A stretch of 64,000 nt of DNA from Antechinus flavipes. Taxonomy: Eukaryota. The position numbers were made by a program, and so were the translations under genes. Of this stretch, positions 1-64,000 are shown one piece after another. Positions within the stretch are counted from its first letter, which is position 1. Each line of letters opens with the position of its first letter. The stretch lies in assembly GCF_016432865.1 (NCBI RefSeq), contig NC_067401.1, forward strand, positions 39,494,001 through 39,558,000. The letters run 5' to 3'. A model generated the notes under the pieces. It searched no databases. It saw only the letters and a list, made by a program, of their open reading frames with translations, and had not been told where the DNA came from.

Positions 1-1343
1 ACACATATGGCACAAGGCAGACTGAGAAGGGAGAGGTTCTTGGGGGGGAATCGGGGGTAGGTCCCAGCCTCTGACGGGTGAGAGAAGGAGGGACACGTTC
101 CAGACCACCCTGGGGGGAGTGAAAGGGTGCCCAGAGCGAGGAGATAAGTCCCTGAAGCCCAGGGCGTGGCCTAGTTAGCAGTCCACAATGTCTGGATTAA
201 ATATACTTGAGTACTTCCATAGGAGAATCAGAAGCTGGCCCAAGCACAAGCCCTCCCTCCTCTGTAGTCCTGAGGATTAGCCAAGAGCCAGTTACACAGT
301 CTTCATAAAGTCCTGGTCTGATCACGCCCCTTTCCTATTTGAGAACTACAGAAGAACCCAGCTCCGCAGCCCCTTGTAACCTTTCCTGCCCGGTGCCGGC
401 CGTGAGCCGCCACGCTGGGCCAATAAGCGGCTGCCCCTGAGCCTCGCGGCCCACCTCCTGCCTCCCTGCAGGACTTCTGCAGCTCCACTCCGTCCCTCTC
501 TCCCAGGCCCGGCTTCCTCGGAGGATTCAGCCCGAGGCCTTCCCTCCTGCTGCCAGTGCTCCCTCTCCTCAAACATCCCCGGGCAGAGACGTCTCTGCAC
601 GCACGCCACAGCCCCGGGGACAAGGGAAGCTTGCTGAAGGTAGGGACTGACATCTGGTCACCAAGCAGACCACCAGCAGAGCAGACTTAATGAAGTCTAT
701 GAATGGAGACATCATCACTATTCAAGTGTTAGTGCTGGAGAGAAATCAGAACTATTTTTATGTGCAAAATATAAGAGATTCCCTGGGGGCTGGGGGGACT
801 CCTAAAATATTCCTGGATGACCTCTCACCCTCCAAACTGTCGCTCTCTTCTTATGGCCCAGGCTCAAAGGCTGGAAGGCTTTTGGGAAGTGCACTCCCTC
901 ACCTCCGTATAACCAGCAGAAGGAAAATCCCCAGACAAGCCGAGCACACACGCCAAGGCAGAGACAGGCAATGTTCCTATCTATTTTGATACAAGACATC
1001 TCAGCCAGCAATTCAGACTAAGAGCATCAGAGTCAAAACATGCCATACAATCTCTCTCAAGATCGTTTAATACAAATTAAAACACTTCATTCAATGTGAA
1101 GCCACTGGCGTCCCAGCTGACACACCAAGGTTGCAGAGACACAAAGAAATGAGTCACGTTCCCTGGGATTATTCAGCTGACTGATTACATCACTGAGCAA
1201 CTTTTCTTTCTGATGTTCAACAAATTCACATTACCTTTTTTTGGAGCTGCCTCTAATTAAGCATAATTCTTTTTCTTTTCATGCAAATTAGATCTGAAAA
1301 AATAAAAAGGAACTAGTCACTAGTCCTGTGCTCCCTCACTTAC

Positions 1344-4300
1344 CTGGGGTTCTATGGGAGTTGGAAAGGGGCGCCGACGCCTCCGCCAGAGCGGCCAGGG
1401 TGGCCAGCACGGAGGTGGTGGAATTGGAGAACTGTACTGGTGAAGGGTGGGAATCACCTACGGAGGAGGAAAAGGCAGAAGAGGTTGAGCAGAGCCAGGG
1501 TGCCTGAAGATGAACCTCCTTGCCAATCAATACTAACGTATATCAGGTTTCAGTAAATTCATTTAAAGTCAAAAAACAAATCTCTTCCCTAAAGAGTAAA
1601 TTCACCAGCTGGGTACACGGGCGACTTCGAAGTGCCCTCTGGCTCTCTTCCCTCGTTGGTTCCTTCCTATCTGGGTGCTAGCATCCCGCATCCGCGGTTG
1701 ACGGGTCAGGGCACCCCCCAGCTTCCAGGCTCTGGCAGCTGACAGTCTTCCTTTATCCCAAACTGCCCCAGGGTCCTACTGAGACCTCTCACTCATAGGC
1801 AGAACATATGAAAGAACATCGAATTAAGAAGCAGAAGTTTTAACTGAGTGTGCGTGTTACAAAATGGGTGATCCTGGGATCCTGGACAAGTCATTGAACT
1901 TATCCTTTTATTTATAAAATTCAAACTACCTCATCACAAAAAGTCCTCGTGACAATGAAAGAACATAAGGCTTTGGAAATGAAAGCAGTCATTATTAAAC
2001 TATTATCACTGCTATTGTTGCTCTTGCCTTTATCGGCAGGACAGGTGAGCAGGAAGGGCTAGTCGGGGAAAACCTCAACCCAATTATAGGGAAAACCAGA
2101 ATCTTCACACACAAAAATCTGGAAAGCTTTAAAGCTGGATCAACCTGTACACTGTAATACAGCCAAATATATACTTGTTGTTAACACCTGATTGTCTAGT
2201 CAAGTAGTTTACTGGCTTAGTGCTTTAACTGTAACATATGACTTCTATACAATTACTATTGAGACTATAACCTCCTGCAAGGCAGGCTTATGTATGCACA
2301 TATGTCTTCCTATAATTAACTGCAGCCCTAGCCTCTCAGGCAAGGGATTTATGATCTATCACTCTTAAACTTAACACATTTCTGGAGGTGCATTTTTAAA
2401 ATGACACTTAAGTATCCTTTCATAATAAAGAATTGTCTTAATTTTCTCATGTATGAGATTATTAAACTTTTTTTTTGTGTGTGGCAGAACATATAATAAC
2501 CAGTGGGTTATCATGGCCTTCTACTGCAACTTCTGGCTAAAATATTGATCCTCTTCTGAAAATGATACAATTTTGGTTATTTTTTTTTTAAATTAAAAAT
2601 TTTTATATAAACCATACCAAAGCAAATAAAAATTAACTGAGAAAAAAAATCTTGTGGCAAATTTTTCTAAAGAAAATCTTACTCTTACAAGAAAAAGAGA
2701 TGTTAGGAAGGCTATGTATGGACAGTTTTCAAAGGAAGAAAGCCAAGCAATTAAAAACCAAAAGGAAAGATACTCCAAATCACTAATGATTACAGGCAGA
2801 TACACTTATCAGACTAGTTAAGCTAACAAAAGAAGAAAATGAAAGTTGTTGGGGAGGCCTGCAGGACAGACAGCACACTAGTAACTGCTGGCAGATTTGT
2901 GAACCAATCTGAGATTATCCAGAATATAAGTGCAAACTATGTTTTAAAAATCACTAAACTGCATACATACTTTTTGATCCACCTATAACACTACAAGGCT
3001 TCTATCCTAAGAGATTAAAGAAAGCAGAAAAGTCTCACAGGAGCCCCAAACTGGAAAACAAAAGGATGTCCTCCTATAGACAATGACTAAACAAATTATA
3101 ATGTGTGAATGGAAAAGCTTCTTTGTCAGAAGGAATGAAGACATTTACTGTTTCAGAGAAAACTGGGAAGATTTTTATGAAGTGCTCTATACAGAGCAAA
3201 GTGAGCAAAACTAAGGGCACAATTTAGATAATAAATTGCTAAAATATCTAAGTAAAATATCATAGAGAAAAACAACTTTGAAAGTCTTTAGTACTCTGAT
3301 GAAGGCAATGCCAAATCACAAATCCTAAAGACTGAAGATGAAATAAGTCATTACCTCACACCAGAGAAGTGATGCAAAATAGTGCCCCAAAAGTTTTTAG
3401 AGTAGTTCTAAATTTTAATAGCTCAAAAATAATAAGCTATTAACTGTCTTAAGACTTCGGGGACACCCTACATTTGGGACATGGTCAATAAGTCAAAGGA
3501 AATATACAAAATGTTCCATATGTACAAAAATATTTATAGCAGTTTTTGTTGTTTTGGCAAAGAAATGGAAACTAAAGGAAAGCCCTTAAATTGGAGATGC
3601 CTGGAAAATGATAATATAAAAGCAGCTAGGTGGTACAACAGATAGATGATTGACTGGCTTTTGGAGTCAGAAGACCAGAGTTAAAATCTCACTTCAAAGC
3701 TTACAAAATGTAATACCTTTAGTTTCCTCATCTATAAAAAATAGTGATAACACTTACCCTAAAAGGTTGTTGTGAGGGCCAAAGGTAAATTAATGTGTGT
3801 AAAGTGCTCTTTAAACCTAAAGAGCTATCTAAATGTTGGCTACTTCTATCGTTATTATATGAATGTAATATAATATTACTGAGCCATAAGAATGATGAAA
3901 GGAATCAATGATGAAATTTTTGGACTGAGCCAACATGGGAATCTATTTGGCTGTGCCTATTTGTTACAAAGGTTTGGTTTTTCTTTTATCTTTTCCCAAT
4001 GGAGTAAGGTGGGGTTAGGCGGAAGGAGAGGGAGGGGAGGGATAGGGCAGCAAAAAAGAAGGAAAAAGTAAAGTAGGTCATTCAAACCTAAAGCACACAG
4101 AAGAGAATAGAAGGCCAGAAAGAATGACAGACAAGCAAGACTGTTTTGAAAGTCACATGTTAAATTTATTAGATATTTTAAAAGAAAGTATCTTGTACAT
4201 TAAAAAATTCAGTTTTGTGTATGATCCTCTTTTTCTGTTCTACTATGTGTCAGTCAACAAGTATTTAAGTGCTTATTATGTGCCCGTCACATAGATATAT

Positions 4301-7300
4301 AAACATCCATTTTATCCAGTGTTCCTTAAGCTCAAAAATTTTTTTAAAAACAAAATTATTTTTAAAAAAATACATAATTGCTAGCATTTAACTACTGCTA
4401 AATTTAGATTTGAAAAGCCCTTTATAAATGGCATCTTGTTTGATCTTCACAATAACCCTGAGACATAGGTGCTGTTTCTATGCCCATTTCACAGCTGAAG
4501 AAGACAAGAGGTTAGGAAAACAGGCTTTCATGGCTAGTCAATGTCTGAGGCAATATCTGAACTCTGGTCTTCCTGAGCTCAAGTCCAGCGCTCTGTGCTC
4601 CAAAGAAAAGAACCTGCTCAGGAAGCCAGGGGGGCTGAAGTCCACAGGACTGCCTGACCTCCATCTTCTAAGGCACTTTCTTGGCTAGTGTGCCAGCAAA
4701 CCCCACTGTAACACCTCTGCTGAAAAAGCCATAGAACTTTTATCTGTTAAGTTCCTTGTAAGGGTAGAATGCATGTGAATAATCAGTTTGGAGGAAGTAG
4801 TTCATCAGAAATCTGCTTTGCTAAGCTGTGTGACTGGAGTACTTAGTATGAGCCTTTGGCTCAGACAATCATTCACTCAAATTTCTTTCAATACAGAAAT
4901 GAATTAATAAGAAAACTTCAATGTAATTATCTAAATGGTCTTCACACAGACAGATATTTTCTGAAATTGAGGCTTCTTCCCATATACACATACCATGATC
5001 TCTGATATTAAAAACCAATTATAACTAACAAATACACTAAAAAGGGAAGTGACATCTCAGACCTCTCCCAGAAGCATTTGGGATGTGGTAGTAGATTTTT
5101 CTCCTCAACAGTATCCTTTCCTTGCTCCTAGAGGGCATAACCCAACATTAAAAAATATCATAAAATGTGCTGGGGAACAGAATTACTTTGTTTATAACTT
5201 GAAACAGATGATCAAAGGCCACAGGCCAGGATTAATTGGAGGCTTGGGATAAAGGAAACTAACTGTCACCAGCTAGCCAATCTCAATGTTAGTGATAATT
5301 AGAGCAGATCCTAACGTAATTACTGTAAATCCAAAGGCAACAAGCTGCTTCCATCTTAAGTCTCATGGAGTTAAGTGTTAGCTTGATGAAATACTATGCC
5401 TTAACAGGCAACAGGGTTTTCAGCTACCTTCTATTATCTACATTTATGGATGGCAACAGAAGCAAGGAAAAGTCAAAATATGAGGGTATCCAAAAATCAC
5501 TGATATCTAGTTCTAGAATATATTAAGTCAAAGAGAAGCAAATTTGTCTGTTGTCAATTTTAAAAATTGTACTTTTCCATGATGTGACTGGTGCTTGAGG
5601 GAGACATCTTGGAGGATACTAGGCAGTACAAGAACTAAAGTTTAGAATTTTTAAACTACTGCAAGTACTTTACATATGGATAACTGAAAGCTCTGTATTT
5701 GCAAGGTTAGGATTTGAACCCTGTAATCTCAAAACACTAAAATGATATAGTATAAACTCAACAGTTTCTTGGAAAAAAGAACACCTTGAAGTAATAGACA
5801 CTGAGAAATTAAAATGTCAAAGAGGAAAAGAAAACACTTTGGCTGAATTTCTCTATTTCTTTTCTCTCCTCCTTTCCTATATGTATTAAATATCCGGAAG
5901 ATCAGCAAGCTATAAAGAGGTGCTGGCAAACCACTTCATAAGTAACAGACTACTTTAAGGACATCAGTTATGGATTGGCCTGAGAACCTCACATTTGCTA
6001 CAACAAATAGCCATGAGGAGTGGAGTATTTGCCCAAAATATCACAAGCAACGTGATTCTGGCTGATGAGAATGAAGACCACAACTCTGCAGGCCAAGTCG
6101 GTTCAGCATTGGAAACATATCCACTCCTCAAATGCTGAAACAGAACTTAATTTAAAGAATATTCAAAGTCATGTCCTTGAGTGTGGCCTATGAGCAGTGT
6201 TTTTGTATCTGTACACCATTAAAAACAATTGTTTTTTAAATTATCTATCTGAAGCAAAAAGGTGGCTCAGGGCTCATAAAAAGGAAGAGCAATATTGTCC
6301 CCTAGTGGTTATACCAGAGAAAACATTAAGAGGCAATTAAACCATAAAGAGAGAACAATTTTTTTTTTTTAAATAGCAATCCTGTATTCTTTTTCTAATA
6401 TTTAGAAAACCATACCAGAATTATGAATCTTCTCTTTAACTTTGAGTTAAAAATTTTAAAAAGTGAAATATCAAGTCATGAAGTTAATGGAACCCAAACA
6501 AGAAGCTTCAAATTCCTCTATTTTAATACAAATATTTATAAAACAAACAAATAAAAAACCTGATAAATAAACTTGCTAAAGCAGATTTGCTAACACTACA
6601 GACTTCCTTCCTTTCTTTATTTTTTTGGCAAGGGAATTGGGTTAAGGGTTGCAAAAGTATTAAGTGTTAAGTGTCTGAAGTCAAATTTGAACACTCTGCA
6701 CTGTGTTGTCTGGTTGCCCCTTCTAACTTCATTTCTAAGCAGTTTGCAAGAACATACTCTTAATTTCTTCAGATAAAAAACTCATGTGTAAATATTTTGG
6801 CAATTTTAGGGTTACAACTGAATTTAAAATTTTTAATTAACTTCTCTTTTCCTATAATTGCTATACTTCCAGAACATGCATATTCAATTATTTTTCTTGA
6901 TAGAAACTGACAAATACTTCATTTTCATTTGGGAGATTAACATGGAGTTTTGTATTAAAGGCAGCTTATCAGTAGCAAGCTTCATCTTCAATCAGAAAAA
7001 GTGCCCAGATATATTCACAGAATCATGTATTTAGAATTAGAAGTAACCATAAAGATCAAATAGTCTGATTTTAAATAAGGAAACTGAGATCCAGAGAGAT
7101 TAAGTAAATTTTCTAGAGTCATGAAGGGAGTAAGTGACTCAGGCTGATTTGAATGCAGATCTTGACACCCTTTATTCTCCCCCCCCACTCCCCCACCCCC
7201 CAACAGAAATAAGAGTAGAAGCACAAAATACAACTTATTAAGAAGTCTCTTATTACTATTTATCCTATTTACAGAGAGGATGAAGTTGAAAATAACTTAA

Positions 7301-10300
7301 AACACCTACTATGGGCCAGGCCTTGTGCTAAGCACTTGACAATATTCTCTCATCTGATCCTCACAACAACCCTGTGAGGTAGGTCAAAATTGTTCCCATT
7401 TTACAAAGGAGGAAACTGAGCCAAGCAGGTGAGGTGACCTGGCCAAGGTCATACAGGAGCTGGGGAATCCAGGCTCAGCTCGCTGTGCATTGTGGTGCCA
7501 CCTTGTGCTTCTCTAGCATAAAGGAAAACCTGCTAGCACCCTACGGACTCTGGGTATGGAAATCAGGGCCCTTCGGGATGGCCCGTTACCTGTGCTGGTC
7601 TTGGTGCTGGCTGAAGAAACGAGGCTGGCGAGGTTGACCACTTCTCCCGACGTGAAGATGAAGGGCGCAGCCATCGTCACCGCACCGGTCACCGGGCTGG
7701 CTCTCCCGGGGTTGGCATTCACCTGGCTCTGCATTGCCTCCTGCCACACAAGGCACGACTTCAAAGTCAGAATGCTTATTATAGCCTTAGTTACACAGTT
7801 ACTCAGCAGCTCCCTTGACAACGTTCCACCATCCAGAACCAGTTCCAGCACAAAATGTCCCAGGGAGTTCACTGCTCAAATTAGGGCTGCTGGGATTTTT
7901 TCTCAGACAAAAGACATCAAGTTACTTTCCAGGGCTGTTTATGTTTTAGGAAAACAAAGTGCTATCGCATTAAAAAACCCAGAGATAGGCAAACCATTTC
8001 GCTTTTTTGTTCCTTACCTTCCCTAATAGAAGGCTAGACTGATTAATTCCCACCTATCTCATCTGGCCCCCAATATACACGAATGGAAAGCTAATCTGCC
8101 TCCATATTGTCAGAGTTTGGAACATGGTGCTGAAGAAATGCACAAGAATGCACCAGCCCAGCTAATGACTCTCACATTTGGAACATGACCTTTTGAAGCC
8201 TAGTTCCCATACAGCTGAAGCAAAGATGGCCTCCTTTCAAATTCTGTATCATCAGAAGCAGTTTTCCACAAACATGCTCAGGACTAAAAAAAAATCTGTT
8301 ATATAAAGAAGTTTAAAAAGGGAACTGAGAGTTGAACAGGGCAACAAGTCTGTAGGGAACTACTTAGGGAAAAACAGACAAAAAAAGAATAAAATGTTGC
8401 ATCTATTTCTCATGTACAATCAATTCAATTACCTACACATGGACTATTTACAAATACATTTTAAGTTTTAGCCTTCCTTATGATCACAAGTATGATTATG
8501 AGACAGCCTCCCTTACCAACTAATAGACATTCAGAAAACATGGAATGACATTTAAAGATTTATCTCAGCCAAAAATAACTGGACAGGTAAACTCTTGGAA
8601 GAAAATGACACAACAGATTATAAATAAAAATTAATTTTTTTACTGCCCACACCATTATTCCCTTTGAAAAATAAAAACTGAATTGATTACAGAGCATGGT
8701 ACACAGACCCTCCCTCCACTGTTTTTAAAATATATTTTTTAAAAGTATTACTTTGAAAGGCTTTGGGAAATTCCATTTTGAATCCATTTTTATAATAAAT
8801 TTCAATTTGCTTGACTCGTATCTAGGGAAATGAGAGTTAGATGCAGTAGCCACATACCTGGAGAATGATAAGAATTTCTGGGTTGTTCTTCTCCAGAGCT
8901 ATGTCAAAGGCAGATTTATCAAATTTGCTAAAGGCATGGACATCAGCTCCATACTTGATCAGCAATTCTACCACATCACGATGATGGTGTTCTGTGGCCC
9001 AGTGCAAAGCAGTCATTTTCAACATGTCCTTGGCATTCACATCTGCACCATTCTGCCACAAAAAATAAACTTCCACTAAGATGACAGATATAGGGCAGTA
9101 AGTATGAATTCCCATCGCAAAATTTGAAGGATTACTGGAAAATTATACATATTCTAATTTGGATCCTGCTTAAATACTATAGAAAGAAAACATCTCCAAA
9201 TTCTCCTCATAATGGTAATAAATATGCTACATAAACTGGGACAACTTTTTTCAAAAGGAGAGTATTAAGGAACTGTAACAGAAAAGGGAGCACTATTTCT
9301 CAGTAAAACAAACAAAAAAACCCATATTTGTCTCACTGTATACAAAATGAAATGCAAGTACTTGAAAAACAACCAGGGACTGTTCATTCTTCTATGTTTT
9401 AAGAGTGACAGGAGCCTGACTCTTCCCAACCATTCCTAACCTTGAGAAAGATCAATTCTTTTGTCCCAAGAGCTTGGTTTTCCACCTAATTCACTCCTGC
9501 CCATTCAGTGCTCTCGAAGCCTCAGCAGGCCTGTCTACAAGCTACGTTAACAGTTCTTATTGGAATAGGACTCAATCCAACCATGTCTTGCTTTACCCGG
9601 ACAAGAAGTTCCACGATGTGTGCATGTCCATCTGCTGCAGCCATGTGCAAAGGAGTTCTGTCTACCTTAGTCCTGGCATCCCTGCTAACCCCTGCTCTCA
9701 GGAGTACTTCTGCCGTGGAATAATGACCATACTGGGCTGCGAGGTGGAGAGGTGATGTTCCAAGCTGTGGAGAAATAATGCCCATTGAAGCTGGGTACAT
9801 CCTGGACTTGACATTAGGGAGGCCATATAAAGACAGGAATTGTGATCCCAGAGAACTAGGTCCTACTGAAACCAATAACCTGGAGAAGTCAACAGCAAAG
9901 ACTTGGAAATGCCTTTTGTCACTTTCAGCAAACCTGAACTGACATGATGACAGCTGATTACCCAAGTTTGTGGGTGAAACCGTAAAACTAGTTAGCCCTT
10001 TTCTGCAGAAATAAAGAATTATAGGTATGGACATTGCAAATACTTTCAGACCTGACAGATGTATTAAATTTGAACTGTTGTTTTTTTCCTCCCTTTTATT
10101 ACTTGTTAATATCTTTCTTGGGAAAGAATATATTCAAAAATAAAGGTGGCTATAACAAAAGAGGTTGGTCATTTAAAATGAATAAATAAATTTTAAAAAC
10201 TGAATCATCACGTAGAATTAAAACAGGAAAAGTTTCCTAGATGTACTGACCCCATGCAGGATTGGAAAGCTGACGAGGAATAGGAATTGGTTAAAGAAAC

Positions 10301-12063
10301 ATAGGAGAGAAATAGGAATTAGCAAGTCATATGTCAAAGTCCTATTGCAGACCAAGATGCTGGGATTCTACAAATGCATCTTAACAAAAATCACTTTGTT
10401 TAAAGCAGTAGATCTGTAGATGCAACACAAAATAAGGTTACAGAACTGGAAGCAAGGGCTGGAATGCATGATAGAATGGTGTTGGTGAGGACCTGTCAAT
10501 GGCAAAAAACAATGATTTCTCATCCATGACTTGATTTACCAATACTTGAATTATCAATACTCTGCTCCAAAATCTGAACAACGGCTGTTCCTCTAAGTCT
10601 AATGCTCTTTATTTTAAGCTCCTTTTGCTCACTCTTAGTGTTTCACATTTTCATTTTCCTTGTGATATGCACAACTGGACTTAATTCACATTGCTCTTTT
10701 CCAGATCTATTTACAGAAGCATTCATTTTGAAGGCTCTCTTTTTGTTCTTCCTCTCTCAAGGAAGAGCAGCTGGTCCTGAGGGCATGAAATAATCTCCAC
10801 AGAACAAGAGGAAGCTCCTTCACCCAAGCAGTTAAAAACCGGGGAAAGTCTTAGGAACCTCCAAGAATTAACATAATAACCTGGATCTCTTGCTGGCTTT
10901 TAAGTCTCTGGAAATGACATCTTTCTCTTTAATTGTTAAAAGACTGACAAAGGAAACTGAAAAAGGCTAGAAAATTCTTGTCAATCAGAACACAATGGCG
11001 AAAAAGGAAATCAAAACATTTACTGCTTTAAAAATTTATTCTCATTGTTCTGATTCTGTTGAATTTCAGGTAATTCCAGATGCTTCCAACCCAAATATTG
11101 TTTTCAGTGGTTTTGGTGCTTTGTGTCTGACTCTTCATGACCCATTTGGGGTTTTCTTGGAAAAACTACTAGAGTGATTTACCATTTTCTTCTCCTGCTT
11201 ATTTGACTGAAGAAACTAAGGCAAACTAAATGACTTGCCCAGGTCACATTTTTCCATCATGCCACCTCACTGCCCTGCTAATATACTCAAATACACCCAG
11301 AACACACACTCAAAAACGTTCCCAAACATACAAATCTCAACTATCACCAATATAGCAATAAGATCCAATCTGGAAAAGTGGAGCACAAAATGGCACACTA
11401 ATCATGTCTTCGGGTATAACAAAAAGCACAAAACCTGGAGAGTGAGAAATAAAGCACAAAAAAAGGTCTCCCAGAAAGAAGAGTCCAGTGAAATCTTGCT
11501 TCATCCTCTCCAGTCAGAGATCATCATTAACATCTTTGGGCTACATTTTCTCTCTGTACCCCCACGGGTAGTCTCAGGAGTCAGCAATTCTCTAGAACAA
11601 TACTCCACAGTCGTGTCCTGTTTTGATTCATGGTGAAGGACTAATGGACAGAGCAGGCAGGAGATAAAAGATAGCAGATTTTGGCTGAACATAAGGTAAA
11701 GCGTCCTAATAACTAATGATGTCCAAAAATAGAATGAAGATTCTTGGTGGGTAGTGAGTTCTCCAATCACTAGAGGTCTTAAAAAATAGGCTAGAAGAAA
11801 TCCAGCTCAAATCAGGAATGCTGTAGATTAAGGGGTAGATTCAAAAACTGCTGAGATCTCATGCTAAGATTCTTTACTTCCCTTGATGGTAAACACAAGA
11901 CTTGATGGTCTCTGCTTCAGGTAGCTTAGAAATATGCTCTCTCCCCTAAACTTACCCAATCCGTAGTAAAAGGGGCGCCATTGGCCATCAAAGTCCTCAC
12001 TTCATCATCTTGTCCTTTTCTTGCTGCTTCTAGCAACCTCTTCCCCAGGTCCACCAAAGACAT
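1344..12063 (-). CDS. GABPB2: GA-binding protein subunit beta-2 (ankyrin-repeat ETS cofactor), partial; 3' exons lie left of the window
   Basis: Coding exons: 11956-12063 ([36 protein letters not shown]), 9597-9764 ([14 protein letters not shown]...ELLVR), 8858-9052 ([18 protein letters not shown]...LIILQ), 7590-7740 (EAMQSQVN...TKTST), 1344-1457 ([38 protein letters not shown]). All have AG/GT boundaries and compatible phases (108, 168, 195, 151, 114 nt). Ankyrin repeats are recognisable. No further exon found in 1-1343. Confidence 0.97.
3624..3842 (+). mobile_element. MIR-family CORE-SINE
   Basis: GGAGTCAGAAGACC...AGTTTCCTCATCTATAAAA...GGTTGTTGTGAGG core and tail. Confidence 0.7.
4420..4605 (-). 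mobile_element. MIR/MAR-family CORE-SINE
   Basis: TGATCTTCACAATAACCCTG...CCCATTTCACAG...GAACTCTGGTCTTCCTGA. Confidence 0.6.
7298..7505 (-). mobile_element. MIR SINE directly downstream of the GABPB2 151-nt exon
   Basis: CACCTACTATG..CCAGGC..TGTGCTAAGCAC...GATCCTCACAACAACCCTGTGAGGTAGG...CCCATTTTAC...GGAAACTGAG. Confidence 0.8.
10633..10720. repeat. 88-bp dispersed direct repeat, copy 1 (copy 2 at 12195-12282)
   Basis: 82/88 identical without gaps by manual alignment. Confidence 0.9.
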
Positions 12064-12194
12064 CTTTAGGCATAAGAACAAGTATTTTCAGGAAGCTGTA
12101 ACCCCCAAAACAATAATGTTAATGAATATGCTTTCCTCAGATTCTGGGCTGACCTATTAGCAGTTCACCTTCTGGTTTCTTATCTCATCTGATG

Positions 12195-12282
12195 TCTTAG
12201 TGATTCACATATTCATTTTCCTTGTGAGATGCATAACTGAGCTTAATTCACATTGCTCTTTTCCAGATCTATTTACAGAAGC
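12195..12282. repeat. 88-bp dispersed direct repeat, copy 2
   Basis: TCTTAGTGATTCACATATTC...CTTAATTCACATTGCTCTTTTCCAGATCTATTTACAGAAGC. Confidence 0.9.
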
Positions 12283-12488
12283 TAGGAAATGCATACATCC
12301 TAACCTAAATCCACTTTCAGACCTAAAATAAAAATGTTCTGGCAAATAATAAAGCATTACAATGAAATGACCCCAAGTTCATTTTTCTTGTTCTGCTTGT
12401 CAGTCAATGAAGCAGCATGCAACTGCTGTAAATGAACTCTATGCCAAATGTCATTTCCAGAGACTCAAGATAAATATTGTGCATATCG

Positions 12489-12563
12489 TATAGGGTGTCC
12501 CAAAAATCTTAGTGTAGTTTTAGATTTTCATAGCTTAAAACTGCCCTCTTTTGGGATACTGTA
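12489..12563. mobile_element. Short palindromic Tc1/mariner-type MITE
   Basis: TA-TAGGGTGTCCCAAAA...GTAGTTTTAG...CTTAAAACTGC...TTTTGGGATACTG-TA: terminal inverted repeats with TA at both ends. A second, more decayed copy lies at about 3380-3472. Confidence 0.65.
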
Positions 12564-14179
12564 TGGTATATGATTTCCAGAGGAAATGGAGAAGGTTTGG
12601 CTGAGTAAAAAACCTCTTATAAACCACTGCTTGATGAAATTGAGGAATTCATGTTACAAACCAGTATTTTATAAACAGTGGCAGGACTTGGGGTCAACGT
12701 GTAGCACAACCAAATAGTCTACACAGGGTTTCTAAATCAAATCAGTTTAACACGAGTCCCTGTCCTCAAGCTAATTCCAGGCCACAGGGCCCCACAAGAA
12801 GAGAGCAAAGTCAAATAATTCTTACTGGCTGTATCCTAGGCCAAATGTTCTAACATTCTATGACTCAATTTCTCCATTTACATAAGATTACCATGATCTC
12901 TATCTTCCAAGAATATTTCAATTCTCAGAAGGAAATTAAAATAGCTTAAATTTCCATCATGCTTGAGGGTTAAAAAAAAAAAAAAAAATACAACCTTTCT
13001 TTAGAACAATCTTCTTAAAGTAGACTTTTTATAGACCAGAAACATATGGCTGAGAGAGGCTAATTGGCACTGCCATAAGCAAATTGATCAACTAACGAGA
13101 GGAAGATACAGTACTCTAACCCAAGTTGGCCAGACTTCAAATTTCGTACTTTCCCTGCTCTGCCACGTTGTCTCCCTAAAGGTTTTTGACTTTATATATC
13201 AAATGGCACAAAAGAGATTTTGCTTAGTGCTTCTGCTTACTAGTTTAAAATTTAAAACTAGTTTTTTCTAGCTTACCAGTCAAGAACTCTGCTAATGCTG
13301 GCTTCCTGCAGAAGGGCATTTTCAAGAAAACCTATTTATAAGATGAAAATTTTACACATCTTGATCACTCCTACAATAAATGCTCCCAGAACAACAAGGA
13401 ATGAATGAGCTAAATAATAAAGTGCAGAAATACCAGTGTGAAAATTAACTCTTTATCAGTACATGTGATGATATTGAATTTCCTTAAAACAACCAAAAAG
13501 ATTTCAATTTTCTAGGGAAACAATTACAGAAAGTAAACATAAATTACTTCAAAAATGTAGGCAGGCCAGCCCTGAAAAGCTAGATTCCAGTTGATATCAG
13601 AATCGCAACTCTTTTTCACATTTTTTTGTTTTGTTTTTTAACTCCAGGTTTCGGTGGAACTGAGTTTTCATCATCTGTGCTGTCTATGTTTAACCACTCA
13701 ATTTTATCAAGTATCTTTAATCTCATTTTGAGGCCATCATCTGCTATAGGAAAGGAAAAAGTGGTTGGGATGACATCACTAAATAGAAACTGGGGTTAAC
13801 ATTACTTCTGGAAAAGGCCAAAGATGGTTTTATTTTCTAACATCTCAGAAGACAGAAATGAAGTAAGGATCACAAATGACGTATTATATCATATATTACT
13901 ATAAAAGGATATTAGGGCAGCAGTTAGATAAGCATGATATAAGTCTTTTTTTTTTTTTTTTTTTTCCCCTAATGAAGTCCATGAGTGAGAAAAGAGAAAG
14001 GATTATTGGGGCTGGGGCAGCAGTTAAGATTCTTTCAATATTGTACATATATGCAAATATATATGATCCCCTTACACATTTAAAGTGTATATTCTTACAG
14101 CAGCAAATATTCTTAAGCTTCCCTGAAGCCCCCCATTCCATTCTCTGAACCCCAAGGAAGAAAGTAAATTGCACTGAAG

Positions 14180-15620
14180 ATGCCAGCACTTGGGGAGTGC
14201 ACAGGGCCCCAACTTTCCCGAAGCTCCGCACGCCAACGCCGGTAGCAGCCGCAGCCACGGGCAGCAGGCTCGCCCGCGCGCTCTCTCTGCACAGCACCGG
14301 AGTGAGATTACAGCCCCCAGTCTCTGCACGGGAACCCCAAAGCTTCCCAGAAAGACTGCAGCTCCATCCCCAGCCCTCCGCAGGTCTAAAAGAAGGGGGA
14401 AATGAAGAATAAAGGAGTCGGCGCCGGGAGATAGCACGAGGATTTATTTGCACCGAGGACTAGGCGGCGGCTGCACCACGTGCACGCTTCAAGGGCGCCC
14501 GGGGAAGGAGGCCCTGGCGGGGAAGCATCGCCGGGCAGAGGCGGCCAAAGCCCCCGCGACCCCCACGTTCGCCACTTCCCGGCGGGCCCGCTGGAGAAAT
14601 GGGGGGCTGAGCCAGGTTCGGGGGCCGAGGCCTCTGATCGTGGGGCGCACACGTGGGGTCCCCTAGCGGCCTCGCCGGCGCCCCCCGTGGCCGTGCCTGG
14701 GCACCGGCGCCGGTGCTCCCCGCCCTCTCCCAGACCCCTCCCCTTCCTCCCGACTCCATCCCCTTCCTCCGGGCCCCTCCAGGGGCTACCCCCGCCGCTC
14801 CAGCTCCCGGGGCCGCGAGGGGAAAGGCGGGAGGGGGCGCGCGGGGACTGACGGACCCCCCCGCCCAGCCTCTCTTTCCACCCCCTCCCGGGGGACTCAC
14901 CGCTGCGTTAGGGGTGCCGCTGACCCTGCTACCTCCGCTTCCGCCAGTTTGGTCCCTTTTTTTCCCCTGAGTAGGACGCCCGGTCGGCACTAGCCACTTT
15001 TTTCGGCTTTTTCATAAGTGCATATTGGGTGGGTGGGGGGGCCTTTAACCCCCCCTCGTGGAGAAATGGAGGTGACAAAATGGCGGACCCGGAAGTAGTG
15101 GGGCCGCAGAAGATCAACTCCGGCGGAGGAATGCGCTGTGGAAATCGATCAAAGATAGCCCTGTCCCCGCTAAAGAAAGGGTGGTAGAGCCTTGGGGGGG
15201 CTAATTCTCCGAGTTCTGAGGCTCTCTGAAGGCTCTAAACCTCCCCTGGGGTCTGTGTAGAAGGGATTATTTTAGCGCCGCGGAATGTTACGTGTTTTTA
15301 CGTACTACAAAGTCCCGGCAAAGGGAGGAGCAAGGGCTTTTTTTTTTTTTTTTCTGTTTTGGCGCCAAGAACTGGAAGAAACCGTGAGGAAAAATTCCTC
15401 CCGGGCTGCGGTCGCCTAGTGGGTGTTTCTGCCCCGGGCCTCCAACAGAACCGCGGTTCTCCAGACATCTCAGCCTCGGGACGGGGCGGGGTGTGGACCG
15501 AAAGGTCGCTCTTGATGCTAGGGTCACGCTGTCGCGAACGTGGCCCTTGGAGGTCTTTCCTTCTCCTTCCACTTCGAGCACGCCAGAGCGTGACAGCGGC
15601 CCCTCTGTGGAAATGGTGCG
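14180..15620. promoter_or_regulatory. CpG island / GABPB2 promoter with YY1 (AAAATGGCGG 15077-15086) and ETS/GABP (CCGGAAGT 15089-15096) motifs
   Basis: Very GC- and CpG-rich stretch in an AT-rich background; motifs read directly from the sequence. Confidence 0.85.
14901..15095 (-). other. GABPB2: GABPB2 non-coding exon 1 (5' end approximate)
   Basis: Donor GTGAGT at 14900-14895 inside the CpG island. The first coding exon starts with ATG directly after its acceptor, so an upstream non-coding exon is required. Confidence 0.7.
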
Positions 15621-16793
15621 TTTTTCTAAAAAGAGACATTAGTGTGAGACGATAAGCCTTTATGATTCCCTTACTGTGTGCCAGACACTGTGTTCCACGC
15701 TGGGAAACTTAATTTTCCATCTTGCTGCTTCCATTCTAATGGGGGATGGGAGAAACCGACACATAAAGAGGAACTGAAGAAGGGGGAGGGGAGAAGCGGC
15801 CGGGAAAGAGAGAAGAATTAAGGGACTGACCCAGGACAGACTCGGTAAATCCTAGCATCATCAAGTTTATTTATCCGCCCGTTAATTTTTTTCTTTCTCA
15901 AGATCCGTTTCCTGAAAAGTAACTTCAATCTTCTTAAAAGTCCGATTAAATGATTCCAAGAGGCATATTGTTGATTTTATCCAACCTCCTTGAATGAGGC
16001 CCTAATATTAATGAAAATATTTCAGGGATTATAGATGAGGCAATTTATGTGTTCCCACTCCCTTTTTTGAATGCCCAGGGTGGAGGGATCTTTGAGTATT
16101 GAAGATTTTACATTTTTCCATTTGCAAGTGATTTCTTTGAGTTCTTATAGCATCCTTGTACCTTTAAGTAATTTCATAAATTGTGATTCTAATGTTAGCT
16201 CGAGTTTACTTAACATCTTGCTCTAACCAAATTATATAGACAGGGTCGGCGATCTTCAACCCCTTTCCTTTCTCTTAAGTACCCCAGTAGGCCCTCAAAT
16301 CCCTTGATATTAGCAACTACTAAATGGTAATTCCACCTCTAAATGAGGTAATAATGAGGTGCCAAGTCAGACACGTGGAACAAAAGGGGACTGCTAGGAG
16401 CTGGAGGCAACCGTCTCTCCAAAGCTTTGGACTCGTCTTGTTCCCTTATCTGCACCACACTAGATGATCTCTAACATCTACAATTAGAAGCCTTTGCCCC
16501 TAAGCCTTTCACTTGTTAGGGAAAGTACTGGGTTTCAGAGCAAACTCAGGGAAGAAGAGAGGCTCGTAAAATTGGAAAAAACCAAATGACTTCTCTGAAC
16601 TCGGAAACTTCATCGTTTCCCTCATATTTGGACCACCACCTTTCTGCATAAGGCGTTCATTTCTTTGCACCCCTCCCCCCCAAGAAATGACTAAATGATT
16701 AAAGCTGTACCCCTAGGAAACAAAATCCCCGCATATCCCAACTGCCTCCCTATGAAGAAGGAATCATGAAGTTCGGGTGTGGGATTAAACAGC

Positions 16794-16799
16794 TTTATT
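16794..16799 (-). terminator. MLLT11: Candidate MLLT11 polyadenylation signal (AATAAA on minus strand)
   Basis: TTTATT on + at 16794-16799, about 1.1 kb downstream of the stop. Usage not shown. Confidence 0.45.
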
Positions 16800-17901
16800 C
16801 AATGAGTGTGAGGAAATGTCAGCACAAATGGGCAGCAGTTGCTGGGGGAAGAGGGGAGAACTCGCAAAGATAAGTGTGGTCAAGAGTGTCAGGATGTGGA
16901 GAAGGTATTGATCATCTCACATTATGTCCTCAAGGTACATGAACCATTAAACGCTGCTGGGCTGATAATTTCCAAAGGGTTGAAACTAAGTAAGATCTTG
17001 GAGACTACAAGTCAAGGGAATGAAGCTAAGAACAAGAGGTGAAAAATTGTCAGAAATAGCAAAATAAAAGTTCAAAAGCTTAGAATTTGAGTGTTGTTTT
17101 TTCTTAGTGAGAGAACTTGCTATATTTCTACTCATTGCCTTCAATTAAGAACAAAGCTGAGCAAAAGAAAATAGCTCCATTGAAGGGGGGGTTTCATTAT
17201 TTCAAAATTTGCTTAAGTGGGAAATAGAGAGGCATATAAAAATTGGAGAAAACCAAATTATTTCTTAAATTCTTTGAATTTTCATCATTGGCTCCAATTT
17301 TTTTCATCATCTATTACCTGAGGACTTAAAAGTCTTCATCTTTTACTTATTTGCCTGGGAAGACACTTGCTTATTTTATTATTTTTTTACACTTTTTATT
17401 ACCTTTTTATAGCAGACAATCCCAAATAAAAAATCCCAGAATGTTCGGTGATTGGTGAGAAAGCCAACCATGCTAACTGATCTAGGAGAGTAAGAAAGGC
17501 TAGTAAACTGTCTATAAAGTTGGTAACAATGAAACCAAGAATTAATTTACTATACCTCTTACTACCATTCTACTCTGACTCTGAGCCAGGCTGGTTTGTA
17601 CCTATCCCCCAATTAGTTTGAGGAGCCAAAGGAATTTGGGTACCTAAGACATTTCCTGTGAAGAACCATACCTCTTCCAAAGTGATTTGAGGGACTTCAT
17701 AGGGAAAAGGGGTGCATAGGGTAGTACAGTCCAGAGGGAAATAAATAACAATAAATAAATAGCCATTCCATGGCAGATTCTTTTAGCACCACCTTAACAC
17801 AATGAATGAAGGAAAGCAGAGCCAAAGAGAAGTGTTGATAGGAAGGGGCCAAAGAAAACGAAAATACAGAAATGGTAATAGGGAGAAAAAAGGTTTTAGC
17901 C

Positions 17902-18177
17902 TTAAATCAAGTCCAACTCAAAGGAGTGGATGCTGGCAATAGGAGCTCTCCAGAAGTTGAAGGTGCTGTATTCGAGAAGGGGATCGCTTTCAGGATGTTT
18001 CTGCTGCACAGCTTCACTTGGCTTCTCAGACAGATTCCCATTGTTGCTGTTGTTTCGGGTCTTATAGGTGGACATGTCCAGCAGACCTAGGCCCTCCAAC
18101 TCAGACAGATCCAGTTCGGGAATGGGCATCCTCCAGAAAAGGAAGGAGCTATATTGGCTGCTCACAGGGTCCCACAT
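17902..18177 (-). CDS. MLLT11: Protein AF1q (MLLT11), 91 aa, single coding exon
   Basis: MWDPVSSQYSSFLFWRMPIPELDLSELEGLGL...EYSTFNFWRAPIASIHSFELDLI*. ATG at 18177, acceptor CAG at 18186-18184 giving 6 nt of 5' UTR in this exon, TAA at 17904-17902. Confidence 0.97.
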   Translation of the reverse strand: MWDPVSSQYSSFLFWRMPIPELDLSELEGLGLLDMSTYKTRNNSNNGNLSEKPSEAVQQKHPESDPLLEYSTFNFWRAPIASIHSFELDLI

Positions 18178-21100
18178 GATTCCCTGGGAAAGAATCACCG
18201 ATTAGTATACATATTGCCAAGAGCCTCCGTGATGCTCCTGGCCTGTTTCCCTGTCTCTCCCCAGCTCAGAAACAAGCAGCAACAGAGCTCCTGTGCTCCA
18301 CCCATCCACTCCAAGTTCTTCAATAATCCTCCCTTTTATCCCTTGCCTTTAAATGCTGTCTTAGTGAACCATCTTAGAATAGAGTTCCCTATAGCATCAA
18401 CTCAACTCTGCAATTTGGTTCCTTTATCTACAAACTCCCCCCAGCTAACAGATGATTGTCACCATTATTCTTCACATTCCTTGCCTTGACCTTTTGCTCA
18501 CAATTAACTATCTGATTATCCATATTTTGCTTTCTTTTAGACAAAAATTTGTGCATTTTGAGAGGTTTTTGTACTTTCCAGTAATTCTCACTTTTCCCAT
18601 GGTGACATCTTTTATATTATAGCTAATATGTACGTAGCGCTTTAAGGTTTGCAAAACACTTAATAGCATTTTACATATATTATCTCATTTGATAATAAAA
18701 AACCAAAGTTAAACAAGATTATCTACTACAGTCATCTCCACTGTAACATTCTGCACTGTTAAAAGTACAAGATATTCTTCACCTGTCCTACCTCTTTTAA
18801 GAGAGTACTGGAATTCATTAAGATGTCATCCCATACTGCATTATTCTTGTATGCTTGTATTTACGGTATACAACACATGTTATTTTATTGTTTATTGTTC
18901 CCTAATTGCTTCACAGGTTAATTTTTCCTCTAACTAAATTATAACCTCCTTGAAGGGAGGAACCAGATTTTAGACTCTTTTTCTATGCAATGTTAGGGAC
19001 ATGAGTATTCAATGAATGAGGATCCTTTGGATTTATCACTATAGCCAAATAAACTTTTTATTTTCTGCCTCTGAGATTTGTTGCTGGGTTGTTTTTTTTT
19101 AAACATTATACCCTGTCTTGAAAACCTCTTTACTGCTCTCTGTTCCTTCTTCCCTTCCAAATCCTATGATAAAATCAATTCCTTCAGGAAGGTTTCTTTT
19201 AACTTTGACAAGTTCCAGACCTATCCTTTCAGTGTTCCCCCATATCACAGGTATATTGTGCTCTGAGAATATAGCACCATTATAGACTACATGGTATAAA
19301 AAATTAGTTCGATGTCATATATGTAGAGTAAGATATATAGAATCAGTTCTTTCTTATGCATGTAGAAGATAATCATAAAATTAGTTGTCTTTTAAAGCAT
19401 TTTTTAAAATCTCTATTTAGCTCGATGACTTTTTCTAAGAGCAAGATACAAACCTCTCTTATGTTCTTCTAACAGCTGTATAGAATTCAGCATACAAAAG
19501 TTGATCAATGATGTTAACTTTTTTTTTATTTTAAAGGTACACATATAGATTAACATCCCAAATCTGTCAGGCCACAGTTGATGTCTTAAAGACCTGGTTC
19601 AGTTTTCCAGCTTTGTCCTCCCCTACACAAAAGCTAAACCCTAATTAAAGTTTTTCTTTTCCACGACTGCTTATGGTTCCTTTTGCCCTTATTTCCAGTA
19701 ATAGCTAAAGGAATAAAGGCAAATGACTAGAAATCTTATATACAAAAACTCAAAGGCAAAAAAATAAAGCAAAGGATTTATTTGCCTGTAGGGGTAAATC
19801 CAAATGATTCTCATCCATTGAATACTTATGTGCCAAGCCTTTCATAGGGAAAGATTCAGTTATTAAATGGAATTTTCTCCAAGCTGATTGAATCCCCATC
19901 ATCACTTTCACTCTCCTCCCTAACCAATCTCACCCCACCCACACATTGCTGCTAAGCAGTAAAAAAAAAAAAAAACAAAAAAAAAACTGTATCTTTGAAC
20001 AATCCTGGCAACTAGAGAGAGATTAGGGTGGAGATATAAGGTATTGACTGGAATGTCCAGAAGGGTCAAGACTCACTTCTTTCCCTGAAAAGACTCTTTA
20101 GGATGTAGAAAACAATCCCTACCATTATTCTGGACTTAATTCTCTGTCTCTGTCCTGAACAGTGCAAAAATTTCCCTGAATAATGTGAAATTTCTGTACT
20201 TGAAATAAATTTCTGTACTAAAAGAGAAATCCATTCACTAAAATAGGATTGAAATCATCGGCATAAGAAGGCTGGAAGGAATTTTTAAACGTTAACTGAT
20301 CCTTGTTGCTCTTTCTCTTTTTAACTAGGCATGAATTCTAAAATAAACCCTACAAGCTGAGCATTAGTCAGCATGGAAGTTGCTTAGAAGAGAGGGTGAG
20401 GCAGGGATGGCTGGCAAAGCGTGGGGGAAGTATGTGAGAAAGGTGAGGTCATCATTCCCAGATATTCAGCTCTGCTCCACCTCAAAAATATTTGCAAAAA
20501 ATATAGGAACATACACACCAAAAAATACTTTCCATATGATTAACCCTGCAAAGGTTTGCGGGTTAAGAGGTCCTAAGAAATAAACTCAGAAGGCAAAACA
20601 GTGGTACCAGGTTTGGCAAATAACCTTACCAGCAGTACGTATCTTCCAAATGTTGTATTAAAATGTTTCCTTGAAGATAGAATTAATAGTTTATAGTTTT
20701 CTTAAATCTCCTATAAAACTTATTACAATACTAACCTAATAGCCTTCGTAATACTTATTGATCAGACTTGCAAGATAATATAAACTCTCTACTTACAAAC
20801 CCTTAGTTATCCTCTAAATTTTCAAGAACTATCTATTTAACTGGACTTATTTTTCTGAGTGTTAAAAATATTCCGATATCTACATGGAGAAAATGTAAGT
20901 GACTATAAAAAGCAAGAATCAGATTCTAAGAGCTGCCTCCATTTTCCATTGCTCTGATGTAAAAGCTGACTGAGTAGTCCTTACATAGTAGGCAGAGCAG
21001 AAAATCTGATTTTTTTTTTTTGGGGGGGGGGAGGGAGGTGAGGCAATTAAGTCAGGCAAAACATCTTTTAAAAAATATTTGCTTAGGATCTAAATCTAGA

Positions 21101-22333
21101 TGTATTATTAACCCAGAAGCTCATACAGAGATAGATACAGAAACACAAAGATCTAAATAGGCAGTAACTTACAACAGAGAAATAAACTAGGTATGCGCAT
21201 AAAATTTCTCTGAATGACTGGTGCTTAAAATGCCCTTCATAACAGTGGTATTCACTTTAGAATAAAATTTTGCATGGGATTAAACAAAATCTGATAAAAA
21301 GCTTTCCTTACTCCGGAAAACAGCCCTTTTACTGCTTGGACAGAAGCTATAGCCTTCATTTTCAATTATCTAGACTTTTAAGCAAAAGCATATTTTGCCT
21401 TCAGTTATCTGGATAAATTTACATGTTGATGCAGGCAAAGGTTATCAGACATATGAAAGAGAAGAGATATAGGAATATAGAAATACAGACAGACACACCC
21501 ATTCACAGACACACAAAGACTTGGTCACATCAAACCTTCTTAGGACCTGATGTGTTTACTACCTTCGCCTCAGAAAATCTGTGTCATGATGTTACTCATG
21601 AAGGAAAAGTAATGGAAACCTTTCCGTTATAAACAGCCCATCCTGTCCCCAACCCTTTTAAATAATATTATTACCTTTCCCTCCAGACCTCTAAGCTGCA
21701 AACATGCAGTCCCCCAGAAACTGGCCCCCATCCCCTGGTCTTGTGCACTGCACTGAATTCAAATGAGCCGGCAGGACAGCTCCCCATCACAGAAGGCCTT
21801 CCCTTCCCTACTTCTGCCTCTTCTCCAGAGAGAAAGGTTAAGACAAGAGAAGACTGATGTCCAGAGCATTGGCAGCTATTCCTACATAACCTGCTTTGAT
21901 AAATCTTTCCCAGGGTGAACGCTGATTTCACAGAGACATATCAGAGAAATACTAAGATTTTTTTAAAATGAGGTAGATAGATTAATAATGATAAAACAGT
22001 AATAATGATTGATCGATAAAATGACAGATGAATAGATCAATACATAGAGATATTACATATTAAGGAAAAGACTATATATGCTTACATACACACAAATAGC
22101 TAGAAATAAGATTTGGGAAGGTAATTAAATATTCAAAGATATCTAGAGCTGGAGGGATGTAAAGAGAGATAGGAAATTACATGAATAAATATGACAGATC
22201 ACATCTATTAAGTGACCACCTTTTATTTAGAACTCCCCTTTTACTGCCTTTTCTGTCTTCCCAACCCATGGTCCATCCCCGTAAAACAAGCTGCCTCTCT
22301 GCTCCCTCTACCTTTCCCCTCAGCTCAGCTTAC

Positions 22334-22600
22334 CAGTCACCAACAGTCGGGGGGTTCCAAGGATGGGTCAGCCTTCAGGGGTCTTGGGCTGGTGGATAAA
22401 GAGAAGGTTGCAGTTGAAGCTTTGTCTGTCTCGCTCTCACGCCTTCTCCCTCTGCCTGTGAGAGTGTCTGACTGTCTATTCCGTCTCCCCCTGCAATGCA
22501 GCCCCTCCTAAAGGGGCGGAAGGACTCCCCCGCTCCCCTCCCCCTCCCAGCTAGGGCCTCTGACTCTGCTAATTCTCAATGATTCTCGGGCCTGGCTTCT
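22334..22600 (-). other. MLLT11: MLLT11 non-coding exon 1 (5' end approximate)
   Basis: Donor GTAAGC at 22333-22328. The minus-strand segment TCCTTCCGCCCCTTTAGGAGGGGCTGCATTGCAGGGGGAG resembles the human AF1q 5' UTR as I recall it. Confidence 0.65.
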
Positions 22601-22859
22601 CTGGGGGAAGAAATCAGATAGGCCTGATGGAGGACCAGTCACAATATGTTAATTAACTTCCATTTCGCCCAGACAGCTGCTAACAGTGCCCCGGGAACCA
22701 GTTTCTTCTTTGATTTATTTTTAGGTTTATGAATTAAAATGTCTACATTGCAGCAAGAGGGGAGGGTTTAAAAGGGGTGACTCCCCCCCCCAACTTCAGA
22801 TGGGAAATGGCTTTTAGAATCAGAGACGCTCTTGATTCTTTTTCCACGTTGTCATCTTT

Positions 22860-25300
22860 CAGAATACCCCCCCCCCCCAAACCCAAGCTGGGAGGAGCAC
22901 TCCCCTCCCCCCCCAGCTCTACCTGCCCTTAGAGAAGGGCATAGGAGAGGCTTGGGGAGGAGACTCCGGGGGGAGGGAGGGAAGTCTGTGATCCATGAAG
23001 TCTAATGTCAGTAATGTTTAATCTGCTTGCAGAAAGGGCAGAAACGTTCCTTTTGACCTTCAGGGAAGAGCCTGGGGGGGACTCGGGGCTCCTGCCCTCT
23101 CCTGGCCTCTCGCCTCCTCCCCGGGCCCACCCGAGCCCCTCGGCCCTCCGAGCTTCCCCCAGCGGGGTGGGCTGGCTCCCGGCGCTGCCCCCCTCAGCCG
23201 TGCATTCCCCGATCTGTCCAGAGTGGGAGCTGCGGGCCCGGCTGCAGAAAGGCGGATTTCGTAATCGAGCTGCTACCGTTTCCGCCATCAGCCAGCCCCA
23301 CCTCTCCCCAGGCCCGCCCTCAGTTCCCCCACACCGCCTAGAAGAGAAAACCTTGAAGTTCCTGACGGGAGGACCCAGGGCTGGAGCCAAGAAGCCCCTC
23401 TTTATCCCCAGCAGACCTTTCAATCCCTGGGAAAGGCAGGTCAGAGAGCAGGGGCTCGGCCGGCTCTGGGCTTTTGTCCACTCTGGGGGTGGGGGGAGGG
23501 TGGGAAAGAGGGCCACCGGATGCTGAGGGAAGATCTGAGCCTGGATGGATTTGAGGTGAAGGGGCTGTGGGGGGCGGGAAGGAACCCCCCATTTACCCGG
23601 CTCCCCCAAGAACAGCTCGACAAACCTAGGTCTAGTTAGTTCTTTACGGTGAGAGCCACGAAAGGGCCCGAGAGCAGGGGAGGTTGGGGAGTCGAGGGCT
23701 GAAGAAATGGAGGGGGGGGGGAGAGGGACTCCCTCTGAGCCCAATTAACCTTGAGATTCTGGTGGGAGATTTAGATCAGCGACCTGGGTGGGGGAAGCTT
23801 GGAAAATGGCCAAGTAAGGTAAGAGGAGCAGCCGCTGAGGAGGAGGATGGTGGACTTCCGCCTTCAAGTTTCCAGCCGTAGGCCAGTAAGAGGCGGACAG
23901 AAAAGCGAAGGTCCTTGAGAAGGGCTTCTGGGAACGCCGGGCTGGAGGCCGGGAATGGAGCTCAGGGGAGCCGCAGGGTGACGGGTTTATGTGGGGACTC
24001 CCTCCAGGAGGCCTGCGGCGGGCACAGCGCTGCCTCTAGCCCCCAAACTAGGGGCGGTGGGGGGAGGGCCGGGTCTTGCCCGCGCCTGTCACTTGACCGA
24101 AAACCCGGGGTCCTGCCCCCCTTCCTGGGCCCGTCACCCCTTCTCCTTGTCCCAGGCCTTTCCGGAAAGAAGTCGAGGTGCTTCCCCTTTCTCCCACCCC
24201 TCCACCCCCCTTCTTCCTTTCTCTTTCTCTCCAGCTGCTTCTTGTGAAGGCTTGTCAGGCAGCGGCAGCGAGCCGGAGGCCGGGGCCTGGGTGCTGGGAG
24301 GCCGCGGGACCGGGAAAACCGGTTTGGGGCCAGGCAGGACCAGGGAACGGCGCCCCTCCTGCCTCCCTCTAGGGTTCTGTTCCCCTAAGATCCCAGCCCC
24401 GCAAGCCCGGGCTGTGGCTCCCAAGGTTTGGGGGACCAGAGGGCACCATCCCCTTGGCTCTCCGGACTGCCACAGCCCCGTCCTTTCCCAGGAAGGGGCC
24501 GGGGTCCTCGGGGCCCCGTGACCTTGGGCGGAGGAGGCGGCCTTTTCTCTGTGGGAACCAGTGAGGAGCTCCCCTTGACTGCCTGGAAGTCCCCTCCTAG
24601 AAGCAAGTCCCTCTCCTTGGGGCTGCCTTCTCAGCCACTCCCCCTGCCTCTCTGGGTGGGAAAAGCCCCGCCTCTGGAGCGCTGCGGCCCGGGGCTCCCT
24701 TCTCTCCGCAGGCCCGCCCTTCGCCAGCCGCCCGACCCCGCTGGCTGCCTGCTTCCTTTTCTGCGCCGAGCCCCCCCCCAGTCACCCAGGCCTGACCTCC
24801 CCACATGCCCACTTCCACACAAGATGGCCACCTGGGCTGGGGGGAGGGGGCGGGGACGGGCGGGCTCCCGAGCTTTCTCCTTTGAACTTCAACAGCCTCA
24901 AGATTCTCCAGGCTGGAAGAACGGAATTTCCCGGTCACTTCTTAGCATCATTTGTCGGCTGGGGCCAAGCGCTGTTCACACTTTCCCTCCCCCAGCTCTG
25001 GCCAGGTCCCCGCAGGAGGGAACAGAAGGATCCTTGTTCCCTCCGCCGCTCCCTCCCCCTCCCCGTCTACCTCTGTCCACTCAGCTTCCCCGGGACAGGC
25101 CAGGCTTAACAGAGCCTGCCTTGGATGGGGCGGGGGGAGTTTCCTCCGATTCTTCATTGTTTTCTCCATTTCCCCCTTGACCTCTTCCACCCACTGTTAC
25201 CACTGAGACAAACCCTATGACTGACCGCCCCCCAGAGCACAGGTCCCCCCTCCCCCCCAACCCGCGTTTGTCTGTCCTAGCTTCTGCCCTTTGTCTGGTC
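22860..25300. promoter_or_regulatory. GC/CpG-rich divergent promoter region shared by MLLT11 (-) and CDC42SE1 (+)
   Basis: 2.4-kb GC-rich island between the head-to-head genes, with many G/C tracts and GC boxes. CDC42SE1 exon 1 boundaries could not be fixed. Confidence 0.75.
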
Positions 25301-28300
25301 CTTCAGCGACAGGAGACAAAACCTCCGTTAGTTTTCTTTTCTCCCTTGACTCAGTCTCCTATAAATCTATGTTCCCATTTTATTGCTGTTCCATCTCTGG
25401 AGTTCTCAACAGGGAGGAGTCCAAAAGCCAGGCTTAGGGGAGAAATGAAATAAGGCTAAAAAGGTTTTAAGGTTAATATATGTGTTATTTACTCCATTTT
25501 ATGGATCAGAAAATGGGCTTCATGAGATTGTGATTTGCCCATGTTTACAACAGCATCAAAACCAAGATTCTCCCCCGGGCCTTTACCATATCCCCCATCC
25601 AGTGCTACATACCTTGGGTATCTGAGATGCTGCTGTTAACTGCACAGCATGACAACCGGGCCTAGGAGATAATTAATACATGTTTACTTAATAAAAATTA
25701 TTGGCAATATATTTTGATGAATACATTCATAAAAAGGACTTAATTTGGAAAATAGAGGGTCTCCTTTTTTGGATCCAGATTTGATGGCTAGTGAGAAAAA
25801 TGAGACATGATATCTCCTGTCTCTGAGCCATCATCACTTAAGTCATCCCTCTTGCTAAGAGTGCACTTCCGTCCTTCTCATCTCATCCATTTGAAATCCT
25901 CTCCCTCGAAGGCCCTTCCTGCCTCCCTCAACTCTTTCCTGATTCACTTGCTCTGAGAAAAGGGAGATAATCATATTGTATTTATACCTCACAGGGTTAC
26001 TATGAGGAAAGCATTTTGTAAACATTCAGTATATTAATGCAAACTATTCTCTATCTTTTGCTCTTACCAATATAATTCAGTAAGAATATAGTAATCATTT
26101 ATGTGGCAAACACTGCTAAGTGCAGGAGTTACATAAAGAGGAAAAGGGAATGGTCCATGTCTTGAAGGAGCTTACATTCTGAGGGAAAACAATATGTCTC
26201 AAATAAATAAATTCAAAATATATGCAAAGGAAATACAAGATAATTTTGAAGCTGGGTTTGGGTATAGACCAACAACTAAGAAGACCAAGAAAATCCTCAT
26301 CTAGTAGATAGACTTAGAATTTCAAAAGGGGAAGGGAAAGATAGGGATGATTAAGACAGGAGATGAAATATACTATACAGAATACATGTTCTAAGTAGCC
26401 CATTTTGGCAGAATCAATGAAAGGGAGTAATATGAGATGGGTTTTGGAAACTGTGTGGAAGTCAGTTATCTGGTTCTAGAGGTAATAGGGAGACACTGAA
26501 GCTTCTGGAGGTCAGCAGAGACAGAATTATACTATAATGTATGTCACACCTAATTCATTGTAATTACTTAAGGGTCAGTATTGTTATTTTTCCATCTTTG
26601 TATCTCCAGTGCCTATTATAGTTGGCACTGAGTAAGTGCTTATTGAATAAATGAATTATAACAAGTTTTGAAGTGAAAGGTCCTAATCTTATAGACACCA
26701 AGGATCCTTAAGCACTTAAAATAGCAGTGGATATGTCTTTTAGTTTGGTGCTGAGCATCTGGTTGTTGAGGATGGGCAATTAGGTGATGAAGCAGCTGAT
26801 GGTGCTTGTAAAGGGGAGGATGTTGACTCAAGGCTGGTGAGAGCAGAGGTCTTGTGGGGAATAATGTGGAATAGAACACCACACCAAAGTATGTGGAGAG
26901 AATGGGTCTAAAACCTTGCTAGGATAGAGGACCCCATAGAGACAACATATAGACAACAATTATAATATGCAGTATATGGAAACATAGAATATACATATCA
27001 TTTATACAGTAAAACATATCACACTAAAGACAAACAAAGAATGTAAAAACACACACACACATTCCTGACTATATTTCAAGGTCAGGTAATGGAGGAATTA
27101 TGACAAACTGTCCCTGAGGGAAAAAGGGAGGATATCATTTCAGTTTAATGAACATTTATTGTTCCAACTATTTTCAAGGCATTATGTTACGCTCTGGAAT
27201 ACAAAGTTAAACCATGTGGTTCTCTTCCCTCAAAGATTTTAAAATTTTATTTGGGATGGAGGATAGAGCACAAACATGATAAATTATGACACAAAGTTGG
27301 TTGTGATGGGGAATATTCTGGCCTTAAAACATTCTTTAGAAAGTCTAAATATGCAGTGATTGTTTTTATCTGAAGGAATCAAGAGATTTCATGACACCTG
27401 ACTCAAACCCTGAAGAAAAAGATTTCATCAGGCAGAGATGAGAAGGGAGTAAGTTCTAACTATGGGGATTGTCCTGCCCTGATGCAGGAAGATGAAAGGG
27501 AACATAATGACACTGGACAACAACAGTTAATTAGAAGGCCTGTGTTGAACATTAAAATGCAAACTACTCCCCCCCCCAAAAAAAAAAAAGTGGTATGATT
27601 AAGGCAGGAAAGATGTTAAAATCAGATTGTAAAAGAATTTTATTGTCAGAAGGATATTTTTAAAAATTTCTATGGGTAATAAATACTTTCGTTGGAGAAA
27701 ATGAGAGGCAAAGTTAGGAGGAGAGACGAGACAGGGCAGAAATGGTGGTGGTAGGGAAGGAAGGTAGGGGCCCTGTTGATGAGAAGAAGAAACCACTATT
27801 TCCTCTTCAGTTCTAAGTTATTTATCTGCCCCTCCTCTTCCGCCCCCACCTCAGGGAGAGAAAGCTGAAGCTTGCAACACTCCCCAACCCAAATCAGCCC
27901 TGCTCTCCTCCCCATTGGTTCTCCTCTCCTTCCTCCAGCACCCCAAATCTCTTATCTCTCCAGCTGCCACAGGCTTCTGTCCTTCGCCTTTTCCTGTCCA
28001 TCACTGTCACCTCTTTGCCTGAGCTATCAAAACCAGTAGGTCCTCAAGTGGACAAGGAGGAAGCAGTGTTAGGATGGGGGGCGGGGGCAGGAAGAGGAGA
28101 CTGGGAAAACGCTGCTGGCATTGGAGTAAGGGGTTCGCAGAGAAGAGCTGTACCTCGCCATGACTTCTTCACCCCCTTCTCTCTTCCAGGTCTCCAAGTC
28201 TTGAGGAAGATACAACTTTCAGCTACATTTGTTCTACTCTCCTCTTCCTTCCTAGTCTGCCATGGACTGAGGCACTGACTAGTTGAAGGTCCTTAAGATT

Positions 28301-28456
28301 CTACCGTCTCAGGTCCTTCTGACTCATTCTAATTGTCAGTTCCCCCGAGGAGAATAAGGGGAAAAGGGGGGTCTTCAAAGAAGGAGGACCAAGGGACCAG
28401 AAAAGGAGCCCTCTGGGGCCTCGGGCAGGGGGACAAAACTGGAACCATCAGGGAAC

Positions 28457-29619
28457 ATGAGTGAGTTTTGGCACAAACTGGGCTGCTGTGTGGTAGAGAA
28501 ACCCCAGCCGGTGAGTCTCTCTTTTCTCCCCCCCCCCCCCCCCCTTCCCCGACCCCATCACACAAGAGGGAGCATACCTTGTGGTGTTCACACCTGGCAG
28601 GATCTGGTCCTTTCAGGCTCTCTGTGTCTTGTCTGCCAGGCTAGTGTCTCACAGGCAGATAGTACATGAGGCAAAGTTTAAAAAATGGTCTCAGTTTTCT
28701 CCCATCCTGCTCCCTATTCCCTGGTGGGCAGGAAAGGGGGCAGTGCTAGGCAACTACCCATATTGTTCTCTCATCAAACCGAGTGACTTCAGCTGATTCA
28801 GCATCTGCCCTCTAGACCACGGCCCCAGGTCCTTTTTTCCCATCTTCCTGACACAATGTCTTTTTAGTTCTAGTCTCTCCCTCATACTCTGATCTGCCCC
28901 TCTCTCCCATGGTCTTATTGAGGAAAGGGTCTTTCCTCCCTAGAGGATCTGAGCTCCTTGTCCCTCTTTCTCAGCTCTGGCTGACAGCCTTAATTCTTAA
29001 TCTTTTCACCCTTTCCCAACAGAAAAAGAAGAGAAGGCGGATTGACAGGACCATGATTGGAGAACCAATGAATTTTGTTCATCTAACACACATTGGCTCT
29101 GGAGAGATGGGGGCTGGAGATGGACTCTCCATGGTAAATATGAGAAAAGAGGGATGCTTGGAATGGGGATCTAAGATAGGAACTGTTCCCTTCTACTGGA
29201 GACTGAAGCTATTGCCTGGGAGTTTTGAAAAGGAAGTCTCCAAGGCCTATCTCAAAAACATGGTTTTGAAAAGCAAATTGGTGTAAAAAAAAAGATAAAA
29301 ATATAAGCATTATAAAAATGCAGAGTATTATTAGGAAAACTGCTCACATTTCATATTTAAGAATAGACTAAGTGAACGGGGCTGAGACTATATAGCTAGA
29401 AAGGTGAGGTCTAAGAAATGACTTTGTAGTTAAGGAGACTTGGGGTCTGAAGGGTATCTCCTTTCCAGGAAAAATGACTATCTGTGTGGGGAGTTGAGGT
29501 AATGAAGGGTCAATGTCATTCTCTAAGATGCCTTTTCCTCACAGACAGGTGCTGTACAAGAGCAAATGCGGTCCAAGGGAAACCGGGACAGACCGTGGAG
29601 CAGCTCCAGGGGCTTATAG
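28457..29619 (+). CDS. CDC42SE1: CDC42 small effector protein 1 (SPEC1), 79 aa, CRIB domain
   Basis: Coding exons: 28457-28510 ([18 protein letters not shown]; exon starts 28190), 29023-29133 ([37 protein letters not shown]), 29545-29619 ([24 protein letters not shown]; exon ends 29633). N-terminal CC motif and CRIB ([12 protein letters not shown]) intact. Confidence 0.98.
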
Positions 29620-29940
29620 TTCTAAGAGAGATGGTGAGTAAAGGAGAAAGGAGTCCTGTCCACCTCCCCTCCCCATCCTCAGATCTTGTGGCTTGGGTTG
29701 GAAATTAATGGGAAAGGAAAAAAAATGAGTGAAATCTCACAATGAGATCCAGCAGATAGAACAGTGAGTAAAGGACCTCTGAGTAAGAGACAGAAAGAGG
29801 CAGAAATCCAGACACCAAAATATTCAGATATATAGTCTATTTAATGCAAATATCCCATTATGTTTAAATTAGCACAAAGACAGTTGTAGGTCTTTCCCTT
29901 TGGCCTTTAAGCCTTACCATTCCACTCTTTTCCTACTCAG

Positions 29941-32105
29941 GTTTTGCCATCTTGGAATCCCCAGTCCTGTGCTCAGCTAAGAAGAAATGCTGCCCCTTCC
30001 TGAACCAATGACCCCGGGACCTTCCCCTCTGTCTTCCCTACCTATCAGTGTCTAGAAGGGCTTGGGAGCCTGGACTCCTCTCTCTACCACCCTGGTCAAG
30101 CCCCTCCTGGCGATGGGGTCAAGGCAGCAGGACTGACCAAATGACCACTGGCTAACCAGCTCTAGCATTGGATACCCAAGTGACCTGAGATAGGAGTCCT
30201 TATGCCCACCCTTGGGAGGAACCAAGGGTGAAGTTTAGGTTCCTTAATGATGGTCTGGGCCCTGGGCTGCTCTTTAACTTGGACCTCTAGCTTAGGAATC
30301 CTCCTCTTGGGGTAGGTGGGATGTACTGTCAAAGCTAAGGCCATTTTTGTTGATTGCTACCTACATCCACATCCTCTCCAGCTCTCTTCCTGGACTTTCA
30401 GGCAAGTGGCCGGGGAAGATGACCACCTACTTCTCTTATTTCCCCCTTTGGACTCTAGCTCCTCAGCTCCCAGCATTTCAGCCTCTCTTTCGGAATACCT
30501 AGGGCCTTTTAACCCTGGTTTCTATAGCATTAGTATCTATCTGCCAATTATCTCCTCTCCCACCTTTGTTTTTTTATAATTAAAAAGTTAATTTAAGATC
30601 AGTTCTCTTAATTACCCCCAACCATGTCAGGACCTATCACAATCCCCACTGCATCTATTCTCAGGGTTGGGAATTGGGAGAAACCACCTGTGTGCTAAAC
30701 ATTTGTCCTTCTGTCAAATCTTCAGGATCAGGCTTGACCTCCATTGACCTCCCCTGCTGGCACAGGTGAGGGAGAGAATGGAAAAAGAGTTGGGATCTGG
30801 GACTACAGAAGGAAGTTATACCTCAGGGAGGACCTTCTGACCATCCTGAGAGAGAGAGAGAGAGAGAGAGACAGGGCTGGCTACCTTTGAATTTGTAGCT
30901 AGAAACCTCATCATGAATGTGCCCTGCTTGCAGGCAGGGTTCTGCTTGGAGTATAAATCCTAGTAGATTTGAGGTTTGAAGAAGTGTTTTTTCCCCCAAT
31001 GATTTTCAGTTCTGGCCCATCTTAAGAGTCTCTGCAGCTGGGCTGTGGACAGACAGAGCATCCCTTCTAGCCAGGGTTAGCAAGATTCTACACCTTTTCA
31101 AGCCATGCAACTTTATTTTAATATCTGTGTGTATCTAATGTTTCTGTGATCGGTGTATGTTTGTGTGACGTGGTCATTCTTGCTAATTGGAAGAGAGGTC
31201 CCAGAAGGCATTGGTAGAGCACCCTGGGATGGGTAGGACCAGTGCAGTGGTGAAAACTCCACATATTGTTCTTCTGTGCAATATCAGACTCAGGTGGGGG
31301 TTAGGATGAATTCTGAGTAGTTCCCCACCTGATAAAAAAGGCCAGTGTTGTGGGTGTCTCCATACCTCCAATCTTCCTCCGGTGTTCTCTGCTTTTTTCC
31401 CTTTTTGAAGGGGTAGGGAGCAAGATTGAGGAAGGCACAAAGCCAAATCGAAACCTGACCCTCCACTCGAGCGAGGAGTTGTCTAGTCTCTGTGGTCGCC
31501 TCGGTGGCAGGAAGGAGGTGCTAAGTGAGGAACCATTAGCAGCACAGGGCCCAAGACTCAGCTCTTCCATCTTTCCAAGTCCTTTGCCTCCCTTTGCACT
31601 GACTAGGGAGGTCCTTGCATTTGCAAAACTCTGTTCTTCCTACTTTTTAAATATCTCTTTAGATCAACGGTTGATGTGGCACAATAATTTTCTGATTCAC
31701 ACTTGGCTCATCTTTCTGGTTGCTTTGAGGGGTAGCCTCGATTCTAACCCTGAAAGCTAAGTGGAAACTAGAAATCTGCCTGGGAATTGACTTGGTTCTG
31801 GAAGGGTGAGGTACTGTCTGCTCAGCTGGATCTGTGAACACTGGTGGCTTTCATTTCTAGTCTTGGGCCACACTCCTTTTTGTCTTCCCTTTTTGAAAGC
31901 TCTTATACCATTGGCCTTCCCTTTTATGGAACTCACTTGATATTACTTATGCCTTCCCTCATCACTTCTATCAACTTCCAGAAGTGACAGGGGTGGGTTT
32001 GAGAGTCTTAATTTATCAAAACAAAGAAACAACAACAACAACAAAAAACTGCCAGACTTTGTTAAATACATTTTTTTCAAATAAAAAAAAATTCTCCAGC
32101 AAAAA
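29941..32105 (+). other. CDC42SE1: CDC42SE1 terminal 3' UTR exon (3' end inferred from AATAAA at 32080-32085)
   Basis: Pyrimidine tract and CAG acceptor ending 29940. The stop lies 14 nt before the last junction, so the mRNA should escape NMD under the 50-nt rule. Confidence 0.6.
30848..30871. repeat. (GA)12 microsatellite in the CDC42SE1 3' UTR
   Basis: Direct read. Confidence 0.9.
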
Positions 32106-32724
32106 GTTTCAGAAGGATCTTTCTGTGTAGGGGTTTGTGGGAAGGGGGAGGTGGAGAAGAAGAGGGAATGCTGTATCTGGGTGGATGGAATTTAGGAGGT
32201 TCTTGGCTTACCTTGTGGGTACAGGTAAGAAACAAAGGTGGATCTAGCCAAATGAGGCACTTCCCCTGCCTTAAGGAAGGGCTAGACAGAATGAAGGCAG
32301 GGAAAGGAGGGGATGACTTCTGAAGGGCCTCCATTCCTTGACTTTCCTGTTCTCTACTTTTCCTTTTCTTTTACTTTAGATTGACCGAGATTCAGACTAA
32401 CCCTGACATAAGGAAGAAAGTAAATAATTTTTCAGGCTATAACTTGGGATCGGGGAGCCAAGGAAAAAACCTATACAGAAACTCCCTATTCTTTTCTTGG
32501 GAAGAGGGATGTTTCCAGCCTCTTGTAGGCCCAACCACCCTTTCAATAAGATAAAAGACCAAAAGGTTCTGTTCAGTTTTGTTTTGTTTTTATATTATAA
32601 ACAGCCATTACTACTTTACAAAAGATATCTATATGATCTGGAAAGTTAGTAGTGGGAGTGGAAGGGGAAAGAGACTAGGGTGCTGACACCCCTTCCTCCT
32701 CTGGGGCTGGACACGGAGTGGCCA

Positions 32725-35713
32725 TCACCTCTGGTTTCTCTTTGTCTAGGTAGAGAAGAGAAAGGGGGAAATTACAATCACATTTGTATATTATCCCTTC
32801 CCCCGATTTTCCTTCACCTACTATTCTACTGATACTGCTCTCCCTAAAGGTGCTATGCATATTTTTATTTTTTATTTTTGCTGAGGCGCAATTGGGGTTA
32901 AGTGACTTGCCCAAGTTAAGTGACTTAACACTGGAAGTGTTAAGTGTCTGAGATTTGGACTCAGGTCCTCCTGACTTCAGGGCTGGTGCTCTATCCACTG
33001 AGCCACCTAGCTGCCTCCTTGCACACAACTATTTTATAAGATAAGTCTTAAATAGTGGGGGAAATACACCCCTACTAGAATACAAGGGAATCTACTCATT
33101 TCATGCATAAATCTATACTCTCACTGGACATTATGTAAAGCAATCCATTAAAGGGGAGAAATAGGAACAGGCAGTGACCAAGACAAATGTATATTCCTTT
33201 TACCTGGCTTCATCCCCATACTGGAAGATCATCCTACCTCCTCGAATAAAGGAGCAATACTAGGTCAGTGCAAAATAAATCATTACCTAGTCAATCAGTG
33301 CTGTTTGAGCTACTCTAGGTAATTGCCAGCCACTGACTGGTGAATATCTATTGATAAATCATTGATCTATCCACATCTAGGAATTATCAATGGATCAGTT
33401 TCCATTTATTAAGAATCTGTACAATGATTGCTTTGTACAATTTCAGTGATTTATGATGACCAACACAAAGATTAGTCAATGACCAATCAAGAGCTATTTG
33501 ATCAGAACTCTTAACTACTATCTAAAAATGCTGACTTCAATGAACTAAATCATGTATTGATATAAAACTAGTAACAACCATGGATCAGGTAATTCATTGG
33601 ATGAGAGATCATTAGAGCTGGGGCGGTCTTCTTAATCCCCAGTGCTCTGCACATAGCAAGTGCTTAATAATAAATGCCTCATTCTTTCATTCATGCATTG
33701 GTCCCTGATGCTCACCCTTTTTTCCTTAGTCATCAGGGATTGGAGGCCTACCCAGACTTCTTCCAGCCCTTCCCGGACTTGTTTCCAAAATGTTTCATTG
33801 ACGGTGTCTTCTGGACTCCCCAGTGGGGCCAAAACAGCACGGTACTGGCAGGCACCAGGGGCACTGGAAGGGCAAAGGGTGTGATCTAAGGGACATTCAT
33901 TCTTCTCCTGGTTACAGTGGCAGAGGGCATAAGTGCAGGGCTGGCGCTGAGTCTCCAGGCGGCTCATGGCTCCAGATCTAAGACGCCCAGTGAAATCTAA
34001 AATCTTTCCTCCCCGAACTCGGCTCATGAGACCCGTGGGGCAATGACATTGCCATGGTCCCCAAGCCAGCATCACCAAGTGCTTCCCTTGTAGAGGAGCT
34101 GGAATTGTGTTGGAAAACTCCTGTCTCCTTGGTGATGGCTTAGGCGCCCTGAGACCCAGGCTGGAGAAGAATCCTGAGCTCTTACTCTTGGACCCAGGGC
34201 CCAGACCCATCTTTGCCTGCTTAGAGGCCTGCTGCTCCTTTGCCTGTGCCAGTTTCTGAATCTGTTGCTGCTGCTGGTCCTCCCGCAGCTGCTCTTGAAT
34301 TTGTGGCTGCTCCAGCTTCTCAGGGTTCTGTTCCTGCTGCTGCTGCTGCTGCAGCTGCTGCTCCAGCTCCTGTTGCTGCTGCTGCTGCTCCAGCTCCTGT
34401 TGCTGCTGTTGTTGCTCCAGTTCCTGTTGCTGCTGCTGCTGCTCCAATTCCAGTTGTTGTTGTTGCTGCTGCTGCTGCTCCAATTCCAGTTGTTGTTGTT
34501 GTTGCTGCTGTTCCAGCTCCTGCTGCTGCTCCAGCTCCTGCTGCTGCTCCAGCTCTTGCTGCTGCTGTTCCAGCTCCTCCTGCTGCTGCTGCTGCTCCAG
34601 CTCTTGCTGCTGCTGTTCCAGCTCCTCCTGCTGCTGCTGCTGCTCCAGCTCTTGCTGCTGCTGTTCCAGCTGCTGCTGTTCCAGTTGCTGCTGCTCCAGT
34701 TCCTGTTGCTGCTCCAGCTCCTGCTGCTGCTCTTCCATCTCCTGTTTCAGCTGCTGCTGCTGCTCCAGCTCTTGCTGCTGCTGCTCCAGCTCCTGCTGCT
34801 GCTGCTCCGGCTCCTGCTGCTGCTCCGGCTCCTGCTGCTGTTCCAGCTCCTGCTGCTGCTCCGGCTCCTGCTGCTGCTGCTGCTGCTCCAGCTCCTGGTG
34901 GCGCTCCAGTTGATTCTGCTGCTGCTGCTGCTGCTGCTCCAGTTCCTGCTGCTGCTGCTGCTCCAGCTCTTGCTCCTGCTGCTGCTCCAGCTTTTTCAGC
35001 TGCTGCTTCTCCTCCGCGTGAACCTGAATCTGCTTCAGCTCTTGGTCCGGTCTTTGATTCTGCTTCAATCCTCCGGCTTTCTCCTCTTGCCTTTGGCCCT
35101 TTTCCCCCTGCTTTTGCTCCTCGAGCCCCTGCAACTGCTCTTGCGGCTCTCCCCGCCCTCCTTCCTCTCCCTCTCTCTCATCTTGTTGCTCTTGCTCCTC
35201 TAAATCCTGGATTTCGCTCTGTTCCTGGTCCTGCTCCGTTTCCTGCGCTTGGCCCTGATACTGCCCTTGGTCTTCGGAATGCTCCCCCTGCTTCTCCATC
35301 TGGGCAACTTCTTGGTCCCGGTCCTCAGTCTCCTGGGCTGGGTCCTCGTCATTTTCTGGGTCCTCCTTCTGCTCTTCTTCCCCGTCTAACTCCCGGGCCT
35401 TCTTCAGGCCCCGCCCTTCCCGGTTCCCAGGTACCGAGGACATCGAGGCTGCCGGGAGCTTGGCGGCGGCGGCGGGAGCTGCGGGCTTGTCTTCTTCCTC
35501 CCGATTTCGCGTCCTCCCCACCGAAGCAGGTTCATCCCTTTTCGCGATGCTGGGCCAGCCCTTGGTCAGGATCCCCGCTGTGACGGTGTCCCCTTCGCTG
35601 CCCCCAGCCCAATCCGCTCCGGGCTGGCTCTGGACCAGGACCCTGGCTTTTACCGCCCGGGCCCCCAGGAACAGCCACAGGGCCCAGAGTAGCGCGCGGT
35701 CGCTGGGGATCAT
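32725..35713 (-). CDS. C1orf56: Protein MENT (C1orf56) orthologue, 672 aa, signal peptide plus large Gln/Glu-rich repeat expansion plus Cys-rich C-terminal domain
   Basis: Exon 1 33716-35713 (666 codons, ATG 35713, MIPSDRALLWALWLFLGARAVKA signal-like; C-terminal LAWGPWQCHC...RLRSGAMSRL...PCTYALCHC...ECPLD...FWKQVREGLEEVW), donor GTGAG at 33715. Exon 2 32725-32745 (TKRNQR*TGA) after a TAG acceptor; compare recalled human ending IDRNQR*. Sits between BNIPL and CDC42SE1 as in human. Confidence 0.92.
32865..33018 (-). mobile_element. Marsupial CORE-SINE (WSINE1/Mar-type) in the C1orf56 intron
   Basis: T-rich tail, then GCTGAGGCGCAATTGGGGTTAAGTGACTTGCCC...GACTCAGGTCCTCCTGACTTCAGGGCTGGTGCTCTATCCACTGAGCCACCTAGCTGCC. 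Subfamily name from memory. Confidence 0.7.
34328..35005 (-). repeat. Coding interrupted CAG/CAA repeat encoding (E-L/P-E-Q3-8)n
   Basis: CTG/TTG runs on + interrupted by CTCCAGCTC-type units. Longest pure CAG run is 7 codons (34916-34936). Internal 48-bp (34546, 34594, 34642) and 36-bp (34441, 34477) duplications. Confidence 0.97.
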
Positions 35714-36050
35714 GGGAGGACGGGTTTCTAGGCGGTTTGGAGGCGAACAGAAGGGAGGGTCGGGAAGGGGCAGGGGCTCGGCTTCTTTCTCCCTCCCTCC
35801 CTTTTCGTTCCAGACTCCCGGGTTCGTTTGAACTGAGGGAAAGACGCGAGCGCCCCAGGGGAGGGGGAAAGGGGCCTCCGGCAGCTCGTGACGCTTCCCC
35901 TGGGGCGTTGCATGGAAACAGCGGGGCCCTAGCCTCAGAACTCCCACCCCTACCCCGACCTATGGCATCTTTGTCTCTGCTTGGTCCTCCCCCGGAGCGC
36001 CCCTTTCCCCAAGTGTGCAGGTAGGTGCACTGGGCAGAGACTGGCTGTCA
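35380..36050. promoter_or_regulatory. CpG island over the C1orf56 promoter and start of exon 1
   Basis: High CpG density around and upstream of ATG 35713. Confidence 0.75.
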
Positions 36051-36108
36051 CTGGGATGGGAATCGGGGAGGTTTCCTTCACAAAACCGAGTCCTCTCTCG
36101 TAAGTGAC

Positions 36109-36142
36109 TTTATTAAGCTGCAGTTGTACATCTGAATTTATT
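36109..36142 (-). terminator. BNIPL: Two candidate BNIPL polyadenylation signals (AATAAA at 36142-36137 and 36114-36109)
   Basis: TTTATT on + at 36109-36114 and 36137-36142, about 400 nt after the stop and just before the C1orf56 promoter. Confidence 0.65.
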
Positions 36143-36544
36143 GAAGAAAAAAGAACAGAGACAGGAAGGCATTGGCACAGGCTGAGAGGCAGCTCCTTAT
36201 CCGGGAATAGTCCCCGGACCCCAGTATGGCTGTAGGCAGTAAGTCCAAACCTGCCCATTTTTCAGCTCATTCTTTAGGCTTAAAACGTAAAAGGTAAAGT
36301 GGCCAGCTTGCTTGGGTTTAGGATTCCTTGGAGCCCAGTTGTTTTTTAGGTAAGAACACCTGGAAGAGTTGGAAAGCAAAATCCAAAATGGATGAATGGG
36401 TTAGGGAAGAGAGTGAGAGACACCGAGACAGAGAGGGAGAATATATAAATTGGGGAGTATATAAAAGCGAAAGTAAATAAATTCAGGAGCTTGAAGGCAG
36501 TCTCTTCCTTTGGTTTGAGGGCCCATTATCCAATCCAGGTAAGG

Positions 36545-39500
36545 TTAGGTTCCTCTGGAGCCATGTAGATCCTTGTCCAGCCTAGATTGCAGGGAGAGAG
36601 AAAGGACAAAGCAGAGCATCATATCCTAACCCTACTGGAACTTGGAGGAGTAGATCTGGTAAATAAATGGCTGAGTCCTTTCTAGTTTTCTCTACTCCTT
36701 GGCTGCTCTCCATAAAATCTATCCTCTCAAAACTATGGTCAGTCTCCCCCACATAGCATGTGCTGGATTTTGGTTTCAAATAGGGCTTTGCTGCTCACTC
36801 TACATGTAATCTTGATTGAGTCTCCCAAATCTCTAGACTTCAGCTTCCTCCTGAACAGAGAGAAGAGAGTACGTGACCTTTGATGTCAATCTGAGATCCC
36901 ACAAACATAGTCCCTCCCATCCTTCCAAGCTCACTTCAAGAAAGCCTTCTCTTCTAATGCTATCCCTCCTCTGGCCGTTCTGTCCTGTCTCCCTGGGATT
37001 TTACCCAGCCTGTACCCAACACACCAGATACAGAGAATTCCCAAGGCATTTTCTTTTGAGTGCTGGGCTCCTGATTAAGTTTTAAGTGTGAAGTTCAGAA
37101 GGTGAGAACTAGGACTTTCGCTTCTTATCTCTCCACGATTCTGCCTGTTTATTCCCCTTCTTTTCCCCATCCTCGAAGTCCCTCTTAGAACTCACTGTCT
37201 GACGGCATCAGGGATGTGGATATGTTCCAAGGAGATGAGCTGGGCCAGCTCTCCTAGACTGTCCAGAAAACGAACTTTTCTGCTAAACTTGGAACTCAGG
37301 AAAGAAGAAAGGTCACATGTATTTAAGATTAGAGAAGGACCTCTCACACATCTTTATAGAAGACAAAGGAGGTCCGCTACCTAGTTGAGACAGGAAAGTG
37401 TGGTTAGAGCCAGAAAGGGTGAGGGGAAAGTGCGGATGCTGAATGTGAGAAAGAGGAAGGGGCAATGGATCTGAGAAGCAAGAAGTTCATATCCCTAGAG
37501 ATAAATACCTGATAAAAGGCCGGAGCATCATCAGAAGTGCCTTCACATACCAGGTAGCATGCACAACCACCAGAGCTCGCAGGTTTTTTCGGAGTCTGAA
37601 GCAAAAAGTGTGGAATCATCACATTCTTAATCTGAGCCCCAAACCCAGAAGGATGTCTCTTCTGGACCTTCCAGATCATCCCCTCTTTAATCAACATTCA
37701 TTTCTAATCCTCCATTAGGAATTTCTCTTTGAGGGCCTAATCTTCATCTTCCCAGCTGCAGCCTGAGGCCCTCACTTCTGTTTTTGTCTTTCATGCCCTT
37801 CTCATACAGAAGAAATTCCTGAAATGCCTCCTGTCCCCAATCCACTCCAACTTGTGTCGCACAGCTTTTCGGTTTGCTATTCTCTGGACTCCTCTCTCTG
37901 TAGCTGCCTACTTTCTTCCTCATTCTTGGGTCTCCTCTGCTTCTTCTAGCATTCTTTTTATTCCCTTGAGTTCTTATTCAAGAACTCCAGTGGCACAGAT
38001 TCAAACAGCGGAAGAAAATATAGAGGGCTGAGAGGAAAGGGAAATAAGTGCCTGAAAGGCAGGGACAGAGAAAATATAAATCAGAGGAGAGGGATATTTG
38101 GGGAAAGGCAGAGAAGGAGAAAAGGGAAGGGAAGAGAGAAGACAGTATGAGGGACATCTTGGGAGGAGAAAGAAATGGGATCAGAGAAGAGTGAGTGGGT
38201 AAGATCTTTCCAAGTTCCTCACCGTCGGTCCAGGGTACGGTAACACTGGCGGATCCAGCTCAGAGTGGGTACCTGATCTCGGCTGGTTCCTCCACTCAGG
38301 TGGACAAGCAGGTAATTCTCAGCAACTAGTAGTTCTAGAGTCCCCACTATGTACCTGGTAGTGAAGGGAGAGGGGCCGTTAGAAAGTAGTGTGAAGCTGA
38401 TTACTGATTAGGTTAAGGTCTTCCTGATTTCTTTTCCTTCCCTCCTTCAGTCCACTCTTCCCAGTTTTTCAGGATTCCCTTCTCACCTAAAGAGGTGCTC
38501 CATGACATAACCGTAGTTAGGGATGCTGCTTCTAGGTAAGTAGCAGGAAGCAAAAAGGATAACAGCATTGAGGCCATCACCATGGTAACCTGGGGAGAAC
38601 AGGATTGGAGGTCGGAAGGAAAAAAGAATTAATGAAGTCTGAAGAATTAATGAAAGCAGACCAAGAGGGAAAGGGGTAGGGGGTTGAGTAAGTTAGAATA
38701 GTAGGGAGAACTGATGATTCTCAGCTTAAATATTATTAATTATAAGGAACCCAGCTCCTATATTTATCCTTTATCATCTGTTACCTCCATGAGACAGGAC
38801 CTTCTTATAGGGTTCAATGATTGTCATATCTACTCGAAGCTCCTGATGTCCTATTCGGAACACCTTCACTCGATGGCCATCTTCCCCAGCCATATCCCAC
38901 ACACAACCCTGGCCCAGTCTTTCAGCTGCTTCACTTGCCCCCAGGCCCTCTGCTTGGGGAAGCTCATCTAAAAGAGACACAGGAATGGTTGTATGAATGC
39001 ATTCCTCATTACTCTTGAGTATAACAGAAGCATAATGACCTGAACAGTTGTTATATTCTTATTCGTCTCCCTATTGCCCCATTTCAATCCATATTCCCCA
39101 ACTCTTTCTGAATATATCTAGGATTGAACCCATAGTGAGGACAATTGATGGCTTTGCTACATTTAGGGAGCAAATGAAAAGTCATTTCCAGCTCAGTTGC
39201 CTAATTTTAATGTGTCCATTAACTACTATTATGGCCCCTTTAATATAAAGGTCTTTCATATATTTATGTATGTATATGTGTGTGCATATTGTACAAATAA
39301 GTGCAATACATTTAAATTATAAAAATGAGTGTGCGCGCACACACACACACACACTTTCCTGGTTATGGCTCTGTTGGCTTTACCCAATATTAGCCCCATT
39401 CCCATTTTTATCCATATTTGGTCCATTTCATAAGGATCAAAATATTTAGTGTTAGAGACCTTAAAAATCATCTAGTTTGGTCTCCTAATTTTCCTTTGAG

Positions 39501-41348
39501 ACCCAGTGAGAAGACCTCAATCTTCTGACTTCATATATGGTACAATTTTTAATGAACAATGCTTCCTCTCTCTGTCAAGGAGTCTGCCAGACTAGCTCCT
39601 GATTGACTAGTCTTTTAATTCACAGAATTCAAAAAAGGGTTCAAGGAACCCTAGAGACCATCTAGTCCAGCCTCTTCTTGAAGACCACAATGAGGGGAAC
39701 CAATTACTTCACTCACCTGCCCATTTCAGTTGGCCAATTCATTCCTTAGTCTCATTTAATCTTAGGCCAATTCTGTTAACTTCCAGTGATTATTTCTCAG
39801 CTCTACCAGCTATGTCCCAATTTATTAGCCCCGTTTTTCTCTCCCACTCCATTCCCCCAGTTCTGTCATTCTAGTTTAGTTCTTAAAGTACCTACCTTCC
39901 CACTCAAATTCGTGCCCGCTGGAGTCTGAGGGTGTCTCCAAATCATCCACATCTAGGTCAGAACTATCATGTGGTGAAGAAGGTGTGGAGTGGCTGGGAG
40001 AGACTTCTTTATCTCCCGAGTCCTTCCCCAAGCTCAGTTGGAGTTCTGGGGCTGAAAGGCGCTTCCGCATATGACGCCTACCACATAGTGCTAATGTGCT
40101 TGAGGGACCTGGGGTGACAGGGAGAAAAAAACTGAAGAGAGGGAAAAGGTGATTAAACAGTCTGGAAAAAAAAAGGGGAAGGGAGGAGGGTAGAACTGAC
40201 AGGAGAGACACAAGAGAAGGACAAGGGAGGCACTCCCTTCCCACAGTTCTAATCAAGGTTTTTCTGACCTCACTCACCTATCTGGGTGCCCTCTCCATTG
40301 TCCTCTGGATCTTCAGAGGAATTGATCTCCTCGGGGAGCAGTCTGGGATGTGAGGAATTAATTAGATGAAGGGTGCAGGAAGAAATGGTTGTCCTACCAG
40401 CCATGCTCTTCCCATCTTGACTTTGTCCTTTCCATCTCCCCACTTATGCTCCCATACATTCTAACTCCACTTTCTTTCCCTGTTCTCTCACCCGGGGAAC
40501 TCTTCATCTTGCCACTCTTCTTCCAATTCCACTTCCCCAAATCTCAGCGATGGTCCCAGCTCTTCCACTTTCTCTCCAGCCCTGAGACCATTGCCAAGGT
40601 ACAAAGGAATTGAGAGATGATTAGTGGGGCAGCATTACTCTTGGGAGTAGGAGGAAGCAGCAAAAGGCACAAATGTCAGACCTATAAGAGAATCCAGCCA
40701 GAAGCTGTCCCCACCCTCTAGGTGAACCAGTTTATCCCTACTCTTTGCTTTTAGCAACAGAAGTAGGAAGGAGTATAACTTAATGTACTTTACACCTCTC
40801 CAAGTCAGTTTTCCCTCCCACCTTCCCTACAAAGTTAGGGTGAGAGGTGGCCCACATTGCAAGTGGCCTGAATCCAGGACAACTATACCCAGCTGTTACC
40901 TTAAATTTGAGGGAAGATGACAGTCAGGCCTGCCTTTTCCCAACCTTTTGGGGGAAATTGAGGCATAGGGCAACATGGACTAGGAACAGAAAAACCATCA
41001 AGAAGGTGCTGGTCTGGTGTCCTTGTTTTGGAGAGTGAATCAGAATTGAAAGCATGGATAGTCATCACGTTCTCCCATTTTGCGGAAGTTCTTCTGGGGT
41101 CCTTTCTATCCATCTCTCTCTTACGTTTTTCTATTTAAAACTATCCCTGTTGTCAGCCAAAAAGAATGACTTTGTCCTATCTCCTATATGTAACTATCCT
41201 GAGCTTTAGCTTATGAGTCAAATTAATGGAATTTAAAGAGACGTCCCCTCCAGACCAATGACACCAGGTTTTCAAGAGGCAGCCAGGTGAGGGGGGGAGG
41301 GAGGCCCAGCACTTACCCCAGATCTCTTGGTTCCTCTAACGTTCCCAT
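36545..41348 (-). CDS. BNIPL: BCL2-interacting protein-like (BNIP-2-like, BCH/CRAL-TRIO domain), 346 aa
   Basis: Ten coding exons: 41317-41348, 40492-40581, 40278-40342, 39896-40108, 38785-38967, 38487-38589, 38223-38354, 37509-37595, 37196-37294, 36545-36581. Total 1041 nt, in frame. Motifs [65 protein letters not shown], ending [11 protein letters not shown]. Confidence 0.96.
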
Positions 41349-42407
41349 CGTCACACCTAAGATGAGGAATGGGAGAAGTTCCCCATCCCCTATTACTTCT
41401 TCCCTCTGTGCTGCTGTCTCAGTGACTCCAATGGAGGAGGCAGAGGGAAGTAAACTCATCTTCAAACAGGTTTTGCCACCTCCCCTCCCAGAAAGGCTTG
41501 CCCAAAGAAAATCCTCCTCCTATGCAGGGGTGTGGGGAGCGGGTGGGCGGGAAGAAGGTGCTGATTCCCAGATTGGATTTCCAAGGTATAGGTAGTTTGG
41601 GGCAAAGAGAGAGAGAATCTATGCATGTGAACAACTGGCCTTCCTTTCTCTCCTAGCCCCTTGGCCCTCTGGAGATGCTCAAGAGAAAGCAAGTATCTCT
41701 TTATGTCCCTCTCCTCAGTCCCACAATTGATTTGATTCTTGGCAACCTTCCTAGGTTGAGCAAGGCCAGGTAGAGTAGAGAAGGGTGTAGGCCTTTATTA
41801 ACAGAGAAAAAAGGCTCTTGAAGATGGCACTGTTTATTTTAGGGATAGAGAGCTGGAGATGGGTAGGGATGAAGGCACTGACCATCCACGTTGCAGATGG
41901 AGGGGAAAAAATGAGGGTCACAGGAGGAAGGCAAAAGGAGAGAAATGCAAGTTTTTTTTTTTTTTTTTAAAGACAAAATGACACAGGACAGGAAAAATGC
42001 ATTTAATACTTTAACAAAGTGCAAAATAAAACTTCCCACAATTACAAAACACAAATTCCTTTGGTTCAGTGATTATGCCTTGCTTTTTATCTTTCATGTG
42101 ATTGCAGATATCCTTCAAATTAACAACCTCCTTACACACACACACACACACACTCATTCTCTCTGAGCCACAGTGTCATGCCAAAGGGTGGGAGGTACCT
42201 AAATACTCAGTTAATGGCAGCACCTTCTCTGGTTGTCTGGGAACATGGAGAAGTAGAAGGGAAGCAGGCCTGGTGAAGGGGTACAAGAGGGCACTAAAGG
42301 GGAAGAACACAGGGCTGAATCAATCACATGCGAGTCAGTGGCAGGATGCTCCTAGTTAGATTACTAAGATATGGTATGATTCATATACTTGTATATGCTA
42401 CATGAGG

Positions 42408-42558
42408 NNNNNNNNNNNNNNNNNNNNNNNNNNNNNNNNNNNNNNNNNNNNNNNNNNNNNNNNNNNNNNNNNNNNNNNNNNNNNNNNNNNNNNNNNNNNN
42501 NNNNNNNNNNNNNNNNNNNNNNNNNNNNNNNNNNNNNNNNNNNNNNNNNNNNNNNNNN
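42408..42558. other. Assembly gap (151 N) between BNIPL and the PRUNE1 3' end
   Basis: Run of N. Confidence 1.
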
Positions 42559-43917
42559 TCCAGCAAAACAGGACCTTGCTGGGCTGAGTTGGAGAATGGG
42601 AAAATGTTCCCACTTCCCATTCTCAAGTGAAAATTGATGGAGAAAAGACAGAAAAATAAAGGGACAGATAAAAGATAAAAAGTTGGAGGAAATCTTAGGG
42701 ATCATTCAATGAATGTTATTTCATTTTACATAGGAAGAAACAGACATTCAATAAGGTTGACTGATACCCACAGTCAAGACCTGGGTTTTCTTTTTTTCTA
42801 ACTTTTTGTTACAAGGGATGGTTCACTGGGTAGAAAAGTGAGGTGGGATATATTCATTAATGTAAAAACAAATTCAGATGTAAATACAAAGGGCATCCAT
42901 AAAAATAAAACCCAAAGTCAGTAGAAATCAAACCTCCTGACTTTATGTCCAATTCTTCCACAACATCAACTGTTCTTATAAATGAAGAGGGAAGAATACT
43001 GACAAAGAAACATAAAAGAAAATGATGGCAAAGGAAGAAAGAGAGAAACAAGAGACAGATGAGAGATAGACACACAAAGAGATGAACCACTGCTTCAGTT
43101 TTACTGTTGAGAAAAAAGTGTCTTTTAAAGGTGACAATAATTCACTGATTACCTCTCAAAGGTGTGAACAGATGCTAATCTTTAAGAACCCCTGGCACTC
43201 TGGAAAAGGGGATCAGAAGAACCCTAAAGCCTGGTAACCTGCTCAGTAAAGTGTCACTAATTATGTAACCTCGAGTACAATGCTCTGCAATGCCAGAGAA
43301 AGTCCACAGCCAATTTTATGGAACCAGTTAAAAGGAAATTTAACTTCTGAGTTAAATACTATCATCTCAATCGCGGCAGAAAGAAAAATCATGCTCCTAG
43401 GTATCATAACTAGACTGAAAATTCAGTTTCCAAAGCCCCACTGTTCTACCTAGCATGAAATTACACAAATACTTCCTGAACAAATAGATTTGTCCCTCAG
43501 TTACATGTGAATTACTCTGCCTTAGTTCAGATAGGGGTTGAGAGCATTGCTGGAGTTCACCTGATACCATTTATTTCTTCTTCCTCTTAATATCTATCTT
43601 TTCACAGGTCTCTGTCTGAGATGCTATATCCCTGGGTTGTAAAAGAGTGAGGTCAGTGCAGATTTCCCAGAATTAATCAATAAAGAACATTGTTGATTGG
43701 TGGCAAATTGATGGGGAAGGTAGAAAACCATCCCTACAGCCATTAGATCTCCTTTCACTTCCATCTCCTTACGCATCTATGTGAATAGTGTACCTGGGTC
43801 CTGGAGCAATGAAGAGAATCACAGAAATTCCCTATACATTCCAAATCATGCATTCAAGCTAGGCTGGGTACCTTCTCCCATTATGTTCTGCAACTTCCCC
43901 CATTCCCACCCCCTAGG

Positions 43918-46900
43918 TCACTTCTTCTTCTGGGGAGGACTGATAGAAGAACGTGCCATTGTGATCTGGCTACATTTCTCAAAGATAGCTTCAGCAGAGA
44001 GTTTAGGTAATCCCCGATCCAGAGGGCACTCATCTACTAGGCTGTTCATGGGTGTGGGGGGCAGCACAGGTTCCTCTTCATCTCGACTCATTTCAGGAAT
44101 CAGGGTATTAATGGCTTTGTCCAGTTCATCATCCATCTGCTCCTGGGCTTCTGGCCCAGGCGTCCCTGAAGGTGTCTTCATGGCACTAGGATATGCCCAT
44201 AGGGCATCTCTGAGGATGGGGAGAACTTTTTTCCTGGAAGCAAGAACATTTCCCTGGAAATAGGCCCTGAGATTAGGGTTGGGAGTTGGGGCTGGAGTCA
44301 GATTCAGAGGTGGACAGTGTGAACATTCCAAGGCTCCACAGATCTAGGGAAAAGGAGATAATGAAAGTAAATAAAGCTGAGTTTGTAAAATAGCCTCATC
44401 CTATAGACAAAATCTCGTGCTTGCGATTTTATGCCTCTTTCTAGATATGGAGAAAGAAGCAATTACCTGGAAAATAAACAAAAGACATCGTAGAGCTGGA
44501 ATGAATAAAATGCAAGGGAAAGAGGATACAGTAGAACAGACTGAGAAGAATGAAAACCAGACTCCCAAGAGAGCAGGATGAGATACATGGTTTAGCACAA
44601 TCTGGGAAGGGAGATAGAACAGCCTTGGACTCAATAATAGTAAGAGGAATGAAGGGAATTGGGGAATGCTTCCCCTAATACTCTGCCTTCAGAGACTGAA
44701 GCAAATCATCCAGCCTGGGCAGCTGGGAATAGGGGAAAGGGAGAGGGAGAGAGGGAAAAAGAGAGAGAGAAGAGGGAGCGAGAGAAAGAGAGAGGGAGAA
44801 AAGGAGGAAGAGAGAGGGAGAGAAAAACCAACCAAAAAAAGTATGGATATACCTTATTTAAGTGAATAAAACTATTTGGTTATGATTAGATCAGTCTTTA
44901 GCATCTCATATGGCTATAAGACTCCCTTTGCCTTCTGTATACTTAAAAATTTTCCGACTTGATCAATAACCATCAAGAAATGAGAAAAGGGCCAGATGAA
45001 GCCAGGTGGTTAATAAGATGATGAAAGGTGCCAAGTCAACCCTCTTAAAACCCTTTCTGTAAGAATCTTATCCTATGTTTCATAATCTAAATCATTCTTT
45101 CATGGTGAGGAAAATTCACCTGAATTTTACAGGGGATAGTATAGAATCAGATATAGAAGGAAGCAAGTGAGATCTGAATGGGGAGATACTTTGGGGGATA
45201 CAGTTAAGGGATGAGTGGCTAAGTAAAGAGTAGAACCCAGACCTGATTATAAATTTAGAATAGCTCTATTCAAATAGATTTAAAGTTTCCCAAAGGAAGA
45301 GACTCTAATTCACATTTCTATTGTAACCTTTCCTGCCATCAATAGCCAGGAGAAGAGTATAAATTCTGTAACATTCCAAACAAAAAAATCAGGATCTAAT
45401 TCAAGGGGGCTTTCTGTACACAGGACCAACTCAGGGTAGAGAAGGGCTGCCAAAAGAGCTCCAAATTCTATGTTAGACAAAAGTTAGATTGAAAGGCTAC
45501 AGACTCACAGTACTCTGCAGGTCCATGCTAGGACAGAAAACAACCAGATGCCTCACTGGCTCATTATGAGGGTTGAAAGTGATCGTCATCGCAACAAGGG
45601 CATCATAGCCATGAGCTCGGCAGAAGGCATCCAGCTCTGCTGTAAGGTTGGATCTCTGAAGGAAGACCTGGGAAAGAAAAAAAAAGGGAGGGAGATGTAA
45701 GAACTACACAAAGGCACTCACCAATAACAAGCTCCTATTTTCATGTAGTAGGCTAATCTACAAAGAAAATTACCTAATGTGTACAAATATTTATTGAGTA
45801 GGTACTATGTATCCTATTATGCATATTAAGCTATGAATAGTACAATTGGGGATACAAAGAAATTTGTCTGCAAGAAGCTTTTAAAATCTTAAAGTCAGTT
45901 TCTTATCCTCTAGATGCTTATATGCAAATAGAGAAATAATAATGCACACAAAGAATAGACATGAGAAATGTTCTTTGCAAATACATGTTCACTTTTTCAA
46001 AAGTTTTTAAATGAAAATTTAAGTCTTACTACACAAATGAACAAATAAAAACACAAATAAAGCCACAACCTCTGAATATTTAAAATACAATAGCTGATAA
46101 TGTAATATATTTCTCTATCTGATCTTTTGTGTATATGTATACTTAAAATTTTGTTACTGTTATGTTTTTTTACATATTTGTAATCAATATGTACTTTGTT
46201 CTTATAATTCTTTATGCCAATTCATGTCTTCATATTTCTTGGTATTCGTCTATCAATTCTTAACAATATTTTTAATAATATAATACATTGATTGTATCTA
46301 GGATATACTGCAACATATTTAACATATATAGGACTGCTTGCCATCTTGGGGGGGGGGAGGAGGGAGGGAAGGGAAAAAACGAAACATAAGTGATTGCAAG
46401 GGATAATGTCGTGTAAAAATTATCCTGGCATGGATTCTGTCAATACAAAGTTATTATTAAATAAAATAAAATTTAAAAAAATAATAATAATAATATAATA
46501 CATTGAAATATCACAATTTTATTGTTCAATCATTTCCCTGTGTTTTTTTTCTCAATGACATAAAACAAATGTGGAGGAATTACCCCCAAAGAAGCTGCTC
46601 ATATACTTGATAGACTTTTAAATACCCTACCTAACACTAGGAAGACCCAACAGTTCTATGAACAGAAGAACACCAGAAGAAGAAACCTGATGGAGTCATA
46701 AATTTTCAAATTCTCAGTCTGGGTAACTGTAAATTCTCTACTGATGAGGTTTTGCCAAAGAAGGGTACATTACTCCAACTTAATTCCTATTATGCTATCT
46801 CTCCAATCCTGGTGAACAAGTTGCATACAGGTTTCTCCCAAACCTTAGCCCATATCCTAATTAGTAACCCCTTTCCACAGTTCTACTTGAACTTGGTTCA

Positions 46901-49900
46901 CCTACAAACCACTTGGAATCCTTTGGCCCCCTATCTGTCCTCCATTCTTGAAGAGGACCAAAATGACATTTTGTGTGTGTAATATAGTGTGTAGACTGTG
47001 GCTGATCAGAACAATATGAACTTGGAATGCTCTGCTAGAGATTGGACACAAATAATCCCTGTGACCATTTGGATGGACTCTCAGTGAATTTTGCATTTTC
47101 TTTGCCCTAATTCAATTCTGCTTTGCTCATAGAACATCTCTGATGAGAGCATAACATGCTGGCAGTCCTGAGCCGGTGTCTCCCATATCTGAAATCAATT
47201 CTAAAATTCTTAAGAGAGACTTTGAAGATGTTCTTGTATCATTTTTTTTTTCTGACCATCTTGTTAGCACTTACCCCATGTGAGGTCTCCACAAAATAGG
47301 TTTTTCTGATAAGTACATTTAGCATTCAAATAGTGTGGCCAACCCAACAGAGTTGCATTCTCTGCAATAGTGTGAAAGCTTTGAAGATTAGTTCAAGAAG
47401 GACCTTGGTGTCTAGTATCTTCAGAATTTTCCTAAGATAATTCAAATGGAAGCAATTTGGTTTCATGATATGGTACTATATTATCCAAGTTTCATAGGCA
47501 TACAACAGTTAGGTCAGTATAGCAGCTTCTCGATCTCCAGTTTGGTAGTCAGTCTTAATACCTCTTTTCTCCCACATTTTCCTTTGGAGTCTCCCAAACA
47601 CTGAGTTAGCTCTGGTAATGCACGTATCAATCTCATTATCAATGTGTTAATCCCTGGAAAGTAGACTGCCAAGGTAAGTGAACTTATCTACAGCATTCAA
47701 AACTTCTCCATTTGCTGTTACTGATAGTTCCACATATGGATGATTATGTCAAAATTTGTTTGCTCAGAGAAGTTCATTAATATGCTACGTCAATTTAAAG
47801 ATGGTATTTTTGCCCTGGTTCTGGACAATACTCCAGAGCTTTCCCAGTCACCAAGGAGGTGAAACAAGGCTGTGTGCTTGCCTCATGCTTTTTAGAGCAT
47901 GTTTTCTGCCATGTTTTTAAATGCCTGCAATGAAAACAAACATGGCTACTGCCTAACAGTAAATTCTTTAGCTTGGAAAAGTGGAAGCCAAAACTAAAGT
48001 GGGGGGAGTGTTGGTGTGTGATTTTTTTTCTTTTTTGACCAATGACTACATTCAGTGCAGCCTACAAAGCTGAGATACAACAAAGTACGGTTAGATTCTC
48101 TGTTGCTTGTACTAATTTTGGCCTAACAATTAACTCTATTATTAATAAACATCATCACTCAACTCGGGTCTCTCCTGAAGACATTACAAGCCTTATTATC
48201 CTTTTCCCTAGTGATCATTCTTTCCTTTACTCATCCAAATTACAAGGCTAGGAAGCAGCTTTGTGTTTCACATAACCAGCTCTAGATCGTTATTCTTACA
48301 CATCCTTCAATGGCCTTTCTTCTTTGGGGGTCAGTGAAAGTAGCCGCTACCACTTAGGCCTGAGCTCACTGTCTGGATCTCTTCACACATGCTACCTTAG
48401 CCTCATGCATCAGTACTTTTTTGCTCCTCTTCTCATGTTCTTTCTCCAATTAGAATATCAACTTATTTAGGAAAGAACTGTCATATTTGCTTGTTTTTTA
48501 TATTCGTGGGACTTAGCAGATTGCCTGGTATGTAATAAGCACATAAAAAATAAATGGTCTCTATGTATCTAGCCATCTCTCTCTCCCTCCATCCATCTTT
48601 TAAGACCACCTGGTCATTCTTCCAGATCTTTCCAATTACTTTTGTATTTTGTGCCTCCTCTTCCCTACTATTATCCAATATTCCTGATGACAAATTCTCT
48701 TATAGCTCTATGACATAATTGCTTGATACCAATAATCTCTATGCTGCTTCTACTACACAAAAACATGGTTTTATCATCTTAAAAAAAAATTACAATCTTG
48801 AAATTCTTTCCTTCAAGCAAAATCTCACTTGTTAGCATGTTCTTACTCCTCAATTTTCTTTTTCTACCCTTATTTGTGTACATGCTCCATCAAATAATCA
48901 GCTCTTTAAGGGTCATAATGATTTCATTTTTTCTTTCTATCTGCCATATTTAGCATATAGTAGGCTCGTAAATATCTGTAAGATTGACATGAACCTCCTA
49001 TCTTTCTGCCTCAAGGAACCACCAGAAGGTCAATTAAGAAGGAACTCAGACTGAGTGAAAGACAGTAATAATGTAAAAGAATTATGGAAAGGCTAGCAGG
49101 AAGCCAGATTTAGGTTTTAAAAGCCAGGTTAAGGAATTTATATTCCAGAAACCAAAGATAATCACTGAAGATTTCTGAATAGAGAAGTCAAACCCACATG
49201 AAGAAATTGGAGTAGGGACTAAACAGGGAATTTCATCTTGATCTGATTTCTGTTTTCTCTGGGACCTGCTCACTCTCATGAATTTTCAACTTTATTCTCA
49301 CAATTGGTATCTTCCCACCTACCCACAAACACTTTCAGATCTCTTCAATCCAAAAAAAGTATACTTCTAAACCATTTAGCTCTTTTCACATTTTCCTTCT
49401 CTCCTTCATTGATAAACCTCTTAAAATGTGAATATTTTTAAGGGTCTAAAACTTCCTCTTTTATGTGCTTTTCTTGTGCATCACCTTCTAATTTCAATAA
49501 TTCTTACAGCTTCAAGTACCACTATCATACATATGGTAGTGCACAAAACTCTTGACCTTCACCTCCCTTCTGAGTAATCTGCCAATCAGACACTTCCATC
49601 TGGGGCTGGAGTGCACTTATACCTCAAACTTAACGTGTCCAAACCAAGTTCTACATTTCATCACTACATAATGTATGTCATTGACACCACAATTCACTTT
49701 AGTCTTCCATGTTCATAGTCTCAGGATTATCTTTTTGATTTTTCCCCTTTCCCACACCTTCATTTGGTTACCCAAACTTCTTAATTCCATCCCTACAACA
49801 TCTCTTGAACTCTATTTTCACTGCTATCATTTAACTGGCTTACTATATTTCTTTTCCTTAATATATTAAGGCATATTTTCTTTAATTTTCCACATTTTTC

Positions 49901-51501
49901 TTTTTGCAACATGGCCAATATGGAAATGCATTTTGCATAACTTTGCATGCATAATACTATCCTATTTCTTGCTTTCTCAATGATTTAAAGAGGGGTTGGA
50001 AGGTGGCAGAGAATCTGGAACTGAACATTTTAAATAAGAATGTTTAAAATAAACTCAACTTGTGGGTCATTGGACAAAAATGTATAACATACCTATTATA
50101 GTTCTTGTTACTACTCTTATTTCTCCTCCAATCTGTTCTTTATACTCTGGACTGAATAATCTTTTCTTTTAAAATAAAATTATTTTTTAATAAGCATTCC
50201 TTTCCCTTCCAATTTAAAAGAATAAAAAACAATCATTATTAACAAATATACGGAATAATCTCTCAAAACGTACAAAGCCAGTCTTGTCATTCTTCTGTTC
50301 AAAAATCTTCAGAGGTTCCTTATTTCTCACCAAGGACAATGCCTGCCTACACCTCCCTGCTTACAGCATAAGGGCCTCTTCCAACTCAGTAGTATCTTCC
50401 TATCAGGCTCATCTTGAATGTAATCTGATGTGTAGCAGCTTCAGTCTTGGGGACTTCCCAATGTATATCTGTGGATCTTTGTGCTTTGCCAGGGTTTTCC
50501 CCAGAAACACTAGAATTTGGCTTATATATGATAGTTCTTAGAGCTCATGTGAAAACTTAGGGTAACAAAATATTGAACATACACCAGACTTTAATTAATC
50601 ATACACACATACAAAAGACAAGACTACTTTACATTCTCTCTAGTAGGTCACACCTTCTCTAGGAACCTTGCTAGTCCTACAGAGTCCTACCCTGAGACTG
50701 AAATTGTTCTGTCAGAATTCAACAATTCTCTTCACCAGTGAGTTCCACTTATACCATCCTTCAAACAATGCTACAATGAAGTTGAGACCTGATTCCTTAC
50801 CCTTCCTTCTCATGGAACAAAGACTCTGGGTTAATGCCCAAAGTGTGCTGTGGCCACAGGGAAGATATAAAGATCAAAAGGACTTTAATCACCCTACATG
50901 TAAAGTCTATGAGAACAATCATGACAGACACTGAATTCACACATTATTGACATTTTGACCTTGTTAAGGGAATTTTACCTTGTAAAGGAAACACTGGCAT
51001 CAATACTAGAACAAATTAGAGAATAACAACATTTCAGAAATTGAAAAGCCTTCAGATCCTGATCTATATTCTATCAAAAAAAATAAAATAAAATCCTGCT
51101 ACAGCCTCTTTCTGAAGCCTTTCATTAAGAAGCTCACCATCTCCCAAATTAGCACATTCTACTTTGGAATTGCTTCAATTCCTGGAATGTTTCCCCTAAC
51201 ATTTCATTTAAATCCTTGCAACTTCCATTCATAGCCCGTAGGCCCTTTGGGGCAAAAAGAGTTTGATGTTCGAAGTTTGGTGCTTCTTCCACATGACATC
51301 ATTTTCAAAAACTTGAAGATAGCAATCATGGTGCTCCTAAGACTTGACTTTTCTATGCTTCAGTCTATCTTTATGGCAGGATGGCATGGATTCAAGGCCC
51401 TTTATTCTTTATTCTGTTTTTCTTCTTATAGACATTTTTCAATGTCTTTTCTTTAATATATTTCCAGATCTAGATACACTGTTAGAAGTTAGGAGATTAG
51501 A

Positions 51502-51541
<40 letters not shown>

Positions 51542-54500
51542 CTTTCCTAATCTCTTTAAGATACTCCAAAGCTATGTTTAGCTTTAGTATTCTGGCTGCC
51601 ATACTGCATTGTTGGTTCATATCACACTGGTAACATAATGAAACCCCCAAATCTTTTTTTTTCAAAATGCTAACCCTACCTCTTCCATCTTATACTCATA
51701 ATTTTTAAAATCCAAATATATGACCTCAAATTTATCCTTATTAAATTTCATCTTATTAGATTAGCTCAGTGTTCTAGTCAATTATGATCTTTTGGGATCC
51801 TAATTTTGTTAAGTATTTTAGCTATACTTCTTAGTTTTGTGTCACCTATAACCACGAGTATGTTGTCTATGTTTCTGTTTAAATCACTGATTAAAAAAAT
51901 AACAAACAGCATTGGACCAACCATAGATCCAAGGGCACTCCATCAGAGGCATCCTTCTGGTCCAATAGAATCATGTTTGTCAATTCAACAGAGTAATGAA
52001 GTCTTTCAAAGTTGTTTTTCTTAATAATATTAATATTGTATAAACTGTTCTCTTGGTTTTGCTCACTTCACCCTTCATTAGTTCACAGAAGTCTATTTAA
52101 TTTTTTTTCATAGCAGCCTACTTTGTCTCATTTTACAGCAAGAATATTCTAATACATTCACATACCATAATTTGTTTAGCTATTTTCCCAATGGATGGCT
52201 ACCTTGTTTCCAGGTTTTTGCTACTATAAAAAGTTGTAACACATATTTCTATGATAATTTGCTCTTGATGAAACTTTCCTTTTTTTAGATATTCACTAAC
52301 TATAACTTTTACATTCTATTACCTTCTAGCATTTTCTTAGGAATCAATTAGTAACTCATAGTTTGCAAATATTATTGTCTTCCCTTTTCTGAAAATTAGG
52401 ACATTTGTCCTTCCCCACTTTTGTCATATCTTTCCTATTCTCCATGATCTTTTAATTACATTGACACTGGATTGGCAATTATACTTGCCATTTCTTTCAG
52501 TACCCAAAAAAGCAGTTCACCTGAGCCAACTATCTTAAATTCATTCAGACCAGGTAGGTGATCTTTTACTACTTAACTATTTTTTTGGAATAACAATTCC
52601 TGGTAAGGTATTTTTATTCAGTATTTTTCTAACCAAATGTTCCTCTCTTTAGAAGAGAAAACAGATGAAGTGAGCTACTCTGTCTTCTTGGCAATAAGTT
52701 ACCATTGTCCTCCATCACCCCAAGTAGCAGTCCTAGTCCTTCTTTAATACTTCCTCCCCTCAATATAGCAAAAACATAAGTCTCTTCCTGCAACTTTCTT
52801 TAACTTTTGCTATCCTTAGCTTATTCTCACCAATCTCATTTTGATCCTCTTCACTCCTGACAATTTTCTCCAGCACTATACCATACTTTTATATTCATTT
52901 CATTATTTGCTTTTCCTTCCTCCCTCCTCTCCTTTTTCTACATATATCTTTTGAAAATAAAAAAAATCTAAGCGGAATTCCTATTTTCCTTTCTTTGGAG
53001 TCGGTTCCCTTTTTGTGTCTTCAAAATTTCATTCTTGAGAATCTTCCATTTCTTCTGGGCTTTTTCTGTAAAATTTTAGTCCATGGGATCATCCTCATCC
53101 TGACTGTGCAGGCAATCAATCAAAGAATAACTATTTATTAAATGCCTACTATGTGCCAGGCACAGTGCTAAGTAGTAAGGATACAAAAAAAGATCAAACA
53201 TAGTCCCTGCCCTCAAGAAGCTCACAACAAGCGAACAAATGTGTAGAATGAACAGAAAATAATTAAGAGAAAGAAAACAGTAGAATTAAGATGGATTTTA
53301 GATGACATTTAAAGGAAGCCAAGAAGACTGAAAAGGGAGAACATTCTGGACATGGAGGATAGAGAAAATACCTAGAGCTAAGGGATAGAGTGTCTTGTTT
53401 ATGGAATAACCAGAAGACCAGTATTACTGGACTGAAGTGTACTTGACAGGGAATAAGGTATGAGAAGATTGGAAAAGTAGGAGAATGCTTTGTTACGAAG
53501 GGTTTAGAATATGAAACTGAGCATTTTTCTTTTGATCCTGGAAGCAACACGGAATCACTGGAAGTTGTTGAGTAGAATGGGGGGATTTGGGAATATTTAC
53601 CATAGTCAGACCCCATGCTTCAGGAAAATCACTTTACTGGCTGAAAGGATAGATTGGAAGGGGAAGAAACCTGAGGCAGGAAGAGCCACCAACAGGTTAT
53701 TGTAATAATCCAGGCATCAGATGTTGAGGAATATATTAAAGTTGCAGAGGGGAAATGAAGAGGCCAATAGATTGTGAGACTCATTAGCTTAGAGATTAAA
53801 ATGATAGAAAAATTTAAAATGAATCCATGGGAGTTGATGAGATCACCAAGTGAATTAGTATAGGAGGAGAAAAGAGGGCTCAGGACAGAGCCCTATGGAA
53901 CAACCATAGCTAGAAAACATCACAAATGAAGATTTGGCAAAGGAGACAGAGAAGGAACAGTAAGGGAAATTAGGACATCCTTAAGACTCACAGAAAAGAG
54001 AATATTAAGGAGGAGAGAATGATCAATAACATCAAAGACTGCAGAAAATGAGGACTAAGAAAAGGTTATTGGATTTGGCAGCTGAAATCACTGGTAACTT
54101 TGAAAAGAATAGTTCCAGTTGACTGATATGAGTTCGGAAGCCCTATGTTTGTCCTTTGTTCTCAAAGAGGACCATGACATCAGGAAGGAGATGCCATGAC
54201 ATGCAAGTGAATTGGATTTAAGTGAGGAAGGTTGGCAAGGTCACCTGCTTTACTTTCTCTTCCAAAGCCATCTGGGTCTAGTAGCAAAATATAGATTAGA
54301 ACAATTAGAGATGGTCCCAGATGAAGTTGGAGACCTTGATCTTTTTAAGCTAAGCTCTTTAACAGGTTTCAGTTTGGGCAATACCCATTCAGTGATTAAG
54401 GCTAAATGAGGCACAGAATGGCCTCTTTTACCTAGTCAAAAAAAAAACACAAATAAATAAAATCTGGGAGGGGAAGCCTCTTGAGGTTTCTAGCCCAAAC

Positions 54501-57500
54501 AGATGTCACTTAATACCAGAACTGTTGAACCAATGTGGGAAGCCCTACTGACAAAGTTAAGAAAAGACTGAGAGCCTAGGAAATGGAAGCACCTATTTTT
54601 TTTTTTTTGACAAGTGCAAAACCTTTTATTTCAATTTTTCCCCTCCTCCCTCCCACCCTCCCCCAGCTTGCAGGTAGACCAATACATGTTAAATATGTTA
54701 AAGTATATGTTAAACACAATATATGTATACATATCCATACAGTTATTTTGCTGCACAAGAAGAATCAGATTTTGAAATAATGTACACATAACACGTGAAG
54801 GCAATAAAAAACGCAAGTGGACAAAAATAGAGGGATTGGAAATGTTATGTAGTGGTTCACACTCATTTCCCAGAGTTCTTTTGCTGGGTATAGCTGGTTC
54901 TATTCATTATTGAACAAATGGAAATGATTTGGTTCATCTCATTGCTGAAGAGAGCCAATCCATCAGAATTGATCATCATATAATAGTGTTGTTGAAGTAT
55001 ATAATGATCTCCTAGTCCTGCTCATTTCACTCAGCATCAGTTCATGTAAGTCTCTCCAGGCCTTTCTGAAATCATCCTGCTGGTCATTTCTTACAGAACA
55101 ATAATGTTCCATAACATCCATATATCACAATTTATTCAGCCATTCTCCAATTGATGGGCATCCACTCAGTTTCCAGTTTCTGGCCACTACAAAGAGGGCC
55201 ACCACAAACATTCTTGCATATGCGGGCTCCTTTCCCTCCTTTAAGATCTCTTTGGGATATAAGCCCAGTAGTAACTCTGCTGGATCAAAGGGTATGCACA
55301 GTTTGATAAATGGAAGCATCTATTGCAGATAGCTTTCTCAAGGAATTTGGCTCAAAGGGCAAGAGAGCTTTGTGGCATCAGAGGGAATGGGAGGATTAAA
55401 TGAGCATTATTTAAGGGTAAAGAGATGTGGGTATGTTTCTAGGCATTAGGGAAGCCAGGGAGTAAACAAGAAAAAGCTAAAGATGGGTGAGGGAGTAGGG
55501 AATGACAGAAGAAGGAATCTGCTAGAGGAGAGGGGATGGAATGGGATCACTTGGACATACAGAGGAGGTCTTCTTGACTAGGAGAAGGGCCATCTCTTGA
55601 TGTTGTAGTAGCAGTAGTAGCAAAAGCTAATGTATATATATATAAAACTTACCACATGCCAGGTACTGTGTTAAGAAGGTAATATGGCAGTATTATAGCA
55701 GATAGTGTTGGGTCTGGAATCAGGAAGACTTCCTGATTTCAAATGTAGTCTCAAACGTACTAGCTATCTGGCCCTGGTAAGTTACTTAAATTTTTAAAAT
55801 TTTTATTTTTAACCAATGAACTGGAGGAAATGGCAAACCACTCTAATACCTTTACTAAGAAAATCTAAGCATAATGACATAGTGGACAGAGCTTTGGTCC
55901 TAGAGTCAAGAGAACTTAAGTTCAAATCCAGACTCAGATAATTGACATTTACTGGCTATGTGACTCTGGGCAAGTCACTTAATCCTGATTGCCTCATAAG
56001 AAAAAAAAAAAAAAAAGAAAGAAAAAGAGAAAAAAAAAAGAAAACTCTTAAGTGGGATCGAAAAGGGTCAGACACTGAACAACTGTGTTAAGTACTTTCC
56101 AAATATCTCATTTGATCCTCCCAAAACCCTAAGAGGCAGGTGCTAGTATCATCTCCCCTGCACAGATGAGAAAACTGAAGCAAATATGGATTAAATGATT
56201 TGCCCAGAGTTACCCAGGAAGTGTTTGAAGTCTTTCTGAGTGCTTTATCCATAGCACTACCTACTTGTTCTTGGCAGAAATCACTGAATGAGACGAGATG
56301 AGAAGAGAAGAGGCAGCTCTCAGTGACTGGCCTGCATTTTTTCAGTAAAAAATGAAGAAAGGTTCTCAGCTGAAAAGATGGTAGAGGGAGAATTAATAGG
56401 AGGTTTGAAGTGGAATGAAAAGTTATGGAAGAGCCATTGTGGAGATGGAACAGTGAGTTTTCACATCAGGAAAATGTGGAAGGATTGCCAAGCAGCAGTG
56501 AGAGCAGAACTGAGTTTCTATAACAAATTTAAAGTGGATCCAAACAAAACAATTGAATGATTTTCTCATCTTCATTCAGCAGCACATGTGTGAGCTCCAA
56601 GGCAGGAGATGGAAGAAGTAATCTTAAAGGTTTGCCAAAGCTCAACTGGCACTTTGATAAGGGGACAAAAGATTAAAGAGAAGAAGAAAGGGTAGAGTTG
56701 AACTGGTTCACTAAAGGGTCAAGGAGGTGAAAGGAAGAGAGTGTGGCTAGTGCAGGGAAATGGTCTAGGAGAAAATTAGAGAACAAGAAAGGTCTCAGTG
56801 AGGATAAGAAAAGAATTTGGTGATGGAAAGCAGAGAAAATAGATTGTAATCAGGTAAGAAAATTTCAGAGTTGACGTCTTTGTGAATGACAGCAGAATCA
56901 AAGATATGACTATCTTTGTGTGTGGATAAAGTAAAGTGGAGTAACCATTGTGAGAAATTAGTTAAGGAGCTAGGAGGATAGGGTGGTGTTTGAGAGAACT
57001 GAGCACTTATGTATGTTGAAGTTCCCTAGCCTAAGAGAAAGGGAGGGACCTGGAGGTAGGTAGACAACAATTATCAAGAGTTTGATTGGCTAATCTCCAA
57101 GGAGGATTAGGTTAATGACTGATGATGGTGGAAAGAAACCTGAAAGTGACAAAGGGGAAGGAGTATTCCAATTCCCCCGCCTTGACTAGTAAGTTGAAAC
57201 AATGAATAAAATTGCAGCCAGTGCTGTAAAAGGTGGCCAGAGAGGCTGTATCATGTGGGGGAAGAAGTGGAAAAGGAATATTTAAGATAAGCACAAGTTA
57301 AATGACTATGGGTAGGTATTCCAGAGGTCACAAGGGAAGGGTTGAGTAGATTTACAGTGCAACATGGTGGGGGTAGGGACGGGGTTAGGTTAAAGGGAAT
57401 GGGAATAAGGGATTGGGTAGTGTGGAAGAGGGAATGAGATTTGGATGACAACCTACAAAGGTACAGAATCACCAGGACATGTAAAATATGACCAGGTGGA

Positions 57501-60500
57501 AGACTGAATTTTAGAAAGACTGAACTCAGAATTTTAAAGTTACTATTATTATAATGTAAGGGTAAAGCCAGCTAGGTAGAACAGCAATTAGAGTGCTAGG
57601 TCTGGAGTCAGAAAGATCTATATTCAAATACTGCCCACCACACATTATTAGCTACATGATCCTGGGCAAGCCACTTAAATTCTGTTTGTCTCAGTTTCCT
57701 TTTCTGTAAAGTGAAGATAATAGCTCTTACCTCCCAGTGCTCTTCTGAGGATCAAAAGAGATAATAGTGATAAAATGCTTGGCACAGTGTCTGATGCTTG
57801 GTAAGACATTAATAAATGTGTGTTCCCTTTCTTTCCCCTTCCTTTTTAGAATCTTAGGCAATTTAAGTGAAGAAGCAAGAACTTAGAGAAGGGGTCATGA
57901 CATTCTACTACCCTAAGGCAGGGAACTAGGTTGGAGACTTGATGGAATGACACTTGCTCCTGATATTTCAGCATTGAGAGATAGATATGTTGGAATAGAG
58001 TTTCTAATTCTCCCATACAAGCTGGAAAGCAGTAAGGAGAAAGCATGAAGTAGAAGGCTTTTCCTCTTCCCACTCCACTGAGGCTGGAGATCAAGCAGAA
58101 GATAGTAGGAAGGAAAAGCTGCTTACCTTTCCTTTTATTTCCTCTCCTCTACCCTCCAAAGCAGCTAGATTGCACTGGAGAAACGGCTCCTTGGAACAAA
58201 ACCTCACCATTTTTTAACTGAAATTTCTTCCATTGTAATTGTGTAATTGCTAATCTTAGAACACCATACTCAATGAAGAATCAAAATTTCAGACCATCCA
58301 AAGGACAAAAGGAGGGAAAAATAATGATTGTAAATACTGTGACATATATCCAAGGTTGTATATTCATGAAATGGCATAAGCAGTCCTCCAATAAACAGGA
58401 TTGCTGACTGACCTAGAGCCACAAACTAATGAAAAACTCAGAGCTCTGTCGTGTGTAAAATGAGGTGGATAGATTAAATGATTTCTAAGGTCCCCTTTAG
58501 AGTTAATACTATATGATTCTCTAACACTTATCATCAAATACATCAAGTGTAATTTGAGGTTTCCGGGGAAGGATACATGAAGCATTGGTTTGTCTCCTCC
58601 ATACCTATTCTGAGTAAACTCCCTTATACCTGGATTTTACCTCCAAATCCATGTATATTGCACTAATGGCCAGCATGGTACCATCCCCAGAGATTGTCTT
58701 CAAATCCTTTCTCAGCATCTGCTCTGTAGTCAGCCCTGGAAAGTGGACAGGCAAAAAGTGAAGGTATGGAATGAAGAAGCTAAAGGAAGAGTAGAGGGCT
58801 CTAAGACCAAGAAACTTCAGTCAGATAAAGGGCTAGGACTATTGAGAGGGTATAAAGGAACAGTACAATGGGAGTGAATGTGCAAGATAAAGGAAAAAAA
58901 CCACCCCCAAAATGACATATAATAAATTTGGCTACCTCTAATGTTAACACTGTAAAAAGAAAAACAGAGATTGTTTCTGAGCAATTTTGAGCAGAATCTA
59001 ACAAATAATCTCAAAGTTAAAAAAAAAAAGTTTGAAAAATGGGTATATTACTATAAATGGCTAGGCATTAACTTTATTCTTCTCTTGGATTAAAAGCAAG
59101 TACTCAAACCCACTTCTATTCCCTACCCAATCCATCCCTTAGTATTCTATCTCACCTATAAACTCAAGTTAATACATAATTTACTTACTTTAAAATGTTC
59201 TGTTTTCCTGATTAGACAGAGAACTCCTGGGTGAGGGGAACTTATTTCTTAATACAAACTCACCCAACACATATACCACAGGTATCAAGAAGACACCTAG
59301 CTGCTAGACAAATATTCCTTATTGACTAATTAAATATCAGTCTCATTCAAAACCTGGTTCCTTTCTGGCTTGTATTTACCCTATATTTATAGCCTACATT
59401 ATCTCTAAGATTTCGCAACTGTCCCAAAGCATGACAACAGAACAGAGGAAGAGTTTGCCACTGGCTACCCACTTACAAAACCTAAGAAGGGAAGTCGGCT
59501 TAATGTTTCATACCTGATACATCAAACTTTGCTTTCTGCAGGGACTCAAAGATGTTGCTCCTATTAGGTAGGTCTGGAAATTGGGCTTCTAGCTGTGCCA
59601 CATACTTGGAATCTTTTGGAGTAACCTTGCCAGCTTCAGGGGCCATGTTAACACAATCCAAGATTATGGTCCCTGTAAGAAAGAGGAAAATTGATAGCTG
59701 AAATTCTGCCTTCACACACTACCCTAAACATTTTCTTCAACAAACTGAACATATAGCATTGGAAAGAGTGGAGTAAAACCACTAGAAAAAAAGAGCTGGC
59801 AAGTACTGTGTTGATTTTTTTTTCTCCTTCACTTATAAACTTAAGATTTTCTGAAATCCCAGAAACTCAGAAAGGAAAAAAAGATTTTGCAATAGAAGTG
59901 GAAATAAAGAGAAGCAGGACTGTTGCAGACTTGGAAAGCTTTTATCACAGGCAAAGATAGATGAGATTTCCCCCAAAGCAAAATAGACAACACCAAGTTA
60001 AGTTTAATACTTAACAGCTTGCAAAGATGCAGGTAGCTACTGCTGTTCCCTTCCCTGAAAATGTCTGAAAAGAAAATTACTCTATAAGCCTGAAGACAAA
60101 TTTTGAACTCTAATATAGAAACCCCAATAAGCAAAGAGGAAAAAGGTCCTTTATTCTGTACTAAGATGACCTAAAGCTTCTCCCACACTTCGCCATACTT
60201 TCCAAAATGCCCTTACCATGCAGAAGTGCTGCAGTTTGCCAGTCCAAGATTTCTGGCTTCCCCTGAAGGATTCTCTCAGCTACCAGAGTGGCACAGGACC
60301 CCACCAGCTCTGCTGTTACATTGCATGGAGGGGAGTACTGATGCTCCAGAGGCCGGTGGTCCAACACCTCTGTTACAGCATTCTCTAGAGCTGCGTCACT
60401 GCTGTGAGGGTGGGGGAGAGAAAAGATAGGGATTATGGGAAAAAATTCCAGCAGTCTCCCTTAAAGGATTTTTAAGCTAATCTTCAAGGATTCTTAGCCC

Positions 60501-61043
60501 TTCTCCAAATCATCAATTCATCATCTCCTCAGTTCACTTGTATAATTCTTTTGGTAACTATTGTCAACTCTCAATTATACATAAGTAGTGTAAATATCTT
60601 ACATACCATCTGTAGCAAGTATTTATTTTCAAAATGTCTTTCCTCTGCCTTTTAGAACACTTTCTGGGATGCCTCCCTCCAAAATCTACTTACCAGTTAA
60701 AAGTTTGTGCTTAGGGGCAACTTGATAAATACTGACAATAATTGTTACACTTACCTTGGGAGGACATGGTGGTCAACAAGAGAAAGGGTAAGTTTTCCAG
60801 TCTGGTGCAAAGCATGAAGATCAATTTCATCTCGGAAAATCAAGGAAGATTCTGGGATGTTAAATTCCGAAAGCATAAAGACACTATCACCTCTCAAGGC
60901 TAGCTCAGAGCGTGGGATATTTAAAACTGGCACAAAGGCTGCCTTGGACTCAGATGTCTGGATAGGAAGATGAAAAGAAATTTGGTGTATTAAAAGTAGA
61001 TGGACGAATGGAAAGATGGAGTGTTTCTTGGTTACAAGGACAT

Positions 61044-61074
<31 letters not shown>

Positions 61075-61509
61075 TGAAAAAGAGCCAAAGCAGGCTGACA
61101 TAACCTCAGGTTGAGAACCTTATTTTGTTACTATATATCATATTAGTCCTATTGTGAATTTTAAGTCACAGATATTTTTTCTGCTTGTTACTCCATATCT
61201 ACATATTTGAAAGTACCATTCTTTTATATAGTGAAGACGTGAAAATCAATGATATGATAAATGACTTTGAAGTCTAAGTGCTAGAGGGAAAAGATAATTA
61301 TTAGTATGTAGAAGCCTGGAAAAAATGGAATAAGAAGTGCCCAGCATAAGTGAAAAGCAAAATTAGGGAGACTTCTACTCTGAAGTGCTACAAGCAGCCA
61401 TGCCTCAGGAACTCACACTTTCCAGGTAGTAGGCCAAGGCAAGAGCAGACACCATAGAATCCAAATCACAGGCTTCATTTCCCAATACAATATGCAGAGG
61501 TCGGGACTC
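43918..61509 (-). CDS. PRUNE1: Exopolyphosphatase PRUNE1 (DHH superfamily), exons 2-8; exon 1 lies right of the window
   Basis: Exons: 61417-61509 ([31 protein letters not shown]), 60755-60957 (...SLVDHHVLP), 60217-60401 (...VLDHRP...VGSCATLV...), 59514-59672 (TIILDCVNM...), 58641-58735, 45509-45667, 43918-44343 (...[15 protein letters not shown]...KKK*). Total 1320 nt, in frame. DxD and DHH catalytic motifs intact. Confidence 0.97.
46292..46487 (+). mobile_element. 5'-truncated L1 (3' UTR only) with 19-bp target-site duplication
   Basis: TAATAATATAATACATTGA at 46273-46291 and 46488-46506 flanks an L1-type 3' UTR with a G-rich tract and A-rich tail. Confidence 0.85.
46935..48134. mobile_element. 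RTE-clade LINE fragment with inverted 5' segment
   Basis: Minus strand 46935-47748 encodes decayed [26 protein letters not shown]...[11 protein letters not shown] through to the RTE 3' end. Plus strand 47743-48134 encodes decayed RT (MSKFxCSEKF, [34 protein letters not shown]). Confidence 0.8.
53115..54120 (-). mobile_element. Degenerate L2 LINE (3' end at left)
   Basis: CAATCAATCA...TATTTATTAAATGCCTACTATGTGCCAGGCACAGTGCTAAG...AGTCCCTGCCCTCAAG, the typical L2 tail, followed by decayed body. Confidence 0.65.
54145..54445. mobile_element. RTE-related marsupial SINE / RTE terminal fragment
   Basis: TTGTCCTTTGTTCTCAAAGAGGACCATGACATC shares the GAAGAGGACCAxxATGACAT terminal motif with the RTE end at 46935-46970. 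Family name not certain. Confidence 0.5.
54598..55307 (-). mobile_element. 5'-truncated L1 (ORF2 C-terminus plus 3' UTR) with 17-bp TSD
   Basis: ORF2 C-terminal peptide [22 protein letters not shown]...[38 protein letters not shown](C/T)CTATT at 54581-54597 and 55308-55324. Poly(A) at 54596-54608. Confidence 0.9.
57590..57815 (+). mobile_element. MIR SINE
   Basis: GGAGTCAGAAAGATCT...TTCAAAT...CCTGGGCAAGCCACTTAA...CTCAGTTTCC...TGTAAAGTGAAGATAATAG. Confidence 0.75.
61044..61071. repeat. (CA)14 microsatellite in PRUNE1 intron 2
   Basis: Direct read. Confidence 0.9.
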
Positions 61510-61569
61510 CTGAAAAGAGTAAGGAGGCGGTTAGGAAGATAGAAGAAAGGGGCATTAGACAATATATTA

Positions 61570-62145
61570 AAACCTAGGCTATAACAAAAGCAATAATCAA
61601 AGAAAAATTTATATCTCTAAATTTGTCTATCACTAAAACAGAGAAGGATCAGGCCAATGAATTGGGAATGCAATTTTAAAAAGAACAAATTAAAAATCTC
61701 CAATTAAACACCAAATTGGAAATCTTAAAAATTAAAGTGCTGAGTGTGAAGATAACCACTGAATTAATAAATAAAACTAAAAACTAGTTTTATGAAGAAA
61801 CAAACATTAAAATAGATAAACCATTGGTTAATATGATTTAAAAAGTGAAGTAAAACAAATCACTAGTATTTAAAAAATGCAATGAGTGAATATTAATTAA
61901 ATCATTAATAAAGATAAAATCAAAGTAACTATAAGTAGTCCTTTCATAAAATATATTGTCAACAAATTTAATAATTTAAGTGAAATAATTTACAAAAATA
62001 TGAAATAGAATATTTTTAAAAAACCTGTTTTAGAAAAAGAAATTGAAAAGGCCATAAATAAGCTTCCTAAGAAAAAAACATCAGGATCAGAAGGATTTAC
62101 CAGTGAATTCCACCAAATATTAAAAGATCAACTAATTCCAAATAC
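61570..62145 (+). mobile_element. Old L1 ORF2 fragment in PRUNE1 intron 1
   Basis: A-rich decayed ORF2-like text, including GAAAAAGAAATTGAAAAGGCCATAAATAAGCTTCCTAAGAAAAAAACATCAGGATCAGAAGGATTTACCAGTGAATTC. Confidence 0.7.
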
Positions 62146-63043
62146 AATCTCAATGACTTAAGAAGGAAGACGGTTTCAACATCCAGAGATATAGCTAATA
62201 GAATAAAAATAGAAGTATGTATAGTACATCTATTGGTAGCCTTCATTAGAATGGGGTGAGGAGAGAGGGAAGAAAAAAAAAGTAAACATTACAGAGAACA
62301 AAATTTAAAGGAAGCACAAAAAACAGGGTAGCTTTGAAAATTATATGCAGCATTATATACTTTTTTTAAAAAGTAAACAGTACAAAATGGAAATTCATGC
62401 TTTTATATTGAATCCTCTTATGTTGATTGAGGACAATGTTCAGGATCTTTACCCATTTTCTTCTCCTTCCCTCTCTACACATAGGCATCTTTTGCTAAAC
62501 CTTACTCTTCTTAAAACTTCTCTTTTTCCTCCAAACCCAAGTAGCACATGATCTCTTTCCTATATTTTCCATCTCTTCTCCTTTACTGGCTCCATCTCAT
62601 TTCAATTATTAGGAGGGAAAATCCTTCCCTTGACCCTTCTACACAATCCACCTCCAGTCCCTCTCCCCTACACCTTCTCTTCTCAGAAAAAGAAATACTT
62701 TTTAGACAAAGTATTCTAAATCCAATACCATCACTTTTTCAAAGACTCATTCTCTCCCTAACCCTCTATATTCTGGCTTAGATGCTCCCTACTCTACAGA
62801 AATCATTTTCTTAAAAGTGACCTGATCAATGTTGTTATTCTGGCAAATTAATTAACCTCTCAGGGGCCTCACCAAATCTCTAAGAATATAAATTCAAGAA
62901 CAGGGTGTGTTAAGGGACAGGTCAATTCTCTGAGAGCCTCCACAGCTGTGGATCATAACATCTGAAGGAGTTGCAGGGCAGCCTTTGCTGACACAGGTGT
63001 TGCAGACTGGGAATGAGATAAATTGGAGGCAGAGGGAAGAGGA

Positions 63044-63109
63044 GAGAGATCAGACAACACAACAGTTTCTCAGTCAGAGAGATCAGAGAACACAACTGCC
63101 TCTCAGTCT
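63044..63109. repeat. Two tandem 33-bp units (28/33 identical), possibly within an LTR-like remnant at about 62905-63215
   Basis: GAGAGATCAGACAACACAACAGTTTCTCAGTCA followed by GAGAGATCAGAGAACACAACTGCCTCTCAGTCT. Confidence 0.75.
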
Positions 63110-64000
63110 CCTTGTATCATCCTCTCACAAGAAGAGATCCATTCTGGATTGGATCTCTAGCAGCCACTGTCAGGTGGCTCCAACGTATTCCAACAAGGGT
63201 GGATATGCATAGGTAAAGTAGGTTTCCTTACTAGGAATAATTTGTAACAGTGAAATCATGTGTTTAAAAAAAAAAAGTTGGTAACTGATTATTCAGTTCA
63301 AAGGCCTTTTTCAATCCTCTTTCATTTGACCTCAGCAACTTTTGGCAAGGAGAAACAACCCATTCCTTACTGGTTTTCAGAGACTTCCCACTTTCCAGGT
63401 CCTCTTTTTATCTACTAGACCACTGGATCTCCTTCATAGGAAGTGTTTCCTTTTTCTAAGCCCCTTTGAGATAGATGTAGATACCTTTTCCCAGATACAG
63501 ACCCATTTCAGCCTAGGGAATGACATCAACCCACTGGCTCATCTTTCTTTCCAAACTTGTTCTTTATGAATTAATCATCTCTGGGAGTAGCACTTGAAAT
63601 CCTTATCCTTAGTAGGATCCCCTCTGACGATTCCTTCTCAATTGTTCAAACAATAAACACTAAGGACCCATTATGTACAAGGGATTTTTCCAGGTGCCAG
63701 GGATACAAGCAAAAGAAAATCTCTACTCACAAGTAATACAAGTTCATATATAAATATGTATGGCATAGATGTAAAGTAGATATATACAAATATAAAGTAA
63801 TTCAATATACTTTATTGTGTATTTTTTTGGGGAAAGGAGAGCACTGGGGAAAGATCAGGAAAGACTTCTTGTGTAAAGGTGAAAAGAACTGGAAACTAAG
63901 GGAGTGGTTACTGGTTAGGGAATGACTGAATAAAATGTGATATGTGAACACAATATGAATTATAGTAGTGTTAGAAATGAAAAAAGGAATCATTTTGGAG

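Follow-up and report, generated by a model that had tools for sequence, protein, structure and literature searches.

A marsupial MENT (C1orf56) gene with a Gln-rich ELEQ repeat tract ahead of its C-terminal cysteine domain

MENT (C1orf56) is a poorly understood protein. The human protein is expressed in testis and sperm, is located in the sperm acrosomal region, and has been put forward as a sperm receptor for the zona pellucida that binds sialyl-Lewis-x; an antibody to it reduces zona binding and the acrosome reaction, and a TSP1 profile has been remarked on in its sequence (PMC8329450). It has also been detected by plasma proteomics (PMC12074732), and MENT is commoner in sperm from fertile men (PMC11292545). 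The Pfam family PMSI1 (PF15322), to which MENT belongs, is named for 'protein missing in infertile sperm 1'. The MENT proteins of sampled eutherians are 322–360 aa long, with Ser/Thr/Pro-rich middles containing 2–4% Gln.

Involucrin, the keratinocyte cornified-envelope precursor, is cytosolic, has no signal peptide and carries regular Lys-containing repeats that are thought to be CAG-derived. It is encoded inside the epidermal differentiation complex, together with the S100, SPRR and LCE genes, and transglutaminases act on both involucrin and the seminal clot proteins, which are rich in Gln. Here we describe the MENT gene in a 64,000-nucleotide stretch of Antechinus flavipes DNA (contig NC_067401.1, positions 39,494,001 to 39,558,000; hereafter the window).

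Gene structure, orthology and conserved ends

The MENT gene is on the minus strand and has the family's layout of one large coding exon and a terminal mini-exon ending RNQR. Translation of the window gives a single stop-free 666-codon exon at 35713..33716, which starts with the ATG at 35713 and ends with AAAAGG followed by gtgagc (33716/33715), a consensus donor scoring 8.7, the top of the exon in a crude donor scan. The 970 nt intron (32746..33715, minus strand; gtgagc...ctacctag) ends with a polypyrimidine tract and AG, and the coding part of exon 2 (32745..32725, minus strand) reads ACA AAG AGA AAC CAG AGG TGA, that is TKRNQR and a stop, matching the IKRNQR ends of tammar and wombat MENT. 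With the 666 codons and the 6-codon last exon, the predicted product is 672 aa. An earlier note on this DNA had described one open 666-codon exon with a normal second exon, and the translation, donor, acceptor and TKRNQR terminus confirm this. Several frames are open in CAG/CTG repeats, so an open frame within the tract is no evidence in itself; the telling point is that the non-repetitive N- and C-terminal parts share one frame, in the window as in three further marsupials. On the plus strand, ORFs of 447 and 312 aa that encode poly-Ala and poly-Leu are by-products of the CTG/CAG repeat and not genes. There is no N run inside the MENT gene, the sole one in the window being at 42408–42558.

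The protein matches Pfam PMSI1 (PF15322) with 117.3 bits (cutoff 29.6; E 1.1e-33) over residues 475–663, corresponding to profile positions 117–311 of 315; NCBIfam profiles gave no match, as expected for a vertebrate protein. The gene order in the window is GABPB2-like, MLLT11, CDC42SE1, MENT and BNIPL, with Pfam matches to an ankyrin exon (8840–9142, minus strand), MLLT11 (17905–18177, minus strand), a CDC42SE1 exon (28852–29283, plus strand) and BNIPL exons (38777–40277, minus strand), and this arrangement, orientation included, recurs at the tammar and wombat MENT loci. The MLLT11 of the window is 97% identical to that of Sarcophilus, 84% to that of Dromiciops and 78% to that of Monodelphis. 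The gene is a functional MENT (C1orf56, Pfam PMSI1) of a dasyurid marsupial, and the orthology proposed earlier is borne out by the PMSI1 match, the W-x-x-W/8-Cys domain and synteny.

Residues 1–23, MIPSDRALLWALWLFLGARAVKA (35645..35713, minus strand), have the layout of a signal peptide, with a charged n-region, a 12-residue hydrophobic core and A-V-K-A ahead of the likely cleavage site. Kyte-Doolittle hydropathy peaks at 2.1 over residues 7–18 and the rest of the protein has no further hydrophobic stretch; M1, P3, L8, W10, A11, L12, L14, L16 and G17 are invariant in the marsupial and eutherian orthologues. This hydropathy layout, with no membrane span, agrees with the signal-peptide-like N-terminus that had been noted, and the window MENT is a predicted secretory-pathway protein.

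The conserved C-terminal module (residues 541–666; 33716..34093, minus strand) contains WGPW at residues 551–554 and eight cysteines at residues 556, 558, 593, 598, 600, 607, 614 and 622. The conserved WGPW/8-Cys domain reported to follow the repeat is present, and an amphipathic C-terminal helix comes after it. A C-terminal alignment of 26 sequences, from sharks to mammals, has 13 invariant columns (W12, W15, C17, C19, M24, R26, R28, C54, Y56, C59, C61, C68 and W104), all of them present in the window protein. The domain, whose predicted structure has a mean pLDDT of 69.7, has TSR structures as its best Foldseek matches (E 0.19–1.1), and VIA gives Z 4.2 and rmsd 3.1 over 55 residues against THSD7A; a profile search also returned TSR matches (E 0.017–2.3), and all of these are below significance. 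The W-x-x-W...C...R-x-R order is shared with the thrombospondin type-1 repeats of thrombospondin-1, properdin, THSD7A and circumsporozoite protein/TRAP, but the C-x-C then C-x-Y-x2-C-x-C spacing is unlike that of the canonical TSR cysteines, and the helix that follows the domain is family-specific. These weak matches suggest that the 8-Cys domain may be thrombospondin-type-1-repeat-like.

The acidic segment and the ELEQ tract

The central part of the protein is encoded, on the minus strand, by an acidic Glu/Gln/Asp-rich segment (residues 106–240; 34994..35398), an ELEQ(3–8) repeat tract (residues 241–462; 34328..34993), and a Gln/Lys/Ser-rich linker (residues 463–540; 34094..34327). The acidic segment, seen in both composition and the marsupial alignment, is 25% Glu and 23% Gln with a net charge of –30, and corresponds to the E/Q/D-rich stretch that had been placed before the repeat. 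The tract is 58% Gln, 26% Glu and 13% Leu with a net charge of –54, and holds about 129 Gln in 222 positions; its basic residues are 2 Lys and 1 Arg, with 9 Lys in the flank at residues 106–240 and 8 in that at residues 463–540.

The tract had been described as about 225 codons of (ELEQQQQ)n. A Q/E/L tract of about 222 residues is present, but its ELEQ(3–8) units are irregular, of 5–9 residues and without a single period, so that the formula is an idealisation. Tandem Repeats Finder reports a repeat at 34334–34986 (period 6, CTGCTG, 71% matches), and a self-comparison of the array gave an uninformative smear of overlapping copies. The Gln codons are 109 CAG and 22 CAA; pure CAG extends for no more than 7 codons in a row, and Gln for no more than 8. 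A unit of 48 nt (16 codons) occurs in duplicate, the match being exact across at least 128 nt. The array is interrupted by CAA, GAA, CCG, AAT, CGC and CAC codons, and its unit sizes are unequal.

AlphaFold2, run on the single sequence, predicts helices at residues 223–282 and 302–460 (pLDDT 70–81); given its net charge and scarce Lys and Arg, the tract might lack order at neutral pH. The tract was rejected as a regular heptad coiled coil, as the single Leu of each unit recurs at uneven intervals (6, 7, 9 and so on). An expanded pure polyglutamine tract is ruled out by the short CAG and Gln runs (7 and 8, respectively). SAH domains have Glu alternating with Lys/Arg, a pattern that the tract, with 2 Lys and 1 Arg, does not show.

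Comparison with other marsupials and other vertebrates

The window protein was compared with the NCBI models of tammar (P0001), sugar glider (P0002) and wombat (P0003) MENT. These proteins resemble it in being long (588–735 aa), in sharing the acidic Gln/Glu segment and in carrying Gln-rich repetitive sequence where its tract lies, but have different repeat units: tammar MENT is 735 aa with QPHIQAQKQVKG repeats, wombat MENT is 596 aa with QRPPQLEQIPFQPH repeats, and sugar glider MENT is 588 aa with a poly-Pro stretch. They are also less Gln-rich ahead of the C-terminal domain (11–18% versus 32%) and far less anionic (net charge –18 to –39, versus –73 here). The NCBI gene spans of tammar (3062 bp) and wombat (2639 bp) are compatible with one large coding exon in which the middle is contained; we note that the wombat model carries the NCBI name 'transcription factor SPT20 homolog'. 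The protein search was word-indexed at 125–397 aa and 366–1165 aa, together with exhaustive HMMER, and as marsupial MENT returned only the tammar, glider and wombat proteins and an old 213-aa tammar model; MENT proteins of dasyurids, didelphids, bilby and Dromiciops were not found in the protein collections, though MLLT11 of those species is present.

Identity to the other marsupials is 59–68% in the short, conserved N-region and 67–80% in the C-terminal domain, the module of residues 541–666 standing at 70–80%. The acidic segment is 44–56% identical counting all positions, and residues 106–225 are 58–62% identical to tammar, glider and wombat in aligned positions; the values are 12–31% for the repeat tract and 21–33% of positions for the linker (residues 463–540). 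The repeats at this shared site differ from one sampled marsupial lineage to the next. The Gln fraction of the pre-domain region is 0.32 in the window protein, 0.11–0.18 in the other marsupials, and does not exceed 0.06 in any of the 23 sequences from outside the marsupials (echidna, eutherians, reptiles, amphibians and sharks). All four sampled marsupials have a Gln/Glu-rich middle, and none of the monotreme, eutherian, reptile, amphibian or shark orthologues does.

A long Gln/Glu-rich middle is also found in tammar, glider and wombat, so, as judged from these sequences, the Gln/Glu spacer is older than the dasyurid/diprotodontian split, and only the ELEQ array is private to the Antechinus lineage among the species sampled. 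The earlier note had proposed that this lineage replaced the spacer; in that form the proposal is not supported, the Gln/Glu spacer itself being common to the four marsupials. The doubling in size that it described is upheld, the product being about twice the eutherian length (672 aa versus 322–360 aa), and we note that a size increase by itself is not unusual in the MENT family, whose pre-domain region can be as short as 49 aa or as long as 613 aa in vertebrates.

Origin and role of the spacer

We favor the reading that this is a functional dasyurid MENT whose tract is a slippage-born, anionic and weakly constrained spacer, and assign it a probability of roughly 0.68. The tract most likely originated by slippage or duplication in a length-tolerant acidic spacer upstream of the thrombospondin-repeat-like domain, and the slippage signature consists of the CAG excess (109 versus 22 CAA) and the exact 48-nt unit duplication. 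The ELEQ array would have arisen by replication slippage and unequal exchange in CAG/GAG/CTG-rich DNA, in a host spacer that is presumably under weak constraint in both length and sequence. We infer both the translation of the tract within the mature protein and its exact length. It would form a long, strongly anionic spacer, extended or helix-prone, that would measure about 33 nm if residues 241–462 were fully helical, and would keep the putative glycan-/matrix-binding C-terminal module apart from the N-terminal part; it would not be a catalytic domain or one that is specifically recognised. To judge from human C1orf56, the protein probably acts in the acrosomal region or at the surface of sperm. 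A neutral spacer is the default reading, and its persistence in four marsupial lineages could reflect selection.

That the tract is missing from the mature product, either spliced out as an exitron or with its length an assembly artefact, seems to us highly improbable. In favor of this, the N-region runs straight into the C-terminal domain in the old tammar model of 213 aa (P0004, UniParc UPI0001B21596), short reads assemble long imperfect CAG arrays poorly, and no dasyurid protein model of MENT was found in the protein collections. However, the 213-aa model reads into the intron, has an internal frame-shifted stretch, and appears typical of a low-coverage assembly; with these flaws, an old UniParc id only, and no matching splice sites in the window, it was rejected as weak evidence for splicing. 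A crude scan found neither a donor scoring at least 5 upstream of the tract nor an in-frame acceptor after it, and no credible in-frame pair that could remove it; the sense strand at the tract is purine-rich without polypyrimidine tracts, the NCBI models of tammar, glider and wombat retain the middle as coding, and the array is rich in distinct interruptions and unequal units, in a gene without an N run. Nor do we expect the tract to be an extracellular transglutaminase substrate or scaffold, crosslinked into a matrix like involucrin or the seminal clot/plug proteins, which we consider very unlikely. The abundance of Gln (about 129 in 222 positions) in a predicted secretory-pathway protein would suit this role and the Lys of the flanks (9 and 8) could act as amine donors, but the tract itself has just 2 Lys, its net charge is –54, and it contains neither of the forms preferred by TG2, Q-x-P-hydrophobic and Q-x-x-hydrophobic-D-P. 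Moreover, the gene sits between BNIPL and CDC42SE1 and, unlike involucrin, encodes a predicted signal peptide; no epidermal-differentiation-complex genes are present within the window, the immediate neighbours being BNIPL and CDC42SE1/MLLT11. The repeats of the other marsupial orthologues are quite different and contain Pro, His and Lys, so any transglutaminase role would be new to this lineage.

Human C1orf56 is a candidate sperm zona receptor, which makes fast reproductive-protein evolution a live alternative, albeit an unlikely one. By analogy with the human protein, sexual selection or sperm-egg coevolution would have driven the marsupial Gln/Glu middle and the ELEQ array of a zona-binding sperm protein, with repeat number and charge tuning adhesion, spacing or species specificity. 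Lineage-specific repeats beside conserved flanks are common in gamete-recognition proteins, and marsupial MENT shows this arrangement, with a different repeat in each lineage between conserved domains; neutral slippage, however, likewise predicts rapid change of a low-complexity spacer. Human C1orf56 binds sialyl-Lewis-x and the zona pellucida, but the antibody block of zona binding was only partial (PMC8329450), and MENT is higher in fertile men's sperm (PMC11292545). We are distinctly doubtful that the marsupial Gln/Glu middle is a selected sperm-egg recognition module, extreme in dasyurids, that acts as a rod or in crosslinked form and aids species-specific fertilisation. Such a polyanionic rod might take a compact or helical form at the acid pH of the acrosome and expand once exposed at neutral pH; alternatively, transglutaminase might crosslink the module into a matrix of the acrosome or the seminal fluid.

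If the tract is a tolerated slippage product, it is a routine low-complexity expansion in a disordered linker. A clade-wide change of spacer sets marsupials apart from the other groups sampled, the spacer being long, acidic and Gln-rich in marsupials and Ser/Thr/Pro-rich and mucin-like in eutherians, and the lineage-specific marsupial repeats offer a ready-made comparison for testing if the spacer has functional importance. The window MENT is also a further case of CAG-derived, Gln-rich sequence in a predicted secretory-pathway protein.

With disease-type polyglutamine, Q-rich coiled coils and SAH domains, the tract shares CAG-dominated coding DNA and predicted helical propensity, but its protein is predicted to enter the secretory pathway, not to reside in the nucleus or cytosol. 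Involucrin has a single large coding exon and Gln/Glu/Leu-rich tandem repeats in common with it, and 'LEQQ'-like strings are found in involucrin as in the MENT tract; the window MENT differs in its signal-like N-terminus, its putative thrombospondin-repeat-like Cys domain and the near absence of Lys from the tract, and the involucrin features that were checked, location in the epidermal differentiation complex and a cytosolic protein without signal peptide, are not those of this gene. The closest known system is MENT/C1orf56 itself, which shares with the window protein the signal-peptide-like N-terminus, an AAPAAA motif, the W-x-x-W-x-C-x-C...R-x-R 8-Cys domain and the FW...GLE..W C-terminal helix, and shares with the window gene two coding exons, the terminal x-K/D-R-N-Q/R-R mini-exon, and the neighbours BNIPL, CDC42SE1 and MLLT11. 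The window protein differs from the sampled eutherian proteins in having a Gln/Glu-rich middle that is longer by about 330 residues, of which some 222 make up the CAG-derived array of ELEQ(n) units.

The MENT gene, its neighbours and its product

The MENT (C1orf56) gene of the window is on the minus strand. Its first coding exon (35713..33716) runs for 666 codons without a stop, from an ATG to the donor AAAAGG/gtgagc, the top-scoring donor of the exon (8.7 in a crude consensus scan). A 970-nt intron between 33716 and 32745, ending in a polypyrimidine tract and AG, leads to the coding part of exon 2 (32745..32725), which reads ACA AAG AGA AAC CAG AGG TGA (TKRNQR and a stop), giving a predicted product of 672 aa. 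The exon 1 frame stays open 5' as far as 35959, with no in-frame ATG between there and 35713. The tammar (P0001) and sugar glider (P0002) NCBI models start some 100 aa before the conserved signal peptide, so that it would lie buried; the corresponding frame in the window (35714–35959, minus strand) is open but has no ATG, and an open 5' leader has probably been modelled as coding in these two. Sugar glider isoform X2 also departs exon 1 early, its last residues there being ...EEVWL, and continues through exon 2 in a different frame (DKEKPEVMA...). The exon 2 region of the window (32678–32760, minus strand) has the same string open in that frame, and exon 1 of the window has GTAGGC at the matching place; a minor alternative C-terminus may thus be conserved.

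The product matches Pfam PF15322 (PMSI1, the C1orf56/MENT family) over residues 475–663, scoring 117.3 bits where the cutoff is 29.6. The neighbours are those expected for MENT: two BNIPL exons encoding a BNIP2 domain (38777–39058 and 39879–40277, minus strand), a CDC42SE1 exon containing the CRIB/PBD (28852–29283, plus strand), MLLT11 (17905–18177, minus strand), and a GABPB2-like ankyrin exon (8840–9142, minus strand), with gene order and relative orientation around MENT the same in the annotated tammar and wombat loci. The window MLLT11 is 97%, 84% and 78% identical to those of Tasmanian devil, Dromiciops and Monodelphis, respectively, which places the window in a dasyurid. The sole N run of the window (42408–42558, 151 bases) lies at higher coordinates than the identified BNIPL exons. 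GC-rich blocks at 14001–16000 and 22001–26000 (55–57% GC, against 35–40% around them) contain numerous overlapping open frames and probably represent CpG-island promoters belonging to neighbours on the GABPB2/MLLT11 side.

The N-terminus, MIPSDRALLWALWLFLGARAVKA, is organised like a signal peptide and is the sole hydrophobic segment, so there is no membrane span. It is followed by a moderately conserved N-region (residues 24–105), an acidic segment (106–240; E 25%, Q 23%, net charge -30), the repeat tract (241–462; Q 58%, E 26%, L 13%, net charge -54, two Lys), a Gln/Lys/Ser linker (463–540), and a Cys-rich domain from 541 onward, with WGPW at 551–554, eight Cys between 556 and 622, and a single N-x-T site at 639.

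The repeat tract

Tandem Repeats Finder reports the DNA of the tract (34334–34986) as period 6 (CTGCTG) with only 71% matches, and no dominant period is apparent by DNA autocorrelation or by Leu-Leu spacing. The protein units are of the form E-L/P-E-Q(3–8). Gln is encoded by 109 CAG and 22 CAA codons, and the longest pure CAG run (7 codons) and Gln run (8) rule out a pure polyglutamine tract. A 48-nt (16-codon) unit is duplicated, exactly over at least 128 nt. The tract carries the signature of an old array formed through slippage and unequal exchange, to which one or more recent duplications have been added. An earlier note had described a MENT orthologue with a signal-peptide-like N-terminus, encoded by an open 666-codon exon and a second exon, and all of this is borne out; it left the strand unstated and idealised the repeat as (ELEQQQQ)n, where we find a Gln/Glu/Leu repeat with irregular units of 5 to 9 residues.

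Both strands of CAG/CTG DNA are free of stops in several frames, and an open frame inside the tract is therefore no evidence of coding. This also accounts for plus-strand poly-Leu and poly-Ala ORFs of 312–452 aa at 34178–35583 (among them a 447-aa poly-Ala and a 312-aa poly-Leu ORF); these, and two more minus-strand frames open through the array, are side effects of the repeat. The coding evidence is instead that the non-repetitive N- and C-terminal parts are kept in one frame in the window and three other marsupials.

Single-sequence AlphaFold2 predicts helices at residues 223–282, 302–460 and 471–499 (pLDDT 70–81), with residues 19–222 mostly disordered apart from a lower-confidence helix at 162–184. 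Residues 241–462 would span about 33 nm if fully helical, although a canonical coiled coil or single alpha-helix domain is disfavoured by the net charge of -54, the few basic residues and the irregular Leu spacing. The tract is cautiously described as a highly anionic, extended segment with predicted helical propensity.

Marsupial and vertebrate orthologues

Searches recovered long MENT proteins from three other marsupials: tammar wallaby (735 aa, of which the upstream model extension makes up about 100), sugar glider (588 aa, isoform X2, similarly extended) and wombat (P0003; 596 aa, under the source name 'transcription factor SPT20 homolog'). The acidic Gln/Glu segment is common to all four species, with 58–62% identity to the window protein in aligned positions, and the other three have a Gln-rich repetitive region in the same position as the window tract, but with unlike repeats (tammar QPHIQAQKQVKG, wombat QRPPQLEQIPFQPH, and a poly-Pro stretch in the glider). 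Counted over all positions, identity to the window protein is 59–68% in the N-region, 44–56% in the acidic segment, 12–31% in the repeat tract, 21–33% in the post-repeat linker, and 67–80% in the C-terminal domain.

An exhaustive HMMER search yielded 27 representatives of the family, ranging from sharks to mammals, one of which (P0020) is an unrelated repetitive protein. Total lengths are 232 aa in echidna, 322–360 aa in squirrel, shrew and pangolin, 240–343 aa in lizards and a snake (513 aa in a gecko), 277 aa in alligator, 159 aa in tailed frog, 537 and 637 aa in caecilians, and 407–470 aa in sharks and a sawfish. The region ahead of the W-x-x-W motif spans 49 to 613 aa, and spacer length is thus free to vary family-wide. 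Gln makes up a fraction of 0.32 of this region in the window, 0.11–0.18 in the other marsupials and no more than 0.06 in all remaining sequences; with the shared acidic segment, this marks the Gln/Glu-rich composition as a marsupial trait, younger than the separation from eutherians but older than the divergence of dasyurids from diprotodontians. The change of spacer that the earlier note placed in this lineage is thus older than dasyurids as regards the Gln/Glu-rich middle, and the ELEQ array is private to the window lineage among the species compared. No MENT from Tasmanian devil, other dasyurids, opossum, bilby or Dromiciops turned up in the protein collections searched, although these do include MLLT11 from those species; annotation there may have overlooked the gene or modelled it wrongly, possibly on account of its low-complexity exon.

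The C-terminal domain and the origin of the spacer

The conserved domain (33716–34093, minus strand) has the motif W-S/G-x-W-x-C-x-C ... R-x-R in a 26-sequence alignment from sharks to mammals, and its fold has apparently never been solved. A model from this alignment (mean pLDDT 69.7) has a small beta region and then a long helix. Thrombospondin type-1 repeats are the best matches in all three methods, none significant alone: Foldseek (semaphorin-5A, properdin, THSD7A, thrombospondin-1 and F-spondin; E 0.19–1.1), VIA-align (THSD7A; Z 4.2, rmsd 3.1 over 55 residues) and a sequence profile against the PDB (circumsporozoite protein, TRAP and thrombospondin-1; E 0.017–2.3). These weak matches are in keeping with the order of the motifs (W-x-x-W, C, R-x-R). 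The likeness is not new, as a TSP1 profile in C1orf56 was noted earlier in print (PMC8329450).

We put at roughly 0.68 the probability that the ELEQ array arose by slippage and duplication within a MENT spacer tolerant of large changes in length and sequence, and that it is translated, forming a long polyanionic spacer N-terminal to the conserved thrombospondin-repeat-like module. Splicing out of the tract, or its misassembly, is very improbable. The sole hint of a short form is an old 213-aa tammar model (P0004, UniParc UPI0001B21596), in which the N-region is fused straight onto the Cys domain and the Gln/Glu middle is skipped; its end reads into the intron, an internal stretch is frame-shifted, and its sole identifier is the old UniParc entry. 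We do not take it for a splice isoform; it is probably the product of a gapped, low-coverage assembly. In a crude consensus scan of the window exon, any donor 5' of the tract scored below 5 and there was no in-frame acceptor 3' of it; purines dominate the sense strand there. At NCBI the gene covers 3062 bp in tammar (735 aa) and 2639 bp in wombat (596 aa), consistent with one large coding exon with the middle included, and no N run touches the MENT gene. We infer that the tract is translated.

Adaptive evolution of MENT as a sperm-egg recognition protein is unlikely as the explanation. A sialyl-Lewis-x column served to isolate human C1orf56 from capacitated sperm, and the protein was located to the acrosomal region; the purified protein binds the zona, and an antibody against it lowers both zona binding and the acrosome reaction that the zona induces (PMC8329450). 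It is higher in sperm of fertile men (PMC11292545) and has been quantified in plasma proteomics (PMC12074732). We found no paper discussing marsupial MENT or its Gln-rich middle; two reviews name C1orf56 and marsupials, both only in passing. The feature is real and the gene itself already known; the Gln-rich middles of the three other marsupial orthologues are in public annotation, and the ELEQ variant is not described in the literature searched. The earlier note's suggestion that the Gln-rich tract is a putative transglutaminase scaffold, on the model of involucrin, is quite improbable: MENT differs from involucrin in its genomic setting, its signal peptide, the scarcity of Lys in the tract, and the absence from it of TG2-type motifs.
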